A stretch of DNA of 64,000 nt from a virus. Shown one piece after another: positions 1 to 64,000 of the stretch. The notes under the pieces were generated by a model. The model made no database searches, had not been told where the DNA came from, and worked only from the letters and a program-made list of their open reading frames with translations. Position 1 is the stretch's first letter; each line of letters starts with the position of its first letter. Where the stretch lies: IMG/VR virus record IMGVR_UViG_3300044846_004348, positions 1 to 64,000 of that record; one strand, 5' to 3'. The position numbers and the translations under genes were made by a program.

Positions 1-1
1 C

Positions 2-3000
2 ACTACTGAATCAGAAGATTTATTTGAACCAATTGCAACTTGGTCTGGTACAGGTCCAATGTTGGATACTTCTGGAATTCTTGGAGAACCTAGGACTCCT
101 ATTGATGAGCCTAATGCTCGTCTTCCTGGAAGACTACCTGCTTTAACTGCTCAGAGTGTAAATACACTTTTAAACGATTACCCTTCTTGGGTCGCTGGTC
201 AAAGATTAGAAGCAGAAGCTGCACCAACTCTTACTAGAGATGGTTTTACTCCGAAAAGTTCTGACACATTTGAAAAGTGGAATCCTTTAGTTGCCCCTAA
301 TGCTTATAACAATCCTTGGTTAAGAACTTGGTTAGATGCTGGTGCGCAAAATAGATTTTGGTACAACCCAATAGTTCCAGAAGGAACTATTGAGGCTAAA
401 AAATCTGCTCAGGAAGTTGGTCCAGAGCCAAAAATAAACTCAACTACGACTGGTAAATCTTCATCTTCTGGTGGTGGTGTTACATACACTCCAAGAAGTT
501 TTGGTGACCCAAAGCAATATGTACAAAAAGCTAAGCAAAGAGTTTATGCTCCACAATTTGCTACTAGTATTACTGCTGCTGCAGATGTAAATGCTCTCAC
601 ACCAGAAACTTCTGATGTTCCTCCTATTTATATGGCAATCGTTGCTAGTGATGACCCTCAAGCAGTTATGGATTTAGTTTCATTAGTACCTGCTAATAAA
701 GAATCAAGCACTCCAACAACTTTTACAAGACAAAATGGTGAGTGGGTTAAAGAAGAGCAAGTTTTAAGAGATTTAAACAGTCCAACACCTCCACCTGTAG
801 TTGTGTTAGATAATGAAACACTTGCAGATGTGGTTCAACAAGTTGACGCAAATGCTCAGACTGCTTCTGCGTGGATGGAAAACTTTTTTGAAGACAGAAT
901 GCTTCAAATTGTTTGGGGTCCAAAGAATGAAATTCTTTCTTTAGTTGCTGCTGGTGGTTTGGATAGAAATCGTGGTAACGCTGAAGAACTTCGCCGTTAC
1001 TGGACAGTTGGTAGAGGTGGCGCAAAAATTCGTTGGAATACTCCAGGAGACTGGACTCGTTGCAACAGATATTTGTCTAAATATTTAGGTCCTCGTGCTA
1101 AGGGTTATTGCTCTCTTCGTCATAAAGAAATGACTGGTGTATGGCCTGGAAGTAAATACAATGTCGGGAAGAAAAAATCTTTAGTATCTTCAGTATTTTC
1201 TGAAGAGGATTTTGAGAATTCAGTTATTGAGAAGGCTAAACTTCGTGCTCAAATTGCTTCTATTAAAGCAAGAGTAATTGTTGCATCTGTAGATGAAAAC
1301 CAAGAGGGTTCTAGTTTCACTATTCCTTTGGTTATCCCAGAGGGAGTTGATTCTGGCGATGGAAGATACTTTGAAAAAGGCGCTATTGAAATGCGCGAAC
1401 TTCCACTACCTCTTTTGTGGCAAATAAAAACTGCAGAGGGTCACTCTGGCTCAGTTGTAGTTGGAAAAATTACTAATATGGATAGAACTGATGACGGTAT
1501 TGGTAATGCTAAAGGTGTTTTTGATACTGGTGAGTATGGAAAAGAAGCTGAGCGACTAGTCCGAGGAGGATTTATTCGCGGAGTTTCAGCAGATATGGAT
1601 AAGTTTGAAGCCAACGAAGAAGAATCAGAAGCTTCAGAAGAATCAGATAACAAGAAGGTTAGCGCTGGTAGAATGAAAATAACGAAAGCCCGCGTAATGG
1701 CGGTTACTATCGTTCCAAAACCAGCATTTCAAGAATGCAGAATTATTCTTGATGAAATGGTTTCCTATAAGGAGGAAGACGTGGTTCCAGACGGCGTATA
1801 CGTCGAAGGTATAGATGAGTTGGAAGCTTCAGCTTTAGTTGCTTGCGGTGTAGTTGCTGGTGCAATTCCAGTTAATCCCCCAATGAACTGGTTTGACAAT
1901 CCAAAACTTAAAAAACCAACAGGTTTAACTGTTACAGACGAAGGTCAAGTTTTCGGTCACATTGCTGCTTGGCATGTAGATCATATTGGTATGTCTTTTG
2001 GTACTAGACCACCAAGAAGTAAAAGTAATTATTCATACTTTCATACAGGATTAGTTAAGACAGATTCGGGAGAAGATGTTCCAGTTGGTCAATTGACTTT
2101 AGCTGGTGGACATGCTCCATTAGAAGCATCTGCTCACGAGGCAGTTCGTCACTACGATGACACGGCATCTGCTGTAGCAGACGTTCATGCTGGTGAAGAT
2201 TCTTACGGTATTTGGGTTGCTGGAGCACTTCGTCCAGGAACTAGTCCAGAGCAAGTTCGCGCACTTCGTGCATCTGCACCTTCTGGTGATTGGCGTCCAA
2301 TTAAAGGTTCTCTTGAACTTGTTGCAGTTTGTCAAGTAAATGTTCCAGGATTCCCAATTGCTCGTGCTCGTGTTGCATCAGGTCAGGTAATGGCTTTGGT
2401 TGCAGCAGGTGCAAGTACCCTTGCAAAATTAAAAAATGATCCTTTAAAAGAATTAAATACAAGAATTCAAAAATTAGAACAAGCAGAGAAAGCCCCACTA
2501 GTTGCTGCCGCTCAAGAAGTTGCAGACAGATTTAAAACTATGGAAGCTTCAATTAAAGCTGAAGAACTTTCTGCTCGTTTTGCTGAAATTAAAAAAGATT
2601 CAGATCCAGACTGGACTTACATGGAGCAGACTTTGGATGATAATCCAGAGGCAGAACTAGCAGTAGTTTCTAGAAGAATTAGAGAGCGTCTAGCAAAAGA
2701 AGGTAAGGCTCTCAAAGATGGTTCTTACCCTATTAGAAATGTTGCAGATCTTAAGAATGCAATTCAAGCCTATGGAAGAGCAAAAGAAGGCAAGCGTGCA
2801 TTGGTTAAAAAGCACATTATGCGTCGTGCTCGTGGTTTAGAAAGAGCAGACTTAATTCCAGATAAGTGGAAAGAAGCAGCTCTTTTAAACTACTTAGGCG
2901 AATCTGAAGAACTTTTTGAAAATTCTGAAGCAGTTTTTCAAAAGTCCCCAATTGAAGATGCTATTGATATTGAGGGTTTAACAGATGAAGAGATTGATCA

Positions 3001-3559
3001 ACTAAAAAAAGAAGTTAAGGCCGAGAAAAAAGTAGACGAGGCGACTCGAGCCAAATACACCCCTGATACGCAGCCTCGTGACTCTGCAGGAAAATTCCGT
3101 CAAATATTAGCCCGAATCAAATTTGATGCTGGAATATCTGGTCTTGATAGAGTTTTGGAAAAAGTAGAAGAAACAGAAAATTTTGATAGCGCTGGGAACT
3201 ATGCTGGTGCAGCAAAAGCTGCTGGAGACTTAATTAGCATCATAGACAGATTAGATGCAAAAGCCTTAAACCCAGAATCACTAGAAAATGTAAGAAACAG
3301 TGCTGGAGAACTTGGAAAGGTTATCGCTAACCTCCCATTTGCCTTCGGTGAAGACGCTCAGAAGATTAGATTTAGCGATGTCCCACCAGCGCTAAGGGAT
3401 CTTATTGAAGACATGATTACTCGTGTAGAGGCAAAAATTGGTCCAGAAGATGCCGATATTGCCACAGCAGATTTAAAGAAATTTATGTCTGGTTCAGAAC
3501 TTTATAATCAGAGCGAAATTTCCTCTGAAATGAGTAAATTACTGAGGCTTTTAACTTAA
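2..3559 (+). CDS. Large multidomain head protein containing the capsid maturation (prohead) protease; 5'-truncated by the window edge
   Basis: Frame is open from nt 2 to the ATG at 59, so the true start is probably upstream. HK97-like protease segment (IPEGVDSGDGR..LPLPLLWQ..GHSGSVVVG..IRGVSAD); actinophage head motif GNAEELRRYW..KIRWNTPGDWTRC; DUF6582-like DGSYPIRNVADLKNAIQAYGR; QPRDSAGKF motif; lies directly upstream of the major capsid gene. Confidence 0.75.
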   Translation, partial: TTESEDLFEPIATWSGTGPMLDTSGILGEPRTPIDEPNARLPGRLPALTAQSVNTLLNDYPSWVAGQRLEAEAAPTLTRDGFTPKSSDTFEKWNPLVAPNAYNNPWLRTWLDAGAQNRFWYNPIVPEGTIEAKKSAQEVGPEPKINSTTTGKSSSSGGGVTYTPRSFGDPKQYVQKAKQRVYAPQFATSITAAADVNALTPETSDVPPIYMAIVASDDPQAVMDLVSLVPANKESSTPTTFTRQNGEWVKEEQVLRDLNSPTPPPVVVLDNETLADVVQQVDANAQTASAWMENFFEDRMLQIVWGPKNEILSLVAAGGLDRNRGNAEELRRYWTVGRGGAKIRWNTPGDWTRCNRYLSKYLGPRAKGYCSLRHKEMTGVWPGSKYNVGKKKSLVSSVFSEEDFENSVIEKAKLRAQIASIKARVIVASVDENQEGSSFTIPLVIPEGVDSGDGRYFEKGAIEMRELPLPLLWQIKTAEGHSGSVVVGKITNMDRTDDGIGNAKGVFDTGEYGKEAERLVRGGFIRGVSADMDKFEANEEESEASEESDNKKVSAGRMKITKARVMAVTIVPKPAFQECRIILDEMVSYKEEDVVPDGVYVEGIDELEASALVACGVVAGAIPVNPPMNWFDNPKLKKPTGLTVTDEGQVFGHIAAWHVDHIGMSFGTRPPRSKSNYSYFHTGLVKTDSGEDVPVGQLTLAGGHAPLEASAHEAVRHYDDTASAVADVHAGEDSYGIWVAGALRPGTSPEQVRALRASAPSGDWRPIKGSLELVAVCQVNVPGFPIARARVASGQVMALVAAGASTLAKLKNDPLKELNTRIQKLEQAEKAPLVAAAQEVADRFKTMEASIKAEELSARFAEIKKDSDPDWTYMEQTLDDNPEAELAVVSRRIRERLAKEGKALKDGSYPIRNVADLKNAIQAYGRAKEGKRALVKKHIMRRARGLERADLIPDKWKEAALLNYLGESEELFENSEAVFQKSPIEDAIDIEGLTDEEIDQLKKEVKAEKKVDEATRAKYTPDTQPRDSAGKFRQILARIKFDAGISGLDRVLEKVEETENFDSAGNYAGAAKAAGDLISIIDRLDAKALNPESLENVRNSAGELGKVIANLPFAFGEDAQKIRFSDVPPALRDLIEDMITRVEAKIGPEDADIATADLKKFMSGSELYNQSEISSEMSKLLRLLT

Positions 3560-3640
3560 TTTATAAAGAGCCTAAATAGGTGTTTATTCGTACAGAACGA
3601 GCAAATTGACCTTTTAAAAGTAATGTAATATTTAGTAATA

Positions 3641-3750
3641 GGTGGAGTGCCTCCGCGCATACTTGCGTTTCGGAGTCCCTCGGCCCCGACTGATTAAGCG
3701 GATATTTAGGAAGTTCCTTTATATCACTAACTGCCCGAGGAGGGACAGTG
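3641..3750 (+). promoter_or_regulatory. GC-rich structured 5' leader of the major capsid gene, with an anti-SD stem
   Basis: Hairpins CTCCG-CGCA/TGCG-CGGAG (3651-3675) and GATAT..AGGAA/TTCCT..ATATC (3701-3725); GTCCCTC (3675-3681) is complementary to GAGGGAC (3740-3746), which overlaps the RBS. Confidence 0.55.
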
Positions 3751-5886
3751 GATCAACTCAAAGAAAAGCTAGATGTTCTTGCTGATCTTGACGACTCACA
3801 GGTTGCCGAGTTTCAAAAAGAAATCATTAGCCAGTTCGAGTCAGTTGAGAAAGAAGATCCTACTCCCCAAACAGTTGACGCGATGACGTCGCTTGCCGAC
3901 ATGCTTGACTCTGTTCGTTCAGAGGTTAAGCGCCGCGAGGCACAAGCAATTGAGCTTTCACAAAAAGCTGCAGAAGCTGCTTCTCGTGTTTACGGTCAAG
4001 ATGGCGACACAGAAGAAGAAATGGATTCAACAGAAGCAATGCCTTCTGAAGACACTCCAATGAAAAAACCTTCTGAAGAAACAGAAGAAATTATGGACAC
4101 AGCTGAAGAAGCAAAGCCAAAACCTGATACCGAAGCAGCAATGCATGAGGATAAGAAGGAAGAAGTTGTTGCTGAAGAAGAAGAAGATGTCCAAGAAGAC
4201 AAGGAGAAAAAGTCCATGACTGAAGCGTCGACCGATGCGGATAAGACCGTAGAACTCTCGACTGAGACAGAAATTGTAACTGAGACTGCACCCGCAGTTG
4301 AAGAAACAGTTGTTGCTTCTGCAGAAGAAATTGCAGAAGTAAAAGAAGAAGAAGCAGTAGTTGCGTCTGCTGAAGATGATAAACCATCTGAAGAAGAAGT
4401 AGCACCTGCAGAAGAAGAAGTAGTTGCTGAAGAAGCACCTGCAACTGAAGAAGCCGTAGCAGAAGAAGTTGCTGAAGAAGCAACTGAAGCTGATGCCGCT
4501 GCAGAAGTTGAAGATGGTTCCGAAGCTGCTGCAAAAGAAACCCAAACCGCACAAACCGTGCAGGAAGATAACATGGAGGCACCTGTGACCGCTGCTGCAG
4601 ATAAAGCAGACAACCTCAATATTGAGGTCCCAGCTGACCGTCGTCCAACCTCTCGGACATCTGCCGCTCCTGTGGCAATCACAGCAGGCGCAGATATCCC
4701 AGGTTATACCGCTGGCAGTCCGCTAGAAGATATGAAAACCGTTGCTGAAGCAATGTCAAAGCGTTTACACACACTACGTCGTGTAAATGGTGGAGACGGA
4801 GAGCAACACATCGTTGCATCTTTTGCAACACAGTACCCAGAAGAAAGAACTCTGACAACAGATCCAGAGTCTAACTGGGTAAAAATCAATGCTGTAACTT
4901 CTCCAGAAGCACTTGTTGCTTCAGGTGGACACGTTGCACCATTTGAAACTAAGTACGATATTTTCGGACTTGGTACCACAGTACGTCCAGTTCGTGACGC
5001 ACTACCTCGTTTCCAAGCAGATCGTGGCGGTATCCGCTTCGTTACTCCACCAGTACTTAGCGATTACGCTAACGCTGTTGGTGTATGGACTGCTGCAAAC
5101 GATTCAGCAGTAACACCAGATCCAGCCGCAAAAACTAGCTTGACAGTTACATCAGCCGCAGAAAACTCTGTAGCAACTGATGCTGTAACTCTTCAACTAC
5201 AATTCGGTAACTTGATGACTCGTGCATACCCAGAACTAATTGCACGTCACAACGAGTTAGGTCTGATCCAACATGCACGCGAAGCTGAACAATACTTGCT
5301 TAGCAAGGTTGCTGCAGGTTCAACAGCAGTTACAACCACTTCCCTAATCGGTTTTGGTCGTGACTTCTTAGTACAAGTTGGTCGTGCCGCTGCTGCTTAT
5401 CGTTCACGTCACCGTATGGAAGCAGACGCACCAATCCGCGTTATTGCTCCATCATGGGTACGCGACGCAATGCAAGCCGATCTAGCTCTATCTATGCCTG
5501 GCGATGGCTCTCTTGCCGTCTCAGCAAGTGAGATTGATGGCTACCTAGCAGCTCGCAACATTGTTGCAAGCTACTCACTAGATCAGAACGTGTTTGGATC
5601 TCAAGGCGTCTCAGCATTAGTTGAGTTCGCAGATTCATTCACATGGTACCTATTCGCTGAAGGAACATTCTTGTTCCTAGACGGTGGTACTTTGGATCTA
5701 GGCATCATCCGTGACAGCTCTCTAGTTGGAACCAACGATTACAAAATGTTCGTTGAGACCTTCGAAGGTGTTGCCAAAGTTGGTGTTGAAGGCTTAGTTA
5801 TCACTTCAACCATCTCTGTGAACGGTGTAGCTGCTGCTCTCCGTGATACAACAGGTGGCGCAACTGCTGCGGCAATTGAGTACTAA
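3748..5886 (+). CDS. Major capsid protein with a long acidic N-terminal scaffold-like extension
   Basis: SD GAGGAGG plus GTG; about 280 aa Glu/Ala-rich N-terminus, then an actinophage-type capsid core (ALVASGG, RDALPRFQADRGGIRF, GTLDLGIIRDSSLVGTNDY..FVETFEG); position after the protease gene. Confidence 0.85.
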   Translation: MDQLKEKLDVLADLDDSQVAEFQKEIISQFESVEKEDPTPQTVDAMTSLADMLDSVRSEVKRREAQAIELSQKAAEAASRVYGQDGDTEEEMDSTEAMPSEDTPMKKPSEETEEIMDTAEEAKPKPDTEAAMHEDKKEEVVAEEEEDVQEDKEKKSMTEASTDADKTVELSTETEIVTETAPAVEETVVASAEEIAEVKEEEAVVASAEDDKPSEEEVAPAEEEVVAEEAPATEEAVAEEVAEEATEADAAAEVEDGSEAAAKETQTAQTVQEDNMEAPVTAAADKADNLNIEVPADRRPTSRTSAAPVAITAGADIPGYTAGSPLEDMKTVAEAMSKRLHTLRRVNGGDGEQHIVASFATQYPEERTLTTDPESNWVKINAVTSPEALVASGGHVAPFETKYDIFGLGTTVRPVRDALPRFQADRGGIRFVTPPVLSDYANAVGVWTAANDSAVTPDPAAKTSLTVTSAAENSVATDAVTLQLQFGNLMTRAYPELIARHNELGLIQHAREAEQYLLSKVAAGSTAVTTTSLIGFGRDFLVQVGRAAAAYRSRHRMEADAPIRVIAPSWVRDAMQADLALSMPGDGSLAVSASEIDGYLAARNIVASYSLDQNVFGSQGVSALVEFADSFTWYLFAEGTFLFLDGGTLDLGIIRDSSLVGTNDYKMFVETFEGVAKVGVEGLVITSTISVNGVAAALRDTTGGATAAAIEY

Positions 5887-5949
5887 ACCAACCCATAAGT
5901 AATAAGTAACAACGAGTCAGCGCTCAAGAATCTAAAGGAGAAGTAGAAG

Positions 5950-6822
5950 ATGGCATTTCGTGGAGTTTATTCAGCACCCGATTTGGTACCTGCCCCCTGC
6001 GGAGTCTTGAGCGTTGCTCGTGTTATGACACACACCGCTCGTAACTACGATGAGCGTTGGATTAGAGGTTTTTCTTATGAATTTGAATCTAATCCAACTG
6101 TAAATTTATTAGATGAAACTGGCGCAAGCGCCGAATTAATTTTTGACGGAACCGTTGCTGAGAGATATCAAGACTATAAACCATTTTTTATTGAAGTTGA
6201 AGATTTTACTTCGACATTTGGTTTACCTGGTGAAGATCGTATGGCTCAAGTTAAAAACCAACTTGAAGCTGCAACACAAAAAGCTGTAGAACGCGAACTA
6301 TGGGATGGTCCAGTAGCCACAGCAGATACAAATGGAAATAATTTCCTAACAAAAACTTCCGCATCCACAGTGGTTGCGGCAGGGGCACACCCAGCAGATA
6401 AAGCATTGTTCCATTTAGAGCAAGCATTAGCTAATTCTCCAGTAGGAGCAAAAGGTGTGATCCACATGACCAGAGATGTAGCTTCAATACTTGGCTCCAG
6501 ACTGGTTTATGTAAATACAAATGAAGGTAAATCAGGAAGAGCTATGACTCGTTTGGGAACAGATGTAGTTATTGGTTCTGGATACACAGGAAACGGTCCA
6601 ATTGGAACTGCAAATGCAACAGCATCTGCAACTAATCGTTGGATGTTTGCTACTGGTCCACTAGACATACATTTAGGAAAAGTTGAAGTAATAAACGACA
6701 ACTTGGCACAAGGTGTAGATGCTAGTATTAATGATATGCGTATTAAAGCAGTGAGACCAGCTGCGGTTTATTTTGACCCATCTTGTCACTACACAATGCG
6801 CGTAGCAGTACCTTCAATATAA
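5950..6822 (+). CDS. Virion structural protein (minor capsid/decoration-like)
   Basis: SD AAGGAG; lies between the capsid and major tail genes, as in actinophages with this capsid type. Confidence 0.55.
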   Translation: MAFRGVYSAPDLVPAPCGVLSVARVMTHTARNYDERWIRGFSYEFESNPTVNLLDETGASAELIFDGTVAERYQDYKPFFIEVEDFTSTFGLPGEDRMAQVKNQLEAATQKAVERELWDGPVATADTNGNNFLTKTSASTVVAAGAHPADKALFHLEQALANSPVGAKGVIHMTRDVASILGSRLVYVNTNEGKSGRAMTRLGTDVVIGSGYTGNGPIGTANATASATNRWMFATGPLDIHLGKVEVINDNLAQGVDASINDMRIKAVRPAAVYFDPSCHYTMRVAVPSI

Positions 6823-6866
6823 AAAGTTAGAACAACCAAAGCCACTAAAACAAGGAGAACTAAGGA

Positions 6867-7913
6867 ATGGCCACTCAGGACTATGCGGCTAGCGTTCAAG
6901 GTGTGTCGATCCGAGTCACTAGACTGGACGCCGCTGGAAACTTGCTCAACGGAGCAGGAGACAGCTACACAACTTCGGCGTTCCTCCGCACATCATTCAC
7001 CCCAGAGTACGAAGAGGGTGACGAAATTGTAGAGAAGTCAGCAGACGGCACAGTATGTGTATCATACAAAGCCCCTGACACACTCAAAAGAATAACAATG
7101 GAATTGGCTATTTGTGAGCCAGATCCAGAACTAACTGCACTTATTTCTGGCGGTTTGTTGCTTCGTAGAAACGAAGGAACATTCAGCTCCCCAGATAATA
7201 AATCCGTTGGTTGGGCAGCACCTTCAGTTGGAGATGATCCAACAGGAAATGGTGTTGCATTAGAATGCTGGTCATTTGCTGTTAAAGATGGTCGCCGTGC
7301 TTCTGAACAACCATACTTTCACTGGATTTTCCCATACGCAAAACTTCGCCAAAGCGGAGATCGCGTAATCGAAAATGGAATGCTTGCAACCACATTTGAA
7401 GGTTACGGACTTGGAAACGTTCTATTCGGAGCTGGACTAGATGGCCGTTGGGAATACCCAATTGCTTCAGAACGCTCATACGCTTATGCTCGCTCATACT
7501 GGGCGCCACAGGGACTAAAAGGTTTCTACACATGGCACCCTAATTTAGCAGCAAATGTTAACAACAAATCTTTAACAAGCAACATTGCTACATTGACAAC
7601 TTCAGCTGCTCATGGTTTTGAAGTTGGTCAAAGTGTGACCGTTGCTGGTGTTGATTCAACATTTAACGGTACTTACACAATTACTGCTGTTCCAACTACT
7701 ACAACATTCCGTTATGCAAAGACTGCAACAAATGTTGAGTCTACTGCTGTATCTCCAGTAGGAACTGCTGTACGTAATGCTGGTTATGTTGCTGTGACAG
7801 ATTTTGCTTCACAGACTTCAACAACAAGTTTCAACGTCCCAGGTAGCGAAGAATATAATGCCGATCTACCAATCGACTTTATTATTGCTTCAACCGAGGA
7901 TCCAACTTCGTAA
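6867..7913 (+). CDS. Major tail (tube) protein with one inserted FCCH-like beta-barrel
   Basis: IRVTRLDAAG..EYEEGDEI.EKSADG..CV motif of actinophage tail tubes; insert TLTTSAAHGFEVGQSVTVAGVDSTFNGTYTIT; followed by a terminator. Confidence 0.8.
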   Translation: MATQDYAASVQGVSIRVTRLDAAGNLLNGAGDSYTTSAFLRTSFTPEYEEGDEIVEKSADGTVCVSYKAPDTLKRITMELAICEPDPELTALISGGLLLRRNEGTFSSPDNKSVGWAAPSVGDDPTGNGVALECWSFAVKDGRRASEQPYFHWIFPYAKLRQSGDRVIENGMLATTFEGYGLGNVLFGAGLDGRWEYPIASERSYAYARSYWAPQGLKGFYTWHPNLAANVNNKSLTSNIATLTTSAAHGFEVGQSVTVAGVDSTFNGTYTITAVPTTTTFRYAKTATNVESTAVSPVGTAVRNAGYVAVTDFASQTSTTSFNVPGSEEYNADLPIDFIIASTEDPTS

Positions 7914-7928
7914 ATTAGATTACAAAGT

Positions 7929-7978
7929 GGGCGATGTGCTGCATGTGTGTATAGTACACGCAGTCATCGCCCCCTTTT
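7929..7978 (+). terminator. Rho-independent terminator after the major tail gene
   Basis: GGGCGATG/CATCGCCC stem with inner GTGTA/TACAC pairing, then a T-rich tract. Confidence 0.7.
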
Positions 7979-7999
7979 AATTTATAGAGGATGTGAGAT

Positions 8000-9145
8000 A
8001 TGACCACAAATTTATGGACTAACGTAGAAGAGTTAGATGACTATGCTAACTCTGATTACGCATATGATGCTGTAAAAACTGCATCCTATCTTTTGTGGGC
8101 TTTATCTGGAAGAAAATTTAGCGGTACTACAACAGTTACCGAAAGATATACATGTACTTATGATCCATATCTTAGAACTGGTGGGTCTTCTCTTAACTAT
8201 TGGCCAGCATTAATCGATGGCTCTGTTTACAATGTCCCTGCTGGTGGTGGCGTTGATAGAGGTTCAGCTCATGATTTAATGGCTGACGGTACTTCGGTAC
8301 ACACAAAACTTCGCCTTAGAGGACGTAAAGTTTTAAAAGTTCATACAGTTAGAAATATAGATGGAACTATTGTTCCTCCAAGTCAGTATTTTCTACAGGA
8401 TCATTCAATTCTTCAAGGAACACCCAACGCTAGTTGGTTAGCGTGCAATATTGAAGTTACTTATACATATGGAACACCACCACCAAGTGCTGGTCGATCC
8501 GCTGCAAGAGTTCTTGCAAAAGAGTTAGTAAAACTTTACGAGGGTGATGACACTTGTGCTTTACCTCAAAGAGTTACTTCTATTGCTCGTCAAGGTGTTT
8601 CTTATACAGTTTTAGATAATCAAGATTTTATTGATGAACTAAAAACTGGTATTTACGCCGTTGACCTCTTTCTAAGAGCATCTAACCCAGACAAAGCAAG
8701 AGCAAGAGCAAGAGTATTTACCCCAGATGTGCCTAGAGCAAGAAGAACTGTTCCAGAAGCTCCTATGGTTCCAACAAGTTCTTTTGATTTAGTAGTTAAT
8801 GCAGATGGAGGAGCCGTTCTTCTTTATCTTGATGAGTTAGGTGCAGGTTTCCTAACTGAAGATAATTCTTGGACAGTGCACTCAGAAGTTTCTAATTATG
8901 ACAACACCACTACAGAAACTCTAACTGCATCTACTACTTTAGATAGAAGTTTGGAAACAATAACAGTTTCTACATCTTACAATGACATATTAAATATTTT
9001 AGGTCCACGTAATCCTGGTCTTTTAACAGTTATTGCAACACGACCAAGCCTAGGTAACCCTGCGGTAGATGAAATAATTAATTTGGTTGAGAGTAACGCT
9101 ATTATCCAACTCGGAGACCGATTAACACCTATAAGACTTATATAA
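8000..9145 (+). CDS. Head-to-tail adaptor
   Basis: ASYLLWALSGRKF, EVTYTYG.PPP, CALPQRVTSIARQGVS motifs typical of actinophage adaptors. Confidence 0.75.
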   Translation: MTTNLWTNVEELDDYANSDYAYDAVKTASYLLWALSGRKFSGTTTVTERYTCTYDPYLRTGGSSLNYWPALIDGSVYNVPAGGGVDRGSAHDLMADGTSVHTKLRLRGRKVLKVHTVRNIDGTIVPPSQYFLQDHSILQGTPNASWLACNIEVTYTYGTPPPSAGRSAARVLAKELVKLYEGDDTCALPQRVTSIARQGVSYTVLDNQDFIDELKTGIYAVDLFLRASNPDKARARARVFTPDVPRARRTVPEAPMVPTSSFDLVVNADGGAVLLYLDELGAGFLTEDNSWTVHSEVSNYDNTTTETLTASTTLDRSLETITVSTSYNDILNILGPRNPGLLTVIATRPSLGNPAVDEIINLVESNAIIQLGDRLTPIRLI

Positions 9146-9171
9146 AACAAAAACGATAAAAGGAGAAAAAG

Positions 9172-9678
9172 ATGTCTACATTGCCAGATTTATCAGGCGT
9201 TAGTCAGGAAGCTAAGGCTTTATCGGAGTTAATGCAATTAGTTTTAGATAAATTAGAAAATGTTTATGATTCATACAGCATGCCTCTACCTGCTCGTAGG
9301 TATTGGACTTTTGGCACACCTTCAGTTGATTGCGAACAAGTAGTAGTTTCTTTTAATCAGTTGTATTTAGGTCCTCCAGGAGATGAGGCAACTGAGCCTC
9401 GTCGTTGTAGAGATCCTAGAACTGCTGTATTAAATATTTCTGTATCTAGACCAGTTCCAGTAGTTGGTCCAAGTGGTGCACCTCCAACAGCAAATGCAAT
9501 TATTGAGGGCTCTCTAGCTGCAGCATATGACGCATGGATTCTTATGGAAAACGCTGCTCAACTAGATACTTGGGAGACTTCAGGTTTCGGTTTAGGTGTT
9601 ATTGCAACTGTATCTGCAATTCAACCAGAGGGTGGATTTCAAACAGTAGTGCTTACTCTAACTCTGGCAGTTCCGTAA
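9172..9678 (+). CDS. Tail terminator / head-tail joining protein
   Basis: SD AAGGAG; size and position in the neck module. Confidence 0.55.
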   Translation: MSTLPDLSGVSQEAKALSELMQLVLDKLENVYDSYSMPLPARRYWTFGTPSVDCEQVVVSFNQLYLGPPGDEATEPRRCRDPRTAVLNISVSRPVPVVGPSGAPPTANAIIEGSLAAAYDAWILMENAAQLDTWETSGFGLGVIATVSAIQPEGGFQTVVLTLTLAVP

Positions 9679-10070
9679 TGGTTTTTGTACAAAATAAAGT
9701 AGGTTACGAAGCTACATTTGATTCAACTAGCGGGCTAATTGGGGTTTGGTCTCGCGCCAAAGCCGAGCAAATAAGGAGTCTTGCAAAAGTTCAAGTTGGA
9801 AAAAAGACTGGTCTTCTTCAAGGATCTATAAGAGTTAGTCATCGTAAGAATAGAAACCCTGGTTTACGGGGTCACACTCTTACTATCGAGTCTGAAGTTC
9901 CATACGCTTATCTACATCATGAAGGCACTAAACCTCATGTTATTAGACCTAATACTCAAAGGGTTTTAAGATTTAGAGCTAGTGGAAGAACTATATTTAC
10001 CGAAAGAGTTTTTCACCCTGGGACACAGCCAAACAGATATCTTTCAGATCAATTAAGGAAGGTCTTTTAG
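9678..10070 (+). CDS. HK97 gp10-like neck/tail completion protein
   Basis: ATG overlaps the previous stop (TAATG at 9676-9680); KTGLLQGSI, YAYLHHEGTKPHVIRP and HPGTQPNRYL motifs. Confidence 0.7.
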   Translation: MVFVQNKVGYEATFDSTSGLIGVWSRAKAEQIRSLAKVQVGKKTGLLQGSIRVSHRKNRNPGLRGHTLTIESEVPYAYLHHEGTKPHVIRPNTQRVLRFRASGRTIFTERVFHPGTQPNRYLSDQLRKVF

Positions 10071-10140
10071 TGATATTATTTATTAATAGTGGCTTAAAAT
10101 CCATTAAGTCAAAGACACAAACTAAAAGAAAGTAGTTAAC

Positions 10141-10491
10141 ATGACAACACGATTTAAAGATTTTGGCGGTGCAGATTCTCAGCCAAAGGAAGCAATAAAA
10201 TTTAAACTACATGAAGAAGAGTTTTTATGTAAATCAGCAATTCAGGGTAAAACTCTTCTTAATTTAGTTGCTAAAACAGAGAATAATGAGCCATCTGAAC
10301 TTGCTAAAGTAATTGACGAGTTTTTTAGTCAAGTACTAGAGAAAGAAAGTTTGACTAGATTCGACAATCTTTTGAAACACGATAAAAAAATTGTTTCACT
10401 AGAAACTCTTGGTGAAATTACCTCATGGCTTATGGAGCAGTACTCAGATCGCCCTTTAACGGAGCCAGAGCCTTCCTCGAATGGGCAGTAG
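10141..10491 (+). CDS. Tail assembly chaperone (gpG-like)
   Basis: Upstream of the tape measure gene; slippery heptamer near the 3' end. Confidence 0.8.
   Translation: MTTRFKDFGGADSQPKEAIKFKLHEEEFLCKSAIQGKTLLNLVAKTENNEPSELAKVIDEFFSQVLEKESLTRFDNLLKHDKKIVSLETLGEITSWLMEQYSDRPLTEPEPSSNGQ
10452..10458 (+). other. -1 programmed ribosomal frameshift site C CCT TTA
   Basis: X XXY YYZ heptamer in the correct phase; the -1 frame is the open ORF running to 10874. Confidence 0.75.
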
Positions 10492-10874
10492 GACTCTGGC
10501 CTTATGTTAACGGTAAAGCATTAATGAACGGTATAAAACTAGAAGAGTTAAATTCTGTCGATATGATTGATATTTTACATTACATGTTTGAAGAAGATAT
10601 GAATGTTCAAAGTCAAGAACAGATGGACGCAAAAACTGCAGTAAGAGATGTAATTTATAAAGATTTTTACAGTTCTTACTATCCTTTTGGTGGTACCAGA
10701 AAGACAAATAGTAATTTAAATGCTGCTGGTGAGCCCGTTTCTAACTTTACTGATGATATTAAACCTTTTGATCCAGGAGTATCTCCAATTAGAAAAGGTT
10801 ACATACCGCCAACAAAGTTTGACCCAAATTCTACCAAGCCCTTTGGTAATAATTTAGATTCCCCACTTAATTAG
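10452..10874 (+). CDS. Tail assembly chaperone frameshift extension (gpGT-like)
   Basis: -1 frame ORF (track 10425..10874) overlapping the chaperone gene and ending just before the tape measure gene. Confidence 0.7.
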   Translation, partial: PFNGARAFLEWAVGLWPYVNGKALMNGIKLEELNSVDMIDILHYMFEEDMNVQSQEQMDAKTAVRDVIYKDFYSSYYPFGGTRKTNSNLNAAGEPVSNFTDDIKPFDPGVSPIRKGYIPPTKFDPNSTKPFGNNLDSPLN

Positions 10875-10896
10875 TAGAAATTGGAGGTGATGATGT

Positions 10897-13800
10897 ATGG
10901 CAGTAGTAGGTAGTGCAAGTGTTGTCGTTAACGTCATCACCTCTGGGGTAGACAAGCAACTATCAGGTGCTTTTAGTGGCGGAGATAGAATCGGTAGAGA
11001 CGCTGGTAAGAAAGCTTCTGCTGGTTTTTCTAAAGGTTTTGCTGGTGGTGGCGGTGGAAGAAGACTTTTCTCTGATCAATTTTTTAAAGAAGCAGACAGA
11101 GCAAGAAAAACATTTCAAAGATTACTAAGAGTAGGTTATGCTTTAACTCCAGCTTTAGCAGCATTGGCTGGTATTTTAGGTAATGCCGCTGGAGCTTTGT
11201 TTTTACTTGCAACTGCGGCAGGTACTGCTGCTCCAGCACTTATTGTTTTGCCAGCTTCTCTTTTTGCCATAGCTCAGGCTGCAGTTGTAGCAAAAGTTGC
11301 TTTAATGGGCGTAGGTAAGGCTATTCAGGCAGGACTTAAGCCTTTAAAAAGTGGTGCCGCAGAAAATAAGGCTCTAGAAAATGCTCTTGAAAGATTAGAA
11401 GAAGCACGTATAAGACTTGCTCGTGCTGAAGAAGATAGAGCCGAAATTATTGCTGATGCAAATAAAAAAATTGTAGATGCTGAAGAAGATTATATTGATT
11501 CACAATATGAGTCAGAAAAAGCTGCTAAAGCTCTTTCTAAGGCTAGAGAAGAAGCTACAGAAGATTTACAACAACTTAGATTTGAAACTGAAGATGCTGC
11601 AATTTCTGAACAAAAAGCAAGACTTGAATTTGAGCGTTCTCGTGAATCGTTACAGCGTGTTCAAGATCTTCCACCTAACTCTCGTGCTAGACGTGAAGCA
11701 GAACTTGCATTTGCTGAAGCAGATTTAAATTTAAGAAGGTCTATTGATAAAAATTCTGATTTAAAGAAGGCAGAAGCAGAGGCTACTGCTGCTGGTGTTG
11801 ATGGATCAGAAAAAGTATTAGATGCTTCAGAAGCCTTAGCTGAGGCTAAAGAAAGAGAGCAAAAGGCATATGAAGCTGTTGGTGAAGCAGCATTGGATGC
11901 TGCTAGGGCTCAAAGAGATGCAAATAGGGCTGTAGCAGATGCAGAAAGAGCACTTGCAGAAGCAAAAGAAGATGTTGCTGACGCTGCTAAAGGCGCTAAA
12001 GATTCTGTAGATCAATTTGCTGAGGCAATGAAAAGATTGTCTCCCGAAGCTCAAGATTTTGTTAGATATATGTTATCTCTTAAAGATTCTTTCCAAGAAC
12101 TTAGAGCTGCTGCTGGTAGAGAATTTTTTCCTAAGTTAACACTTGCTATAGATAATTTAGTTACAAACTTACTTCCTAAATTAAATCCTCTTTTTGAAAG
12201 AACTGGCTCTATTCTTGGTGACGTAGCAATGGATATATCTAACGTTGTTACATCTACAGAAAACATTGGCAGACTTGAGAGAATTTGGTCTACAAACGAT
12301 CAGTTAATTGGTAATTTCGGAAGATCTGTTGGAAATCTTTATGAAGTTCTTTTAATTTTACTAGATGCCGCTGAACCTCTTATTAGGGAGTTTGGTGAGT
12401 GGATTGAGACTATTACTGAAGGTTGGCAACAAACTTTAAATGCTGAAGGTGCTTTCGATAGACTTAGAGGTTCTTTTGAAAGAGCAGGGGAAGTAGCAAA
12501 ACTTTTAGGTGAAATACTTGGTAATATTTTTACTGGAGTTCTTAATTTAGGTAAGGCTGCTAATTCTGGTGGTGCTTTAGATCTTTTCTTAACAAGAATG
12601 AGAGATGCAACTGAAAGTTTTGAAAACTTTACTGGAAGTGAAGCAGGAAGAAAGAAAGCTGAAGAATACTTTTTAACTACCGCAGAGAATGCTTTAACTT
12701 TAGGAAGAATTGTTGGAAAGTTACTTAAACCTTTTGGGGAAATAGGTGCAAGTCAAGATTTTGGTAATTTTCTTGGATCTTTAGAAAGAGCTGTTGAAAC
12801 TCTCACTGGCACATTGGATGACTTACTTGCTGATGGAATTTTAACATCGTTTGGTCTTTTTATTGAAGAATTTGCTACAACCATTGCTGGTTTTACAGTA
12901 GGTGGGGGTATTACAGTATTTTTTGATACTTTAACAGGGATTCTTGAAGTTATAAATAATATTATAACTTCCGATGCAGGTAAAGCATTTATAACAACAT
13001 TTGCTCCTATACTAGCTTTTTTTAGTGCTTTAGGTTTTGCTGGCGGCATTGCAAAGTTTTTTGGTAAAGTTATTGTTGGAACTTTAGGTTCAGCCTTTGG
13101 TGTACTGACTGGAATTTTTGGTGCTTTCTCTACAGCATTCAGATTCCTTATGACTTTTTTTAGAAATCCAGCAATTATTGTTAGGTTTATATCAATAGCT
13201 ATAGCTCCCTTAGCAAGTGCTGTTGGTTTAGCAGTTGGTCCATTTTTGTTAATAGTAGGGGCAATTGCTTTATTAGTAGGAGTACTTGTTGGTGCTTATC
13301 AGGCAAGTGAAGATTTTAGAACTGCTGTCTCTGAACTTTTTGCAGTTGTTAAAGAGTCAATTGTTGGTGCTTTAGATCAGGTAAAAGCTTCCTTTGAAGA
13401 TGCTTTTGGACCGATAGATGATATTAAAACTAAAATTATGGATGGCTTTAAAGTAATTGGAGACTTTATAGCAACATATGTAATTCCAATTTTTAAAGTA
13501 ATTATTCCTGCTGCCATAGGTTACTTAGGTGGAATAATTTCTGGATTGATCTATGTTGTAAAAGCTGTTTGGGACTATTTTACATTTGCATTTAATATGA
13601 TAAAAGGAATATTTAAACTATTTACTGGGGATACCGAAGGGGCTGTAGCAGCTTTTAAAAAGGCTTGGGAAGGTTTAAAAAGTTTCTTTAAAAATATAGT
13701 TAAAGCAATATATGCTCCTTTTGCTGGATTAGTTAACGGAATAATTAGAGGAATAAATTCAATAATTAGAGCTAAAAACAAACTTACTGATAACCAGACT

Positions 13801-14100
13801 TCCGAGTTAAGTCTTCTACCTACGGTATTAGATTTCGCTGAGGGTGGAACCGTATACCCAAGATCTGGTGGAGTTATTGCAAGAGTTGCAGAAGCTGGCA
13901 GACCAGAAAGAATTGAACCTTTAGATCCTAATGGTTTATCTGAAAGAGATAAAGCAATAGTAAAAATGTTTGCTGGTGGTAGTGGTGCTGGTACTGGTCC
14001 GACTATAAATGTGTACCCATCTCAGGGGATGGATGAGAGACAACTTGCTGAAATAGTTTCAAGAAAACTTGCTTTTCAGATGCGTAAAGGCGGAATTTAA
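10897..14100 (+). CDS. Tape measure protein
   Basis: 1067 aa, Ala/Gly-rich helical, coiled-coil and hydrophobic stretches, C-terminal FAEGG..VAEAGRPERIEPL; SD GGAGG. Confidence 0.92.
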   Translation: MAVVGSASVVVNVITSGVDKQLSGAFSGGDRIGRDAGKKASAGFSKGFAGGGGGRRLFSDQFFKEADRARKTFQRLLRVGYALTPALAALAGILGNAAGALFLLATAAGTAAPALIVLPASLFAIAQAAVVAKVALMGVGKAIQAGLKPLKSGAAENKALENALERLEEARIRLARAEEDRAEIIADANKKIVDAEEDYIDSQYESEKAAKALSKAREEATEDLQQLRFETEDAAISEQKARLEFERSRESLQRVQDLPPNSRARREAELAFAEADLNLRRSIDKNSDLKKAEAEATAAGVDGSEKVLDASEALAEAKEREQKAYEAVGEAALDAARAQRDANRAVADAERALAEAKEDVADAAKGAKDSVDQFAEAMKRLSPEAQDFVRYMLSLKDSFQELRAAAGREFFPKLTLAIDNLVTNLLPKLNPLFERTGSILGDVAMDISNVVTSTENIGRLERIWSTNDQLIGNFGRSVGNLYEVLLILLDAAEPLIREFGEWIETITEGWQQTLNAEGAFDRLRGSFERAGEVAKLLGEILGNIFTGVLNLGKAANSGGALDLFLTRMRDATESFENFTGSEAGRKKAEEYFLTTAENALTLGRIVGKLLKPFGEIGASQDFGNFLGSLERAVETLTGTLDDLLADGILTSFGLFIEEFATTIAGFTVGGGITVFFDTLTGILEVINNIITSDAGKAFITTFAPILAFFSALGFAGGIAKFFGKVIVGTLGSAFGVLTGIFGAFSTAFRFLMTFFRNPAIIVRFISIAIAPLASAVGLAVGPFLLIVGAIALLVGVLVGAYQASEDFRTAVSELFAVVKESIVGALDQVKASFEDAFGPIDDIKTKIMDGFKVIGDFIATYVIPIFKVIIPAAIGYLGGIISGLIYVVKAVWDYFTFAFNMIKGIFKLFTGDTEGAVAAFKKAWEGLKSFFKNIVKAIYAPFAGLVNGIIRGINSIIRAKNKLTDNQTSELSLLPTVLDFAEGGTVYPRSGGVIARVAEAGRPERIEPLDPNGLSERDKAIVKMFAGGSGAGTGPTINVYPSQGMDERQLAEIVSRKLAFQMRKGGI

Positions 14101-16466
14101 TGACATTACTTAATCAAGGTAAAGAATTTGAATTAGTAAACAAAAGTTTAACTCCTGTTGAAGAACCTATTAAAACTGGTCTTAAACTCCCTGGAGATAT
14201 AGTTTTAGGTAGTTTTGTTTTTAACACTGTCGATGAGTATGACGTTATTTGGGTTGTGACTGATATTGGTGGTTGGTGGAATCCACCAGAAGCAGAGATG
14301 CCAGACATAACTAGAGGTTACGGTGATGGCTCTTACGATTTTCAAGGAAGGTATGTAGCAAGAGAGTTAACTTTAGAAGGTGTATTTTTAACCAAAGACC
14401 CTTCACTAGTTGAAGCTGCTAGGGATCGACTTATCGAGGCAACTAATCTTGTTTACAAAGGTGCTTGGTTAATTACTGGTACTGATCCAAAAAGAGCTTC
14501 TTTTGTTCGTCTTTCTGGTCAAGTAGAAATTGAAACAACTAATGCGAGAGGTAGAACTGAGTTTTCTATTGGTCTTCGTGCTGCTGATCCTATTAAATAT
14601 GAGTGGAATGATTCCGAACCAGATGGTTATACGGTTATAGAGATACCTGCTAAAAACTTTATTAATGGAGATTCTGGCGTACAGACTATTACAAATATAG
14701 GTAATTATGATGTGCCTGTTTATTTGGAAGTAGTCGGTCCAGTTACATCTCCAGCAACTATTTTTAATAGAACTAGAGAAGAACTTGTATTAATGGTTTC
14801 TGGTATTAGAGGAAGACTTGGTTCTGTAATTGATAATAAAGAGCTTACTTTAGTTGAGTCTAGTTTAAAAGATGTGGCCACTCTTACTACACGTACAGCT
14901 CATAATTTTCAAGTAGGAGATGAAATTTTAGTTGAGGGAGTTGATAATATATTTGATGGACTATATATAATATCTTCTGTCCCTAGTGCAACAACATTTA
15001 CATATGAAATTGAAAATATCTCTAGTACATTACCAATTGTTCAAAAAAGTTTATTTAACAATATTGCCACTATCGAAACATCTGAAAATCATTCTTTTGA
15101 AGTAAACGATTCTATTTTTATATCTGGAGTGGATTCTGTATTTAATGGTACTAGCAGGATAACTGCAAAAACACTAAACACATTTTCTTTTGCAAAAACT
15201 AGAAATACTTCTACCTCTATAACTGGTGCAAGTATTATCTCAAATCAAGCAAATATTATTACTTTAGACCCCCACGAATTTATTCTCGGTGAAACTGTAA
15301 CTATTTCTGGTCTAGGGGGTAACTATAACGGCTCTTACATTATAACTTCTATTCCATCTTCTACAACATTTACTTATGCCGTAACTAGAACTAATGCTAG
15401 AAGTATTTTGAATAGGGTTTTAACTTCAAATGTTGCAACAATAACTTTAGACAATAATCATAATTTTCTTAGTGGAGAAAGTGTGCTTATTTCTGGAATA
15501 AATGATGCCTTTGATGGTGTTTATCAAATATCTTCTATTCCAACAACTACTACTTTTACATACAACCGTGAGAGATCTACTTCAAAAACAGTTACGGTTA
15601 AATCTAGAAATTCAAATACATCCATAATAACAACTGGTAGCGCCCACGGTTTATCTGCTACCGAGCAAGTTACTATCTCGGATGTAGAAGGCTTTAATGG
15701 AACATTTACTGTAACTTCAATTTTAAGTTCTAATAGTTTTAGTTTTGCCCAAACTGGCTCTAATCTAAACCCGACTGCAGTTTCTAATGGAAAACTAGTT
15801 GTAAATAAAAGACTAGTTTCTAAAAGAAAAAGACAAGGAAATGTTGCAACTATTACTACAGCAACCTCTCACGGGTTATTTGTAGGTGAAACTGTTAATA
15901 TTGAAGGAGTAGAAGCTAGTTATAACGGTGCAGGTAAAACTGTTACTGCTATACCTACAAGTAATTCTTTTACCTATTCTTCTACTGGTTCAGATGAAGC
16001 AGAACTTAACTCTGGAGGGTTAGTATCACTACTAGGAAACTACGCGGTATTACCAAGTAGCGCCTCGGTTGTGGGATTTGCCACAGTTTCTGGAAGTCTG
16101 CCTTTTACTTCAGTCCCTGGAACTGCAGTAGTTAATAATTATGTAGGCACCCCTATCTCTGGTGGAGTGACTCCACTAGTTACTGGCGGTAGGGCAACTA
16201 AAAAGAATGAAGTTCCTTTTACCCCTGGAGTTTCTATCTCTACAACAGCTACTGCAACTTATGGTCCAGATTTGTTAGAAATAGATACTCTTAACAGAGA
16301 TGTATTTTTAAACGGAGAAGTTGAAGGGGCTAGGGCAAAAATAGATATTCTTGCTGATTTTATAAAACTATCCCCTGGTGAAAATATTATTGAGTTTGAA
16401 GATTCTGGTAATCCAAATAGCGACGCGCTGTTAAAAATTTACTATAGATCTGGATGGTTAGGTTAG
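14100..16466 (+). CDS. Distal tail protein (Dit-like) with six inserted FCCH-like repeats
   Basis: Follows the tape measure gene; Dit-type ends (GGWWNPPE, RELTLEG, LRAADPIKY, TNIGN / LSPGENII..YRSGW); six TTxxxH-G/N repeats. Confidence 0.8.
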   Translation: MTLLNQGKEFELVNKSLTPVEEPIKTGLKLPGDIVLGSFVFNTVDEYDVIWVVTDIGGWWNPPEAEMPDITRGYGDGSYDFQGRYVARELTLEGVFLTKDPSLVEAARDRLIEATNLVYKGAWLITGTDPKRASFVRLSGQVEIETTNARGRTEFSIGLRAADPIKYEWNDSEPDGYTVIEIPAKNFINGDSGVQTITNIGNYDVPVYLEVVGPVTSPATIFNRTREELVLMVSGIRGRLGSVIDNKELTLVESSLKDVATLTTRTAHNFQVGDEILVEGVDNIFDGLYIISSVPSATTFTYEIENISSTLPIVQKSLFNNIATIETSENHSFEVNDSIFISGVDSVFNGTSRITAKTLNTFSFAKTRNTSTSITGASIISNQANIITLDPHEFILGETVTISGLGGNYNGSYIITSIPSSTTFTYAVTRTNARSILNRVLTSNVATITLDNNHNFLSGESVLISGINDAFDGVYQISSIPTTTTFTYNRERSTSKTVTVKSRNSNTSIITTGSAHGLSATEQVTISDVEGFNGTFTVTSILSSNSFSFAQTGSNLNPTAVSNGKLVVNKRLVSKRKRQGNVATITTATSHGLFVGETVNIEGVEASYNGAGKTVTAIPTSNSFTYSSTGSDEAELNSGGLVSLLGNYAVLPSSASVVGFATVSGSLPFTSVPGTAVVNNYVGTPISGGVTPLVTGGRATKKNEVPFTPGVSISTTATATYGPDLLEIDTLNRDVFLNGEVEGARAKIDILADFIKLSPGENIIEFEDSGNPNSDALLKIYYRSGWLG

Positions 16467-16514
16467 TATTTACATGTATAACACGACGACACGACGAAAT
16501 ATAAAGGTGCTGTA

Positions 16515-18539
16515 ATGGCTATAGAAGAAAGCATTGAATATAGATTCTTTCTTACGGATCTTTTAAGTAATGAAATTATCTCTGAAGTACCTTTTAAAGA
16601 TGTAAGTTTTAGTAGACAAATTCGTCGTGCTGGCGAGTTTTCAGGAAAAATTTCATTTATACCTCAGACTAGCGGTTTAAATCTTTACGAATCGACAATG
16701 CCAGGCAGAACTGGGCTATATGTAATGAGGAATGGAGTTTGTGTTTGGGGCGGAATTATATGGTCTAGATCTTATGATGTTTTGTCAAAAGAGTTAGATG
16801 TTTCTGCTGCAGAATTTATTAGTTATTTCTATCACAGGCATGTTTGGCAAACTTTAGTTTATGGTTCTAAATTTATTGGTATAGCTTCATACTCAATCAC
16901 TTCTGGTGTTGCAACTGTTGTGACAGAAGAACCTCACGGATTTGAGACTGGTGATAAAGTTGCAATTACTTTTACTAGTCCTTTAGTAGACGGTGTTAGG
17001 ACTATATCTTCAGTAAATTCGGCTAATCAATTCACTTTTAATGTGGCTTCTGCAAACGTACTATCTACGTCAATAAATAGTGGTGCAGTTAGAGGCTTAG
17101 TAGATACTTTTGATTTTGTTAGAGACATACTAAATTTAACTGCTACAGATCTTTCAGGTATAAACTTTGCAAATGAAGAGATAGAGCCTTCTCAAACTTT
17201 TGAAGTCGCTATTATCTCAAAACAAAGATTTAATAATTTAGTTACTTTAGTTACCTCTTCTGCACATAATTTAGTTATTGGTCAAGAAGTGTTAGTTTAT
17301 GAAGTTGACACTGCATTAAATGGTTCTCATGTCGTTACTAGTACCCCAGACGATACTACTTTTACATACGATTTACCTGGACCAAACATTACTAAAAGCA
17401 CTCTTCCTGGGTTAAAAACAATAAACATATCTACAAAAACTCTTACTGCTTCTCCTAGTGCAACTACTATAGATAGTCCAGCAACAGCCACAATTGTCCT
17501 CGCTGAGCCTCATGGAGCTGGGACAGGTCAAAGAGTTTTACTTCAAGGTGTTGATTCATTTTTTGTAGATAGACTCGATAAAAGATATGACGGATTTTTT
17601 GAGATTATAAATGTTCCTAATTCTACAACTTTTGAATACACCACTACAGGTATTTTAAGTGAGACTACCGCCTCAGTTATAGGTGGTACTGCAACTTTTG
17701 GTAGCAAAATAGTTTATGGTTCTTATGGAAGTTTTTCTTATAATGCAGACATCGATATAAGAGTATCTAATGAAACTAGCGGTCTGTTTCAGGAACAAAA
17801 AATTTATAGAGGTTATGAGTTAAAAACTATTGGTGAAATATTAGAAGAGTACTCAGAAAATATAAACGGTTTTGAGTATAGAATTGATTGTGACTACGAT
17901 TACGATACAGCTTCATTTACTAGAACATTTGTGTTGTTAGATTTATCTGGTCCTCCTGAATTAGAGGAGGGTGGTTTGCCAGATATATCAAGGTTTGGTG
18001 CAAATCAATTTGTTTTTGAATATCCAGGAAACATCTCAAAATTTACTGTTGAAGAGTCAGCAGAAAACGCTGCTACCAGAATGTTTACTATGGGTAAAAT
18101 TGACGATATATCTGGTGACTCAAGTCAACCTTACTCTGCTGACTCGGCTACTCAGCTACTAAACAATTTAAATGGTAGAAGTTGGCCACTACTTGATCAA
18201 GCAGAATCTGTAGATGGGGTATCAAGTGAGCAAGAACTCTATTCTTACGCTAAAGACTATCTTTATGAGTCACTACCACCAATTAGTGAGTTTTCATTGT
18301 CTGTAAATGGGTCTTTATCTCCTATTGTTGGTAGCTATAAACCAGGTGATTTTTGTTCAATAATAGTTAATGACGAGTTTGTTCGTGAAAGGTTGGCTAG
18401 TGATTCTGAGCCAAGAAGCGACATCATCATTAGAAAAATTGTTAGTTATTCTGTAACTGTGCCTGATAGTCCTCACTACCCAGAGGATGTTTCATTAGAA
18501 CTTATTACTGATTGGAAGGTAGAAGATAGTGGCAACTAG
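16515..18539 (+). CDS. Minor tail / baseplate hub protein (Tal-like) with three FCCH-like repeats
   Basis: YVMRNGVCVWGGIIW, GFEYRID, FEYPGNI, GSYKPGD motifs; follows Dit. Confidence 0.75.
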   Translation: MAIEESIEYRFFLTDLLSNEIISEVPFKDVSFSRQIRRAGEFSGKISFIPQTSGLNLYESTMPGRTGLYVMRNGVCVWGGIIWSRSYDVLSKELDVSAAEFISYFYHRHVWQTLVYGSKFIGIASYSITSGVATVVTEEPHGFETGDKVAITFTSPLVDGVRTISSVNSANQFTFNVASANVLSTSINSGAVRGLVDTFDFVRDILNLTATDLSGINFANEEIEPSQTFEVAIISKQRFNNLVTLVTSSAHNLVIGQEVLVYEVDTALNGSHVVTSTPDDTTFTYDLPGPNITKSTLPGLKTINISTKTLTASPSATTIDSPATATIVLAEPHGAGTGQRVLLQGVDSFFVDRLDKRYDGFFEIINVPNSTTFEYTTTGILSETTASVIGGTATFGSKIVYGSYGSFSYNADIDIRVSNETSGLFQEQKIYRGYELKTIGEILEEYSENINGFEYRIDCDYDYDTASFTRTFVLLDLSGPPELEEGGLPDISRFGANQFVFEYPGNISKFTVEESAENAATRMFTMGKIDDISGDSSQPYSADSATQLLNNLNGRSWPLLDQAESVDGVSSEQELYSYAKDYLYESLPPISEFSLSVNGSLSPIVGSYKPGDFCSIIVNDEFVRERLASDSEPRSDIIIRKIVSYSVTVPDSPHYPEDVSLELITDWKVEDSGN

Positions 18540-19668
18540 AAGACGTGCTCGTAGAAAAAGTTTAACTGCTAACATTACAGATATTCAAAGAAGACTCCGT
18601 TATGTTGAGTCTAAACCAAATCCATCTAGGTTAACTAATCAGGTGGTTAATCGTAGTGCAATTCAGTTTAATGCTGTTGCAACCGATCAGATTGCTCCAA
18701 ATGCTGTCACTACTAGTGAAATAGCACCAGATGCAGTAACAAATGATCAACTCGCATCTAACTCTGTTACAAATGATAATTTAGCAGATGATTCAGTTAA
18801 TAATTCTAATATTTTAAATGGTTCGGTAGGTACTGACGAACTTGCAAATGGTGCTGTAACTAATGACAAGTTAGCAAATAATTCTGTAACTAGTGACAAA
18901 ATTGTTAATGGGACAATTGTCGGTGCAGATATTGCAAGTAACACCATAGGTGGATCTAGAAGTGGTACTACATCAAAATTTATAGCAAATTCAATAGGTC
19001 AACTAGATATCGATGACGCAGCTATAGGATCTAACGAATTAATAAATCTTGCAGTTACAACAGGAAAACTTGCTGCTGGTGCAGTTACGACTTCTAAAAT
19101 TTTAGATAGTCAAGTTACTGTAAATAAACTTAACTTTGCTCCAATTACAAATATTACTTCTGGTTCTGGGATATCAGTAACTACCACTGGTCCAACATCT
19201 GTTGTTGGTACTCTTGGGAGAACTATCTCTGCAAGTTTTGGAACTGGAAGTACTAACGTAGCAAGAGGAAACCACACTCATAGCGTTTCTGGCAGTACAA
19301 GCCGTAATTTAAACCATAGCCACTCTATCAGTGGAACTGCCGCCTCTTCAAAAAAGTTTAAAAAAGATATAGAACTTTACGAGCTTTCTGAAGAAGATGT
19401 TAGTAATATTCTAAATTTAAAACTTTCTAAATTTAAATACAGAAATGAAGTAAAAGATTTTTCTTCAAATAGGGAGTGGAATTACGGATATATTGCTGAA
19501 GATGTTGAAGAAAATGCATTAGAGCAAATTGTTTCTTATAATAATGAAAAAGAACCCATTGCTATTGACTATGGTTTGTTGTCTGCATTTGTATTGGAGA
19601 TAGTTAAACAACAAAAAGAAGAAATTGAGTCTCTAAAGAAGAGATTATCTGAACTGGAAGGTGCGTAA
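18529..19668 (+). CDS. Tail fibre/spike with decapeptide repeats and a C-terminal intramolecular chaperone (peptidase S74-like)
   Basis: IAxxAVTxxx 10-aa repeats, HxH motifs, SSKKFKKDI..YGYIAEDV..IDY and a terminal coiled coil. Confidence 0.75.
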   Translation: MATRRRARRKSLTANITDIQRRLRYVESKPNPSRLTNQVVNRSAIQFNAVATDQIAPNAVTTSEIAPDAVTNDQLASNSVTNDNLADDSVNNSNILNGSVGTDELANGAVTNDKLANNSVTSDKIVNGTIVGADIASNTIGGSRSGTTSKFIANSIGQLDIDDAAIGSNELINLAVTTGKLAAGAVTTSKILDSQVTVNKLNFAPITNITSGSGISVTTTGPTSVVGTLGRTISASFGTGSTNVARGNHTHSVSGSTSRNLNHSHSISGTAASSKKFKKDIELYELSEEDVSNILNLKLSKFKYRNEVKDFSSNREWNYGYIAEDVEENALEQIVSYNNEKEPIAIDYGLLSAFVLEIVKQQKEEIESLKKRLSELEGA

Positions 19669-20054
19669 TGATAGAGTACACAGCGGAATATGATGAAGAT
19701 GTAAAACCTTTTTTATGTAAAAAAATTACTCTTGGTGGCGAAGTTATTCGTACAGAAATAAGTATTCATAATAAAACTGAATTAGATAATCTAACAGATG
19801 AAGTTATTTATGAACATTTAAACAATTTAGTTTTATATATGAAAAACGATTTATCCCCTCAACTAGAGGTTACACCTTATCGACAAGCACTGACTAGCCC
19901 GTGGCCTTTAATTAAATGGCACGAACTTTCACACATTAATGATGAAATATCTGAGTGGCATCAGTTTGTTTACTATAGAACTGAGGTAATCTTTGAAGAA
20001 GACTATGTTGAACCTACTGAACCTGTTGAACCCACCGAGGAGACCCCAGAATAA
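19668..20054 (+). CDS. Hypothetical protein
   Basis: 128-aa ORF translationally coupled to the fibre gene (TAATG). Confidence 0.55.
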   Translation: MIEYTAEYDEDVKPFLCKKITLGGEVIRTEISIHNKTELDNLTDEVIYEHLNNLVLYMKNDLSPQLEVTPYRQALTSPWPLIKWHELSHINDEISEWHQFVYYRTEVIFEEDYVEPTEPVEPTEETPE

Positions 20055-20524
20055 TGTATGAGGTTAAAGATGGTTCAAGAACTCTTCAATTCAATGGAAA
20101 ACTTTTAGGAGAGTCTTCTTCACACCGTAGGGGGTCGACTCGTTGGATCGAGTTCTCTCTTTATAAGACTGAAAATGGCTCTTATGTTCTATCTAGAGTC
20201 GGTGTTTCTTTAGTATTTCATGGGGCAGCATGTCCTTTAGTTAAAAGATATGGACTTGTAGAGGCTTCTCCAAAAGAATTAAGTAAAGATGCTATACCTT
20301 GCGAAGAATGTGATCCTTCTATAAAATTACCTATTGTTTTTCCCGAAAAATATAGAAATTGGGCTCAAGTGTCGGATGAGCCAGAAGCAGTTTTGGATGC
20401 TTTGTACAAGTATGATCAGGGTGGAGCTAGATATTTAACAAATGTTGCTGAAAGATTGTTGGATGTCGCCTCTGACAATGATGCTGGAATTGAGTCTATA
20501 TATAGAATAGAAATGATTCCTTAA
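20054..20524 (+). CDS. Hypothetical protein with a His/Cys metal-binding motif
   Basis: Coupled ORF; FHGAAC..PCEEC. Confidence 0.6.
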   Translation: MYEVKDGSRTLQFNGKLLGESSSHRRGSTRWIEFSLYKTENGSYVLSRVGVSLVFHGAACPLVKRYGLVEASPKELSKDAIPCEECDPSIKLPIVFPEKYRNWAQVSDEPEAVLDALYKYDQGGARYLTNVAERLLDVASDNDAGIESIYRIEMIP

Positions 20525-20528
20525 CTTC

Positions 20529-20557
20529 TTGCAATAAGTATAAATTCTTTATAAACT
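20529..20557 (+). promoter_or_regulatory. Sigma70-type promoter upstream of the DNA polymerase gene
   Basis: TTGCAA-17 nt-TAAACT. Confidence 0.55.
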
Positions 20558-20580
20558 ACAAAAGACGACAAAGGATGTAA

Positions 20581-22416
20581 ATGACGGAAACACAGGCAAA
20601 AGATCTATCTAATGTAAAACTACATTTAGTTGATTCTGTTGAAAAAGCTCAAGAATTTCTTACTTGGTTAAGTGAGAGACGCCCTCATGATGCAATAGCA
20701 ATAGACACTGAAACTGGAGAGAAGTTAGGTGGCGAGCGTTCCGATGCCCTATCTCCTTGGCATGGAAATTTAAGATTAGTTCAAGTTGGAGATGGGGAGC
20801 AGGGCTGGTCTATTCCTTGGGAAGAATGGGCTGGTGTTTTTTATCAGGCTATGGATAAGTTTGATGGTCCAATTGTGTGCCACAATATTGCTTTTGAGGC
20901 TAGATGGTTTGCAATTAAATCTAAATGGGAACTTCCGTGGCATCGTGCTCACGACACAATGATTATGGCTCATATTATTGATCCACTTGGATCTGGTGCT
21001 CTTAAAAAACTTGCTTCTTACTATGTAGATGGAAAAGCGGTTGCTCTTCAAGATACTTTAGATGTATCTCTAGCAACAAATGGTTGGACTTGGGGAACTG
21101 TCCCAACTAATTTTGAGCCTTACTGGTCTTATGGTGCTTTAGATACTGTTTTAACTATGAGAATATGGGAACAGTTTTACCAAAAGTGTGGTCCTGATGG
21201 TCCGTATAACCGTGCTTATGAGTTAGAGATGACTACGAGAAAAATTGTTACTCGTATGGAAATTAACGGTGCTCGTGTTGATTTAGATTATTCTAAGAAA
21301 AAATATCAAGAACTTCTTTCTTATGCAGAGTCTGTTAAGAGCTGGGCATCTAGTACTTATAGTGGAACAAGTATAACTAGCAACATTCAGTTAGTGCGCC
21401 TTTTAGAAAAATTAGGAGCCAATATTACTGAAACTACCCCCACTGGTCAGAAGTCTGCAAGTAAGGATCAGTTACAACTTTTGATGATTGAGGGTAATGA
21501 AGAAGTTAGATATCTTGCAGAAAATGTTTTAAAGCAGAGAAAAGCAGACAAACTTGCTAACACTTATTTTTTAAATTTTTTAAATAAATCTGTAAATGGT
21601 TTAGTTCACCCTTCCGTTAAAACTCTTGGTGCTCGTACATCTCGTATGTCAATCACAGACCCAGCACTACAGACTCTTCCAAAGGGAGATGACACTGTCA
21701 GAACTGCATTTATCCCAAGAGATGATGACCATGTAATTATCACTTCTGATTTAGATCAGGTTGAGTTTAGAATGTTTGCTTCTATGTCTGAAGATTCTAA
21801 TTTAATTTCTTTGTTCCATAAAGCAGATGCCACTGGCTCTGATCCGTTTACTGAGATTGGTCGTCAGGTTTATCAAGACCCTAATATGACTAAATCTGAC
21901 AAGCGCCGTAATTTAATTAAAGGTGTGGTTTACGGTCGTCTATATGGCGCTGGAGTGGCTAAACAAGCCCTTACAGCGGGTGTTCCAGAGGCTCAGATGC
22001 GTTCTGTGTCCGATTCTTTTGATATTAACTATCCAGGAATGATTAATTTTCAAAAAACTATTGAAGACATCGGTATGAGAAGACTTAAATCTGAGGGTCA
22101 GGGTTATGTTCATACATGGACTGGTAGAAGGCTTCCTTGTGATGAGGATCGTGTTTACACTTTAGTAAATTATCTAATTCAAGGTGGTGCTGCGGAAGTT
22201 TTTAAAAGTAATTTGGTAAAACTAGATAAAGCAGATTTAACTGAATACTTAATTGTTCCAGTTCATGATGAAATTGTTCTTCAAGCCCCAAGGGATGAGG
22301 CACAAGAGATTATGAAAGTTGTTCAAGAGTGTATGACTACTACTGAGGGTTGGTCTGTACCTCTTACTTCTGGTATTGATGGTCCTATGGAAAACTGGGG
22401 AGAAAAATATAAATGA
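20581..22416 (+). CDS. polA: DNA polymerase, family A (3'-5' exonuclease plus polymerase)
   Basis: ExoI AIDTET, ExoIII YGALD, motif A DLDQVEFR, motif B KGVVYGRLYG, motif C VHDE. Confidence 0.95.
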   Translation: MTETQAKDLSNVKLHLVDSVEKAQEFLTWLSERRPHDAIAIDTETGEKLGGERSDALSPWHGNLRLVQVGDGEQGWSIPWEEWAGVFYQAMDKFDGPIVCHNIAFEARWFAIKSKWELPWHRAHDTMIMAHIIDPLGSGALKKLASYYVDGKAVALQDTLDVSLATNGWTWGTVPTNFEPYWSYGALDTVLTMRIWEQFYQKCGPDGPYNRAYELEMTTRKIVTRMEINGARVDLDYSKKKYQELLSYAESVKSWASSTYSGTSITSNIQLVRLLEKLGANITETTPTGQKSASKDQLQLLMIEGNEEVRYLAENVLKQRKADKLANTYFLNFLNKSVNGLVHPSVKTLGARTSRMSITDPALQTLPKGDDTVRTAFIPRDDDHVIITSDLDQVEFRMFASMSEDSNLISLFHKADATGSDPFTEIGRQVYQDPNMTKSDKRRNLIKGVVYGRLYGAGVAKQALTAGVPEAQMRSVSDSFDINYPGMINFQKTIEDIGMRRLKSEGQGYVHTWTGRRLPCDEDRVYTLVNYLIQGGAAEVFKSNLVKLDKADLTEYLIVPVHDEIVLQAPRDEAQEIMKVVQECMTTTEGWSVPLTSGIDGPMENWGEKYK

Positions 22417-22880
22417 AATACGTTTTATCTGTTGATCCAGGAAAAGCTAGTGGTATTTGTGTAGTTAAGTGGTCTGGAGATAGTGACGAACTTCCAGAAG
22501 TTCAATTTTCAAATGAGTCTCAACCTGAAGAGTTTTCATATTTTATAGAACTAGCTTTGTCGCAGTGGAAAAGCCTTGACAATTTTTCTGTAGTATGTGA
22601 AAGATTTGTAATAAATGCTCAAACTGTTCGTAACTCTCAGGCTCCTTATAGTTTAGAGCAAATAGGGGTATTGAAACATCTATGTAGACAATATAAATAC
22701 GATGTTGATAGTATTGCCTTTCAAGCTCCAGTTGATGCAAAAACTATGTTTCCTAATGAAAAGTTAAAAATTATTGGCACATGGCATAAAGGTGGAGAAG
22801 GTCATGCTAATGATGCAATAAGACACGCCTTACTACGACTTACTAGACTTGGCTGGATTCCAAGAGTACTATTGTCTTAG
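22413..22880 (+). CDS. RuvC-like Holliday junction resolvase
   Basis: LSVDPGKASG, VVCERF and HANDAIRH RNase H-fold motifs. Confidence 0.75.
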   Translation: MKYVLSVDPGKASGICVVKWSGDSDELPEVQFSNESQPEEFSYFIELALSQWKSLDNFSVVCERFVINAQTVRNSQAPYSLEQIGVLKHLCRQYKYDVDSIAFQAPVDAKTMFPNEKLKIIGTWHKGGEGHANDAIRHALLRLTRLGWIPRVLLS

Positions 22881-22960
22881 AAATTCATACTATTTAAAAA
22901 TTTAGTGTAAATATTTTGAATAGTATAATTTAATTTATATAGTGACATAGAGGAGAGGGT

Positions 22961-24760
22961 TTGTCAGTTTTAGCTGAATTAGATGTAACTAGTTCACACA
23001 TTCTTATTAATGCAGAGTGGAGATTTAAGGAACTTTGCAAAAGTATTCCTGGCTCCGCTTGGTCAGCAACCGATCAGGTGTGGAGAATACCTTTAAGTTG
23101 GACTTCTTGTTTAGCACTGAGATCCACTTTTAGAGATAATTTAGTTATCGGTGAAAACCTGCAACTGTGGGCAAATAATGAATTAGCAACAAGAATTAAT
23201 CCATCTAACGAACTAAGAGAATTAGAAACTCATGATGGTGATGAAAAACTATTTCCTCATCAGAGGGCTGGGGTTAAATTTTTAGCAACAGCTAAGCGTG
23301 CACTTTTAGCAGATGAACCTGGTCTAGGAAAAACTGCGCAGGCTATTAGAGCCTTAAAAGAGATTCAAAATAATGGTCAAGATGTTTTCCCACTTTTAAT
23401 TGTTTGCCCCAACACACTAAAGAAAAACTGGGCAAGAGAATTTACTATGTGGTGGCCAGAAATTAGTACTCAGGTAGTAAAAGGCTCTTCGGCACAAAGA
23501 AATAAGCAACTATCTAACGAATCAGATGTTTATATTATTAATTGGGAATCTTTAAGGTCTCACTCGAGGCTTGCCCCTTATGGCTCAGTATCATTGGCTA
23601 GATGTATTGAGTGTGGCGGTCACAATGAAAAAGTTTCTCTTAATAAGTGTGAAGTACATAAAAGAGAACTAAACAACATTGATTTTAAATCTGTTATCGC
23701 AGATGAGATACACCGTTCTAAAGACCCTAAGAGTAAGCAGAGTAGGGCTCTTTGGGCCGCTACAGGCGATGCTGAAATTAGATTTGCTTTAACTGGAACT
23801 CCTATAGCAAACAATGTTGTTGACCTTTGGGCAATCCTTCATTGGATTTCACCTAAAGACTGGCCTAGCAAAACAAAATGGATTGATCGAATGGTTGACA
23901 TTATGTTAAATGCTTTTGGTGGAATGATAGTTATTGGTGTGAAACCTACTATGCAAGATGAGTTTTATAAATCAGTTAATCCAGTAATGAGAAGAATGCT
24001 TAAAAAAGTTGTGCTTCCTCATCTACCTCCAATTATGAAAGAGCGTAGAGATGTAGAGATGTCTACAAAACAGAAAAAAGCATATGAGCAAATGCGTGAC
24101 ACTATGATTGCTGAACTTACTGACGGTAGCGCAGTTACGGCTCCTAGCGTTTTAACTCAAACTATTCGTTTGCTTCAATTTTCTAGTTCTTTTGCTGAGG
24201 TATCAGTTGATGAAACTACTGGAGAGTCAAAAGTTACTTTAACTGACCCTTCTTGCAAAGTAGATGCTTTGATGGATGACATTAAAAATGGAGACTTTGG
24301 TGATGATTCAGTTGCAGTTTGTGCGGTGTCTCGTCAATTAATTAATATCCTCAGCGCTGCTATGACTAAAGCAAAAATACCTCACGGATTGATTACTGGC
24401 GATCAAGATGAAGATCAAAGACAGCAAGCAATTGATGATTTTCAGTCAGAGAAAATTAAGTGGATTTTATTTACAGCTCAGGCTGGTGGAGTTGGTGTTA
24501 CCTTAACTGCTGCTCGTCGTTTAGTTATGTTGCAAAGACCTTGGTCTCTAGTTGACTACAAACAAGCGTTAGATAGAGTTCATCGTATTGGTAGCGAAAT
24601 ACATGATTCTATCGTGATTACTGATTATGTGACCGATGGAACTATTGAAGAAAGAGTTATACAAGTTTTAGAAACTAAAGCAGACAATTTTGAACAAATT
24701 GTTCGCGATAGGGATCAACTGATTAAGTTATTACAAGATGATAAGGAAGGAAAACTGTGA
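22961..24760 (+). CDS. SNF2-family (SF2) helicase
   Basis: LADEPGLGKT, DEIH, LTGTP, GVGVTLTAA, QALDRVHRIG. Confidence 0.92.
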   Translation: MSVLAELDVTSSHILINAEWRFKELCKSIPGSAWSATDQVWRIPLSWTSCLALRSTFRDNLVIGENLQLWANNELATRINPSNELRELETHDGDEKLFPHQRAGVKFLATAKRALLADEPGLGKTAQAIRALKEIQNNGQDVFPLLIVCPNTLKKNWAREFTMWWPEISTQVVKGSSAQRNKQLSNESDVYIINWESLRSHSRLAPYGSVSLARCIECGGHNEKVSLNKCEVHKRELNNIDFKSVIADEIHRSKDPKSKQSRALWAATGDAEIRFALTGTPIANNVVDLWAILHWISPKDWPSKTKWIDRMVDIMLNAFGGMIVIGVKPTMQDEFYKSVNPVMRRMLKKVVLPHLPPIMKERRDVEMSTKQKKAYEQMRDTMIAELTDGSAVTAPSVLTQTIRLLQFSSSFAEVSVDETTGESKVTLTDPSCKVDALMDDIKNGDFGDDSVAVCAVSRQLINILSAAMTKAKIPHGLITGDQDEDQRQQAIDDFQSEKIKWILFTAQAGGVGVTLTAARRLVMLQRPWSLVDYKQALDRVHRIGSEIHDSIVITDYVTDGTIEERVIQVLETKADNFEQIVRDRDQLIKLLQDDKEGKL

Positions 24761-25686
24761 GCGAAGTTATTAGATTATCTAACTCTGAACTACAAGTTTT
24801 TAAAGATTGTAGAAGGAAGTGGTGGCTTCAGTACTATAGAAGGCTCCAACCAAAAAGCAAAGATATGACTGGTGCTTTGGCTTTAGGTTCTCGTATCCAT
24901 GCTGCTTTGGATGATCATTACGCAAATAATACTCCCTTATTAGAAGCTCACTCAAAACTAGTAGAAACTGATAGGCAAATACTTCTTGCTGATTTTAGAG
25001 ACACTCAGGATTTAGATAATGAAGCCGACTTAGGTCGCATCATGCTTGAGGGGTACGAAGAGTGGGTTCAGGAAAACGGTATTGATGCCGAACTAGAAAT
25101 GATTTCAACTGAAGAAAAAATTATTGCTCCTCTATTTAATGGTGCCGTAGAACTTCAAGGAAAACTTGATATGCGTGTTCGCAGGAAAGGTGACGGAGCA
25201 AGAATGTTTCGTGACTTTAAAACCGTTGGTGGGTCATTAAGTGATTTTGCAAATCTTGCACCAATGAATGAGCAAATTCTAACTTACATGCTTCTTGAAT
25301 CAACAAAGGTTGATGAGAAAGAAAGAAGTGATGGTGGAATTTTTACTATGATTAAAAAAGTAAAAAGAACTGCTTCTGCTAGGCCACCTTTTTATGACCA
25401 AATAGAAGTTCGTCATAATATTTTTACTCTCAGATCTTTTTGGGACAGAATACACGGCACTATTGCAGATTTGATGAGAGTTAGAACTGCTTTAGACGAA
25501 GGTGAGAAACATCAATATGTTGCTTACCCAAAGCCAAGCCGTGACTGTAAATGGAAATGCCAATTTTTCACTATATGCACACTCATAGATGACGGAAGTT
25601 CATCAGAGCAGGCAATTAGTGAAATGTATGAGGTCGCAGACCCATACGCATATTACGAAACAAACGAAAACAAAGGAAGCGAGTGA
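24757..25686 (+). CDS. Cas4/RecB-like PD-(D/E)xK exonuclease
   Basis: FKDCRRKW, GSRIH, GKLD..DFKT and C-terminal CKWKCQFFTIC (Fe-S cysteines). Confidence 0.85.
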   Translation: MSEVIRLSNSELQVFKDCRRKWWLQYYRRLQPKSKDMTGALALGSRIHAALDDHYANNTPLLEAHSKLVETDRQILLADFRDTQDLDNEADLGRIMLEGYEEWVQENGIDAELEMISTEEKIIAPLFNGAVELQGKLDMRVRRKGDGARMFRDFKTVGGSLSDFANLAPMNEQILTYMLLESTKVDEKERSDGGIFTMIKKVKRTASARPPFYDQIEVRHNIFTLRSFWDRIHGTIADLMRVRTALDEGEKHQYVAYPKPSRDCKWKCQFFTICTLIDDGSSSEQAISEMYEVADPYAYYETNENKGSE

Positions 25687-26453
25687 CGATGGGCGTTCAA
25701 CGTTCACTAACGGTAATGGTTTATGGAGAAAGTAAAGTTGGTAAATCCAGTTTTGCTGTAACAGCTCCTTACCCTCGTCTAATGCTTGATGTCGAAGGCG
25801 GTCACAGATTTTTGCCTATCGTTGTTAAGTATTGGGATCCGCTTCGTGAGGAGCCACCAATTGCTGATGGTACTTGGGACACATGTGTGGTCACAGTTCG
25901 TGACTACGACACAGTCTTAAAAACTTATCAATGGTTGCAACTCGGGAAGCATCATTTCAAGAGTCTAATTATTGACTCAGTATCTGAACTTCAAGTTAAA
26001 TGCTTGGAAAACATTGCTGGTGTTAATCAAATGACTCAACAGCAGTGGGGTGAATTGCTTCGTCACATGGGTGGTCTTCTAAGAGATCTTCGTGACTTGA
26101 CAATGCATGCTACTAATCCATTAGAAGCAGTTGTTTTAACTGCTATGGCTCGTACAAGTCAAGACGGAAGATATCGTCCTTACTTGCAGGGTCAATTAGC
26201 AATTCAAGCACCTTACTTCTATGACATTTTGGGAGCTCTAACTGTAGAAGAGAGAGCAAACCCAGATCCTACTCAACCTAACTACAAAGTAAGACGTATG
26301 TATGTTGAGCGCACAAACAACTATGAAGCAGGAGAACGTGTTCAAGGTCGCCTTGGTTCAATAGTTGAACAAGAAAACTTGTCTATCGAGAGGATGCTTG
26401 ACATCGTCTTTGGAGAAAGACAAGATGAAGCAAGTAAAAGTAAAAGTAAGTAA
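25683..26453 (+). CDS. Sak4-like AAA ATPase / recombinase
   Basis: Walker A YGESKVGKS, LDVEGG, IIDSVSE; lies between the exonuclease and SSB genes. Confidence 0.85.
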   Translation: MTMGVQRSLTVMVYGESKVGKSSFAVTAPYPRLMLDVEGGHRFLPIVVKYWDPLREEPPIADGTWDTCVVTVRDYDTVLKTYQWLQLGKHHFKSLIIDSVSELQVKCLENIAGVNQMTQQQWGELLRHMGGLLRDLRDLTMHATNPLEAVVLTAMARTSQDGRYRPYLQGQLAIQAPYFYDILGALTVEERANPDPTQPNYKVRRMYVERTNNYEAGERVQGRLGSIVEQENLSIERMLDIVFGERQDEASKSKSK

Positions 26454-26479
26454 CTACGAGGTAAGGAAAAAACAAAACC

Positions 26480-27004
26480 ATGAGTACTCTTAACTGGAGT
26501 GATCTGATTAAAGAAGCTGGCGAAACAGGAAACTATGAGCCACTTCCAGACGGTGATTACGACTTAGCAGTTCTTGAAGCAACTGCAAAAGTTACACAAT
26601 CGGGAAAAACTATGTTCTCGATTAAAGCACAAGTACAAACTGGTGCACATTCAAAGCGTTTAGTTTGGGATAATTTGGTGGTTTCACCAGATAGCCCAAG
26701 TGCGCTTGGAATCTTCTTCCGTAAAATGCATGCAATGGGTATAGATAGATCATTTTTTGATAATGGTCCATCAAATGCTCAGATTGAGCAATCATTAATT
26801 GGAAAGAAGTTCCGTGGACAAGTAGGAACTCGTACTTGGAATGGTAATAAGAAGAATGAAATTAAGAACTATTACCCAGTAACTGCAACAGCGACGGCAC
26901 CTGTAGTTTCTGCAGCAGCACCTGCTCCAGCACCTGCACCAGCGCCAGCGCCTGCTCCAGCAGCAGCACCTGCGCCTGGATCAGCACCAGCAGCACCTTT
27001 CTAA
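26480..27004 (+). CDS. Single-stranded DNA-binding protein (DUF669-like)
   Basis: YEPLPDGDY..SGKTM motif, Ala/Pro tail ending in PF; follows the Sak4-like gene. Confidence 0.75.
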   Translation: MSTLNWSDLIKEAGETGNYEPLPDGDYDLAVLEATAKVTQSGKTMFSIKAQVQTGAHSKRLVWDNLVVSPDSPSALGIFFRKMHAMGIDRSFFDNGPSNAQIEQSLIGKKFRGQVGTRTWNGNKKNEIKNYYPVTATATAPVVSAAAPAPAPAPAPAPAPAAAPAPGSAPAAPF

Positions 27005-27023
27005 AGGCTGCTTTAAAAATTAT

Positions 27024-27070
27024 TGGATTGCCGTTCAGCAAAGGTTGGACGGCAATCCATTAAATTTATT
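27024..27070 (+). terminator. Terminator hairpin after the SSB gene
   Basis: Perfect 11-bp stem TGGATTGCCGT/ACGGCAATCCA, extended by GU pairs and flanked by A/T tracts. Confidence 0.75.
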
Positions 27071-27088
27071 TAAATAGAAGAGGAGTAT

Positions 27089-28111
27089 ATGAAAATACTT
27101 ATTACTGGATCTACGTCATCTCAGTATTCATCTAGGTCTAATGAAAGAATTCCTACTTTTACAGGTTTTGTTAATACTTCTTTGTTAGAAACAGGTCATT
27201 CTGTATTGTGGCAAGAGCCGTCTTTAGAGATGAGTAAAGATTGGTTAGATCAATTCGATAAAATTATTGTTGGAGTCTCCTCTCCTTCTAGTCTTTCAGC
27301 AAATAGAATTTATGGTGCTCTATCTGTAATAAATTATGCAAAAGAGTTAGGTAAACTCATATTATTATTGGATGCACCAGAGCCATATAAGCTTTGGTCT
27401 GGGATTAGAGCTATCTACAACAAACCGTCTGAGTTAGTGAAGCCTTTTTATATTAAAAGATACGAATACTTAGATGTAGTTAATAACGATGAGGCGCATA
27501 GGTTGGTTAATACTGTTGCTGATTTATATAAAAATGAATGGCCTACTACTCTGTATCCATCCAATCCTTGGATCACATCCGATGTTTTAACAAAAAATAT
27601 ACCTAATCTAGATGCCGATAATGCTCATGGTCTATGTTTTGACTCTTTTATTTTGCAAGATATACCTAGATTAAATTTAAACTACGAAGACTATTGGTGC
27701 GTGGATCAGCAGAACACTAAGTGGTCTAAAGACATATCAAAAACTTTGGCTAAACCAGTTATACCTATAAGGGATCACAAATGGCAGAGCCATAATGACG
27801 CTTTAGCAAGGCTTGATTCATCTTTAGGGATGATTATTAGCGTTTATAAAAACTCTGAGCCTTGGTGGTCTGTGATGCTTTCTCATGCTCTTTTACTAGA
27901 GATACCAGTGGTAACGGAGTGGCGTAATACTTCATTTTTAGGGAGTGAGTGGGCTTTTATTCCTGCAGAAATAGAAGACATGAGTCCTGTTGAAAGAAAT
28001 AGTCTTGCTAAAAGACAAAAAAATATATACATAGAATCGATGCCTGATGCAAATGAGGTATTAAAAAAGTTAGAAAACTCCATATTAAACGCCATAAAAA
28101 CTAGTGTTTAA
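27089..28111 (+). CDS. Putative GT-B fold glycosyltransferase (possibly DNA-modifying)
   Basis: MKILITG start, GHSV and DKIIVG strands, C-terminal WWS..HALLLEIPVVT resembling the GT-B donor-binding segment; SD GAGGAG. Confidence 0.5.
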   Translation: MKILITGSTSSQYSSRSNERIPTFTGFVNTSLLETGHSVLWQEPSLEMSKDWLDQFDKIIVGVSSPSSLSANRIYGALSVINYAKELGKLILLLDAPEPYKLWSGIRAIYNKPSELVKPFYIKRYEYLDVVNNDEAHRLVNTVADLYKNEWPTTLYPSNPWITSDVLTKNIPNLDADNAHGLCFDSFILQDIPRLNLNYEDYWCVDQQNTKWSKDISKTLAKPVIPIRDHKWQSHNDALARLDSSLGMIISVYKNSEPWWSVMLSHALLLEIPVVTEWRNTSFLGSEWAFIPAEIEDMSPVERNSLAKRQKNIYIESMPDANEVLKKLENSILNAIKTSV

Positions 28112-28112
28112 T

Positions 28113-28121
28113 TGGTAAAAT
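28113..28121 (+). promoter_or_regulatory. Extended -10 promoter
   Basis: TGGTAAAAT (TGn-TAnnnT) in the intergenic gap; the same 9-mer precedes the 2863-aa gene. Confidence 0.45.
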
Positions 28122-28145
28122 AAACAAACAAAGGAAGGATAAATT

Positions 28146-28565
28146 ATGGCAGATGTAGATATAGAGTGGGTTAAATCCCAACTCGAGGCTGTAAAAGTAA
28201 GAAAAATGGTTGGCGATGCAGTTATAAAACTTATTGATACATGGGCAGATGTAGCTATAACTGATAAATTATCTGAAGAAGCTTTAGATATTTTTAATAA
28301 ACTGTCCCGCAATCAACCTTTAATTGAAATAGATAAAAACGAAGTCTGGGTTCCAGTAACTCCTGGTCAAATAAAAGTTGCAGATGAAGTAAGAGTTAAA
28401 AGTGATGCCTACTCTGGAGATCTTGGTCGTCTGCACAATGGTCGAAGGGGTCGAGTAGTTGGTGTACGTTACGGAGATGTAATTGTTAAATCTACTGACA
28501 ACAAAAAACCAGTACTAGATGGTGCCCACTACAGTCCATATATTTTGGAAAAGTTAGTTAAGTAG
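28146..28565 (+). CDS. Hypothetical protein with an SH3/KOW-like C-terminal half
   Basis: DEVRVK..HNGRRGRVVGVRYGDVIVK; SD present. Confidence 0.6.
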   Translation: MADVDIEWVKSQLEAVKVRKMVGDAVIKLIDTWADVAITDKLSEEALDIFNKLSRNQPLIEIDKNEVWVPVTPGQIKVADEVRVKSDAYSGDLGRLHNGRRGRVVGVRYGDVIVKSTDNKKPVLDGAHYSPYILEKLVK

Positions 28566-28780
28566 TGAAATCAGTAGTTCTAAATTTAGAAATACGTGGT
28601 GACTCTTACGCTGATTTAATTTACATAGCTGAAGAGTGTCTTTCTAATTTTTTAGAGGTTGACATAGATGAAATTAACAGGTATGTTCAGTACGAGTTAC
28701 AAGTTTTAGAAGATTTAGATGAAGAAACAGAAACTAAATACGTTGCAGAACTGATAGCGAGGATAAAAGATGGAAATTAA
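28565..28780 (+). CDS. Hypothetical acidic protein
   Basis: 71-aa ORF overlapping both neighbours. Confidence 0.55.
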   Translation: MKSVVLNLEIRGDSYADLIYIAEECLSNFLEVDIDEINRYVQYELQVLEDLDEETETKYVAELIARIKDGN

Positions 28781-29111
28781 TGAGCAGGCGCAAAAATATA
28801 ACGAGCAAGTAGTTACTCCTCCCGCTAAAGTTTCTGTAAGAGTAGAGGCTTTAAGAGAAGCTGCAAAAATTATTGATGGAGATAGAAACAATCAGTACGG
28901 AAGTCCTGAAGATAATTTTGACAGAACTGCAAAAATTTGGTCTGTAATTTTAGATCATAATGTGACAGCAGAAGATGTAGCAATGATGATGGTTGGGTTA
29001 AAAATGGCACGGTTTGCTGCAAAATCTGGTTTTCAAGGAGATACTTGGATTGATATAGCAGGTTATGCAGGCTGTGGTTATGAAGTAGGAAAGAAAAACA
29101 GTAACTCTTAA
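28770..29111 (+). CDS. DUF6378-like protein (putative nucleotide-metabolism helical domain)
   Basis: EAAKIIDGDRNNQYGSPEDNF..W..DVAMMM..LK.AR..DTWIDIAGY. Confidence 0.75.
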   Translation: MEINEQAQKYNEQVVTPPAKVSVRVEALREAAKIIDGDRNNQYGSPEDNFDRTAKIWSVILDHNVTAEDVAMMMVGLKMARFAAKSGFQGDTWIDIAGYAGCGYEVGKKNSNS

Positions 29112-29133
29112 ACTATAAAAAGAAAGAAGTAAA

Positions 29134-29430
29134 GTGGGCAGCCTAAGAAAACCTTCAGAATACGAACGCCCTCTCTGCGCTGAAATAGGTGGAGATCTAT
29201 TTTTTAGCGACGATGTCGACACTAGAAGTACAGATAGTTTAAGAAGATTTAGAATGGCTAAAAAAATTTGTAATAGTTGTGAGCATATCGAAGAGTGCGC
29301 TAGGTGGGGTTTAGAAAATGAAGTTTATGGGATATGGGGTGGGACATCTCCCACTGATAGAAGAGAAACTAGACATAAAAGAAACATAAAACCCCCTGTA
29401 GAAACCCTCTATAACTTAAATATCATATAA
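29134..29430 (+). CDS. whiB: WhiB-family Fe-S transcriptional regulator
   Basis: C..FF..AKKICNSC..EC..YGIWGG. Confidence 0.9.
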   Translation: MGSLRKPSEYERPLCAEIGGDLFFSDDVDTRSTDSLRRFRMAKKICNSCEHIEECARWGLENEVYGIWGGTSPTDRRETRHKRNIKPPVETLYNLNII

Positions 29431-29467
29431 AATATACACATAGATATTTAATAGTTGGGAGCGATTT

Positions 29468-29800
29468 ATGTCAGATAAGTTGGCTATGGTTCCTTTTGCT
29501 ACATGTGAAGAGTGTTGGCTATCTGCTCATTCTAAATGGGAGCCACAAAGTATAGATCAGACTGGTAACATAATGATGAAACTAGTTGGTATAGAGGTTC
29601 CTCAAAAAACTAATACGGGTGCTGTTGAAGTCTGCTGTACCTGTGGTTCTGTGACTATTGCTGGTATATATGAGATGAAAAATCCAGAGACTGTTAATTT
29701 TACTAGGGAAGAAGAAGCAGATAAATATGAGTACGACTTAACTCATAGTTTTTTAGAGGCAGACGATGATGATGATTTTAATGAAGATAATCCCTTTTAA
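29468..29800 (+). CDS. Hypothetical Cys-rich (zinc-finger-like) protein
   Basis: CEEC..CCTC plus an acidic tail. Confidence 0.6.
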   Translation: MSDKLAMVPFATCEECWLSAHSKWEPQSIDQTGNIMMKLVGIEVPQKTNTGAVEVCCTCGSVTIAGIYEMKNPETVNFTREEEADKYEYDLTHSFLEADDDDDFNEDNPF

Positions 29801-29805
29801 TTAAT

Positions 29806-30144
29806 ATGAAAGATACTAGATTTGGTGACGACTTGTGGCAAGAGTGGGACGGGTTAGAACTCTCTTTTAACAAGTATTCAGAGTCTACTGTTTATTATAC
29901 AAAAGACCACACTAATATTAAAAATGATTTAGTTAGAAGAGCTTTGGCATCGGCTTTACAGAAAGACGGAGTTGCTATCTCTTTAGGTGAAGGTTTTAAA
30001 ATAATAGAAAACTCTAGAGTTGAGTACGGTTGGTCTGGATGTTTAGAAGATGAAGATGTTTTATCTAAATGTGATGAGAATGGTGAGACAGATTACGGTG
30101 ATTTAGTTGTTAACATTGTTCCAATTACTTGGATAGTTTTATAG
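29806..30144 (+). CDS. Hypothetical protein
   Basis: 112-aa ORF in a tightly packed run of genes. Confidence 0.55.
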   Translation: MKDTRFGDDLWQEWDGLELSFNKYSESTVYYTKDHTNIKNDLVRRALASALQKDGVAISLGEGFKIIENSRVEYGWSGCLEDEDVLSKCDENGETDYGDLVVNIVPITWIVL

Positions 30145-30189
30145 TGTGTTTAGTGTATAGTTTATAGTTTTTAGTCTTATGATTGTTGT

Positions 30190-30711
30190 ATGTGGAAACC
30201 TGCTAACAATCTTGAGTGGCAAAGGGATGCGCTGTGCGCAAAACCAAAAAATCGTAACTACATAAATTGGTTTTTTTCTAACAATACTTCCGAAAAATAC
30301 GGGGCAAAGAATATATGTTTTTCTTGCCCTGTAAGAAAAGAATGTCTTCAGTGGGGTTTAGAGCATCGTCAAATCTGGGGTATTTGGGGCGGTAAAGATG
30401 AAGTTGAGATACGAAGGGCTTTATCAGTTTCATATAAAGGTGAAGAGACTAGAAGAAGACGCTACCCAAACTGCCCATACTGTACTGCAAGACCCTCTAA
30501 ATTAAGAACCTCAACCGAGCAGTTGCCTAATGGTGGTAGATGGACAACAGCAAAGGTTGTGACTTGTGACGAGTGTGGTTTTTCTTGGAGAAGTAGAACT
30601 AGTGCAAATGCTGTTGAGGCATACAAAATAGACAGACAAGACAAAATAACTAAAAGATTAAAAGAAAAAGAAAAGTTATCTAAGAAGAAGAGGGGTCGGA
30701 AGAAGAAATAG
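30190..30711 (+). CDS. whiB: WhiB-family regulator fused to a zinc ribbon and basic tail
   Basis: WQRDALC..AKNICFSCPVRKEC..WGIWGG, then CPYC..CDEC and a Lys/Arg-rich end. Confidence 0.88.
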   Translation: MWKPANNLEWQRDALCAKPKNRNYINWFFSNNTSEKYGAKNICFSCPVRKECLQWGLEHRQIWGIWGGKDEVEIRRALSVSYKGEETRRRRYPNCPYCTARPSKLRTSTEQLPNGGRWTTAKVVTCDECGFSWRSRTSANAVEAYKIDRQDKITKRLKEKEKLSKKKRGRKKK

Positions 30712-31768
30712 TTTTTCCACCTATTTCATAGAAAGTTAAGTTTTTTTGTAGTCTCTCATCATTTGGATTTATCTCTACAGCTTTCTTCCCGTACTCTAAT
30801 GCTTCAGAGTACTTACCTAATCTATAGCAAGATATTGCGGCAAAATCGTATGGAGATTCCCCCCAAGCGTCTGCTTCGCAAAGATACTCTAAAGGTTTTT
30901 CTTTAATACTTAAAGTTTCTATGGAGCACTCTAGACAGTTTTTCCAGTCTTGTTTTGAGTAGTAATATTTTGCTAAATCTAGCCAAGGCTCTCTTCTACC
31001 AGGGGCTTGCTCTATTGCTTGTCTAAACCAGTACTCTGCTTTGTCTGTTTCAATTTTACCTAAGTAACGCATTGAAGCCGCACGTTCTGGTGGCCATTGT
31101 GCTCTTGGTAGTTCTAAATGACGTTTAAATTCTTTTGATGCTTCCTCATATCTACCATAAAAATATAACTCTCTAGCGTAATAAAAAGCATTTCTATCAT
31201 CAGATAAATCTTCTTGCACTGCTTGAGCAAGTAGTGGAAGATATTGTGATCTTGGTTTTGTATTATCTGCGTGATGGTGTATTTCTAAATCTACCCATCC
31301 TTGTAGTTCTGGGCTATCACCGTATCTAACTAGAACTTCGTGTACTGGGTGTTTCCAGCGATACCCCCATCTGGTGTGGATTTTATCGCCTCCATATTGT
31401 AATCCTGGTGTTCCATCTTCATTCCAATTCCATGTGTACTGGTATCTAGGACGAGTCCAATTATTTTTTAGTGCTTTTTCTAAGCACTCTCTCCAGCCAG
31501 GTAGTAATACTTCATCCATATCTAAAGCTATGCAGTAGTCTATATCTGTTGGTAGAGATGCAAGACTAGCGTTTCTTGCTACATCGAATCTCCAAGGTTT
31601 TACATATATAGGTAAAACATTTATGCCTAAAGACTTTGCGTGCTGTACAGTTCCATCTGTTGAACCAGTATCTGCAATTAGTAGATAGTCTGCTTCTTTT
31701 GCTGACTCGTACCAAGCGTCTACAAACTGTCTCTCATTTAAAGCTATGGTGTATATCGCTATTTTCAT
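30680..31768 (-). CDS. GT2 glycosyltransferase with C-terminal TPR repeats
   Basis: YTIALNE, DTGSTDGT, WRFDVARNASL, DMDE (DxD), PVHE, followed by TPR helices. Confidence 0.9.
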   Translation of the reverse strand: MKIAIYTIALNERQFVDAWYESAKEADYLLIADTGSTDGTVQHAKSLGINVLPIYVKPWRFDVARNASLASLPTDIDYCIALDMDEVLLPGWRECLEKALKNNWTRPRYQYTWNWNEDGTPGLQYGGDKIHTRWGYRWKHPVHEVLVRYGDSPELQGWVDLEIHHHADNTKPRSQYLPLLAQAVQEDLSDDRNAFYYARELYFYGRYEEASKEFKRHLELPRAQWPPERAASMRYLGKIETDKAEYWFRQAIEQAPGRREPWLDLAKYYYSKQDWKNCLECSIETLSIKEKPLEYLCEADAWGESPYDFAAISCYRLGKYSEALEYGKKAVEINPNDERLQKNLTFYEIGGKTISSSDPSSS

Positions 31769-31772
31769 ATAT

Positions 31773-32063
31773 TTACCCTATCAGAAAATGTCTTACTATT
31801 GCGGCTATAGCCAAAAAAGACCACAGTATGTTGAACCATATAAGTGTAGGTAGTGTTTTTACTGTAGAAGACCATATTAGCATTAAACTTGATATTAAAG
31901 CAAGTACGTAAAGCCACCATATTTGTATATTAAAAAGTAATCCAGGTATAATTATGACTGCTTTTACTACAAAAGCAAAAAATTCCACACTGTTTTCTCT
32001 ATTCCAATATTTTTTATGGGTCATAGTTTTTAAGGCTACAAACCACTCTTTTTTTATATTCAA
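31773..32063 (-). CDS. Small membrane protein (about 3 TM helices)
   Basis: 96 aa, three hydrophobic segments, overlaps the halogenase stop codon. Confidence 0.7.
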   Translation of the reverse strand: MNIKKEWFVALKTMTHKKYWNRENSVEFFAFVVKAVIIIPGLLFNIQIWWLYVLALISSLMLIWSSTVKTLPTLIWFNILWSFLAIAAIVRHFLIG

Positions 32064-33610
32064 GACTTTAGATCCTCTATAAAATCTTTATGTGACATAC
32101 ATTTTTCTACAACTTCATCTTGATTTTTTATAAAAACCTCATAACTATCTGAAATAAAATCATATAGTTTATTAGATTCGTATGTATCTTTGTATGTTTT
32201 TTTATTTATTAAATCTAATCCTTCGCCTACAGAAATCCAACTCTCTAATGGAAACATTTTTGAAGAGAAATCTGTATAGTCCCAGACTCTATAATCTAAA
32301 ATATCTATATAATTTTTTAGTTCTTTAGAGTATGTATCTTTATTGTTAAATTTTTTCCAGAATTCAGTGTCTTTTCTTTTTGTTAAATAATGTAAATGAA
32401 TAAAATCTACAATTTCTTCATTTGCTTTTATAAATTTTTTATTGAATTCCTCTATAACATCATCATTTATATTTATTATACTGTTAAGATTTGACATAGA
32501 ATTTGTTATATTTATTATTGAAACCCATATTGAAGTTGCCTCTAGTGGTTCTATAAAACCAGAAGAAAGTCCTACTGCAATACAATTTTTTACCCATGGT
32601 TTTTTATAGTATCCAGCATTAAATTTAAAAGTTTTAGGAGAGTCTATTTTAAAACCTAAATATTCTTCAATCTCTTTTTTAGCATCTTCTTCAGATACTA
32701 AACTAGAATCAAAAACATACCCGCACCCATACCTGTTTTGAAGTGGTATTTTCCACATCCAACCATATTTCATAGCTATTGACTCGGTGTATGAAGGAAT
32801 ATCTTTATCTATAGGTAGGAAAAAAGGTATGGCAGTGTCTACTGGAAGTTTTTCTTTGTGACTTTTCCACTCAGATTTATAAATTTTTTCAATTATTAAT
32901 CTTTTAAAACCAGAGCAATCAAAAATAAAATCAACTTCTATTTCTTCTTTTGTATCTAAAACTAGTTTAGAAATATTTCCTTCTTTGTCTTGCTTAATAT
33001 CTAGTACTATGCCTTCTACTACATTAATGCCTCTTTCAATTCCTATGCTTTCTAGTGTCTTAGCAAAACTGACTGCATTAAAATGTAAAGCAAAGTAAGA
33101 ATTCATTACATATTTATGTATTGGATCTTGTATAATTTGATTATCGTAATCTGGATGTAAAGTAAATCCTACTTTATCCTTTTCTCCAATTTTTTCAACA
33201 AAATTTACCTGACTTAAAGGTTTGTCTAGTTCTTTAGTTACAACATGTAGAACATTTGTTTTTGGTAAAATTTCTGGGTTGTCAAAAGAAGATAATCCTA
33301 CATTTTCATTAGACAAAAAGCCGTGGTAATAGTAAGAATTATCGCCATTCCAATTTGTAAATTTAATTCCGTTTTTAATAGTGGCATCTGCATCTTTTAT
33401 AATTCTTGATGCTGGTATGTTTAGGTAGTCTAAAAAACTAATTATGCTAGGGGTAGTTCCCTCTCCAGCTCCCAGCACACCAATATCATCAGATTTAACT
33501 AATGTAACATTTGAGTCATAAAATTTTTTCTTAGCGTATAGAGCGGTAAGCCACCCAGCGGTGCCTCCACCTAAAATGACAATTTCATTAAATGATTTGT
33601 TTTTTGACAT
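32060..33610 (-). CDS. Flavin-dependent (tryptophan halogenase-family) enzyme
   Basis: GGGTAG, GAGEGT, ATIKNGIKF (catalytic Lys position), DCSGF, WMWKIP (WxWxIP), FIEPLEATSI. Confidence 0.9.
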   Translation of the reverse strand: MSKNKSFNEIVILGGGTAGWLTALYAKKKFYDSNVTLVKSDDIGVLGAGEGTTPSIISFLDYLNIPASRIIKDADATIKNGIKFTNWNGDNSYYYHGFLSNENVGLSSFDNPEILPKTNVLHVVTKELDKPLSQVNFVEKIGEKDKVGFTLHPDYDNQIIQDPIHKYVMNSYFALHFNAVSFAKTLESIGIERGINVVEGIVLDIKQDKEGNISKLVLDTKEEIEVDFIFDCSGFKRLIIEKIYKSEWKSHKEKLPVDTAIPFFLPIDKDIPSYTESIAMKYGWMWKIPLQNRYGCGYVFDSSLVSEEDAKKEIEEYLGFKIDSPKTFKFNAGYYKKPWVKNCIAVGLSSGFIEPLEATSIWVSIINITNSMSNLNSIININDDVIEEFNKKFIKANEEIVDFIHLHYLTKRKDTEFWKKFNNKDTYSKELKNYIDILDYRVWDYTDFSSKMFPLESWISVGEGLDLINKKTYKDTYESNKLYDFISDSYEVFIKNQDEVVEKCMSHKDFIEDLKS

Positions 33611-33661
33611 ATAGGTATATACCTCTCTGAATCTCTCTGTTATATACTACACTAAACTATT

Positions 33662-34279
33662 TTAATATGGTGTTTTTCCACTAAAACTGTTGTGTGGTGT
33701 TAGTGCCCAAAAAGAGTCCTCTGAGTCCCCATCAAAATAGTTTTCTAAAGAGTTTGTTTTCTGTAGCATAACAGAATCTACAAAAAACACGTCTGTATCT
33801 GACGTTGATCCTGTGACTACTCTTATAATTACATAATTTGCAGAAGCATTTTTTGTAAAAGAGGCAGAAAGTCTAGTCCATTGACCTATTGTTGGTGTGG
33901 TGCTTCCAATATTTGACGCTACAATTGTTGATCCGCCAAGGGTATCGGTTTGTATAACTCTAAAAAAGTTTGTTGCAGTGGTATTACCTTCTTGTTGTTT
34001 TACCCATGCGCTTACAAAATAAGTACCCGCTGTTTCTAGAGGAACTGCTGAATGTGCTACAGCAGAACCACTTACATTGTAAACTTTTAAACAAGCAGAT
34101 CCATTTACAGAGTCTGTAGTAACTCTTTCAAAAGTAGCTCCTGCCACACCAGACCAGTTACCTGTACCTACCTCAAAGGATGGGTTCTGTATATAGTTAA
34201 CTTTGTAACCAAGTAATCTAGGTTCCTGAGTATTCTTTAAGTTACCTGCTGCCCCTACTATACCTACCGTTGATGGCAT
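33662..34279 (-). CDS. Carbohydrate-binding (CBM4/9-like) virion protein
   Basis: NYIQNPSFEVG..W, YFVSAWVK, WTRLS, FFVDSVML, YFDGD. Confidence 0.7.
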   Translation of the reverse strand: MPSTVGIVGAAGNLKNTQEPRLLGYKVNYIQNPSFEVGTGNWSGVAGATFERVTTDSVNGSACLKVYNVSGSAVAHSAVPLETAGTYFVSAWVKQQEGNTTATNFFRVIQTDTLGGSTIVASNIGSTTPTIGQWTRLSASFTKNASANYVIIRVVTGSTSDTDVFFVDSVMLQKTNSLENYFDGDSEDSFWALTPHNSFSGKTPY

Positions 34280-34280
34280 A

Positions 34281-36221
34281 CTAAACCAATGCTAAATCTC
34301 CAGTAATCAGCCACTCATCAGTACCAATTTTAATTGCTGATGCGACTGAGTACTGAGTTCTTAAACTAGTAGTTGGTGTTGATCTTACAGTTACCCCACT
34401 AGCACCTACAAAAGTAACTTGACCAGTTCCATATTGAACAAAATCTATTCTTTGACCAGTTCCAAAAGCTACGGCAGCTTCTGTTGGAATTGTTATTTGA
34501 ACTGTTGTTGATTTATTAATTTTTAATAATTTTCCAGTATCGGTTAGTGACAAAGTGTAGTTATCTACTTGTTCTTCTATAGATTGAGCAGTTGCCCAGT
34601 CACCTTGCGGTCCAGTAGGTCCAGTTACAGTACTTGCCGCACCCGTCGGACCTGTCGCACCCGTAGGTCCTTCAGATCCAGTCGGTCCAGTTACAGTACT
34701 TGCAGCACCAGTTGGCCCTGTCGGTCCCGTAGGTCCTGTCGGCCCTGTAGGACCTAAAATTGGACCCAAATCATCCCATGCTGCACCGTCCCAGAAATAA
34801 ACATCTCCAGTATCTAAAGTTAAATATGAATCATCTGCTGTAGGTCCTGTAGGTAGACCTGCAAAATTAGCAACACTACCTAAAAAGTTAACTGGGTAGG
34901 CTTGAGCACCCGTTGCACCCGTTGCACCAGTTGCACCCGTCGCACCCGTTGCACCTGTCGGACCTGTAGGTCCAGGAGCAGTAGATGTTGGTCCCGTAGG
35001 TCCAGTATCCCCTAAATCACCAGTTCTAGAAAATTCTATTGTATAACTGCTACTTGCTAATGGTATTGCCCCAGAAATATAAGAAATTGGAACTTTAAAA
35101 TAATCTCCAGAAACTACCACATCTGATGTAACTTTTAAAACCGTTCTTACTGCCCCAGGTGTAGTTGAGATAAATAAAGTTCCTCTATCTGAAGAAGTAG
35201 TTGAATCATCCCACGAAGAAATCCAACTAGAAAAATCAGCAGCAAATGTAAAACTTGTTTTATTTATAAACAATTGACTAGCACTAGCTACAGTTGAATT
35301 ATTTAATCTAAATTGACCAGTACCTGGATCTTCATCGACTGTGCTACTAGAAAACCTAAAAGTAGGAAATGATCTAGGCCCCGTTGCACCTGTCGGACCA
35401 GTGTCTCCTGTAGGTCCTGTAATACTTGCACCCGTCGGTCCCGTAGGTCCAGTTGGTCCACCTTCTGGTCCCGTAGGTCCAAGCGCACCTGTTGCACCTG
35501 TAGGACCTGTCACACCTTGAATTCCTTGTGAACCAGTTGGTCCTATCGGTCCTACAAAAGGTCCGACGTTGTCCCATTCTTGGTTTAAATCATTCCAAAT
35601 ATATAATTCATTTTGGATAACATATGAGTCTCCAATATTTCCAACTGGACTATCGGCTTCTAAAAGTTCTAAAGTTGCATAACTTCCTAATACAGAAACT
35701 CCAGATCCCTGTGGTCCAGTTGATCCCGTTGGTCCAAGCAATCCTTGCGCACCTGTTGGTCCTGTTGGCCCTAAACCTACGTAAGCAAGTTCTAACCAAG
35801 CACTACCTGTATAGAAAGAAACTTCTCCATCACTTGGCTTTACCCAAATGTCACCTACTTCAGCAAAGCCTGGTTGATTTTCTACATAAGATATATTAGA
35901 TCTACCTTCAGTTTCATATAACAAATTTAGAGAAAAAGATATAGTTGCAGTATTGCTAGTAACGTAAACTATATCTCCTATATCTAGTGCAAATCTAAAA
36001 GTTTCAAAAGTTTGTCCTCCAGCTACTTCTAAATCATATGCAAGGTAGGCTCTATCTGTTGCGGAGTTAGTTCCAGAAGGCTGTATATAAACCTGTACTA
36101 AAGAAGATACGCTGCTTTTGTTAGTTACAATAACTGAGGCAACACCAGAAATAGTTAGTGTTGGAAAAGAATCTAAAACATTTGCTAAAGGATTTAATAC
36201 TCCAATTCTTTGAATAGCCAT
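34281..36221 (-). CDS. Collagen-like fibre protein (646 aa)
   Basis: GPT/GAT triplet runs separated by globular modules; N-terminal domain paralogous to that of the 506-aa protein, C-terminal domain paralogous to that of the 550-aa protein. Confidence 0.85.
35985..36018. repeat. 34-nt perfect direct repeat, copy 1 (copy 2 at 37735-37768)
   Basis: TAGTGCAAATCTAAAAGTTTCAAAAGTTTGTCCT is identical at both sites. Confidence 0.9.
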
Positions 36222-36459
36222 TACTCACCACCCTCTACTAAAGAAACTTTGCCTTCATAGCAGCAGTGATCTGCTCCTGCAAGAGTTTCTACTGCTGTGT
36301 TGTAGACACCTTCAAGAAAATCTTCACGTCCAGTAGCCCATACTACATCTGAAATTAAAACTGTTTTGTTCTCAGAGGTGTTTTTGATAGTTAGGTTAAG
36401 CAAAGGAGCGTTCTCACTTTCTTCTGCTTTCCATTCAAAGTTGCCTACAGTTTCCATTA

Positions 36460-36463
<4 letters not shown>
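36221..36463 (-). CDS. Hypothetical protein
   Basis: 80-aa ORF coupled to both flanking fibre genes; HCC motif. Confidence 0.6.
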
Positions 36464-37980
<1,517 letters not shown>

Positions 37981-37989
37981 ATTATTCTC

Positions 37990-40900
37990 CTACGCCTGAG
38001 CTTCAGCCCACGACAATTTCGCTGATGTCAGTGTTTCTGAGCCAGTTAAACGTGCTACAGCAATTGTTATAATATCTGGACCATCTGGGAATACGCTGTT
38101 TCCACCTAAAATAGAGTTAGATAGTTCAAACAAATCACCGATGTCTACAGTAGTTCCTAATTCTTGACCATTTGCACCACTTGCACGGAAATTATAAACT
38201 TGAATACCACCAGAAATTGTGTCATTTGATGTGTGCTCAATTGTTTGAACTAGAGAAGGGGACTCTACTCCTACGAAATTTAAGTTATTTAGACGACCGT
38301 TGAGTAGTACTTTAACATCAATTAATTGATTAGTCTGTACACCAATTTCATTTAGACGAAGTTGCATTCTATTTATAATATCTCTATCACCTAATTGACC
38401 AGTTAATCCTTCGGAAACAGACGGACTTAAGCGAAGAGAAATTAGTGGCTGGTAGTTACCTCCAGAAGTGTTATTTAAACTTCCAGCAGGTGTAAATGAG
38501 TATGTTGATAAAGTATTACCTTGGTTGAAGAAGTTGACAACATTTTTTGAAACTAATGTTCCACCAGGAGGAGTTGCAGATCCTACATCTCTTCTATCAA
38601 CGAAAGCGTCGTAAGTAAATTGATTAGCAGCAGGTACAGTTGCAATTGTGTAGGATCCGTTAAATGAAGCAGCAAAAGCATCGGTGCTCATATTTACAAA
38701 TACACTATCCCCAACGTTGTATCCATGATTAGCACTCGTTGTTATTGTAACTCTGAAAGAGTTCTTTACTCTAGTAGTTACTGTAAATGTGGTTGCTTGT
38801 AAGTCGGCTAGTCTGTAATAAAGAATTATGTTATTAGTGTTTAGTGGTCTTATAAAATATGTTGCTTCGTTTTGAAGATTGTTAAAAGCATTTATTCCTG
38901 CAACTGTTTGTATAGCTGGGTTTTGGCTATTAGGTTGAAGGGAGCCAGAACCACTTATACCTTTAAATTGTAGTGGATCTCCTAAAGCAAAACCGTGTGA
39001 AGGTATGTTTATAATTTCGGTTTGAGTGTTAATTGCACTAGAACCAAAAGTTTTTGCGGTAGTTCCACCAATATTTAAAGAGGCACTAGATTTAGTGAAC
39101 AAATAGGCTCTATCATCATCAAATGTTCCATCCATCATTACCGAAGTTCCCCAGTGGAATAGGTATGGAATGTAGGTAGGGTTTTCAAATGTTACTACTT
39201 CGTATCGAGCAGGTAAGTTACCTGAGCGGAAGTATGATTCAAATTTTTGGTTGTTGTGAACAAACTCATGGACATAGCGAACTTGACCGTCTACTGTCTT
39301 AAATCCATAACGAATCTTACCTGCACCGTACCAAGAGTAATCCATATAAATCATTTGAATTTTAGATAGATCTAGGTTGTATCCAGTAATACCAGTGCCA
39401 TCGCAAGGATCTATTGACCATTGTGATTGAGGAACTCTTGTGTCTTCGGTAAGTGTTGCAATGATACCTGTTTTAGCGGAAACAAAAGAGTGTACAGTTC
39501 CCGATCCAACATCAGATAAGGTTACAAATTGCTCGGCAGTTGGACTTGCTTTTAACTTTAATGTGTTATTAGTTAGTACACTAATGTAGTAAGTTCTTCC
39601 ATTAATTAACCCGCCTATAGGGGTTCCATCAATTGAATTGTAAATTACTGGAAGGTTTTCAGTGTATCCATGATTTAATATAGTAATAACATTAGTTGAG
39701 GTATTTACTGCTGTACTTGGATTAAATTCTGTTTCATTACCAGAAGAACCTTTGTATTCAGGTTTAATAGAAATACGACTATCACTAGTTATTTCAGAAA
39801 CTTTATATGATTGACCTCTAAGAACAATGCTGTCTCCTACAGTTAGTTGAGCTTGGAACGCTGTATTTGTTCCAAAAATAAACTCTGATCCTTGTAAAGC
39901 AGCTATAGTTCCAGATATTTGTTGTGTTGAAGATCTACGCACACAGTAAAGTTCTTGTCCATCGAACTCAAAGAACATTCCGTTTTGATCATCGAACATT
40001 CCAGCGCGAAGGGCGCCATTTGTCCAAGCAGTAACGTGCATTCTTGGATATCCGTATGATCTGTTTTCTGTAATATTTACATTAGATATGTAGGTAAAGT
40101 TAAATGCGTCAATTACAGTAACTTGGAAAGTTCCGTTATAAATTTGACTTAACACATTTTGGGAATCAAAGGCATCATCAATTTTTACAAATAGACCGTT
40201 AATTAGTCCGTGAGGTCTTCTGGTCCTAACTGTGATAACGGAAGATGACCCTACTCTTCTCATATCTTCAACATCTATTGATGGTTTAAAGTTGATACCT
40301 GCAGATGTTTGAATACCTTTACCCGATTGATAACGGAAATATTTACGGGTTTGACGAATTATCTTTCCGTACCAGGTGCCGTATCCTGTAGACATTTCTA
40401 CTCCACCATCAAATGGACGATGTAGTGAGTATCCTTGAGGACGAACATATATGAATGTTGGGTACGAGTAACTTACATTTGTGTAGGCAGTGCTGTAAGG
40501 TCTGTCTACTGTAATTTGATCGTCTCCACCTATAGCAGCGATAGTTCTAATAATTGGTGTAGATGGTGTTATTTTAGATAGTTTTAAAGCAAAGCCAGTT
40601 CCCGCTGAAGAAATATCTACAGCGTTTGTATCGGCTGTTGCATCGGCTAGCGTGTTATAAAGTTTTACACTATTACTACTTAGTGGCGTTAGTGTTCCAG
40701 TTACTCCTGCTCCAGCTATATTACCCCCTGTAACTGTTGCAATAGCTTGTATTCTATTTGCAGCTGGCACATGAACTACAGTAAATGTACCGTTAAACAC
40801 TTCTGGATTTACACCAGTTATAGATGAGATAGTAAATCTATTACCAGCACGTAAGTTATGGTTTATTGATGTTGTGTAGTCTAGTATATTATCTGTTCTA

Positions 40901-43900
40901 TTTCTATTGTTTACTGTAAAAGTAGTTGAGTTGGGTATAGATCTTACAAAGTAGTAGTATCCGTCAATTAAAGGACTTGGTGATACCCCAGCAACACCTG
41001 ATGTTTGAGCAACACCAGTTGTCTGCACTTCATTAGTAAGAGTCGATCCTAATGAATTTGCACCTGTATATGTAAACTGAAAAGTATCTGGGGTTCCAGT
41101 AATTGTGTATGTTCCATTAAACTCAACAGCAGTTGTAGAACTTAGTCCACTAATAGTTACAATGTTACCAATTGTGTAACCATGGGCTTCTCTAGTTCTA
41201 ATTGTTCTACTAGTACCTGAACCAGAAATTTGGAAAATTTCTCTTCTAGGTCCACCAGTGCCTGGACTGAAAACAACTGAATCTTCTGTACTAAATTGGT
41301 GAGAGGCTAGAGTTATAACTTCTGTAGAAGTGTTTACATCTGAGGCAGCAAAAAATGCAGGTTGTTCTGTGTCTGGAGGGAATATTCTTAGTCTATCTCC
41401 CACTTTTAGAATTTTACTAAAGTTTGTTCCATCTCCATCTACTAGTACGGAGTTGACTGTAGTGTTTAGGGTTCCCGTTCCTGTAATATTTCCATTAATT
41501 TGAGAACTAGTTAAAGTGTGGGATAGACCTGCTCCAAAACTTGTAATGGAGATAGGAACACCTGATTGTGAGTTTGCTACAGTACTAGCCAGTCTTAACC
41601 AGTCTTTAGAAACTGCTATTACGTAATAATCATCACCGTCTGTTAGCCCGCCAATTGGTGTTTCTCCGCCGTCAGAGTATGTAACTTTTGTTCCAGTTAA
41701 AAATCCGTGTGAAGGTATTTTTATATAATTTTCTGATACGTCTACATTGAATCTTGGACTAAATGTTTTAACAATCTCTGGTACAGATCCTGAAGCAGTT
41801 ACTTCAAATTCGGTTGCACTAGTTACATCGCTAATTGAGTATGTACCATCTGGTGTTCTAATTAATGATTTTAATTTATGTCTACCGACTGGTGCTGGGG
41901 ATGCAATTAAATCTATTGCAGTTCCATTTGATGCATTAATACTACTTGTTGCTAGTTTTATTGTGTTTCCGTCTATTACAATTACATAATATGGAGTTGC
42001 ACTTACCAAACCATTTATATCAGTTTGACCTACCGTGTCATATTCTACTAGCTCACCTGTAGAAAAACCATGATTTGGGATTGTTAAAGTGTTTTCAACA
42101 AAATCTACAACGAATGTAGTTACCGAATGAGACCCTATACCTACTCCAATAATATTTTCTACTAAAGTAAGATTTTTGTCGTTGTACAGTCTAAGTGTGT
42201 TAGCATCTATTCTCTGTATAAAGTAAATTTTTTGATTTTGTAGTCCAAAAATATTTGTATTAGTGTCTATTTCTCCAACAACACCAGTAGCACCTACTTC
42301 TCTAAGTAGTGTGTTTCCAGTTGTTGCTGTTTGTATAGGTATAGTATTTAACGTAATTGTTGCACTAGCGTTGGCGGCTGGTACTTGATCTACAGTTAAA
42401 GCTCCAGAAACTGCTGCAGTAGTTACAGTTCCTGATGTTTGTGTAAAAAATTGAATTCTGTTAGCAGCAGGTATTGCCGTAATAGTGTGAGTTCCGTTGA
42501 ATATATTTGCATCTGCACCTGACATGCTGGATATAGTTACAGTATCGCCAACTTGTAAATTATGGGTTGTATTTAAGGTCACATCTGCTACGTTTACTGT
42601 TCTTAATCTATTAGTTACAGTAAATGTTGTAACGTTGGCTGCTTGAGGTCTGGTTACAGTGAATATTGTGCTTGAAGGAACGTTGTTAATTACAAATGTT
42701 CCATTAAATATGTTTGGATTATTTGCAGATATGCCAGAAATTGTTACTGTTGTTCCCACTTCAAGATGGTGAGGTAGGGTGGTTGTATATCTAGCCACCG
42801 TGTTTGAAATAAGTTCTCTATTGGATACAACTCTTGTGTATGTTGGAATGGTGTATCTTAGTTGATTTACACCAGCCATTGTTCCACCAACTACTTCATT
42901 TGATATGGTCCCACTAGTTGGTGTTGTAAAAGTTACTCTAGTGCTTGAAGGAATACTACTAATAACCCATTCGCCATTAAAGGTTTGAGGAACTGAACCT
43001 CCAATATTATTAATTCTTATTCTTTCACCCACTTCAAAACCGTGAGCTGCGCTTACAGTTACGTCAGCAACGTTTGCGCTTCTACTTCTTGCAGTAATAG
43101 TGAAAGCAGGTCTAGTCATGAGAGAAGCTCTTACAGTTGTTCCAGTAGTAGCACCGTTGGCAACAGTAATAGAAGTTGTACCTATATATGTAAATTGATT
43201 TGCAGAAGGGACACCATTTACTGTGAACTCTCCTATAAAACTGGAAGCATTTACTCCAGTCATATTTATAATTCTTATTCTGTCGCCAATAGCAAAGTAA
43301 TGAGGATTATCTGTGGTTATAGTTCTTGTAGTAGCTTCACTCTGTCTAGCAGTAATGTTTACTTGGTAATTCCAAAAATTACCATCGTTACCGCTGTTGT
43401 TTTCTAGGTATACGTAGTTATTAGTTTCTAAATTGTGTGGCGCTGCGGTGTTAACAACTAAGTTAGTGTTACTAAACAGTCTTCTAGTTGATAGTGTAGA
43501 TTTTTTTTCAGGACTATCAAACGTTATAACTGATGCAGAAGGAAGTGAAGTTACTCTATACTCTCCATTGAAAACATCTTGATTTGTATTAGTTATACCA
43601 GTTACAACAAATCTATCATTAACTTGAAGATCGTGGTTAGCATCAAAGTTTAAAGTTCCAACAGTTCTATTTGCTAGATTTCTGTTATTAATTCTTACAC
43701 CAATTTTTGAAGTTTTACCTATTGCTGTAGTTGTTGATAAAGTGTAGCTTGAAGGTGGCATCTGATATCTAAACTGAGTGGAGCTGCTTATAGTGTCTAC
43801 AATTGCATCTCTATAAACAAAACCAGCATTAGTTATGCCACCAGATCCAACATTTGTATTGCTAAAAGTAATATTTGGATCTAAGTTAGAACTTCCTACT

Positions 43901-46581
43901 GATTGAATTCTGTAGTCTTGATTTGCTGTATATGTAAATGTATTAGTTCCAGGTACAGAGGTTATAAAGTAGGTTCCATTAAAATATTCACCTATGTCTC
44001 CTTGAATACCTACAACACTTCCTGAAATATTTTTAACAACTACTGGAAAACCATTTGGTAGGTAGTGTGGCTCTGTTGTTACAATAGTTCTAGTAGTTCC
44101 TGAAGAAGATATACTTCTAATATTTGTTGTAAAAAGATGAGGTAGATAGTCTAAATCTGTTCTAGCTATAATATATGCTGCAACATCGGTATTAGTCTCT
44201 AAAGTTAAACTAAAACTTTCTTCAGCTGTATAAGTTATTTGGTTAGATGATGGTACACCAGTTACAACATATCTTCCATTAAATCTTGTGTTATTTGTGC
44301 CTGTGTTTCCTACAACTTGAAAATAGTTTCCAGTAGCTAAGTTATGGCTACTAGCAAGAGTGAGTGTTCTTGTTTGACCAGAACTTCCTCTTTGTGTTAT
44401 TAATATTTGAGGAGTGGCTATACCTGGTATTGAGAAGTTATCAAATGTTACTCTACTTCCGTTTTGTAAATTGTGAGGCTCTGTTGTTGTAATAAATCTA
44501 GAATTTCCGCTACTAGAAACGTTAGCTATAGTTAAGTCTCTACTCTTTTGATATCTTACTGTTTGTCCAGAAACATAACCGTGACTTGGTATGTAGATAC
44601 TGTCTTCTGAAATGTTTACAATATTCAAAATAAGACTGTGGTTTATTCCAGTGCCAGCAGCAGATAAGTCAATTACTGGACCCTGTAGCGATTGACTTAA
44701 TGTAAATCTATTTTCGTCTACCACTTCTTTTATATAATATGTAGAATTATTTTGTAAAGGTGTAATAGCTGTTCCAGTACCGACTGAATATCTTACTGGC
44801 TGATCCAGTAAAAATCCGTGATTACTTATAGTAATAATATTTAGAGCTGTATTAACAGTAACGTCTCTAAAACCCTCTACTGCATTGATACTAGATGGAC
44901 CAGTAATATTTAAAGTAGTAAAATTAGGATCTGGAGTGCTACTTAATCTATAACTAAAATCATCTACTAAATTTATATAGTAAACCGTGTTTTGTGCTAA
45001 ACCTATAGGAGCTGTACCGTTAGTGAAATAGTTTACAGCTTCCCCGTTAAAGAACCCGTGTGCAGTTTTTTGACTAATTATTTCTGTGTCTAAATCTATA
45101 GTTATTGGTACTAATGCGTGGAAAGAACTTCCAGCAGGGGCAATAGGAATTGCGTTTTCTTCATTGTTTGCATCTTCTGCAGTTGGGTGAAGTGTAAATC
45201 CAAACAAAGATCTTTCTACAAGAGTTACAGAAACTTCTCCTTCAACATCTCCTGTATTGTAAAGATTTAAGTTTTCAATTGGTTGACCTAGTAAAGTTGC
45301 AGATCCATCATATAAACCAGTAGATGTTGCAACATTTGTTGCTGTAGCAAATATGAATGAGCCACCACCACCACCAGTTAAACTTCCAATGCGATCGGTA
45401 GTTGCTCCACCACTGTAACCACCTGCTCCACCATTACCGCCCCAAGATTCGCCGTCTGAACCTGCTCCGCCGCCGAAACCACCTATTGCTGATGAGCCAC
45501 CAGCAGAAAAACCACCTACAAGACCATTGTTAAAGCCGCCGCCGCCGCCGCCTCGCTCAGAGTTTCCGCCTGCAGAGAAGAAACCTCCTCCACCACCACC
45601 AGCAGAACGTCCTGCTGCACCTTGACCGCCTTGACCACCAGTGTAACCTTGTTGCGATGTACCACCGATAGTTGTTAATACAGCATTAAAACCAAATTGT
45701 GTGTTAGATGAGGATGCTCCACCGCCAGCAACAAACAAAGGAATATTTCCAGCTTTTCTTACAACAAATGTTCCACCAGAAGATGCTGGCCATGTAATAT
45801 TATTAGGAGGTAGTTCTCCTCTTTGACCTATTGCAAAAGTAATAATTTCGCCTTTAATTAAGCGAACACGACCTCTTACAATTGCACCACCGCCACCAAG
45901 TGCTCTACCTTGACGACCAGGAGCACCTTTTACTGTAAATTCGTACAAACCATCTTCTGGAACTGTCCAGTCTTGGTATCCCTGAAAACTACCTAAATTT
46001 AAATATGTATTTTCCCAAGTTTCTGCAGCATAAGCTGATCTCATTTGTGCAAGATTTGGTCCTTGCCCTCCAGTAACCCCAGCGGATGTAAATGTGTGAT
46101 TATCAAATAGATATAAGGCAGAGCCACCAAGACCTGTTAAAAGATTTTTTACATAATATGTATTACCTGAAGTAAGACCTGTAATTGGGGTTGAGTCGGT
46201 AAGGTATTTTACTGCTTGAACATCATCGTATTTTACGTTAGTTATGTTTATAGAATTATCGTAAACAGATGGGAAGTTGAAAGTTACGGTTCCTGCTGAA
46301 TATTCAGTTAAATTTATATTAGTAGTAGAGGCTGCTGTAGTTGTAAAACCTATAGAAAAATTATCAGCAGTGTTTAGAAAATATACTTCACCACTGTCTA
46401 AACCATCTATAGTTCCTGTAGTTTCTCTTACTACCCAAGCGCTATCATTTACTAAATTTGTAGCTTTTGTGGTATTGATGTCTCTACCAGGAAAGTAAAT
46501 ATAATCTTCATCTAAGTTAACATTTACTTTTTGAAGAGTGTGTGTACCTGACCCACCTACAGCGGTAATATTAATAGTCAA
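37990..46581 (-). CDS. Giant virion structural protein (2863 aa) with nested FCCH-like repeats and a glycine-rich domain
   Basis: TTG start with SD GAGG; more than 20 HG/HN barrel repeats of two types; poly-Gly domain; core motifs HRPFDGG, RQTRKYFRYQSGKG, MDYSWYGAG. Confidence 0.8.
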   Translation of the reverse strand: MTINITAVGGSGTHTLQKVNVNLDEDYIYFPGRDINTTKATNLVNDSAWVVRETTGTIDGLDSGEVYFLNTADNFSIGFTTTAASTTNINLTEYSAGTVTFNFPSVYDNSINITNVKYDDVQAVKYLTDSTPITGLTSGNTYYVKNLLTGLGGSALYLFDNHTFTSAGVTGGQGPNLAQMRSAYAAETWENTYLNLGSFQGYQDWTVPEDGLYEFTVKGAPGRQGRALGGGGAIVRGRVRLIKGEIITFAIGQRGELPPNNITWPASSGGTFVVRKAGNIPLFVAGGGASSSNTQFGFNAVLTTIGGTSQQGYTGGQGGQGAAGRSAGGGGGGFFSAGGNSERGGGGGGFNNGLVGGFSAGGSSAIGGFGGGAGSDGESWGGNGGAGGYSGGATTDRIGSLTGGGGGSFIFATATNVATSTGLYDGSATLLGQPIENLNLYNTGDVEGEVSVTLVERSLFGFTLHPTAEDANNEENAIPIAPAGSSFHALVPITIDLDTEIISQKTAHGFFNGEAVNYFTNGTAPIGLAQNTVYYINLVDDFSYRLSSTPDPNFTTLNITGPSSINAVEGFRDVTVNTALNIITISNHGFLLDQPVRYSVGTGTAITPLQNNSTYYIKEVVDENRFTLSQSLQGPVIDLSAAGTGINHSLILNIVNISEDSIYIPSHGYVSGQTVRYQKSRDLTIANVSSSGNSRFITTTEPHNLQNGSRVTFDNFSIPGIATPQILITQRGSSGQTRTLTLASSHNLATGNYFQVVGNTGTNNTRFNGRYVVTGVPSSNQITYTAEESFSLTLETNTDVAAYIIARTDLDYLPHLFTTNIRSISSSGTTRTIVTTEPHYLPNGFPVVVKNISGSVVGIQGDIGEYFNGTYFITSVPGTNTFTYTANQDYRIQSVGSSNLDPNITFSNTNVGSGGITNAGFVYRDAIVDTISSSTQFRYQMPPSSYTLSTTTAIGKTSKIGVRINNRNLANRTVGTLNFDANHDLQVNDRFVVTGITNTNQDVFNGEYRVTSLPSASVITFDSPEKKSTLSTRRLFSNTNLVVNTAAPHNLETNNYVYLENNSGNDGNFWNYQVNITARQSEATTRTITTDNPHYFAIGDRIRIINMTGVNASSFIGEFTVNGVPSANQFTYIGTTSITVANGATTGTTVRASLMTRPAFTITARSRSANVADVTVSAAHGFEVGERIRINNIGGSVPQTFNGEWVISSIPSSTRVTFTTPTSGTISNEVVGGTMAGVNQLRYTIPTYTRVVSNRELISNTVARYTTTLPHHLEVGTTVTISGISANNPNIFNGTFVINNVPSSTIFTVTRPQAANVTTFTVTNRLRTVNVADVTLNTTHNLQVGDTVTISSMSGADANIFNGTHTITAIPAANRIQFFTQTSGTVTTAAVSGALTVDQVPAANASATITLNTIPIQTATTGNTLLREVGATGVVGEIDTNTNIFGLQNQKIYFIQRIDANTLRLYNDKNLTLVENIIGVGIGSHSVTTFVVDFVENTLTIPNHGFSTGELVEYDTVGQTDINGLVSATPYYVIVIDGNTIKLATSSINASNGTAIDLIASPAPVGRHKLKSLIRTPDGTYSISDVTSATEFEVTASGSVPEIVKTFSPRFNVDVSENYIKIPSHGFLTGTKVTYSDGGETPIGGLTDGDDYYVIAVSKDWLRLASTVANSQSGVPISITSFGAGLSHTLTSSQINGNITGTGTLNTTVNSVLVDGDGTNFSKILKVGDRLRIFPPDTEQPAFFAASDVNTSTEVITLASHQFSTEDSVVFSPGTGGPRREIFQISGSGTSRTIRTREAHGYTIGNIVTISGLSSTTAVEFNGTYTITGTPDTFQFTYTGANSLGSTLTNEVQTTGVAQTSGVAGVSPSPLIDGYYYFVRSIPNSTTFTVNNRNRTDNILDYTTSINHNLRAGNRFTISSITGVNPEVFNGTFTVVHVPAANRIQAIATVTGGNIAGAGVTGTLTPLSSNSVKLYNTLADATADTNAVDISSAGTGFALKLSKITPSTPIIRTIAAIGGDDQITVDRPYSTAYTNVSYSYPTFIYVRPQGYSLHRPFDGGVEMSTGYGTWYGKIIRQTRKYFRYQSGKGIQTSAGINFKPSIDVEDMRRVGSSSVITVRTRRPHGLINGLFVKIDDAFDSQNVLSQIYNGTFQVTVIDAFNFTYISNVNITENRSYGYPRMHVTAWTNGALRAGMFDDQNGMFFEFDGQELYCVRRSSTQQISGTIAALQGSEFIFGTNTAFQAQLTVGDSIVLRGQSYKVSEITSDSRISIKPEYKGSSGNETEFNPSTAVNTSTNVITILNHGYTENLPVIYNSIDGTPIGGLINGRTYYISVLTNNTLKLKASPTAEQFVTLSDVGSGTVHSFVSAKTGIIATLTEDTRVPQSQWSIDPCDGTGITGYNLDLSKIQMIYMDYSWYGAGKIRYGFKTVDGQVRYVHEFVHNNQKFESYFRSGNLPARYEVVTFENPTYIPYLFHWGTSVMMDGTFDDDRAYLFTKSSASLNIGGTTAKTFGSSAINTQTEIINIPSHGFALGDPLQFKGISGSGSLQPNSQNPAIQTVAGINAFNNLQNEATYFIRPLNTNNIILYYRLADLQATTFTVTTRVKNSFRVTITTSANHGYNVGDSVFVNMSTDAFAASFNGSYTIATVPAANQFTYDAFVDRRDVGSATPPGGTLVSKNVVNFFNQGNTLSTYSFTPAGSLNNTSGGNYQPLISLRLSPSVSEGLTGQLGDRDIINRMQLRLNEIGVQTNQLIDVKVLLNGRLNNLNFVGVESPSLVQTIEHTSNDTISGGIQVYNFRASGANGQELGTTVDIGDLFELSNSILGGNSVFPDGPDIITIAVARLTGSETLTSAKLSWAEAQA

Positions 46582-46630
46582 CTAAATTACCTCTTCCAAA
46601 TTATAAATATTATTAATACTTTTGTTTTTA

Positions 46631-46639
46631 ATTTTACCA
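46631..46639 (-). promoter_or_regulatory. Extended -10 promoter for the giant gene
   Basis: TGGTAAAAT on the minus strand in the 62-nt gap upstream of the TTG start. Confidence 0.45.
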
Positions 46640-46643
46640 GAAA

Positions 46644-49124
46644 TCATCGGACGTAAACCGCCAAGTTTAGGAAAGTTCTGTTTGCTGCACCGTTGGAACT
46701 ATTTCCAAAGTTCCACCAGTGTCCGTGTGCTCTCCAGTGCGAGTTAGATGTGTATGTAAATCCAATACCACCGCCCCATCTATCAGACGTTGTTCCTGTA
46801 CCACCCATACCTATCATCGAGGCACCGTGACCAGTTACAAGGTTTGATGTTGCTGTGGTGTATCCGCCTGTCATGTATTGGTTTATATTTCCATAATTAT
46901 TTGCATAGTCAGATAAAACTTTAAATCCAAATCTTGCGCCAGTTTGTAGTAATTGTTGACGAACGCTAGTGTGGGTGCCTAAACGACGTACCATAGACCA
47001 CTCGTTTGGATCGTTTACATAAATAGATGGGAATAGCCAAGTATTTCCATATGTAGATTGATTTGTTCCACCAGTAACAGATCTCATATTTGGAATGGTG
47101 ACATTGTGTCTCCAACCAATTCTATTTGCAGTGTTTGTTATTTGAACTATCATCACATCGTTGAAAGGTAGTTTGTAGAATAGAGGACTAAATGCATCAA
47201 CATCGTTAAGATCTTGACTATTTGCAGAAGCAAATAAACTTGTAAATTGATTATCTGCATTCCAAGCCCAACCATCCCATATAGGACCAAATGTGTGGGA
47301 TGCTCCCGATTGAGGTGCATTACCACTAGGTAGCGAGTTAGTTAATAATGTGTTGCTAGATAACTTCATAATTTGAGTCCAACCACCGCCCTCAACTCCA
47401 AAGAAGCAGTGAGTTAAATGTGCTGTAGCAGAACCTGCTGGTTTAATCCAATAAGCACCAGTTGTAGATGCTGGTGCGGCTAAAAGAATAGCGGCAGCGC
47501 TTGTAGCGGCTCTTGCTTCAGTTGTTCCGTCTAATACAAAACCTTTATCTCTCGTTAAAGAAATATGTGTGCCGTCATATACTCTTTTAACAAAATAGTA
47601 ATTAGCTGGAGCTTCGACAGTTGTTATTGGTGCCCCTACTGGATATGAGTACTTGACCATATCTGCTTCTTCAAAATTATGACCAGGTACTGCAAGTATT
47701 TCTTTATCTATTGAAACAGATATTGCTTTTAATGTTTGAGTACCAGTTCCACCAGAAATAGCACTTAGAGCGGATCCTCCAGGTTCTGCAGATAAGTTGA
47801 CAATATTTGTCTGAGCATTAATGCCAGCAACAAAGTATGTAGTGTTATTAGTTAATCCAGTAGCAGCGGAACCAGAAGTTGAGTAAAGAAGCATCTGTCC
47901 ATTTGCCCAGTTTGTGTTTGAAGCTAAAGTAAAGTTAGTAATACCGCTTCCACTTATTGAACTAATAGTGTATGTTGATCCTTCTGAATTATCTCCATCA
48001 AACTCGTAACTTGTGCCTTGTATTAAAGTAGTAGAGATTTGGTTTGTAGTGTCTAAATTTCCTCCAGCAAAAGTTGCCACCAAGTCTGCTTTTTGAAATG
48101 TTCCAGTTATATTAGATGTAATATCTATAACTGTTCCATTAGGAATTTGACTGACTGTAAATGTAGAAGAACTAGTTCCTAAACTGTTGGCAGTTTTAAT
48201 AAACACGACACCGCGAGGGTTAGTTGCAAAAAAACCTTCAGCTGCACTAACACTATATTGAAGAGCAGACCCTACAATAAGATTTGAAAAATTTTCTGAA
48301 GTATGTGAGACAGTTATTGTGTCTGATTCAGTATTTACACCTGAAACTGTACTAGCAACGGATATAGGGCTACTTGATGCATTATTAGATAGACTTAATA
48401 AACTTTGTGAAGCTGTATTTGATCCATCAAAAATTCTAGCAGTTGCGTTATTTGAAGCATCAAAGGATTTTGATTCTGTGTTAGTTGAATCAAACTCTTG
48501 ACTAATAGTTGAGTTTAAGTTAATAAAATAGAAAGGAGTATTTGGTCCGAACCCATGAGGACTTTCTGTTTTTATAGTTAAAGTAGAAGTTGGCTCTGCG
48601 TCTGTAACGATACCTTCTGAGTCAGATATGCGAATTTGAGACCCTTGAAAAAATTCACCTGTAATAATAGATGTATACAAATCTTCAATACTTTTAGTTT
48701 GAAATTGATTCTCTCTCGCTAAATATGTAAAAGTTCTAGCATTAGGTATTGAGTTAATAATATAAGATCCATCAGCAGTTATTTCTTTAGTTCCACTAAC
48801 ACTTATAGGTATACCTGCAGCAAGACCGTGATCTAGGGCGGTAGTAATTGTAATTTCTCTTGAACCAACTATTGTAGTTATTGATTCTATGTTAGGGATA
48901 GTTGTATCACCAGATTTTGAAAAAAATGAAGGAATATTATTAATTAATTCTACTGTTTCCCATTTTGTTGGCTGTAAACCGTACTCAAAGTCTGTATCGA
49001 TTAAGTTTTCAGGTTGGGAAACCCTAAGTTTAGTTACTGGATCGATAAACTCTTTTGGAAAAGAAATTTCTCCGCCAGTAGTGCCGCCGCCGCCGCCGCT
49101 AGAGCCTCCTAGAAAACCTGGCAT
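46644..49124 (-). CDS. Virion structural protein (826 aa) with FCCH-like repeats and a C-terminal fibrinogen/lectin-like domain
   Basis: KLRVSQPENLIDTDFEYG N-terminal motif; barrel repeats; GAYWIKP..THC..EGGGWTQIM fibrinogen-like start; SD GAGGT. Confidence 0.75.
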   Translation of the reverse strand: MPGFLGGSSGGGGGTTGGEISFPKEFIDPVTKLRVSQPENLIDTDFEYGLQPTKWETVELINNIPSFFSKSGDTTIPNIESITTIVGSREITITTALDHGLAAGIPISVSGTKEITADGSYIINSIPNARTFTYLARENQFQTKSIEDLYTSIITGEFFQGSQIRISDSEGIVTDAEPTSTLTIKTESPHGFGPNTPFYFINLNSTISQEFDSTNTESKSFDASNNATARIFDGSNTASQSLLSLSNNASSSPISVASTVSGVNTESDTITVSHTSENFSNLIVGSALQYSVSAAEGFFATNPRGVVFIKTANSLGTSSSTFTVSQIPNGTVIDITSNITGTFQKADLVATFAGGNLDTTNQISTTLIQGTSYEFDGDNSEGSTYTISSISGSGITNFTLASNTNWANGQMLLYSTSGSAATGLTNNTTYFVAGINAQTNIVNLSAEPGGSALSAISGGTGTQTLKAISVSIDKEILAVPGHNFEEADMVKYSYPVGAPITTVEAPANYYFVKRVYDGTHISLTRDKGFVLDGTTEARAATSAAAILLAAPASTTGAYWIKPAGSATAHLTHCFFGVEGGGWTQIMKLSSNTLLTNSLPSGNAPQSGASHTFGPIWDGWAWNADNQFTSLFASANSQDLNDVDAFSPLFYKLPFNDVMIVQITNTANRIGWRHNVTIPNMRSVTGGTNQSTYGNTWLFPSIYVNDPNEWSMVRRLGTHTSVRQQLLQTGARFGFKVLSDYANNYGNINQYMTGGYTTATSNLVTGHGASMIGMGGTGTTSDRWGGGIGFTYTSNSHWRAHGHWWNFGNSSNGAANRTFLNLAVYVR

Positions 49125-49196
49125 TAGCTGACACCTCTCTTAAAAAAGTTTGTAATCACAAGTTTAGACCAAAAAATATATAGTGAGTTTAATAAA

Positions 49197-49847
49197 TTAT
49201 ACACCTAACCACCAACTTGTAGTTATTTTAAAAGACCCAGGATTTCCTTGAGCCCCAGCTGGTCCTGTATTTCCTCCAGCAGTTTCTACAAAAACCCCAT
49301 CAAAAAATACATAAGTTTTTGCATTTGAAGTGTTAAACCAAGCGTCACCATTTGTAGAAGTTTCTGGATCTGGTTGCGTTGTACTAGCAGTAAATTTACC
49401 TGCAGGTCCCGTAGGTCCAAGTGGTCCAGGAACTTCAGACTGCGCACCCGTTGGTCCTGTTGGTCCAACAACACCTCTAGGTCCCGTAGGTCCTTGCGGT
49501 CCAGTTACTTGTGAATCTAAACCTTGCGCACCTGTAGGTCCTTGTGAACCTTGCGGTCCAGTTGGTCCTTGCGGTCCAGTTGGACCTTGCGGACCTAAAT
49601 CACCTGTCGGTCCAGTTGGTCCTGTTACTGTCGAATCTGGTCCTGTCGGTCCTACATCACCCTGCGGTCCTGTTGGTCCCGTATCACCTATTGGTCCTGT
49701 TGAGCCAGTTGGTCCAGCGGCACCTGTTGGTCCTATTGGAGCAGTTCTTTTTACTTCCCATTTGACGCCATCCCATATCCAAATATGACCATTAGCCTCG
49801 AACTCTTCATTGAGTTCTGGTGGTGATGGGAAATCGATGGCTGCCAC
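49197..49847 (-). CDS. Short collagen-like fibre (216 aa)
   Basis: [13 protein letters not shown]-terminal module, GPT run, GDAWFN module; SD AAGGAG. Confidence 0.85.
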
Positions 49848-49919
49848 TTCGGCTTATCTCCTTAATCGGGTGGATTTTATTATCTTTAACTATTCTAGTG
49901 CAATTTTTAGTAAGTCAGA

Positions 49920-50072
49920 TTAATTTAATCCAGCATTTAATTTGTTTGTGTAGGCTTCAGCCCATAATTCTGCTGCTTCAGTAGACTCCCAAGGACCGCT
50001 GTGATCTATAACAGAGTCATTAAAAAGAACTTTACACATTGGTGGTGTTCCAACTATTTCATATGTGTACAT
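49920..50072 (-). CDS. Small hypothetical protein (50 aa), below the ORF-track cutoff
   Basis: SD GGAGG plus ATG; MYTYEIVGTPPMCKVLFNDSVIDHSGPWESTEAAELWAEAYTNKLNAGLN; occupies most of the gap between two fibre-module genes. Confidence 0.7.
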   Translation of the reverse strand: MYTYEIVGTPPMCKVLFNDSVIDHSGPWESTEAAELWAEAYTNKLNAGLN

Positions 50073-50081
50073 ATTACCTCC

Positions 50082-51005
50082 TTAGATTGAGTAAGCTATT
50101 TTTCCTGAATTACCGACAGCTAGACCTAATTCATTTGTTACGTATAAATCATTTATAGTACTAGAACCAAATGATGAAACTCTTTGATCCCACGAAATAC
50201 CGTCGTATGATGTTGCTAGTTTTCCACTTGCTCCTGCTGCTATATAAGCAGCATCTTGTTCTTGTGCCACTGCTATGGTTCTAATTGTTGACGATCCAAA
50301 ACTCGTAAATGGAAATGCTATATCCCACGAAATACCATCGGTTGATATAGTTACTTTTCCTAACTCTCCTACTGCTACATATCTATTGTTTATGTTTGAA
50401 ACAACGTCAAATATAGATTCTGTAGAAAATCCAGATGTTCTTAAAGTCCAACTTGTACCGTTAGTTGATGTTGCAAGTTTTCCGTCATAACCAACTGCAA
50501 TTATTAAATTATCGTTAGCAAAAACTTTATTTGTATATGTGGTTCCTAGTGGAGGAGTTCTAAGAGTCCAAGATATTCCATCTGGTGATGTTCCTAGTTT
50601 TCCATCGGAAGCGACTGCTATCCAAAGATTTGCTGAAGATGAGTATGTTACAGATGTTATTGCAGCTGAACCAAATCCAGATGCTCTCTGTGTCCAATTT
50701 ATTCCATTAGTAGATGTTGCAAGTTTTCCTGAACTTCCAGTAGCTACATACAGTTCCTGACCAGCATCATAAGCAATTGAAAATATTTTGCTTGTACCAA
50801 AAGAAGAAGTTCTTATAGTCCATGTTAAAAAATCTATAGATGTTGCAAGTTTCCCTGAGTCTCCTACGGCAACATATTTATCTCCGCTATAAATAATTGA
50901 ATTTATGTTCGATACATTAAAAGAAGTATCTCCAGTTTGAGTCCACGATACTGGTGCAAATGGTATAAATAAGGTTGAATTAAATGCATGGGTTACTGTA
51001 AACAT
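50082..51005 (-). CDS. BNR/Asp-box beta-propeller virion protein
   Basis: About 7 repeats of VAVGxxGKLATSxDGIxWTxR. Confidence 0.8.
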   Translation of the reverse strand: MFTVTHAFNSTLFIPFAPVSWTQTGDTSFNVSNINSIIYSGDKYVAVGDSGKLATSIDFLTWTIRTSSFGTSKIFSIAYDAGQELYVATGSSGKLATSTNGINWTQRASGFGSAAITSVTYSSSANLWIAVASDGKLGTSPDGISWTLRTPPLGTTYTNKVFANDNLIIAVGYDGKLATSTNGTSWTLRTSGFSTESIFDVVSNINNRYVAVGELGKVTISTDGISWDIAFPFTSFGSSTIRTIAVAQEQDAAYIAAGASGKLATSYDGISWDQRVSSFGSSTINDLYVTNELGLAVGNSGKIAYSI

Positions 51006-51008
51006 TAT

Positions 51009-52661
51009 TTATACTACTAAGTTTCCACTTAGTAACCATGTGTTTGATGAAAGTTTAATTAAAGAGGCTACAGCGTGTTGGGCTTTAGTTTTTAATCTTG
51101 TTCCTTCAGATCTTACAGTTACTCCTGCTGCTCCAGTAAATGTAATCTGTCCTAATCCATTTTGACTAACTAAAATTTGAGTGCCCACTGGAAAACTGTA
51201 CGTTGAGTCGGCTGGAATTGTTAGAGTTACTGCAGTACTTTTAGCTATTTGAACTAATTTACCTATATCTACTGCACTCAATATGTAGTTTTCAGTAGCT
51301 ATAGAAAATTCTAAGTTATAAAAAGGAGGTCCAGGCACTGTACTTGCTGCACCAGTTGGTCCTGTTGGTCCTTGCGCACCTGTAGGACCCGTAACATTTG
51401 AAGCAGCACCTTGCGGTCCCGAAGGTCCTGTAGGTCCTGTTGACCCCGTAGGTCCTGTTACAGTTGATGCAGGTCCCGTTGCACCCGTTGGTCCTGTAGG
51501 TCCTACTGATCCAGTAATACCAAATTTCCAACTAGAAAATGTTCCAGATCCATTCACTATATCTACGTTTACTAAAATATCTAAAGAACTTATAGTTAAA
51601 ATAGTTCCTTCAACGTAAATAGTTGGGGAACCAACGACAAATACTCTTACTCTATTTCCTACAGCATAAGCTCGTATAGAGTTAACTGTAAATAATAAGT
51701 TTCCTAAAGACATAGTTCTAGATGTACTAGAAGTGGTGTTGTCGTAGTCACTTCCTGTTAATCCTGTTGCACCAGTTGGTCCCGTGGGTCCTTGTGCACC
51801 CGTTGGTCCTGGAGTAGTTGATGCCGCACCAGTCGGTCCCGTAGGTCCAGTTGTACCTCTAAGACCTGTCTCTCCTTGTGAGCCTGTAGCACCAGTCGGA
51901 CCTGTTGCACCTGTAGGTCCAGTTGGTCCACCTGAAGGTCCCGTAGGTCCTGTTACACCTGTTGCACCCGTAGGTCCTGTAATACTTGCACCAGTAGGTC
52001 CTTGTGGTCCTGAAGGTCCAATAAATCCTCTAGGTCCCGTAGGTCCTTGCGGTCCTTGTGATCCAGTAGCACCCGTAGGTCCTAAAGGTCCTGTCTCTCC
52101 TATATCTCCAGTATCACCTTTATCACCCTTTGGTCCAGTTGACCCTCTCTCACCTGTTATACCTATTAATCCTTGCGGTCCTGTAGGTCCTTGCGGTCCA
52201 GTTGGTCCCGTTGGTCCAGTTACTGTATTTCCTTGAGGTCCTGTTTGACCTCTTGCACCTGTAGGACCTGTTTGACCTATCGGACCAGTTGGTCCTGTTA
52301 CAGTTGAATTAGCACCTTGAGGTCCAGTCGGACCAGTTGGTCCTGGTAATCCTGTGTTGCTAGAAGCAGATTCAACCCAAAAACCGTCATAATAAACATA
52401 AATTTGACCTGTTTCAGCATTGAACCAAGCATCACCTAAATCTGGAGATGCTGGAGGAGTTGCTGAGGATGTACTAAAATTACCTGTTGGTCCTGTAGGA
52501 CCCGTAACATTTGAAGCAGAACCTTGTGCACCTGTTGGACCAGTAGGTCCTACTACTTCAGAAACTACAAGTTGCCATGCAACGCCATCCCATTCCCATG
52601 TGTTTATTCCTGAAGTAAATTGTTGTGCTACTGATGGTGTATCTGGAAAATTAATTGCCAT
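51009..52661 (-). CDS. Collagen-like fibre (550 aa)
   Basis: [12 protein letters not shown] module, GDAWFN module, GPT runs, C-terminal domain shared with the 646-aa protein. Confidence 0.85.
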
Positions 52662-52664
52662 TTA

Positions 52665-53357
52665 CTATACCGTCGCTTCGTATTGAAAATGGATAAGAAT
52701 TCTATCACTGCTACTAAATAAAAATGGTGTATCAAAAGCTACTGGGAAACCTTCGTCATAAGAAGAAGATTGTCCATGAACCCACATCTCGACTCTACTA
52801 TCATTATTTTCATTAAAAATTGCTGTACCAAAGTATGTTAAACCTGGACCCTCGTCTCTAATAACTACTTGACCCATTGGCTGATAGTTTTCTGCAATAC
52901 CTGTTGCTGGTAGAGAGAAAAAATATTTACCAGTTCCTCTATTGAATCCAACAGTTCCAGCAACCATTCTTATTTCACCAACAATAGTTGCACCTAAAGC
53001 GACATACCTTCCTGTAATACTTCCATTTCCTATTGCTGGCTGTGTAGCACCACTTGAAGTCCATGTTGGTGTGTAAGTAGTCCATGCAGTAAAACCAAAA
53101 GTACCTGCAGGTCCAGTTGCACCTGTTGGTCCCGTTACTGTACTTGCAGGTCCTGTCGGTCCAGTAGGTCCAAACGGTCCTGTAGGTCCTGTTGAACCAA
53201 TTGCTGTTGAATCTAAACCTGGGGCACCAGTTGGTCCTGTTGGTCCAACGGCGCTAGTACGAACTAGACGCCATGCGGTTCCATTCCAAATATAAGTTTG
53301 AGTACCAAAGGTGTAAGTATCATTTACTGTAGGTGTACTTGGAAAATCAATAGGCAT
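52665..53357 (-). CDS. Short collagen-like fibre (230 aa) with a globular tip
   Basis: [12 protein letters not shown] module, GPT run, WTTYTPTWT tip domain shared with the 1522-aa protein; SD GGAGG. Confidence 0.85.
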
Positions 53358-53402
53358 TACTTACCTCCTTTGTTTGTGTATTTAAATTCTATACTTAGTT
53401 TG

Positions 53403-57971
<4,569 letters not shown>

Positions 57972-57993
57972 TTACACTCCATAAAAATTAAAT

Positions 57994-58025
57994 GAGAAAA
58001 CAACTGAGGTGCAATCAGTTTTCTC
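57994..58025 (-). terminator. Hairpin between the phosphoesterase gene and the fibre module (terminator or leader element)
   Basis: GAGAAAA-CTGA..TCAG-TTG-TTTTCTC on the minus strand, followed by an A/T tract. Confidence 0.45.
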
Positions 58026-58090
58026 GACCATCTATATATTACAGGTGTTTCTATACCTATTATTTGGATTAAGTACACATTTTTGTGTAG

Positions 58091-59296
58091 CTATCTAACC
58101 GTTCCGATAATACTTATGTCTTTTCTAGGGTCGTGACCAGAGCCTATTACCATACTTAATACCCCTGGAGGTGATTCTAAACCACTTTTTTCACGAAACC
58201 AGGAGGACCCAGGATCGGTGGTCGGGGCCTGCACCCAAAAACGAGATCCAATATCCATACTTTTAAAATTATGATAATGCCCAGAAATCCACACGTCGCA
58301 ACCCCCGATTGGAGTTTGTCCCGCTGCTTGTCCTGATAAGTACTTAAGAACGTCTCTTCCTGCTTGATGACCATGAAAAATGCCTAACATTGTTCCACAA
58401 ATATTTACTGAAACAGTGTTTGTGTCTTTTGCTGGAAATCTAAACTCTACATGAGATAAATTTTCGTTTTCTGCGCAAGCATCTTGTACAGCACTAGCAA
58501 TCTCAACATTCCATCCATCTGATGGGTCAGCCGTTACTTGGCGAGTAGATTCGTCGTGATTTCCATTAACTACTGGGACAATTAAATTTTCACACAGTGG
58601 TGCAAATGCTTTGATTTGTGCTAGTAAAAGTCTTCTGGCAACTCTAGTTTGCTCGGTGATGCCTAAATCTGATGCTGCTTGTCCTTGAAGTCTTCCGTGT
58701 TGAGAAACATTTCCTTCTACGTGATCCCCAGGAAGAGCCAGAACTATCGTCCCAATTTTTCTTCCAATTTTTCTTAATTCTTGAAGTCTGTGTATTCCAC
58801 CTTCTGTAGTTTCTAAAATTCTTTTTACAGATCCAGCTGTTCCATCGTCTCCAGATTTTTTACCAATTTGTTGATCGCTGGGGGCAAATATGTATGCTAA
58901 CTCTCCAGTTTCTTGTTTTTGTCCTTTTGAAGGTTTCCATTTTTTAATTTCATCTACTAAAGCCTCTACATCTAAATCAGAAGATTCTCTATTTACTAAC
59001 GGTATTAAATTTAATCTGTAGGCTTCTAACCACTCGCCATCAAATTTTTGCCACCTTGATCTTCTAACAGATGTGACGCACCATGTGTTTGGATCTAAGT
59101 CAAACTCTTTAAGTAGTTGTTCGGAGTCTGGAGTCTGTCCTGCTGGTCTTGGGGTTGATACTAAAAATCCACCGCTATCATCTATTTCCATTCTTGGCTT
59201 CCAAGATTCTGGGGTGTTGCTTGCTTTTGTGTCAGAGACGCTTGGACCTGGACTAACTAAAGCGTAAAATTTTTCTGTAAGAGTTTCGTCAGACAT
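58091..59296 (-). CDS. Calcineurin-like metallophosphoesterase (Mre11-like phage family)
   Basis: SDQQIGK, GDHVEG, GNHDE, FHGH, GHYH. Confidence 0.85.
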   Translation of the reverse strand: MSDETLTEKFYALVSPGPSVSDTKASNTPESWKPRMEIDDSGGFLVSTPRPAGQTPDSEQLLKEFDLDPNTWCVTSVRRSRWQKFDGEWLEAYRLNLIPLVNRESSDLDVEALVDEIKKWKPSKGQKQETGELAYIFAPSDQQIGKKSGDDGTAGSVKRILETTEGGIHRLQELRKIGRKIGTIVLALPGDHVEGNVSQHGRLQGQAASDLGITEQTRVARRLLLAQIKAFAPLCENLIVPVVNGNHDESTRQVTADPSDGWNVEIASAVQDACAENENLSHVEFRFPAKDTNTVSVNICGTMLGIFHGHQAGRDVLKYLSGQAAGQTPIGGCDVWISGHYHNFKSMDIGSRFWVQAPTTDPGSSWFREKSGLESPPGVLSMVIGSGHDPRKDISIIGTVR

Positions 59297-59582
59297 TAAT
59301 TTCCTCTGAGTGTGTAGATCTTGTGGATTTACCTACAAAGCATCTGCATTGTTTTCTTCTATGTAGGGCGATAGACGCATAGGCTATGTCATACCCCTCG
59401 CTTAAAAGAACATTTTGAATTTGTCTATTTGAGATTCTTCGAGAATCTGATGTTTTAACGGCTAGAACTGCCTCTAATGCTTTTACATCTTTATCTGGCA
59501 TATCTTTTAATATTTTTGCAATTCCGCAAGGTAAGCCTGATTCTGATGGAGCAATGTCAGAAAATCTATCTGAAAGACTCAT
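59289..59582 (-). CDS. Small putative DNA-binding / zinc-binding protein coupled to the phosphoesterase
   Basis: PC..helical region..HRRKQCRC; 8-nt overlap with the next gene. Confidence 0.6.
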   Translation of the reverse strand: MSLSDRFSDIAPSESGLPCGIAKILKDMPDKDVKALEAVLAVKTSDSRRISNRQIQNVLLSEGYDIAYASIALHRRKQCRCFVGKSTRSTHSEEINV

Positions 59583-59744
59583 TGAAAGATCCTCTCTACT
59601 GTTGTAGTAATGTTTGTTATCTCTCAGTTAACAAATTTAACAGAAGTAAGTCAATAAGTCCCTTATTCAGTAGATTTTGAGTACAGCGTGTCGGAACTGT
59701 TTTGGAAAGAGAAAATGCTCTAAAACTCGACTTATTTGGTCAGA

Positions 59745-60110
59745 TTATGCTGATTTATTGGATTTAGTTTTTTTAACTTTTGCGGTTTCTTTCTTTATAA
59801 TGTGTGTCACTAATAAATCTTTTAGCTCTAGATTCTCTGACTTAATGTGCTTAAGAGTGTTTTCAATTTCATTTACTTTTCTAGCTACATCTGGAAGACT
59901 TAGGCCTCCATTAGCGCTTGGGTGTATTGGGGCAGTTGCTTCACCAATTTCCTCTTTTATTACGCTTCTAAGTTGTCTCATCCACCATCTCGAGAACCCT
60001 CTAGCAACAGTATAAAAAGTTATAATAAAAACTAAGATTGCCGTGGCATCACCAATGTCAAAACCTACTGTGCCAGGTTCCCACCAAGTGTTGCTTATAA
60101 TAAAATCCAC
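59745..60110 (-). CDS. Membrane protein (holin / lysis-accessory-like)
   Basis: One TM helix, NGGLSLPDV motif and coiled coil; extended -10 TGGTATATT at 60150-60158. Confidence 0.55.
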   Translation of the reverse strand: MDFIISNTWWEPGTVGFDIGDATAILVFIITFYTVARGFSRWWMRQLRSVIKEEIGEATAPIHPSANGGLSLPDVARKVNEIENTLKHIKSENLELKDLLVTHIIKKETAKVKKTKSNKSA

Positions 60111-60271
60111 TTAATACCAATCTTGACTATAAATAACTAATATCTATAAAATATACCATGAAACACGCGACTCGCTTATACGACTCTAGTTCTTGTAAAT
60201 GAGCTTTAGTTTGTATACTCTTAATTCTTAACATACTGAATAAACTAAACAAAATGACAAAGAGGGTCTAA

Positions 60272-60493
60272 GTGTTTGACACGCAAAAGAGGGTTAGTGC
60301 AAGGGCAATAGCTCTTCATTATGGTTTACCTCAAAATGTGGTTTATAGAGCAATTAGCTCAGGAGAACTTCCAGCGGCTTCAATAAAAACTAAAAACAAA
60401 ACAAGAGCATATATTCTTCCGCAAGATGCAGAAGTTTGGTTTAACTCTTTACTAGAAAACAAAAATTTTAAATCTTTAATGGAGACAAAATGA
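60272..60493 (+). CDS. Helix-turn-helix (excisionase/MerR-like) DNA-binding protein
   Basis: SARAIALHYGLPQNVVYRAISSGELPA. Confidence 0.7.
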   Translation: MFDTQKRVSARAIALHYGLPQNVVYRAISSGELPAASIKTKNKTRAYILPQDAEVWFNSLLENKNFKSLMETK

Positions 60494-63153
60494 GTAACCA
60501 TAAAGATGCAAATGGAAGACTAGCTAGTGCTGCTACTTGGTATGCAAACATAGATTGGAAAATTCTTCCGTGCTACGGAATTATTGATGGCAGATGTACT
60601 TGTAGTCAGCCTCACGCTGAGCCAAAAGATATGGGAAAGCATCCAAGTATTGACCAGTGGAATACACGAGCCACGTCTGATGTAAATCAAATATCAAATT
60701 GGTGGAACTCTAATCCAGAAAATAATATTGGTGTTTACTGTGCTCCTAGCGGTTTTTTTGTAATCGACATTGACCCTAGATCTGGTGGCGTTGAATCTTT
60801 TGACAAATTTGAATCTTATGTAGATGGTGCACTTCCTCCAACAGTAGAAGCCTTTACTGGTGAATACAACGTTCAAGGAAAAATTGTTAGAGGTAGACAT
60901 CTTTTCTATAAGTGTGATCCAACAGAAGAGTTAGTTGGAAACTTAATTAAAGCTGGATTTAAAGGCGTAGATATTAAACATAATGGATATGTTCTTATCT
61001 CTCCTTCTCGTCATTTTTCTGGGAATTGCTACGACTGGAAGAGTGGTCATGCCCCTTGGGAAATTGAAATGGCAGAGGCCCCAGAAGAACTTCTATCTGT
61101 AATCAGAAAACGTTCAAGAAAAATTGGTAGTAGAACTTCTTTAGGTACCACCGATTGGGACGAAATATTTGGAGATCTTGATTACGAAAAAGATCGAGTA
61201 GATATTGAAAGAATGATGAAAGAGGGTATAGATGAAGGCTCTCGTGCTGTAGATATTTACAAGTTAACTTGTGCTCTTGCTAATAAATATGGAGTAGAAG
61301 ATGATCTAAAGAAAAAAGCTATTGAAGTTTTAATGATGGAGTTTAATCACACTAAAGTTAGACCTCCTCTTCCATTAGAAGGAACTAACGGTTTACTTCA
61401 CCATGTCCGTAGAGCAATAGATTTTGTTTCTGCTAATCCAATAATTGGAAAAATTGCACCTAAAACTCTTGAGTGGTTACAAACTACTGGAAGAAAAATA
61501 TCTGAAAATTCAGGAACTGAAACTAAAACTGTAGAAAGATCTCTACAACCTTTAACTGGTGTAGTTAGACCTCAGATAGTAACAACTAATGCTGCTCTAC
61601 CAGGAACTATTGCTGGGTCAATTGCTGAGTCTATTGAAAATGGTGACTCTATTTCATTTGCAACTTCTCTACATAACATGGATGTTCCTTTAGATCCAGA
61701 TGCTGTATCTGAAAATGACGGTGGAGAAATAGGTGGTCGTTCTATGACAGACACTGGTAATGGTCGTAGATTGATAGATACCTTTGGTCAAATTATTCGT
61801 TACTCGGAAGGTTTGGGTTGGTTTCAATGGGATGGAACTTGTTGGTTACCAGACAAGGAAGCACTTGGAGTTCAAGAACTAGCAAAAAACTTAGCGTCAA
61901 TAATTAGTCAAGAAACTAAAAATTACGAAAGTAATACCGATAAGCAAATGGAAATTATAAAATTTGCACACTCTTCTAAATCAAATGCAAGAATTGACGC
62001 TTCAATTAAAAGTGCTAACTCTGATCCAAGAATTATGGTTCCAGTTGAAAAGTGGGATTCTGATGAGAATTTGATAGGTGTTGCAAACGGAGTTATAGAT
62101 TTAAAAACTGGAGAACTTCTAAAAGGTCGTCCAGATTTGTACATCAGCAAAAGAGCTCCAGTTTCTTACAGCCCAGGTATAAGAAATATTAGGTGGGAAC
62201 AATTTATTGATTTTGCTACTGGAGGAGATAAAGAACTTCAAGACTGGATCCAACGCGCTGCTGGTTATACATTAACTGGCTCTCGCAAGTACGACGTTAT
62301 GTTTTTAGTTTATGGCCCTGCTGGCTCTGGTAAAAATACATTAGTTGAAGCAATAGTTAAAGCTTTAGGTACAGATCAATATGCTTTTCCTTTTGATTCA
62401 ACAATTTTGGCTCAGGGAGACGGTAAAGCAAATAGTTCTGATTTATACCATTGGGCAGAACTTCGTGGTAAAAGAATGATTTGGGTCGACGAATTACCTG
62501 ATTCAGAAAGACTCAAAGAAAACTCTGTTAAAAAATTAACTGGTTCATCTGAAATTTCTGCTCGTTCTCCTGGTGGTAGACCTTTCAGTTTTTCTTCTAG
62601 AGCAAAGCTTTGGATTACAACTAACCACAGACCAATTATCAATGATGATGCTATGTGGCGTCGTATTAGAGCAATACCTTTAACAAAGGTGCCAGAAACA
62701 TCTGACCCTGATCTAAAAGAATATATTTTTAGTCCAGAGGGTGCTTTGCCAGCAGTCCTTGCTTGGGCTGTTGAAGGTGCTGTAAAAATTCTTAGTTCAA
62801 GTTCTAGAGATGCTTTAGGAATGTGTACTGCTGTTAAAGAAGCATCAGAAATGTATCGTAAAACTGAAGACAGAATTGGTATGTTCCTTGATGAGGAAAC
62901 TAATGCTGTTGATGGAGCAGTAGTTAGTATTAAAGAACTTTATGGTACTTACCAAATTTGGAGTGATTCTCGTGGTGAGAGGGCTATGACACAAATTGCT
63001 TTCGACAAAAAACTTCGTGAAAGAGGTTTTGACGTTGTAGGAAATGGTAGTCAAGCAATTATAAATAACCTTTCTCAAAAGCCAAGGGCAGTTAGAAGTC
63101 CTGAAGAAAACTGGTCTCATCTAACAAGAAGTGCTTCATTTAACAAATACTAA
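60490..63153 (+). CDS. Bifunctional primase-polymerase fused to a D5/P4-type SF3 helicase
   Basis: C.C..GKHP, NIG..VIDID, GRHLFY, TDTGNG, NGVIDLKTG, Walker A YGPAGSGKNT, TNHRP, AMWRRI. Confidence 0.92.
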   Translation: MSNHKDANGRLASAATWYANIDWKILPCYGIIDGRCTCSQPHAEPKDMGKHPSIDQWNTRATSDVNQISNWWNSNPENNIGVYCAPSGFFVIDIDPRSGGVESFDKFESYVDGALPPTVEAFTGEYNVQGKIVRGRHLFYKCDPTEELVGNLIKAGFKGVDIKHNGYVLISPSRHFSGNCYDWKSGHAPWEIEMAEAPEELLSVIRKRSRKIGSRTSLGTTDWDEIFGDLDYEKDRVDIERMMKEGIDEGSRAVDIYKLTCALANKYGVEDDLKKKAIEVLMMEFNHTKVRPPLPLEGTNGLLHHVRRAIDFVSANPIIGKIAPKTLEWLQTTGRKISENSGTETKTVERSLQPLTGVVRPQIVTTNAALPGTIAGSIAESIENGDSISFATSLHNMDVPLDPDAVSENDGGEIGGRSMTDTGNGRRLIDTFGQIIRYSEGLGWFQWDGTCWLPDKEALGVQELAKNLASIISQETKNYESNTDKQMEIIKFAHSSKSNARIDASIKSANSDPRIMVPVEKWDSDENLIGVANGVIDLKTGELLKGRPDLYISKRAPVSYSPGIRNIRWEQFIDFATGGDKELQDWIQRAAGYTLTGSRKYDVMFLVYGPAGSGKNTLVEAIVKALGTDQYAFPFDSTILAQGDGKANSSDLYHWAELRGKRMIWVDELPDSERLKENSVKKLTGSSEISARSPGGRPFSFSSRAKLWITTNHRPIINDDAMWRRIRAIPLTKVPETSDPDLKEYIFSPEGALPAVLAWAVEGAVKILSSSSRDALGMCTAVKEASEMYRKTEDRIGMFLDEETNAVDGAVVSIKELYGTYQIWSDSRGERAMTQIAFDKKLRERGFDVVGNGSQAIINNLSQKPRAVRSPEENWSHLTRSASFNKY

Positions 63154-63213
63154 AAATCACCTCTTAAAAAATAAGGTATTTTATAGGTATCTAATTTTTA
63201 AGGAAGGTAATAA

Positions 63214-63873
63214 ATGGTCTGGCCTGTACCAAAAAACTATAAAATCACGACTGCTTTTGCAAAACCAGGAAAAATGTGGACAACAGGACGCCACGAAGGA
63301 GTAGATTTTGCTGCTCCAGTTGGAACTCCTGTTTATGCTGCTGGAGATGGCAAAGTAATTGGAACTGGTATTTGGGGAAGTGCTTACGGAAGTAAGTCTC
63401 TTGTAATTCAACACGGAAAACTTTATGTTATGTACGCTCATATGAGCGAGTTATTTGTTAAAAAAGGTGACACCGTTAAAGGTGGACAAGAAGTTGGAAA
63501 AGTTGGTAAAGAAGGAAATGTTACGGGTCCTCATCTTCACTTAGAGGCTCAAGCAAAACCAACTTGGACTCGTGGTGGTGGAATTGATCCAGCAGAACTT
63601 CTTGCAAGTGGCGGAGGTTCGGCTCCAGTTGCCGCTGCTCCAGTTGCCGCTGCTCCAGTTGCAAATCCAAAAGCATACCCTGGTAATCCAGTAAAACTTG
63701 GAGATAAGGGTCCTCACATTGCTGAACTACGTAAAGCATTGGGTCTTAGTGCTGGTACTACTTATGATGCTAAAGCTGTCGAGGCTGTTAAAAAAATTCA
63801 AGCAGCAAATAAAGCTTTGGGTACTCCAGATGGAGTTATTGGTCCAAAGAGTTGGAAAGCAATCGTAAAATAA
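63214..63873 (+). CDS. Endolysin: M23 peptidase plus peptidoglycan-binding domain
   Basis: HEGVD, YAHM, GPHLH; APVAA linker; C-terminal DGVIGPKSW. Confidence 0.9.
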   Translation: MVWPVPKNYKITTAFAKPGKMWTTGRHEGVDFAAPVGTPVYAAGDGKVIGTGIWGSAYGSKSLVIQHGKLYVMYAHMSELFVKKGDTVKGGQEVGKVGKEGNVTGPHLHLEAQAKPTWTRGGGIDPAELLASGGGSAPVAAAPVAAAPVANPKAYPGNPVKLGDKGPHIAELRKALGLSAGTTYDAKAVEAVKKIQAANKALGTPDGVIGPKSWKAIVK

Positions 63874-63999
63874 TTAAGGATTAATAATCCTTGCACCGCG
63901 GCTGCCAGTTGAACTTCTAAAATTAGGAATTCTTCTGGCAGCTGGTGATTTTGCAGTAATTCTTCCACCCATAAATCCTTGTGGTGGTTTAATTAATAA
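63874..63999 (-). CDS. 3' end of a convergent gene entering from outside the window (possibly terminase large subunit)
   Basis: Open frame LLIKPPQGFMGGRITAKSPAARRIPNFRSSTGSRGARIINP* whose stop abuts the endolysin stop; the identity is only a recalled resemblance. Confidence 0.4.
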   Translation of the reverse strand, partial: LLIKPPQGFMGGRITAKSPAARRIPNFRSSTGSRGARIINP

Positions 64000-64000
64000 C

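What the first reader, a model, noticed from the sequence alone, without database searches (positions are those of the whole stretch)
14825..16265. Matryoshka repeats in Dit: four open barrels, two closed barrels, then four orphan closing strands
Seen: the complete unit in the major tail protein ends TFRYAKTATNVESTAVSPVGTAVR. Dit repeats 1-4 stop shortly after TF(T/S)(Y/F) and run straight into the next repeat. Repeats 5 and 6 keep their closing strand (NLNPTAVSNGKLVV, DEAELNSGGLVSL). Four closing-strand-like segments then follow in a row (AVLPSSASVVGFATV, SLPFTSVPGTAVV, VTPLVTGGRATK, VSISTTATATY) before the Dit fold resumes. Inference: each repeat is inserted in the last loop of the one before, so the chain runs out through four barrels, forks into two and returns, completing each barrel in reverse order. 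This gives an arm with both ends at its base that can be grown inside a loop. A linear domain scan would miss it.
Basis: partly seen in the sequence, partly recalled or inferred. Interest (0 to 1): 0.8.

Follow-up and report, generated by a model that had tools for sequence, protein, structure and literature searches.

The report
Russian-doll barrel arm in phage Dit
The baseplate ring protein (Dit) of this uncultured actinobacterial-type phage most likely carries an arm of six small beta-barrels plugged into one another's last loop, so that the chain goes out through four unfinished barrels and finishes them in reverse order on the way back. This way of building is solved for cyanobacterial RNA polymerase, but I found no description of it for phage tails.

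Summary
ORF 14100-16466 is a 788-aa siphovirus Dit. It holds six E1-FCCH-like barrel repeats with periods 63, 61, 62, 62 and 75 aa, then an 80-aa strand-rich tail before the Dit fold resumes.

The nested reading is supported by prediction and comparison, not by experiment:
- **AlphaFold2 (pLDDT 87.5, tail 79-93).** Single-barrel PDB hits align to split ranges: R1 about 240 to 721, R2 308 to 703, R3 368 to 679. R5 and R6 align as continuous stretches.
- **ESMFold2, two-chain test.** R1-R4 (236-497) against the tail (647-724) scores ipSAE 0.72, best control 0.00. Residues 697-701 sit between R2 strands 312-313 and 339-342; 675-677 sit on R3 (374, 400-403).
- **Homologues.** Relatives carry 0, 1, 2, 4, 6, 7 or 8 barrels. 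The insert is about 76-81 aa per barrel at every count except four (about 87).
- **Single-barrel relatives.** Their closing strand is collinear with this protein's last orphan.
- **An 8-barrel relative.** It differs from 7-barrel ones by one whole unit placed before barrel 7's closing strand.

The closest solved analogue is the Si3 insertion of cyanobacterial RNA polymerase. This scan has already noted similar nested barrels in other phage genomes. The function, probably an adhesion or reach arm, is inferred.

The parts
14100..16466 (+). Dit (distal tail protein) gene, 788 aa
   Evidence: The ORF lies between the tape measure and the Tal-like hub. Pfam SPP1_Dit C-terminal domain scores 28.3 bits against a cut-off of 25; phrog_5577 minor tail protein has E 2e-17. 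The model aligns to SPP1 Dit 2x8k_A at Z 16.4, monocin 9j1k_K at Z 16.8 and Douge 8zdo_m at Z 16.3.
14181..14813 (+). Dit body, first part (aa 28-238): belt domain and the first strands of the galectin-like domain
   Evidence: Dit structures align across model residues 29-787 and skip the insert. Relatives with no insert join this part to the C-terminal part by about 3 aa (P0137).
14814..15017 (+). Barrel R1 (aa 239-306), open: five strands, no closing strand of its own
   Evidence: Core HMM hit at 258-303. The model has five strands here. Barrel hits span 239/241 to 721/725. This part is collinear with the only barrel of single-barrel Dits.
15018..15206 (+). Barrel R2 (aa 307-369), open
   Evidence: Pfam E1_FCCH matches 323-371. 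Barrel hits span 307/308 to 702/703. Residues 312-313 and 339-342 touch 697-701.
15207..15392 (+). Barrel R3 (aa 370-431), open
   Evidence: Barrel hits span 368 to 678/679. Residues 374 and 400-403 touch 675-677.
15393..15590 (+). Barrel R4 (aa 432-497), open; it hosts R5 and R6 in its last loop
   Evidence: R4 residues 432-443, 460-467 and others are in the confident interface with the tail. Covarying pairs are 660-463, 660-469 and 661-456. The only barrel hit, 442 to 648, is ambiguous.
15591..15803 (+). Barrel R5 (aa 498-568), closed, with its own closing strand
   Evidence: It aligns as one continuous stretch to UBA1 FCCH: 9mc4_A Z 9.0 (492-569) and 2v31 Z 8.0 (494-570).
15804..16037 (+). 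Barrel R6 (aa 569-646), closed, at the tip of the arm
   Evidence: It aligns as one continuous stretch, 569-645 (8rbt_S, Z 6.5). Pfam End_beta_barrel matches 581-640 weakly. Its closing strand is the only strong hit (15.6 bits) of a closing-strand matrix trained on single-barrel Dits.
16038..16091 (+). Return segment 1 (aa 647-664): closing unit assigned to R4
   Evidence: Strand E659-663, pLDDT about 79-90. It lies in the confident interface. G659 and V663 are invariant.
16092..16139 (+). Return segment 2 (aa 665-680): closing unit of R3
   Evidence: Strands E667-670 and E674-678. Contacts 675-677 with 400-403 and 374. R3 barrel hits end at 678/679.
16140..16208 (+). Return segment 3 (aa 681-703): closing unit of R2
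   Evidence: Strand E698-701. Contacts 697-701 with 312-313 and 339-342. R2 barrel hits end at 702/703. Top covarying pairs are 692-315, 696-312 and 698-312.
16209..16268 (+). Return segment 4 (aa 704-723): closing unit of R1
   Evidence: Strands E705-709 and E718-721. R1 barrel hits end at 721/725. It is collinear with the closing strand of single-barrel Dits: the BLAST segment 711-788 starts 8-13 aa before their C-terminal domain.
16269..16466 (+). Dit body, last part (aa 724-788) and stop codon
   Evidence: Pfam SPP1_Dit matches 724-786. The ditC profile matches all relatives.
7551..7766 (+). Reference complete barrel unit in the major tail protein (gene 6867-7913)
   Evidence: phrog_792 major tail protein, E 7.6e-22. 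Core HMM 81.8 bits at aa 239-285. The unit carries a closing strand.

Best explanation
The gene encodes a distal tail protein (Dit) with a 485-residue insert in a loop of its peripheral, galectin-like domain. The insert is six copies of one small E1-FCCH-like beta-barrel, put together by recursive insertion.

Topology. Barrel 2 sits in the last loop of barrel 1, that is, between strand 5 and the closing strand. Barrel 3 sits in the same loop of barrel 2, and barrel 4 in that of barrel 3. Barrels 5 and 6, both complete, sit side by side in the last loop of barrel 4. The chain therefore runs outward through four five-stranded barrels and makes two complete barrels at the tip. It then runs back and lays one closing unit between strands 1 and 3 of barrels 4, 3, 2 and 1 in turn, before it re-enters the Dit fold.

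Shown here, by prediction and comparison: the topology; the conserved budget of about 79 aa per barrel; and growth by insertion of whole units at the distal end.

Inferred. The result is a stiff, two-stranded arm with both ends at its base, one on each of the six Dit subunits. It can be lengthened or re-tipped without disturbing the baseplate ring. Its most likely job is to hold binding surfaces away from the tail tip for contact with the host envelope. This would parallel the carbohydrate-binding modules of 'evolved' Dits.
For: - **Dit identity.** Gene order is TMP, Dit, Tal. Pfam SPP1_Dit is above its cut-off. Fold matches to SPP1, monocin, Douge, 80alpha, p2 and Bxb1 Dits reach Z 14-17 and skip residues about 239-723.
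- **Barrel fold.** UBA1 FCCH and the phi92 endosialidase barrel match at Z 8-9.6, rmsd 2.2-2.8 A over 73-82 residues. In the second model they match at Z 9.2-10.3.
- **Nesting in the AlphaFold2 model** (pLDDT 87.5; all five models 83-87.5). Single-barrel hits give the split ranges R1 to 721, R2 to 703 and R3 to 679. R5 and R6 are continuous.
- **Second predictor.** ESMFold2 with R1-R4 and the tail as separate chains gives ipSAE 0.70-0.74 against a best control of 0.00. This mark was reached by 58 of 80 solved complexes and 2 of 110 mismatched pairs. The three runs agree in at least 97% of contacts, and the partner's pLDDT is 87-88. Specific pairs are 339-342 and 312-313 with 697-701, 400-403 and 374 with 675-677, and 249 with 705. 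R1-R4 pLDDT is 90-91 with the true tail and 69-72 with unrelated partners.
- **Comparison across relatives.** Those with no insert have 3 aa at this site. Insert per barrel is 80 (n=1), 76 (n=2), 79.1 (n=6), 79.6 (n=7) and 80.6 (n=8). Tail length is about 23 + 17 x (number of short gaps), r = 0.95.
- **Single-barrel Dits** align to residues 4-298 and 711/716-788, so the last orphan is their closing strand.
- **P0027 (8 barrels)** against its 7-barrel relatives: one contiguous 77-aa unit lies in front of barrel 7's closing strand.
- **Second lineage.** A 4-barrel Dit (P0183) shows R2 spanning about 300 to 571 in more than 12 hits, including UBA1 FCCH at Z 10.2, and R1 spanning 234 to 586.
- **Covariation.** Of the top tail-by-barrel pairs that fall in R1-R4, 32 of 60 lie on the nested diagonal and 6 on the parallel one.
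- **Adhesion context.** Related Dits carry an N-terminal CBM_4_9 (34.6 bits, cut-off 25.9).
Against: - All structural evidence is prediction. No coordinates, contact map or error map could be read, so pairings come from first-and-last aligned residues and from a partial contact list.
- Both predictors may share a bias towards completing five-stranded barrels.
- pTM of the full model is only 0.51.
- The R4 to orphan-1 pairing has no clean structural-alignment row; the one row, 442 to 648, is ambiguous.
- A closing-strand matrix trained on single-barrel Dits does not pick up the four orphans above shuffled background. Their homology to closing strands is therefore positional, not statistical.
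- In the 4-barrel relative the middle of the tail (514-548) is below pLDDT 50, so barrels 3 and 4 there are unresolved.
- The tail-length regression rests on a few lineages, not on 186 independent points.
- The covariation is noisy; many top pairs go to the variable R6.
- Function is not tested at all.
Confidence: 0.75

Rival explanations
1. Beads on a string plus a separate tail domain. R1-R4 are complete, shorter (about 62 aa) versions of the barrel arranged in simple tandem. Residues 647-723 form a small beta domain or linker of their own that brings the chain back to the Dit body.
For: A linear domain scan sees six tandem cores and nothing in the tail. The orphans do not score as closing strands in a sequence matrix. 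pTM is only 0.51.
Against: Both predictors place the tail strands inside the barrels, not in a domain of their own. Each of R1-R4 has only five strands in the model. The insert length is about 79 aa per barrel whatever the arrangement. The last orphan is collinear with the closing strand of single-barrel Dits. The tail holds invariant residues.
Confidence: 0.1
2. Completion in trans. The returning strands close the open barrels of a neighbouring Dit subunit in the hexameric ring (a domain swap), or of another protein, rather than those of their own chain.
For: The two-chain prediction shows that the tail can complement R1-R4 as a separate chain. In Cece-type relatives the Dit gene seems to end inside a barrel array, and the next gene ends with second half-barrels plus a weak match to the last Dit strand.
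Against: Here both halves are in one chain. R4 leads directly through R5 and R6 into orphan 1, so closure within the chain is the shortest path. The monomer model closes them within the chain with high confidence. Arms that point outward from a ring are unlikely to reach each other along their whole length (inference).
Confidence: 0.07
3. Prediction artefact. The tail is a flexible or irregular return linker, and the open barrels are stabilised in some other way, for example by packing on each other or on Tal or fibre proteins.
For: Structure predictors tend to satisfy open sheets. In the 4-barrel relative, part of the tail is predicted with pLDDT below 50.
Against: The tail is as conserved as the barrels, with invariant Gly, Val and Phe positions. 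Tail length scales with the number of open repeats. Covarying pairs favour the nested pairing. Controls with unrelated partners score 0.00.
Confidence: 0.06

Closest known systems
Si3 insertion in the trigger loop of cyanobacterial RNA polymerase beta' (crystal and cryo-EM structures, PMC10895346; described as six-level nested in the domain-insertion survey PMC13114784)
   Same: In both, an elongated arm is inserted in one loop of a host domain and is built from many copies of one small beta domain. The proximal copies are discontinuous and are completed by distant parts of the chain, while the distal copies are continuous. The depth is comparable: five self-nested levels here, six in the relative P0027.
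   Different: The module fold differs (sandwich-barrel hybrid motif there, E1-FCCH-like six-stranded barrel here). The host protein and the biology differ (polymerase trigger loop there, virion baseplate ring here). No sequence relation was seen. Si3 is solved; this arm is only predicted.
'Evolved' Dits of siphophages that infect Gram-positive bacteria (J-1, lactococcal 936 and P335 groups, streptococcal phages; review PMC7291167)
   Same: Both are a Dit with extra modules inserted in loops of the peripheral galectin-like domain, so that the modules sit on the outside of the baseplate ring.
   Different: The described cases carry one or two carbohydrate-binding modules of BppA type, each a simple insertion. 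Here there are six copies of a different fold, recursively inserted into each other, and no binding activity is shown.
E1 FCCH-type barrel decorating siphophage tail tube proteins (gp39 of NBD2 and gp13 of MED16, PMC13576161), and the beta-barrel domain inserted in phage endosialidases (4hiz)
   Same: The small six-stranded barrel fold is the same: Z 8-10 to UBA1 FCCH and Z 9.2-9.6 to the phi92 endosialidase barrel. It is likewise used as an outward-facing decoration of phage tail proteins. In both E1 and endosialidase the barrel is itself an inserted domain.
   Different: Those are single copies. No self-nesting is described for them. No solved chain matches this repeat family by sequence (best E 0.04).

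Membership tests
Siphovirus distal tail protein (Dit) | Gene lies directly after the tape measure gene and before the Tal/hub gene | tested here: met
   TMP-like 1067-aa ORF at 10897-14100, Dit at 14100-16466, hub-like ORF at 16515-18539 (phrog_1885 minor tail protein, E 1.9e-29).
Siphovirus distal tail protein (Dit) | Two-domain fold: N-terminal belt domain plus a peripheral galectin-like domain | tested here: met
   The model aligns to SPP1 Dit 2x8k_A (Z 16.4, 234 of 242 residues), monocin 9j1k_K (Z 16.8), Douge 8zdo_m (Z 16.3), 80alpha 6v8i_AC (Z 15.2) and p2 2wzp_P (Z 14.1) over model residues 29-787.
Siphovirus distal tail protein (Dit) | Sequence-family match | tested here: met
   PF22768 SPP1_Dit scores 28.3 bits against a cut-off of 25. 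PF05709 Sipho_tail scores only 16.5 against 24.2. phrog_5577 minor tail protein has E 2e-17.
Siphovirus distal tail protein (Dit) | Forms the hexameric ring under the last tail tube ring | not testable with these tools
   No assembly prediction or particle data.
'Evolved' Dit | Extra folded module(s) inserted in a loop of the galectin-like domain | tested here: met
   Residues 239-723 interrupt the Dit fold. Relatives without an insert have 3 aa at this site.
'Evolved' Dit | The inserted module is a carbohydrate-binding module that binds the host cell wall | not tested
   No CBM family matches the barrels. Only a fold likeness to the endosialidase barrel is seen. A CBM_4_9 is found in relatives, but at their N terminus. 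A binding assay is needed.
E1 FCCH-like beta-barrel | Sequence match to PF16190 | tested here: inconclusive
   28.4 bits against a gathering cut-off of 29.5 for this protein. Relatives reach 34-39 bits.
E1 FCCH-like beta-barrel | Six-stranded closed antiparallel barrel that superposes on the FCCH domain | tested here: met
   2v31 Z 8.0 (73 aa, rmsd 2.8), 9mc4_A Z 9.0 (74 aa, rmsd 2.7) and 4p22_B Z 9.0. In the P0183 model Z is 10.2-10.3 at rmsd 2.0-2.1. These are predicted models only.
Recursive (nested) self-insertion of one domain, Si3 type | Proximal copies are discontinuous and are completed by the returning chain in reverse order | tested here: met
   Split alignment ranges for R1, R2 and R3 and the contact pairs of the two-chain prediction. 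The R4 pairing is indirect. Prediction, not a solved structure.
Recursive (nested) self-insertion of one domain, Si3 type | Copy number changes by insertion of whole units inside a loop of an existing unit | tested here: met
   P0027 against its 7-barrel relatives. Single-barrel Dits against this protein. Constant insert length per barrel.
Recursive (nested) self-insertion of one domain, Si3 type | Homology to the SBHM modules of Si3 | tested here: inconclusive
   No SBHM or Si3 chain appeared among the rows listed. The barrels resemble FCCH instead. The likeness to Si3 is one of architecture, not of family.

The most novel reading that the evidence does not exclude
In a large group of uncultured and cultured actinobacterial phages, the FCCH-like barrel acts as a self-inserting building block. 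Its last loop is a general socket, so arms on the Dit (and on the hub and fibre proteins of the same phage) grow and are re-tipped by dropping whole units or foreign domains into the most distal barrel. This gives a stiff out-and-back rod whose length and tip set the reach and specificity of host contact. If true, this would be a second, independent and virus-borne case of the deep recursive domain insertion so far solved only in cyanobacterial RNA polymerase. It would also be a mechanism by which baseplates evolve without touching their ring contacts.
Probability: 0.45. Interest if true: 0.7.

Novelty: new variant of a known kind. Interest (0 to 1): 0.6.

Why it matters
**For domain annotation.** Linear domain scans read this protein as six tandem repeats plus an unexplained tail. 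The nested reading explains the whole 485-residue insert. It also predicts a rigid arm on each of the six Dit subunits.

**For phage biology.** It gives a simple rule for how baseplate decorations can be lengthened or exchanged at the tip while the ring-forming parts stay untouched. That bears on host-range evolution and on engineering phage tails.

**For protein architecture.** It adds a viral case, with a different fold, to deep recursive domain insertion. The literature I could search describes that only for RNA polymerase Si3.

**For experiments.** Cultured relatives exist (Microbacterium phages Cece, Zooman and Big4; Actinomycetia phage DSL-LC01), so the prediction can be tested by cryo-EM.

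Tried and rejected
- **Sequence search of the PDB.** The whole protein gave 0 hits at E up to 1. A profile of the seven barrel units gave a best E of 0.04 to an unrelated enzyme. No solved relative exists by sequence.
- **Profile HMM of the closing unit**, trained on single-barrel Dits. HMMER could not define such short matches usefully.
- **Ungapped position matrix of the same closing units.** It finds only R6's own closing strand (15.6 bits). The four orphans do not exceed shuffled background. I therefore do not claim statistical sequence homology of orphans to closing strands.
- **Looking for model coordinates in the script box.** None were there. No contact map or arm length could be computed.
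- **AlphaFold2 of a 4-barrel Dit from another lineage (P0183).** It confirms nesting for barrels 1 and 2. Tail residues 514-548 stay below pLDDT 50, so it says nothing on barrels 3 and 4.
- **Mutual information with APC** on 177 sequences (Neff 67). It is supportive but noisy, with many top pairs to the variable R6.
- **Classifying gaps of 20-22 aa as open or closed from length alone.** This proved ambiguous (P0183 and the R6 to R7 gap of 7-barrel proteins).
- **Pfam on the extra 90-218-aa tip domains of longer relatives.** No family matched.
- **Literature searches for nested insertions in phage tail proteins.** They found nothing on point. The Douge text showed no mention of nested Dit inserts, and the held Jabs record (1,865 characters) was too short to check. 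This is an absence in the held library only.
Full report
**What is there.** The finding's coordinates (14825-16265) are residues 242-722 of a 788-aa ORF at 14100-16466. This ORF follows a 1067-aa tape-measure-like ORF (10897-14100). After it comes a hub-like minor tail protein gene (16515-18539; phrog_1885, E 1.9e-29).

The protein matches the C-terminal Dit domain of Pfam (PF22768, residues 724-786, 28.3 bits, cut-off 25). It also matches E1_FCCH (323-371, 28.4 bits, just under the cut-off of 29.5) and, weakly, the endosialidase beta-barrel (581-640). Its nearest isolated relatives are minor tail proteins of Microbacterium phages Cece, Zooman and Big4 and of the freshwater Actinomycetia phage DSL-LC01.

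- Six repeat cores score 68-86 bits against a profile built from themselves.
- The conserved His sits at 268, 331, 392, 454, 516 and 591, so the periods are 63, 61, 62, 62 and 75.
- Aligned with the single unit of the major tail protein (gene 6867-7913, unit 7551-7766), R1-R4 end 5-8 residues after the fifth strand. R5, R6 and the tail-protein unit go on for 15-18 residues that hold a closing strand.
- The four 'orphan' strings lie at 649-663, 666-678, 690-701 and 711-721.
- The tail is conserved: G646, G659, V663, G665, G697, F707 and T708 are invariant in 71 homologues of 47-85% identity.

**Structure prediction, first model.** AlphaFold2 on that alignment gave mean pLDDT 87.5 (five models 83.2-87.5) and pTM 0.51. 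Tail residues 640-725 scored 79-93, with short strands at 659-663, 667-670, 674-678, 684-686, 689-691, 698-701, 705-709 and 718-721. Each of R1-R4 has five local strands. I could not read coordinates, so I used the ranges reported by an all-against-PDB structural alignment.
- Dit structures (SPP1, monocin, Douge, 80alpha, p2, Bxb1) align at Z 14-17 over model residues about 29-787 with about 235-263 aligned residues. They therefore skip the insert.
- Single six-stranded barrels of unrelated proteins align with 68-87 residues over split ranges. R1 spans 239/241 to 721/725 (8qq5_A, 6l2u_B, 1tll_B, 8c4l_B). R2 spans 307/308 to 702/703 (9jlf_E, 1i8d_A, 5i4q_C, 7nhk_H). R3 spans 368 to 678/679 (3agp_A, 1s0u_A).
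- R5 aligns as one continuous stretch to the UBA1 FCCH domain (9mc4_A, Z 9.0, 492-569; 2v31, Z 8.0, 494-570). R6 also aligns as one stretch (8rbt_S, 569-645).
- For R4 the only row (4p22_B, 442-648) is ambiguous.

**Second predictor, with controls.** I gave R1-R4 (236-497) and the tail (647-724) to the complex tool as two chains, each with its slice of the alignment.
- ESMFold2 scored ipSAE 0.70, 0.74 and 0.72. The best of three controls scored 0.00. The tool states that this mark was reached by 58 of 80 solved complexes and 2 of 110 mismatched pairs, and that these counts hold only roughly because my own alignment was used.
- The runs agree in at least 97% of contacts, and the partner's pLDDT is 87-88.
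- The lowest-error pairs put 697-701 against 312-313 (R2 strand 1) and 339-342 (R2 strand 3). They put 675-677 against 374 and 400-403 (R3 strands 1 and 3), and 705 against 249 (R1 strand 1).
- The interface lists cover strands 1 and 3 of all four barrels and nearly the whole tail.
- Confidence in R1-R4 is 90-91 with the true tail and 69-72 with unrelated partners.

This is a split-protein test. A pass shows that the model sees the two parts as one fold. It does not show that they bind as separate proteins.

**Homologues.** Two word-index searches and one exhaustive search with the N-terminal 243 residues gave several hundred Dits of this clade. I mapped the two halves of the Dit body and the barrel cores on them with profiles.
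- Relatives without an insert join the halves by about 3 residues.
- Median insert length per barrel is 80 aa for one barrel (40 proteins), 76 for two, 79.1 for six (82 proteins), 79.6 for seven (58) and 80.6 for eight (8). This holds although the first four periods are only about 62 aa. The three 4-barrel proteins are the exception, at a median of 87.5 aa per barrel.
- The stretch from the last core to the Dit body is 18-26 aa when no short gap precedes it and 30-34 aa with one short gap in the 2-barrel Dits. It is 82-102 aa with four short gaps and 107 aa with five. The fit is 23 + 17 per short gap, r = 0.95.
- These points come from few lineages, so the fit illustrates the rule rather than proving it.

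Two alignments are more direct.
- Single-barrel Dits match this protein in two collinear pieces, 4-298 and 711/716-788. The second piece starts 8-13 residues before their C-terminal domain, on their closing strand. This protein is therefore a single-barrel Dit with about 400 residues inserted in the last loop of that barrel.
- The 8-barrel P0027 differs from its 7-barrel relatives by one contiguous block of about 77 aa (lead strand, core and its own closing strand). The block lies between barrel 7's fifth strand and the strand that aligns with the relatives' barrel-7 closing strand. Other relatives (P0033, P0040) hold an unrelated domain of about 165 aa at the same site.

In about 150 of the 177 sequences of the close family the four proximal short-period repeats are constant. 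A few members have one or two longer proximal gaps (for example P0124 and P0130). Larger changes in architecture lie at the distal end.

**A second lineage.** AlphaFold2 of the 4-barrel Dit P0183 (38% identical) gave pLDDT 81.1. More than twelve single-barrel hits span about 296-302 to 570-574, including UBA1 FCCH at Z 10.2 and rmsd 2.0 over 74 residues. The endosialidase barrel spans 234-586. So barrels 2 and 1 are again completed, in reverse order, by the last part of the tail. Residues 514-548 are below pLDDT 50, so barrels 3 and 4 of that protein remain open questions.

**Covariation.** On 177 family sequences (Neff 67), APC-corrected mutual information is noisy. Its top tail-by-barrel pairs nevertheless include 692-315, 696-312 and 698-312 (orphan 3 with R2) and 722-239, 706-277 and 721-277 (orphan 4 with R1). 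They also include 661-456, 660-463 and 660-469 (orphan 1 with R4) and 672-377 and 669-376 (orphan 2 with R3). Of the 60 top-100 pairs that fall in R1-R4, 32 lie on the nested diagonal and 6 on the parallel one. I count this as weak support.

**How it most likely works.** The predicted topology, the length budget and the growth by whole-unit insertion are supported by the results above. The rest of this paragraph is inference.
- The barrel has its two ends side by side. It is itself an inserted domain in E1 enzymes and in endosialidases, which I state from general knowledge of those families. A copy can therefore be dropped into the last loop of another copy.
- Repeating this gives a rod in which every proximal barrel is stapled shut by the returning chain. 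That should make the arm stiff, and it puts both chain ends at the base. An insert in a loop of the Dit ring requires exactly that.
- New units or foreign domains enter at the tip, where they do not disturb the ring.
- The likely role is contact with the host envelope. The same module decorates the major tail protein and the hub of this phage. Related Dits carry a CBM_4_9 at their N terminus. Inserts at this site in other Dits are carbohydrate-binding modules (PMC7291167).
- No binding was tested.

**Comparison with what is known.**
- Recursive insertion of one small beta domain is solved for the Si3 insertion of cyanobacterial RNA polymerase. There, SBHM-2 to SBHM-5 are built from distant parts of the chain (PMC10895346).
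- A 2026 survey cites that case as its most complex, with six nested levels (PMC13114784).
- FCCH-type barrels on siphophage tail tube proteins are described as single copies (PMC13576161).
- I found no paper that describes nested barrels in a Dit or any phage tail protein.

Notes of this scan report the same kind of build on other DNA: cyanophage gp7 and fibre proteins, and a Tal and a split Dit of actinobacterial phages. This finding is therefore one more instance, not the first. I rate it a new variant of a known kind. The nesting is five self-nested levels deep here (R1 to R4, then R5 and R6) and six in P0027.

**Verdict.** I give the nested topology a confidence of about 0.75. The adhesion-arm function is much less certain.

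Noticed in passing
L001:2506-7647 (Microbacterium phage Cece genes 81 and 82): Cece's Dit (928 aa) has one barrel at the usual site. A second array follows position 47 of the C-terminal Dit profile: seven first-half core matches at a period of about 36 aa, then one full core, and the protein ends there. The next gene (781 aa) ends with four second-half core matches and a weak match (5.8 bits) to the last 15 positions of the Dit C-terminal profile. Many metagenomic relatives (P0139, P0143, P0343 and others) show the same pattern.
   Followed up: partly
relatives P0327-P0360 (about 547 aa), not in the window: A large group of related Dits has an N-terminal CBM_4_9 carbohydrate-binding domain (34.6 bits, cut-off 25.9), followed by the Dit body with a single closed barrel. 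Many other relatives have a 170-200-aa N-terminal extension before the Dit body.
   Followed up: partly
relatives P0033/P0040 (951 aa), P0072/P0110/P0129 (1006-1068 aa): Extra domains of about 90-218 aa with no Pfam match sit at the distal end of the arm (after barrel 6 or inside barrel 7's last loop). They may be specificity modules at the tip.
   Followed up: partly
window 16515-18539 (+): The Tal-like hub carries three cores of the same barrel at aa 132-176, 241-286 and 324-376. The spacings are irregular (109 and 83 aa) and may also hide insertions.
   Followed up: no
window 18529-19668 (+): A 379-aa protein has a phage fibre repeat and a C-terminal Peptidase_S74 intramolecular chaperone domain (26.9 bits, cut-off 22). 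It is probably a self-cleaving tail fibre or spike.
   Followed up: no
window 10141-10874 (+): Two overlapping ORFs (10141-10491 and 10425-10874) lie directly before the tape measure gene. This is the usual place of the tail assembly chaperone pair made by programmed frameshift. No slippery site was looked for.
   Followed up: no
window 3748-5886 (+): The major head protein (phrog_777, E 2e-86 over aa 177-703) has a long N-terminal region of about 280 aa that is very rich in Glu and Ala and lies mostly ahead of the capsid fold. The opposite strand there gives long spurious ORFs.
   Followed up: no

Follow-up and report, generated by a model that had tools for sequence, protein, structure and literature searches.

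The window analysed here is a stretch of 64,000 nucleotides (positions 1 to 64,000) of IMG/VR virus record IMGVR_UViG_3300044846_004348, which is 92,642 bases long and estimated to be 71% complete. Its plus strand encodes the portal, the major head protein, the major tail protein, the tape measure and the minor tail proteins, and an open reading frame of 2863 codons (Table 1) lies on the minus strand, in a module with genes for collagen-like fibres, a tryptophan halogenase and a glycosyltransferase. The layout is that of a siphovirus-type genome, and the source is an uncultured freshwater phage. The TTG start of the reading frame is preceded by a Shine-Dalgarno-like GGAAGAGG, and its position is identical in the orthologues of the protein, of which 47 are near full length (2839-2907 aa, 35-78% identity). 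The only named one is an 'ALK tyrosine kinase receptor' of the metagenome-assembled Actinomycetia phage DSL-LC01, the sole match of the gene in a megablast search against phage records; the paper on this phage does not discuss the protein.

The encoded protein contains three kinds of barrel unit, referred to as types A, B and C, together with an ALK-like domain near the N-terminus and a conserved core at the C-terminus (Table 1). PHROG profiles match it with virion structural, baseplate-wedge and tail-fibre families, and with phrog_22713 in the ALK-like region. Neither the N-terminal ring domain of Dit nor any Dit or minor-tail family was found among its Pfam and PHROG matches, and the Dit-like gene of the phage lies at a separate locus (14100-16466, plus strand).

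Table 1. Features of the 2863-aa protein, with residue ranges, positions in the window and the basis of each assignment
Feature	Residues	Window position	Strand	Basis or remark
Open reading frame, 2863 aa	1-2863	37990..46581	-	2863 open codons, TTG start
ALK/LTK-like TNF-like and glycine-rich domain	~160-470	45172..46104	-	family profile
Two contiguous type-B units	493-564, 574-648	44638..45105	-	B profile, iE 1e-25 and 1e-30
Split type-B unit, N-half	654-682	44536..44622	-	B profile; pLDDT 82-86
Guest block of nine type-A units	683-1439	42265..44535	-	HMM scans; AlphaFold2 pLDDT mostly 90-96
A1, predicted host of A_746 and A_839	683-719, 919-953
A_983, standing alone in the block
A2 (N-half), predicted host of A_1094, A_1180 and A_1271	1029-1071
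A_1271, predicted host of A_1340 (1314-1400)	1248-1313, 1401-1414
Closing strands of the nine-A block	1401-1439
Split type-B unit, C-half	1440-1480	42142..42264	-	B profile; pLDDT 81-90
Two contiguous type-B units	1490-1563, 1612-1688	41518..42114	-	HMM
Split type-C unit, N-part	1701-1737	41371..41481	-	contiguous-C profile positions 3-31
B2, in three pieces	1745-1777, 1862-1884, 1968-2005	40567..41349	-	HMM pieces; pLDDT 80-93
B2 guests A_1800 and A_1908	1778-1860, 1886-1966			in two different loops
Putative closing segment of split C	2008-2030	40492..40560	-	hhalign; pLDDT 65-69
Conserved C-terminal core	2036-2863	37993..40476	-	phrog_5838, E 7e-152, 5 stretches
Core decorations: A_2124, contiguous C, B	2108-2171, 2222-2281, 2291-2364
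Core decoration: B carrying A_2619	2517-2603 (B), 2597-2680 (A_2619)

The core, encompassing the C-terminal 828 residues, is homologous to cyanomyophage virion structural proteins (169 phage records by tblastn) and is the best-conserved part of the family, at 63-83% identity. Its counterpart in cyanophage S-RSM4, gp036 (1108 aa, phrog_5838), which the record annotates with similarity to a structural protein of S-PM2, is homologous to it in three blocks of 33-39% identity and shares the terminal ...EAQA motif, but has neither the trunk of B and C barrels nor the nests described below, nor the B unit at residues 2291-2364, which appears as an insertion between gp036 residues only five apart. While gp036 residues 320-1108 match the core, its N-terminal domain (residues 94-270) matches residues 19-192 of the 826-aa protein encoded by the gene next upstream (46644-49124, minus strand; 34% identity, E 1e-17), so that a single gene of the cyanophage has its counterparts in portions of two neighbouring genes of this phage. 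In an AlphaFold2 model of residues 1690-2863, the core itself has a pLDDT below 50 and the barrels inserted into it one of 85-93; its fold may depend on oligomerisation or on a partner. A jelly-roll or lectin-like sandwich was considered for the core and set aside, as the corresponding VIA matches (Z ~6) fall on low-confidence parts of the model only, and a search of the ESM Atlas with the core returned unnamed viral clusters only. Part of the core (residues 344-430 of the query) recurs in compact form outside the window, in a 414-aa reading frame ~28 kb away (match at 74344-74601, minus strand; 43% identity, E 1e-17).

Repeat units and their order along the chain

The initial annotation had counted, by eye, about 13 type-A and about 10 type-B repeats. 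Our own profiles, built first from contiguous copies within the 2863-aa protein and later from units of its orthologues (277 of type A, 229 of type B), arrive at the same numbers, with 13 type-A units (11 complete and 2 split) and 10 type-B units (6 complete and 4 interrupted), and two type-C barrels, one contiguous and one split, complete the set. The partial profile matches fall into complementary pairs.

The sole Pfam match of the protein is E1_FCCH (PF16190), at 36.7 bits against a cut-off of 29.5. Predicted models of type-A units superpose on the FCCH domain of Uba1 (Z 9.8-10, rmsd 2.3-2.5 over 77-78 residues) and on the barrel of the phi92 endosialidase (Z 11.2-11.4, rmsd 2.0), and DSSP assigns six strands to each unit; type A is thus, as modelled, a six-stranded antiparallel barrel of the E1-FCCH-like kind. 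Pairwise identities among the A units range from 17 to 49%, which indicates that the duplications are old and that none is recent. The contiguous type-C barrel (residues 2222-2281) matches the N-terminal domain of the F2-pyocin side fibre (25ve_A residues 6-65, E 8e-5).

Towards the N-terminus, the family profile matches ALK ectodomain chains (7ls0_A and others, E 7e-11 over ~260 residues), and PF12810 (ALK_LTK glycine-rich) is precomputed on orthologues. In ALK and LTK the TNF-like and glycine-rich combination belongs to a receptor ectodomain, whereas here it is part of a phage structural protein, where it is known from this sequence match. The type-B unit that precedes it, at residues 107-147, covers profile positions 6-46 only (unit and domain together span 45172-46263, minus strand), and a weak candidate for its last strands lies past the domain, near residues 470-495. 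With a partial B unit before it and candidate strands behind it, the ALK-like domain may itself be the guest of a B barrel.

The first of the two nests follows after two contiguous B units. It had been proposed that a type-B unit opens near 44600 and closes only near 42200, and the two motifs are indeed found at 44619-44545 and 42255-42184, in complementary halves of the B profile: positions 2-33 are covered by residues 654-685 (iE 1e-8) and positions 29-56 by residues 1440-1467 (iE 5e-8), and the scores are additive, with 54 bits for the joined halves against 29 and 28 for each alone. Between them lie 757 residues with nine A units, three of which are themselves interrupted, where the initial annotation had spoken of several; the three motifs taken for leftover closing strands at the end of the block were also placed correctly (42390-42271). 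The split of this third B unit is kept in all 47 full-length orthologues, down to 35% identity. If this were a simple tandem repeat protein, with the half-units as decayed repeats and no long-range complementation, it would fit the generic fact that repeat proteins gather partial copies, which is the only point in its favour. That the halves complement each other in profile coordinates, add up when joined, rank among the most conserved columns of their region and stand next to each other as one full-length B unit in more than 100 shorter homologues makes such an array very hard to believe.

AlphaFold2, run on residues 640-1480 with a 48-row alignment, returned a confident model (mean pLDDT 89.4, pTM 0.73); for a segment of 841 residues such a pTM is high, and it speaks against beads on loose tethers. 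Half-units are modelled at pLDDT 82-95, the halves of A units at 88-95, and the strand pattern of the split B unit is that of the contiguous B unit at 2291-2364, including an isolated bridge at the I.GL motif. A complex prediction with the two halves of the split B unit as separate chains (645-684 and 1436-1480) scored 0.19, below the mark of 0.32 that counts as an answer. Many phage fibres are trimeric and the conserved core is unfolded in the monomer prediction, as might be expected if the split units were completed in trans, by strand exchange between the chains of an oligomeric fibre; given that the monomer model is confident throughout residues 640-1480 and that contiguous homologues place both halves in one domain of one chain, we regard completion in trans as improbable.

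Within the block, the model suggests further levels. Barrel A1 consists of three strands (683-717), followed by two complete A units and then by exactly three more strands (921-952), which match positions 49-76 of the A profile, a match that is significant in some orthologues. Past the guests of A2, two strands of 33 and 17 residues (model residues 747-779 and 784-800) lead towards the C-half of the split B unit and, throughout, the strands behind each guest block fit, in their predicted order, those that its host is missing. The innermost barrel (model residues 675..762, that is, residues 1314-1401) superposes on the phi92 endosialidase barrel (VIA Z 11.2, rmsd 2.0 over 81 residues) and on Uba1 FCCH (Z 9.8). 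In the same VIA search, more than 20 unrelated six-stranded barrels, among them FNR-type FAD domains, ribosomal uL3 and elongation-factor domains, align with ~75 residues spread over model residues 608..775 (rmsd 2.6-3.0). As only ~75 residues of this 168-residue span are used and the 88 in its middle form another barrel, the match is to a discontinuous host with a guest inside it, and the model thus predicts that the barrel at ~1248-1414 (A_1271) hosts the one at 1314-1401 (A_1340).

It could nonetheless be argued that nesting is confined to the outer level and that the nine A units form a tandem array with long shared strands, in which the half-units are degenerate linkers. By sequence, the C-halves of A1 (13 bits) and A2 (6 bits) hardly stand out, the very long strands behind A2 could form a continuous sheet, and a search of the homologues for an A host without its inner guest (the A-in-A levels) found none. 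Yet the N-half of A1 scores 27 bits (iE 2e-10) and its match stops at profile position 37, the later strands taking up positions 49-76; the half-units of type A are among the confidently modelled parts of the block; and the discontinuous superposition over 608..775 supports at least one A-in-A case. We therefore consider the outer-level reading unlikely, though more plausible than a plain tandem array or completion in trans. The two deepest levels of recursive nesting are drawn from the AlphaFold2 model of residues 640-1480, and that the large B barrel closes across 757 residues, and that A1 and A2 close too, we infer from confidence values, strand order and homologues. Foldseek searches of the PDB with the 841-residue model yielded generic multi-domain beta proteins only (TM ~0.1), and a search of the BFVD yielded many barrel-rich proteins of cyanophages and uncultured phages, none with a similar overall arrangement.

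Two further contiguous B units separate this nest from the second. Between them lies an orphan A-like hairpin (residues 1579-1600; 41782-41847, minus strand), which covers positions 46-67 of the A profile only and is present in every family member examined.

For the second nest, it had been claimed that a GTNF..KVGD barrel (motif at 41430-41395) encloses a B unit that carries two A units in different loops. The inner part of this arrangement is well defined: in the model of residues 1690-2863, one of the A units sits between strands 2 and 3 of the enclosed B unit (B2) and the other between its strands 3 and 4, the strand order of B2 matches that of the contiguous B unit at 2291-2364, and the guests correspond to exact 87-aa and 85-aa indels relative to a shorter homologue (P0052). 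The enclosing type-C barrel is the weakest link of the nesting by sequence. Its N-part is poorly predicted (pLDDT 33-55), but in hhalign comparisons the far segment alone aligns with columns 39-57 of the contiguous-C template (E 7e-4), and the N-part and far segment together with columns 2-57 (probability 95.9%, E 5.5e-9). Between the two, full-length relatives carry one, two or three B units, and this variable B content supports, together with the hhalign result, a split C barrel that encloses B2. An apparently contiguous C barrel at residues 1701-1775 proved to be an artefact of a profile that contained seven copies of that very region, and disappeared with a clean profile.

Natural homologues with and without guests

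The family comprises at least 476 proteins, of which the ~2860-aa form is a minority. In forms of 1930-2130 aa the B hosts are uninterrupted, and the indels relative to the 2863-aa protein are whole domains. P0052, a protein of 2003 aa with both ends complete and 58% identity over 1859 aligned residues, illustrates this: relative to the 2863-aa protein, it lacks ~757 aa at 680-1452, 87 aa at 1778-1864 and 85 aa at 1883-1967, has one additional A unit inside the ALK-like domain, and shows no other large differences. In P0052, P0059, P0060 and P0142, the third B unit, like B2, gives an uninterrupted match to the B profile from end to end. These shorter homologues are, as far as their sequences can tell, natural de-nested constructs, whose host barrels appear as ordinary B units.

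In 163 full-length relatives, the variation in guests is confined to a handful of fixed sites. The loop of the third B unit is either empty or filled with the nine-A block, and single A units occur at two C-terminal sites and, in some homologues, at about residue 225 in the ALK-like domain. In a tree built from the core, the proteins with the nest group together in one clade (support 0.80) that is sister to all others (0.92), which implies one gain or one loss of the nest and fits insertion and deletion alike.

Two of the checks that the initial annotation had proposed, a structure prediction and a comparison of insertion points across homologues, bear on its central claim that repeated insertion of domains into loops shaped the protein. 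For the outer levels, the guest-free homologues provide what we take to be decisive comparative evidence, whereas for the A-in-A levels the case is made by AlphaFold2 and VIA rather than by comparative data. The nesting is thus real at the outer levels and, with the model, about four levels deep; 'fractal', as it had been called, is better read as rhetoric.

Outside the family, an unrelated metagenomic protein of 1803 aa with a PF02839 carbohydrate-binding module (P0053) contains, at residues 1058-1290, the N-half of an A unit, two full A units and the C-half of an A unit, in what looks like an independent A-in-A nest.

A probable branched appendage and comparison with known systems

Together, the homology of the core to virion proteins, the match of a C barrel to a pyocin side-fibre domain and the neighbourhood of fibre genes point to a tail appendage. 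The reading we favour, with a probability of about three in four, is that the protein is a giant virion appendage of the side-fibre or adhesin type, whose polypeptide forms a tree of barrels inserted into a trunk and into each other. Its location in the virion is suggested by homology and gene neighbourhood, its branches would bind the host surface, and every split unit presumably closes as a barrel. The trunk would consist of the type-B and type-C barrels, the ALK-like domain and the conserved core; trunk and core would set the geometry, with the FCCH-like barrels projecting as lateral, surface-exposed branches. The largest of these would be the 757-residue block of nine A barrels in the strand 2-3 loop of the third B barrel, where A barrels would in turn take other A barrels into the loops between strands 3 and 4 and between strands 5 and 6; the deepest line of nesting would run from B through A2 and A_1271 to A_1340. 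Because the first and last strands of such a barrel lie side by side, it can drop into a loop, and adjacent termini combined with guest-tolerant loops allow one and the same fold to serve as guest and as host, which is what makes recursion possible.

More speculatively, the family might be a living series of insertion states, in which the loops of the trunk act as landing pads where FCCH-like and B barrels are gained, lost and swapped, and in which a single gain or loss of the nine-barrel nest as a whole gave rise to a new lateral branch for receptor binding and so shifted the host range. We put this forward tentatively and think it less probable than not; if true, it would offer a natural system for how recursive insertion builds branched proteins.

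The FCCH domain of Uba1, like the barrel of the phi92 endosialidase, is itself an inserted domain. Those proteins have one such barrel each, whereas the phage protein has 13, which host each other. The closest precedent for the recursion is Si3 of the cyanobacterial RNA polymerase, whose SBHM domains are assembled from distant parts of the chain (PMC10895346) and in which a 2026 survey of domain insertions describes six-level nesting as an extreme case (PMC13114784). As in the phage protein, recursive insertion places small beta domains within others of their own family; Si3 differs in its fold, which is SBHM and not an FCCH-type barrel, and in belonging to another host protein with another biology. 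Foldseek finds only a weak match to the Si3 structure (8emb_B, E 1.6e-4, TM 0.05-0.07), the units matching FCCH-type barrels instead. The claim that such an architecture is undescribed in phage virion proteins stands insofar as literature searches brought up no account of barrels nested in such a protein, but the principle of recursive insertion is already published for Si3; what is new is its occurrence in a phage virion protein and in a different fold.

Deep recursive insertion of domains thus has a second case, independent of Si3, and one with hundreds of natural relatives that either carry or lack individual guests at defined loops, so that the tolerance of inserted domains and the diversification of phage fibres become testable with real sequences. 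For annotators, it is a warning that a pair of half-repeats in a giant phage protein may be the opening and the closing part of a single domain.

FCCH domains have also been described facing outward on the tail tube proteins of siphophages (PMC13576161). In siphophage tail proteins these barrels are terminal or in tandem, unlike the nested ones of the 2863-aa protein. Elsewhere in the window, FCCH-like A units occur as six tandem copies in the Dit-like protein, Dit being where the initial annotation had seen the same principle at work, and as three copies in a Tal-like protein (16515-18539, plus strand). The major tail protein (6867-7913, plus strand) has a single copy, at its C-terminus, and so has the 826-aa protein, within its chain; all of these are contiguous.

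Follow-up and report, generated by a model that had tools for sequence, protein, structure and literature searches.

Two adjacent genes and the domains cut between them

The stretch of DNA analyzed here, hereafter the window (64,000 nucleotides of a metagenome-derived virus record, IMGVR_UViG_3300044846_004348, about 71% complete), carries two adjacent genes on the minus strand within a block of collagen-like tail-fiber genes. Together they correspond to one member of PHROG 5838, a "virion structural protein" family found in T4-like cyanophages and in some podoviruses. The features of the locus, with the basis for each, are listed from the start of gene 1 to the end of gene 2.

46644..49124, minus: gene 1, 826 aa (P0001), comprising the family N-terminal module, a portion of the giant insertion, a B domain cut short and a lectin head (ORF list and translation)
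48879..49052, minus: invariant N-segment, residues 25-82, FIDPVTKLRVS..LIDTDFEYGLQPTKWE (mean pairwise identity 0.88 and a run of invariant columns)
48702..48866, minus: complete type-A barrel A1, residues 87-141 (A-domain HMM positions 2-54 of 56, E 1.6e-18)
48504..48590, minus: first half of barrel A2, residues 179-207, STLTIKTESPHGFGPNTPFYFINLNS (A-domain HMM positions 3-29 only)
47541..47723, minus: last type-B domain of gene 1, residues 468-528, ending ..YYFVKRVYDGTHISLTRDKG, cut after its fourth strand (B-domain HMM)
46647..47540, minus: head, residues 529-826, intelectin/fibrinogen-related lectin-like, with a free C-terminus ..AVYVR (AF2, Foldseek, and Pfam on relatives)
46582..46643, minus: spacer, 62 nt, with TGGTAAAAT at 46639-46631, an AGAGG Shine-Dalgarno sequence at 46594-46590 and an in-frame TAG at 46584-46582
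37990..46581, minus: gene 2, 2863 aa (P0002), TTG start, the remainder of the family protein (ORF list and translation)
46525..46581, minus: orphan last two strands of a B domain, gene 2 residues 1-19, M/L-T-INITAVGGSGTHTLQKV (completes the B-domain HMM to position 83)
45172..46086, minus: glycine-rich domain inside the insertion, gene 2 residues ~166-470 (PHROG 22713 matches 197-425; PF12810 precomputed on orthologues)
41779..41856, minus: second half of A2, gene 2 residues 1576-1601, TPDGTYSISDVTSATEFEVTASGSVP (A-domain HMM positions 31-54 only)
37993..40491, minus: conserved C-terminal core, gene 2 residues ~2031-2863, HRPFDGG .. SWAEAQA (blastp to fused homologues; conservation 0.77-0.85)

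The original prediction, made from the sequence alone, held that the last type-B repeat of the 826-aa protein breaks off near position 47540 and switches to a fibrinogen-like domain, and that the 2863-aa protein begins with the missing repeat ending. Both observations were borne out. Against a B-domain HMM of 84 positions built in this analysis, residues 468-545 of the gene 1 protein match positions 2-64 only; the repeat stops after LTRDKG (residue 528, nucleotide ~47541), and the protein's own tail leaves the missing part unfilled. Every match in split-form relatives likewise ends at query positions 520-535. The gene 2 protein, read from its TTG, starts T-INITAVGGSGTHTL, and its residues 2-19, at a free terminus, supply the missing part of the domain. 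Joining residues 466-528 of the first protein to the start of the second in silico extended the match to positions 2-83, and the score, 29.4 bits before joining, became 39.0 bits. With shuffled tails the mean score was 31.1 bits and the highest 38.1 bits, and random 21-mers reached at most 34.7 bits, a modest margin over shuffles for the window's sequence alone.

Stronger sequence evidence than this HMM score is the start of gene 2, which is shared by all 69 clusters of its orthologues. The motif M-x-[IL]-[ND]-I-T..G..G-T-H is common to 38 distinct loci and to the 69 clusters, whatever head gene 1 carries, and 36 loci show no variation at M1, G9, G12 and H14. The orphan B strands have a conservation of 0.75, that of the following domain is 0.54, and the start codon (ATG, GTG or TTG) falls at the same residue in all relatives. 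The junction in DSL-LC01 matches that of the window.

A second domain is divided between the two proteins, in agreement with the prediction of an unclosed type-A half in gene 1 and an unopened half in gene 2. Barrel A1 is complete and bears a weak likeness to Pfam End_beta_barrel / E1_FCCH. For A2, the 56-position A-domain HMM matches positions 3-29 within residues 179-224 of the gene 1 protein and positions 31-54 within residues 1537-1602 of the gene 2 protein. The joined halves match positions 3-54 at 35.5 bits, compared with 14.9 and 18.4 bits for each half alone and 18.5 bits or less for shuffles. Invariant columns are dense from S180 to S205 of the first half among 38 sequences; the second half retains [ST]PDG[TI]Y in 68 of 68 orthologue clusters, with conservation of 0.73 versus 0.62-0.63 in its flanks. 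Minimal fused homologues (941-1091 aa) have A2 contiguous. As measured in these alignments, the orphan half-domains are conserved at levels like those of the core.

A family encoded elsewhere by one gene

Each gene carries its own part of the family profile: PHROG 5838 positions 100-158 match residues 25-82 of the gene 1 protein, and positions 320-1106 match the gene 2 protein. The former is the N-segment, the best-conserved stretch of gene 1, which contains the family feature ..DPV.K.RVS.P..LIDTDFEYG.Q.TKWE. By blastp, the gene 1 protein is 41-44% identical over ~196 residues to two single-ORF members, those of S-BM3 (WDS61269, 2087 aa) and podovirus ctQRb9 (UOF81037, 1736 aa). Residues 2033-2863 of the gene 2 protein are collinear with fused homologues, including HRP[FY]DGG and the SW.E.QA ending, and hold inserted B and A domains at 2281-2372 and 2511-2705. 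Members of PHROG 5838, known also as cyanophage cluster T4-GC_863, thus share with the window the DTDFEYG N-segment, the type-A and type-B inserts, the HRPFDGG core, the C-terminus and a tail-fiber neighborhood. They differ in that the known forms are one ORF, whereas the window has two, cut inside nested domains; gene 1 has gained a lectin head, and it lacks a ~95-aa N-terminal domain that the cyanophage forms have. Annotation is the sole basis for placing the family in the virion. The DSL-LC01 orthologue of gene 2 carries the annotation "ALK tyrosine kinase receptor".

The original prediction proposed one gene split mid-repeat, to be checked by finding DTDFEYG and HRPFDGG in one ORF. Such ORFs were found many times, and the fused homologues strongly support the proposal. 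A single gene encodes the family protein in roughly a hundred other phage lineages; 76 fused representatives and most of 80 viral loci have it as one ORF, and the N-terminal module is present in every fused member seen. Across the whole clade of the window, N-segment and core instead lie in two ORFs. Full-length relatives of gene 1 form more than 100 clusters at 47-99% identity, and the split layout recurs in DSL-LC01 and in 55 IMG/VR loci, two of them complete genomes with terminal repeats. In each of three complete clade genomes, gene 1 holds the sole match to the profile's N-terminal part, and matches to the C-terminal part are confined to gene 2. The clade consists of ~130-kb lake-water phages with actinobacteria as predicted hosts.

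The family tree groups the 26 split representatives in a single clade (SH-aLRT 95), sister (99) to a fused protein of 4358 aa (P0158), and one change of state suffices to explain the tree. By this phylogeny, the split arose once. P0158, the nearest fused relative, is collinear over the break: residues 355-528 of the gene 1 protein correspond to its residues 1321-1513, and residues 3-147 of the gene 2 protein to 1524-1666. Its B domain is intact at the break, and the fused form was found in two sources. Sequence comparison confirms that the two neighboring genes are fission halves of one virion protein gene, cut inside folded domains. Fission of phage fiber genes is already known as a kind; here the cut runs through nested domains.

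The junction and the head displayed at it

The reading frames of the two genes differ (49124-46581 = 2543, remainder 2). A TAG in frame with gene 2 lies immediately 5' of its TTG, and AGAGG lies 8 nt upstream of that start. A different frame, a Shine-Dalgarno sequence and a TTG start had all been foreseen for gene 2, and these stand; the private promoter proposed alongside them is not conserved. A promoter and terminator scan of the 62-nt spacer called none, TGGTAAAAT included, and a dedicated gene 2 promoter is no conserved feature because the gaps between the two genes in relatives are only 3-60 nt.

These features bear on whether the two ORFs might yield one polypeptide after all, through frameshifting, bypassing, stop read-through, or RNA or protein splicing, with the head kept or removed. 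The frames do resume exactly at the repeat cut, and a rare joined transcript is compatible with the RNA data. Yet relatives show frame offsets of 0, 1 and 2 across their short gaps, with in-frame stops before the start, and each gene 2 has its own start codon at the same residue, preceded in the window by the Shine-Dalgarno sequence. An Rfam search of the spacer returned no family and no intron or recoding element, there is no intein-like sequence, the head having a lectin fold, and no head-skipping joint occurs in the contigs examined. We consider a joined product very improbable.

The metagenomic, incomplete nature of the record would also allow one gene to have been broken by a mistake in sequencing or assembly, or by a mutation that inactivated it recently. 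Against this, DNA contigs from three lake-water runs (2020, 2023 and 2024) span the junction without indels, and the layout is shared by DSL-LC01, the 55 IMG/VR loci and more than 100 protein clusters with identities as low as 47%, which leaves an artefact or pseudogene next to no likelihood.

What occupies the break is a separate, well-modeled domain. The AF2 model of the head (residues 529-826) has pLDDT mostly above 85 and adopts a FReD/X-type lectin fold by Foldseek. The best match is 4wmq (intelectin-1; E 2e-5, prob 1.00, TM on target 0.41), which it resembles at about 13% identity with GGGW-type motifs present; ficolins, FGL1 and fibrinogen follow. Pfam Fibrinogen_C (PF00147) did not match the gene 1 protein itself at E <= 0.01; it matched the relative P0118 at 25.7 bits (cutoff 22), and precomputed matches exist on several full-length relatives. 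The likeness to intelectins, ficolins and FGL1 is one of fold, and the window's domain is instead a predicted phage fiber tip that probably binds a host surface glycan. Relatives of gene 1 carry Ig plus Gly_rich_2 or Fibrinogen_C as heads, with other modules taking the place of the lectin-like domain, and the differing heads are always flanked by the same pair of half-repeats. This pattern fits the suggested insertion of a head together with a stop and restart. The cut site now holds swappable, predicted sugar-binding heads.

Predicted re-joining of the two chains

Because folded domains are cut, the two proteins probably need to dock onto each other again. We propose, and judge likely, that a PHROG 5838 gene for a virion appendage underwent one ancient fission and that both chains reassemble in trans. 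Unsplit members of the family have the invariant N-segment, A1 and A2, followed by a ConA/GH16-like core, with the larger ones carrying long domain arrays inserted in one loop of A2. In the lake-water clade, this insertion would have grown to about 2100 residues before being cut inside a B domain. What gene 1 retained is the N-terminal module together with the opening half of A2 and the first four strands of the divided B domain, and it ends in an exchangeable head; gene 2 begins again precisely at the strand that follows, with a Shine-Dalgarno sequence and a start codon of its own, and contains the closing half of A2 as well as the core. The two chains may then assemble as one unit whose main tie would be the gene 1 N-terminal module completing the core and A2 of gene 2. 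A second, likely tie would be the N-terminal strands of gene 2 completing the gene 1 B domain; the loop would thereby be closed, with the head displayed at its end. The conserved half-repeats flanking the head may double as homology arms for head exchange.

The case for the main tie comes from a model of a minimal fused homologue (pTM 0.75), which, as distinct from the window proteins, provided the jelly-roll sandwich. This ConA/GH16-like sandwich, residues 111..757, matched 3i4i best by VIA (Z 16.6, rmsd 3.0, 194 of 215 residues aligned), with many GH16 enzymes, legume lectins and the TM4 gp23 receptor-binding domain as further matches. The sandwich draws on both N-segment and C-terminal parts, as the VIA alignments span 111..757, N-segment included; in this model, the N-segment appears to supply the first strands. 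A Pfam search for GH16 gave no match. DTDFEYG bears a likeness to the GH16 catalytic E-x-D-x(x)-E motif, a lead only. Modeled alone, the gene 1 protein has pLDDT below 50 at residues 1-77 and 142-254, while the region homologous to the low-confidence stretch reaches 80-89 in the fused model, a comparison of two different proteins with shallow alignments (38 and 28 rows). The placement of the N-segment in the sandwich is uncertain because DTDFEYG has pLDDT below 50 even in the fused model; this segment may instead contact another virion protein. The original prediction missed this strongest inter-chain tie, with the whole N-terminal module on the small protein and the remaining conserved core on the giant one.

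For the second tie, we predicted the complex of gene 1 residues 375-545 with gene 2 residues 1-108. The median ipSAE was 0.49 (runs 0.48, 0.49 and 0.58), and 3 controls gave 0.00 at best; at least 61% of contacts are common to the runs, and partner pLDDT is at least 66. Among 80 solved complexes, 58 reach the mark applied to such predictions, as do 2 among 110 mismatched pairs; values of 0.60 or less at the mark comprise only 7 of the 80 solved complexes plus both passing mismatches. Our score lies in the weak band, and the prediction yielded no interface. The truncated B domain might also fold without donor strands, since its confidence in the model of the gene 1 protein alone is fair (pLDDT 54-86).

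These last results would suit fission without re-joining, in which the two products are independent virion proteins and the half-domains persist as vestiges, either with another fold or as linkers. The gene 1 N-segment would then anchor on another structural protein and display the lectin head, with gene 2 doing without an N-terminal module; the low confidence of DTDFEYG in the fused model fits such contact with a third protein. But the A2 halves and orphan B strands are conserved at core-like levels over 38-69 clusters, where a vestige would drift or vanish. Moreover, the clade genomes examined hold no other N-terminal module for gene 2, every fused member seen has one, and the region after the N-segment is confident in the fused context only. 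We consider independence of the two proteins rather unlikely. Of the original interpretation, the split is upheld; for re-joining by β-strand complementation, we infer it from the conservation of the orphan pieces, the contiguous A domain of minimal homologues, model confidence and the weak complex score.

Reassembly of this kind would have parallels. In chaperone-usher pili, an incomplete β domain of one subunit is completed by the N-terminal extension of another chain (donor-strand complementation); pilins lack one strand of their Ig-like fold and need a chaperone. Similarly, the first 19 residues of gene 2 are the strands absent from the last B domain of gene 1. Unlike in pilins, gene fission set apart two strands of an ~84-residue repeat domain, the division extends to a second barrel and probably to the core, and binding is predicted weakly. 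Separate, exchangeable receptor-binding heads that dock on a larger fiber protein occur in G7C gp63.1/gp66, the CBA120 tailspikes and T4 gp36/gp37. Gene 1 resembles such branched proteins in its conserved N-terminal anchor and variable C-terminal head. However, the known branched or adaptor-docked phage receptor-binding proteins dock, to our knowledge, through self-contained adaptor domains, whereas the gene 1 anchor consists of half-domains that unsplit relatives encode without interruption. Among naturally split proteins that reassemble is the split DnaE intein of cyanobacteria, and there too fission lies inside a fold and the fragments are expected to associate. Genes 1 and 2 differ from it in lacking splicing chemistry, in being adjacent and probably co-transcribed, and in displaying variable heads at the break.

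The two genes and their broken repeats

The split pair lies on the minus strand of the window:

49124..46644, minus strand: gene 1, ORF with an ATG start; product P0001, 826 aa
46581..37990, minus strand: gene 2, ORF with a TTG start; product P0002, 2863 aa

The two ORFs are in different frames and separated by a 62-nt gap, in which TGGTAAAAT comes after the TGA stop of gene 1. The TTG of gene 2 is immediately preceded by an in-frame TAG stop and has AGAGG 8 nt upstream; from this predicted start, the N-terminal peptide would be (M)TINITAVGGSGTHTLQK. The original prediction had read this arrangement, with its downstream Shine-Dalgarno sequence and TTG, as one gene split mid-repeat, and all of its sequence statements proved correct. 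An Rfam search of the junction (E <= 1) returned no RNA family, and a promoter and terminator scan made no call in the spacer, with counts not above those of shuffles.

Profile HMMs built from intact copies of the two repeat types (type A, 56 positions; type B, 84 positions) recovered the predicted broken repeats. On P0001 468-545 the B-domain HMM matches positions 2-64 only, and P0001's own continuation lacks the remaining positions. With P0002 residues 2-22 appended in silico, the match reaches position 83 and scores 39.0 bits, up from 29.4. Controls with shuffled tails averaged 31.1 bits and peaked at 38.1, and random P0002 21-mers peaked at 34.7; by itself, the margin of this join is modest. 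An isolated B domain at P0002 2279-2372, not present in the single-ORF family member S-BM3, closes with the same ..L..G.G..H.F element, which shows the element to be part of the domain that precedes it. The type-A repeats include a complete copy at P0001 87-141, the predicted unclosed first half at P0001 179-224 (HMM positions 3-29) and the predicted unopened second half at P0002 1537-1602 (positions 31-54). Joined, these halves cover positions 3-54 at 35.5 bits, compared with 14.9 and 18.4 bits singly and at most 18.5 for shuffles.

In minimal family members (941-1091 aa) the second type-A barrel, A2, is uninterrupted and lies ~25 residues before an HRP.DGG motif, while larger members have A2 interrupted at the loop that P0002 uses for other nested insertions, with half-type-A matches at P0002 691-721 and 920-947. 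In the window the A2 interruption comprises P0001 206-826 and P0002 1-1575, and the gene break falls within a B domain of this giant insertion. Fission at this point therefore parts the B domain, the hosting A2 barrel, and the N-terminal module from the core. Insertion of a domain into the loop of another is the rule in P0002. At window ~43740-44511 (minus strand; P0002 691-947), the 691-721 and 920-947 halves enclose two complete type-A domains (734-792 and 827-892), and a B domain at P0002 653-699 is likewise truncated (HMM positions 2-37). A glycine-rich domain at window 45172-46086 (minus strand; P0002 ~166-470) matches PHROG 22713, with PF12810 precomputed on orthologues; its presence explains why the orthologue in Actinomycetia phage DSL-LC01, which has the same split layout, is labelled 'ALK tyrosine kinase receptor' in GenBank.

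Origin and maintenance of the split

By sequence, the P0001 and P0002 pair belongs to PHROG 5838 ('virion structural protein', 1106 positions) and departs from its one-polypeptide architecture: positions 100-158 match P0001 and positions 320-1106 match P0002. Homologues carrying DTDFEYG and HRP[FY]DGG in a single ORF, the proposed check on a split, were readily found. They include Synechococcus phage S-BM3 (2087 aa, cluster T4-GC_863) and podovirus ctQRb9 (1736 aa), both collinear with P0001 17-212 and then P0002 ~1476-2863. An exhaustive P0001 search yielded 76 fused representatives that are full length (1227-4358 aa), almost all of them running from a MAKK.. start through DTDFEYG and HRP.DGG to ..SW.ESQA. 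It also yielded a separate group that matches the first ~530 residues of P0001, in which every match ends at query position 520-535. Among 80 viral loci retrieved using a short fused member, the majority have both motifs in one ORF; in the remainder, one motif was missed by the exact pattern or the ORF was cut by a contig end.

In a maximum-likelihood phylogeny built on the N-terminal module, with 102 rows after exclusion of fragments, all 26 split representatives group together (SH-aLRT 95). The fused 4358-aa relative P0158 is sister to this clade (99), and the clade lies within the fused forms. The tree can be explained by a single change of state, which points to a single, old origin of the split. 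P0158, a form found in two sources, is collinear over the break (P0001 355-528 with 1321-1513; P0002 3-147 with 1524-1666) and has an intact B domain and a ~10-residue loop where the window has head, stop and restart. The fused relative and the single clade thus bear out the claim that one gene was split mid-repeat.

The start of gene 2, M-x-[IL]-[ND]-I-T..G..G-T-H, is kept in all of 38 distinct loci and 69 protein clusters; DSL-LC01 has the same start residue with an ATG codon. This conservation, together with agreement among complete genomes and contigs that bridge the junction, makes it very unlikely that an assembly or sequencing error or a pseudogene broke one gene, or that recoding joins both ORFs. 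DNA contigs of lake-water runs from 2020, 2023 and 2024 bridge the junction without indels, and three complete genomes have the N-part of the profile in gene 1 only and the C-part in gene 2 only. Recoding is further opposed by the variable spacing and frame among relatives, whose gene 2 (1858-2907 aa) begins 3-60 nt past the gene 1 stop in differing relative frames.

Only one metatranscriptomic run contained a small share of the stretch, as two contigs, neither bridging the junction. They match window 47140-47382 and 47727-48000 in gene 1, in parts of the head and upstream repeats. Their identity of ~96-98% shows that a relative is their source, and finding them in an RNA library does not prove transcription.

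Constraint on the orphan halves and their probable re-joining

The orphan pieces are strongly constrained. In gene 1, the first A2 half shows dense invariant columns (38 sequences); in gene 2, [ST]PDG[TI]Y is retained in the second half across all 68 clusters. Across 38 long orthologues, conservation is 0.75 in the orphan B strands and 0.73 in the half-A2, compared with 0.54-0.63 in neighbouring complete domains and 0.77-0.85 in the core.

Structural models suggest that the N-terminal module folds with the core. Modelled alone, P0001 has pLDDT <50 at residues 1-77 and 142-254, and the homologous stretch in a fused 941-aa homologue has pLDDT 80-89 within a compact model (pTM 0.75), although the two models rest on different, shallow alignments and the DTDFEYG stretch of the fused model is itself at pLDDT <50. 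The fused model aligns to ConA/GH16-type sandwiches (Z 16.6, rmsd 3.0, 194 aligned residues); because these alignments span 111..757, a single sandwich appears to be built from the N-segment together with C-terminal parts.

Complex prediction for P0001 375-545 with P0002 1-108 gave a median ipSAE of 0.49 (runs 0.48, 0.49 and 0.58) and 0.00 for the best of three controls, a verdict of weak support. Of 80 solved complexes, 58 reach the mark, as do 2 of 110 mismatches; scores at the mark but no higher than 0.60 come from only 7 of the 80 solved complexes and from both passing mismatches. Between runs, at least 61% of contacts are shared, with partner pLDDT of at least 66. The family has no solved structure, so the score does not echo a known complex. 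Constraint on the halves is in line with the predicted complementation in trans, for which the complex prediction stays in the weak band. The two chains probably re-assemble, and we consider the tie between N-terminal module and core more likely than the B-strand tie to hold them together.

A fuller reading is more tentative, and we lean slightly against it: an evolutionarily stable, interlocked two-chain protein in which a ConA-like core, a small barrel and a repeat domain (up to three folds) would each draw on both products. The break would be a plug-in site, and the half-domains would serve both as a docking device and as DNA homology arms for the exchange of heads (lectin, Ig plus glycine-rich, and others).

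Exchangeable heads, fold and genomic setting

Receptor-binding tip exchange is central to phage host range. Such tips are usually found at the end of a self-contained fibre or are docked by a dedicated adaptor domain. The gene 1 head (P0001 529-826) has a high-confidence model resembling intelectin-1 (4wmq, E 2e-5) and other fibrinogen-related lectins, and Pfam Fibrinogen_C matches several relatives. Relatives of gene 1 (780-1534 aa in total) share residues 1-~528 and then carry other fibrinogen-like variants, He_PIG Ig and Gly_rich_2 domains, or unassigned tails; the Gly_rich_2 domains, alternative heads in these relatives, are related to the glycine-rich domain of P0002. Conservation is 0.72-0.88 across the N-terminal module and drops to 0.37 in the head, as in a receptor-binding protein whose anchor is conserved and whose tip is exchangeable. 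Intelectins bind microbial glycans, for example galactofuranose, and the fold suggests that the head binds a host-wall glycan. DSL-LC01 encodes a UDP-galactopyranose mutase (PMC10611076), which is only a lead to the glycan ligand of the head.

The uncharacterised PHROG 5838 can now be described at the level of fold for the first time: nested barrels decorate a ConA/GH16-like core. The DTDFEYG strand (window 48996-48976, minus strand; P0001 43-49) belongs to the family's invariant D-x-D-x-E-[FY]-x-G strand, whose likeness to the GH16 catalytic E-x-D-x-E-F motif is only a lead; the core model has a GH16/ConA-like fold. If it were the active-site strand, catalytic strand and the rest of the cleft would be on different polypeptides; VIA ranges suggest that it aligns to an N-terminal strand instead. 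Pfam gave no ConA/GH16 match on the core at E <= 10, the family profile found only a short match among PDB sequences, to an F2-pyocin side fibre, and the protein atlas returned only unnamed viral clusters. A Foldseek resemblance of the fused minimal model to podovirus nozzle/tail proteins in the PDB was distrusted (TM <0.1).

A clade of abundant lake-water phages keeps, across a deep divergence of 47-99% identity, a gene cut through folded domains, and its diverse heads sit precisely at that cut. Phage fibre genes are already known to undergo fission and tip exchange, and interlocked split-domain docking would be an unproven extension of this. The pair functionally resembles adaptor-docked receptor-binding proteins and donor-strand complementation, but here the docking elements would be halves of domains contiguous in relatives. 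Our literature search found no paper on the split, the family structure or intelectin-like phage tips, and the DSL-LC01 paper does not discuss the genes of the pair. If the chains reassemble, they would provide a natural split-domain docking system that had no phage-fibre counterpart in the searches run, a clear case of domain-in-domain insertion followed by fission that creates a new free terminus, and a ready-made scaffold for displaying foreign binding domains.

The split pair sits in the middle of a minus-strand block of collagen-like tail-fibre genes (window 33662-58000) with many PHROG tail-fibre and collagen-like minor-tail matches; the block also contains two fibre genes each followed by a short gene without a PHROG match (205 aa, 307 aa). 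The source virus record is 92.6 kb and ~71% complete, and its nearest named relative is DSL-LC01, a 129-kb lake-water metagenome assembly with a predicted actinobacterial host. The ~95-aa N-terminal domain of cyanophage forms is absent from the window and from DSL-LC01. At window 14100-18539 (plus strand), 788-aa and 674-aa ORFs also carry type-A barrel arrays (tblastn with P0002, E down to 2e-20), so the type-A barrel is a building block common to several virion genes of this phage. Outside the window, at G000:C1:74326-74601 (minus strand) of the same genome record, a 412-414-aa ORF shares only PHROG 5838 positions ~566-659, the CDGTG..YSWYGAG part of the core. This small paralogue of a single core segment is conserved in the clade and also occurs in two complete relatives. 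A second full copy of the family was not found in the genome record, where the further matches are the type-A repeats at 14100-18539 and this ORF, 414 aa long in the record and sharing positions 567-659. A 210-kb viral contig (L074, IMGVR_UViG_3300008111_000002) carries two tandem family paralogues, at 511-5037 and 6194-10378, the first without the exact DTDFEYG motif.
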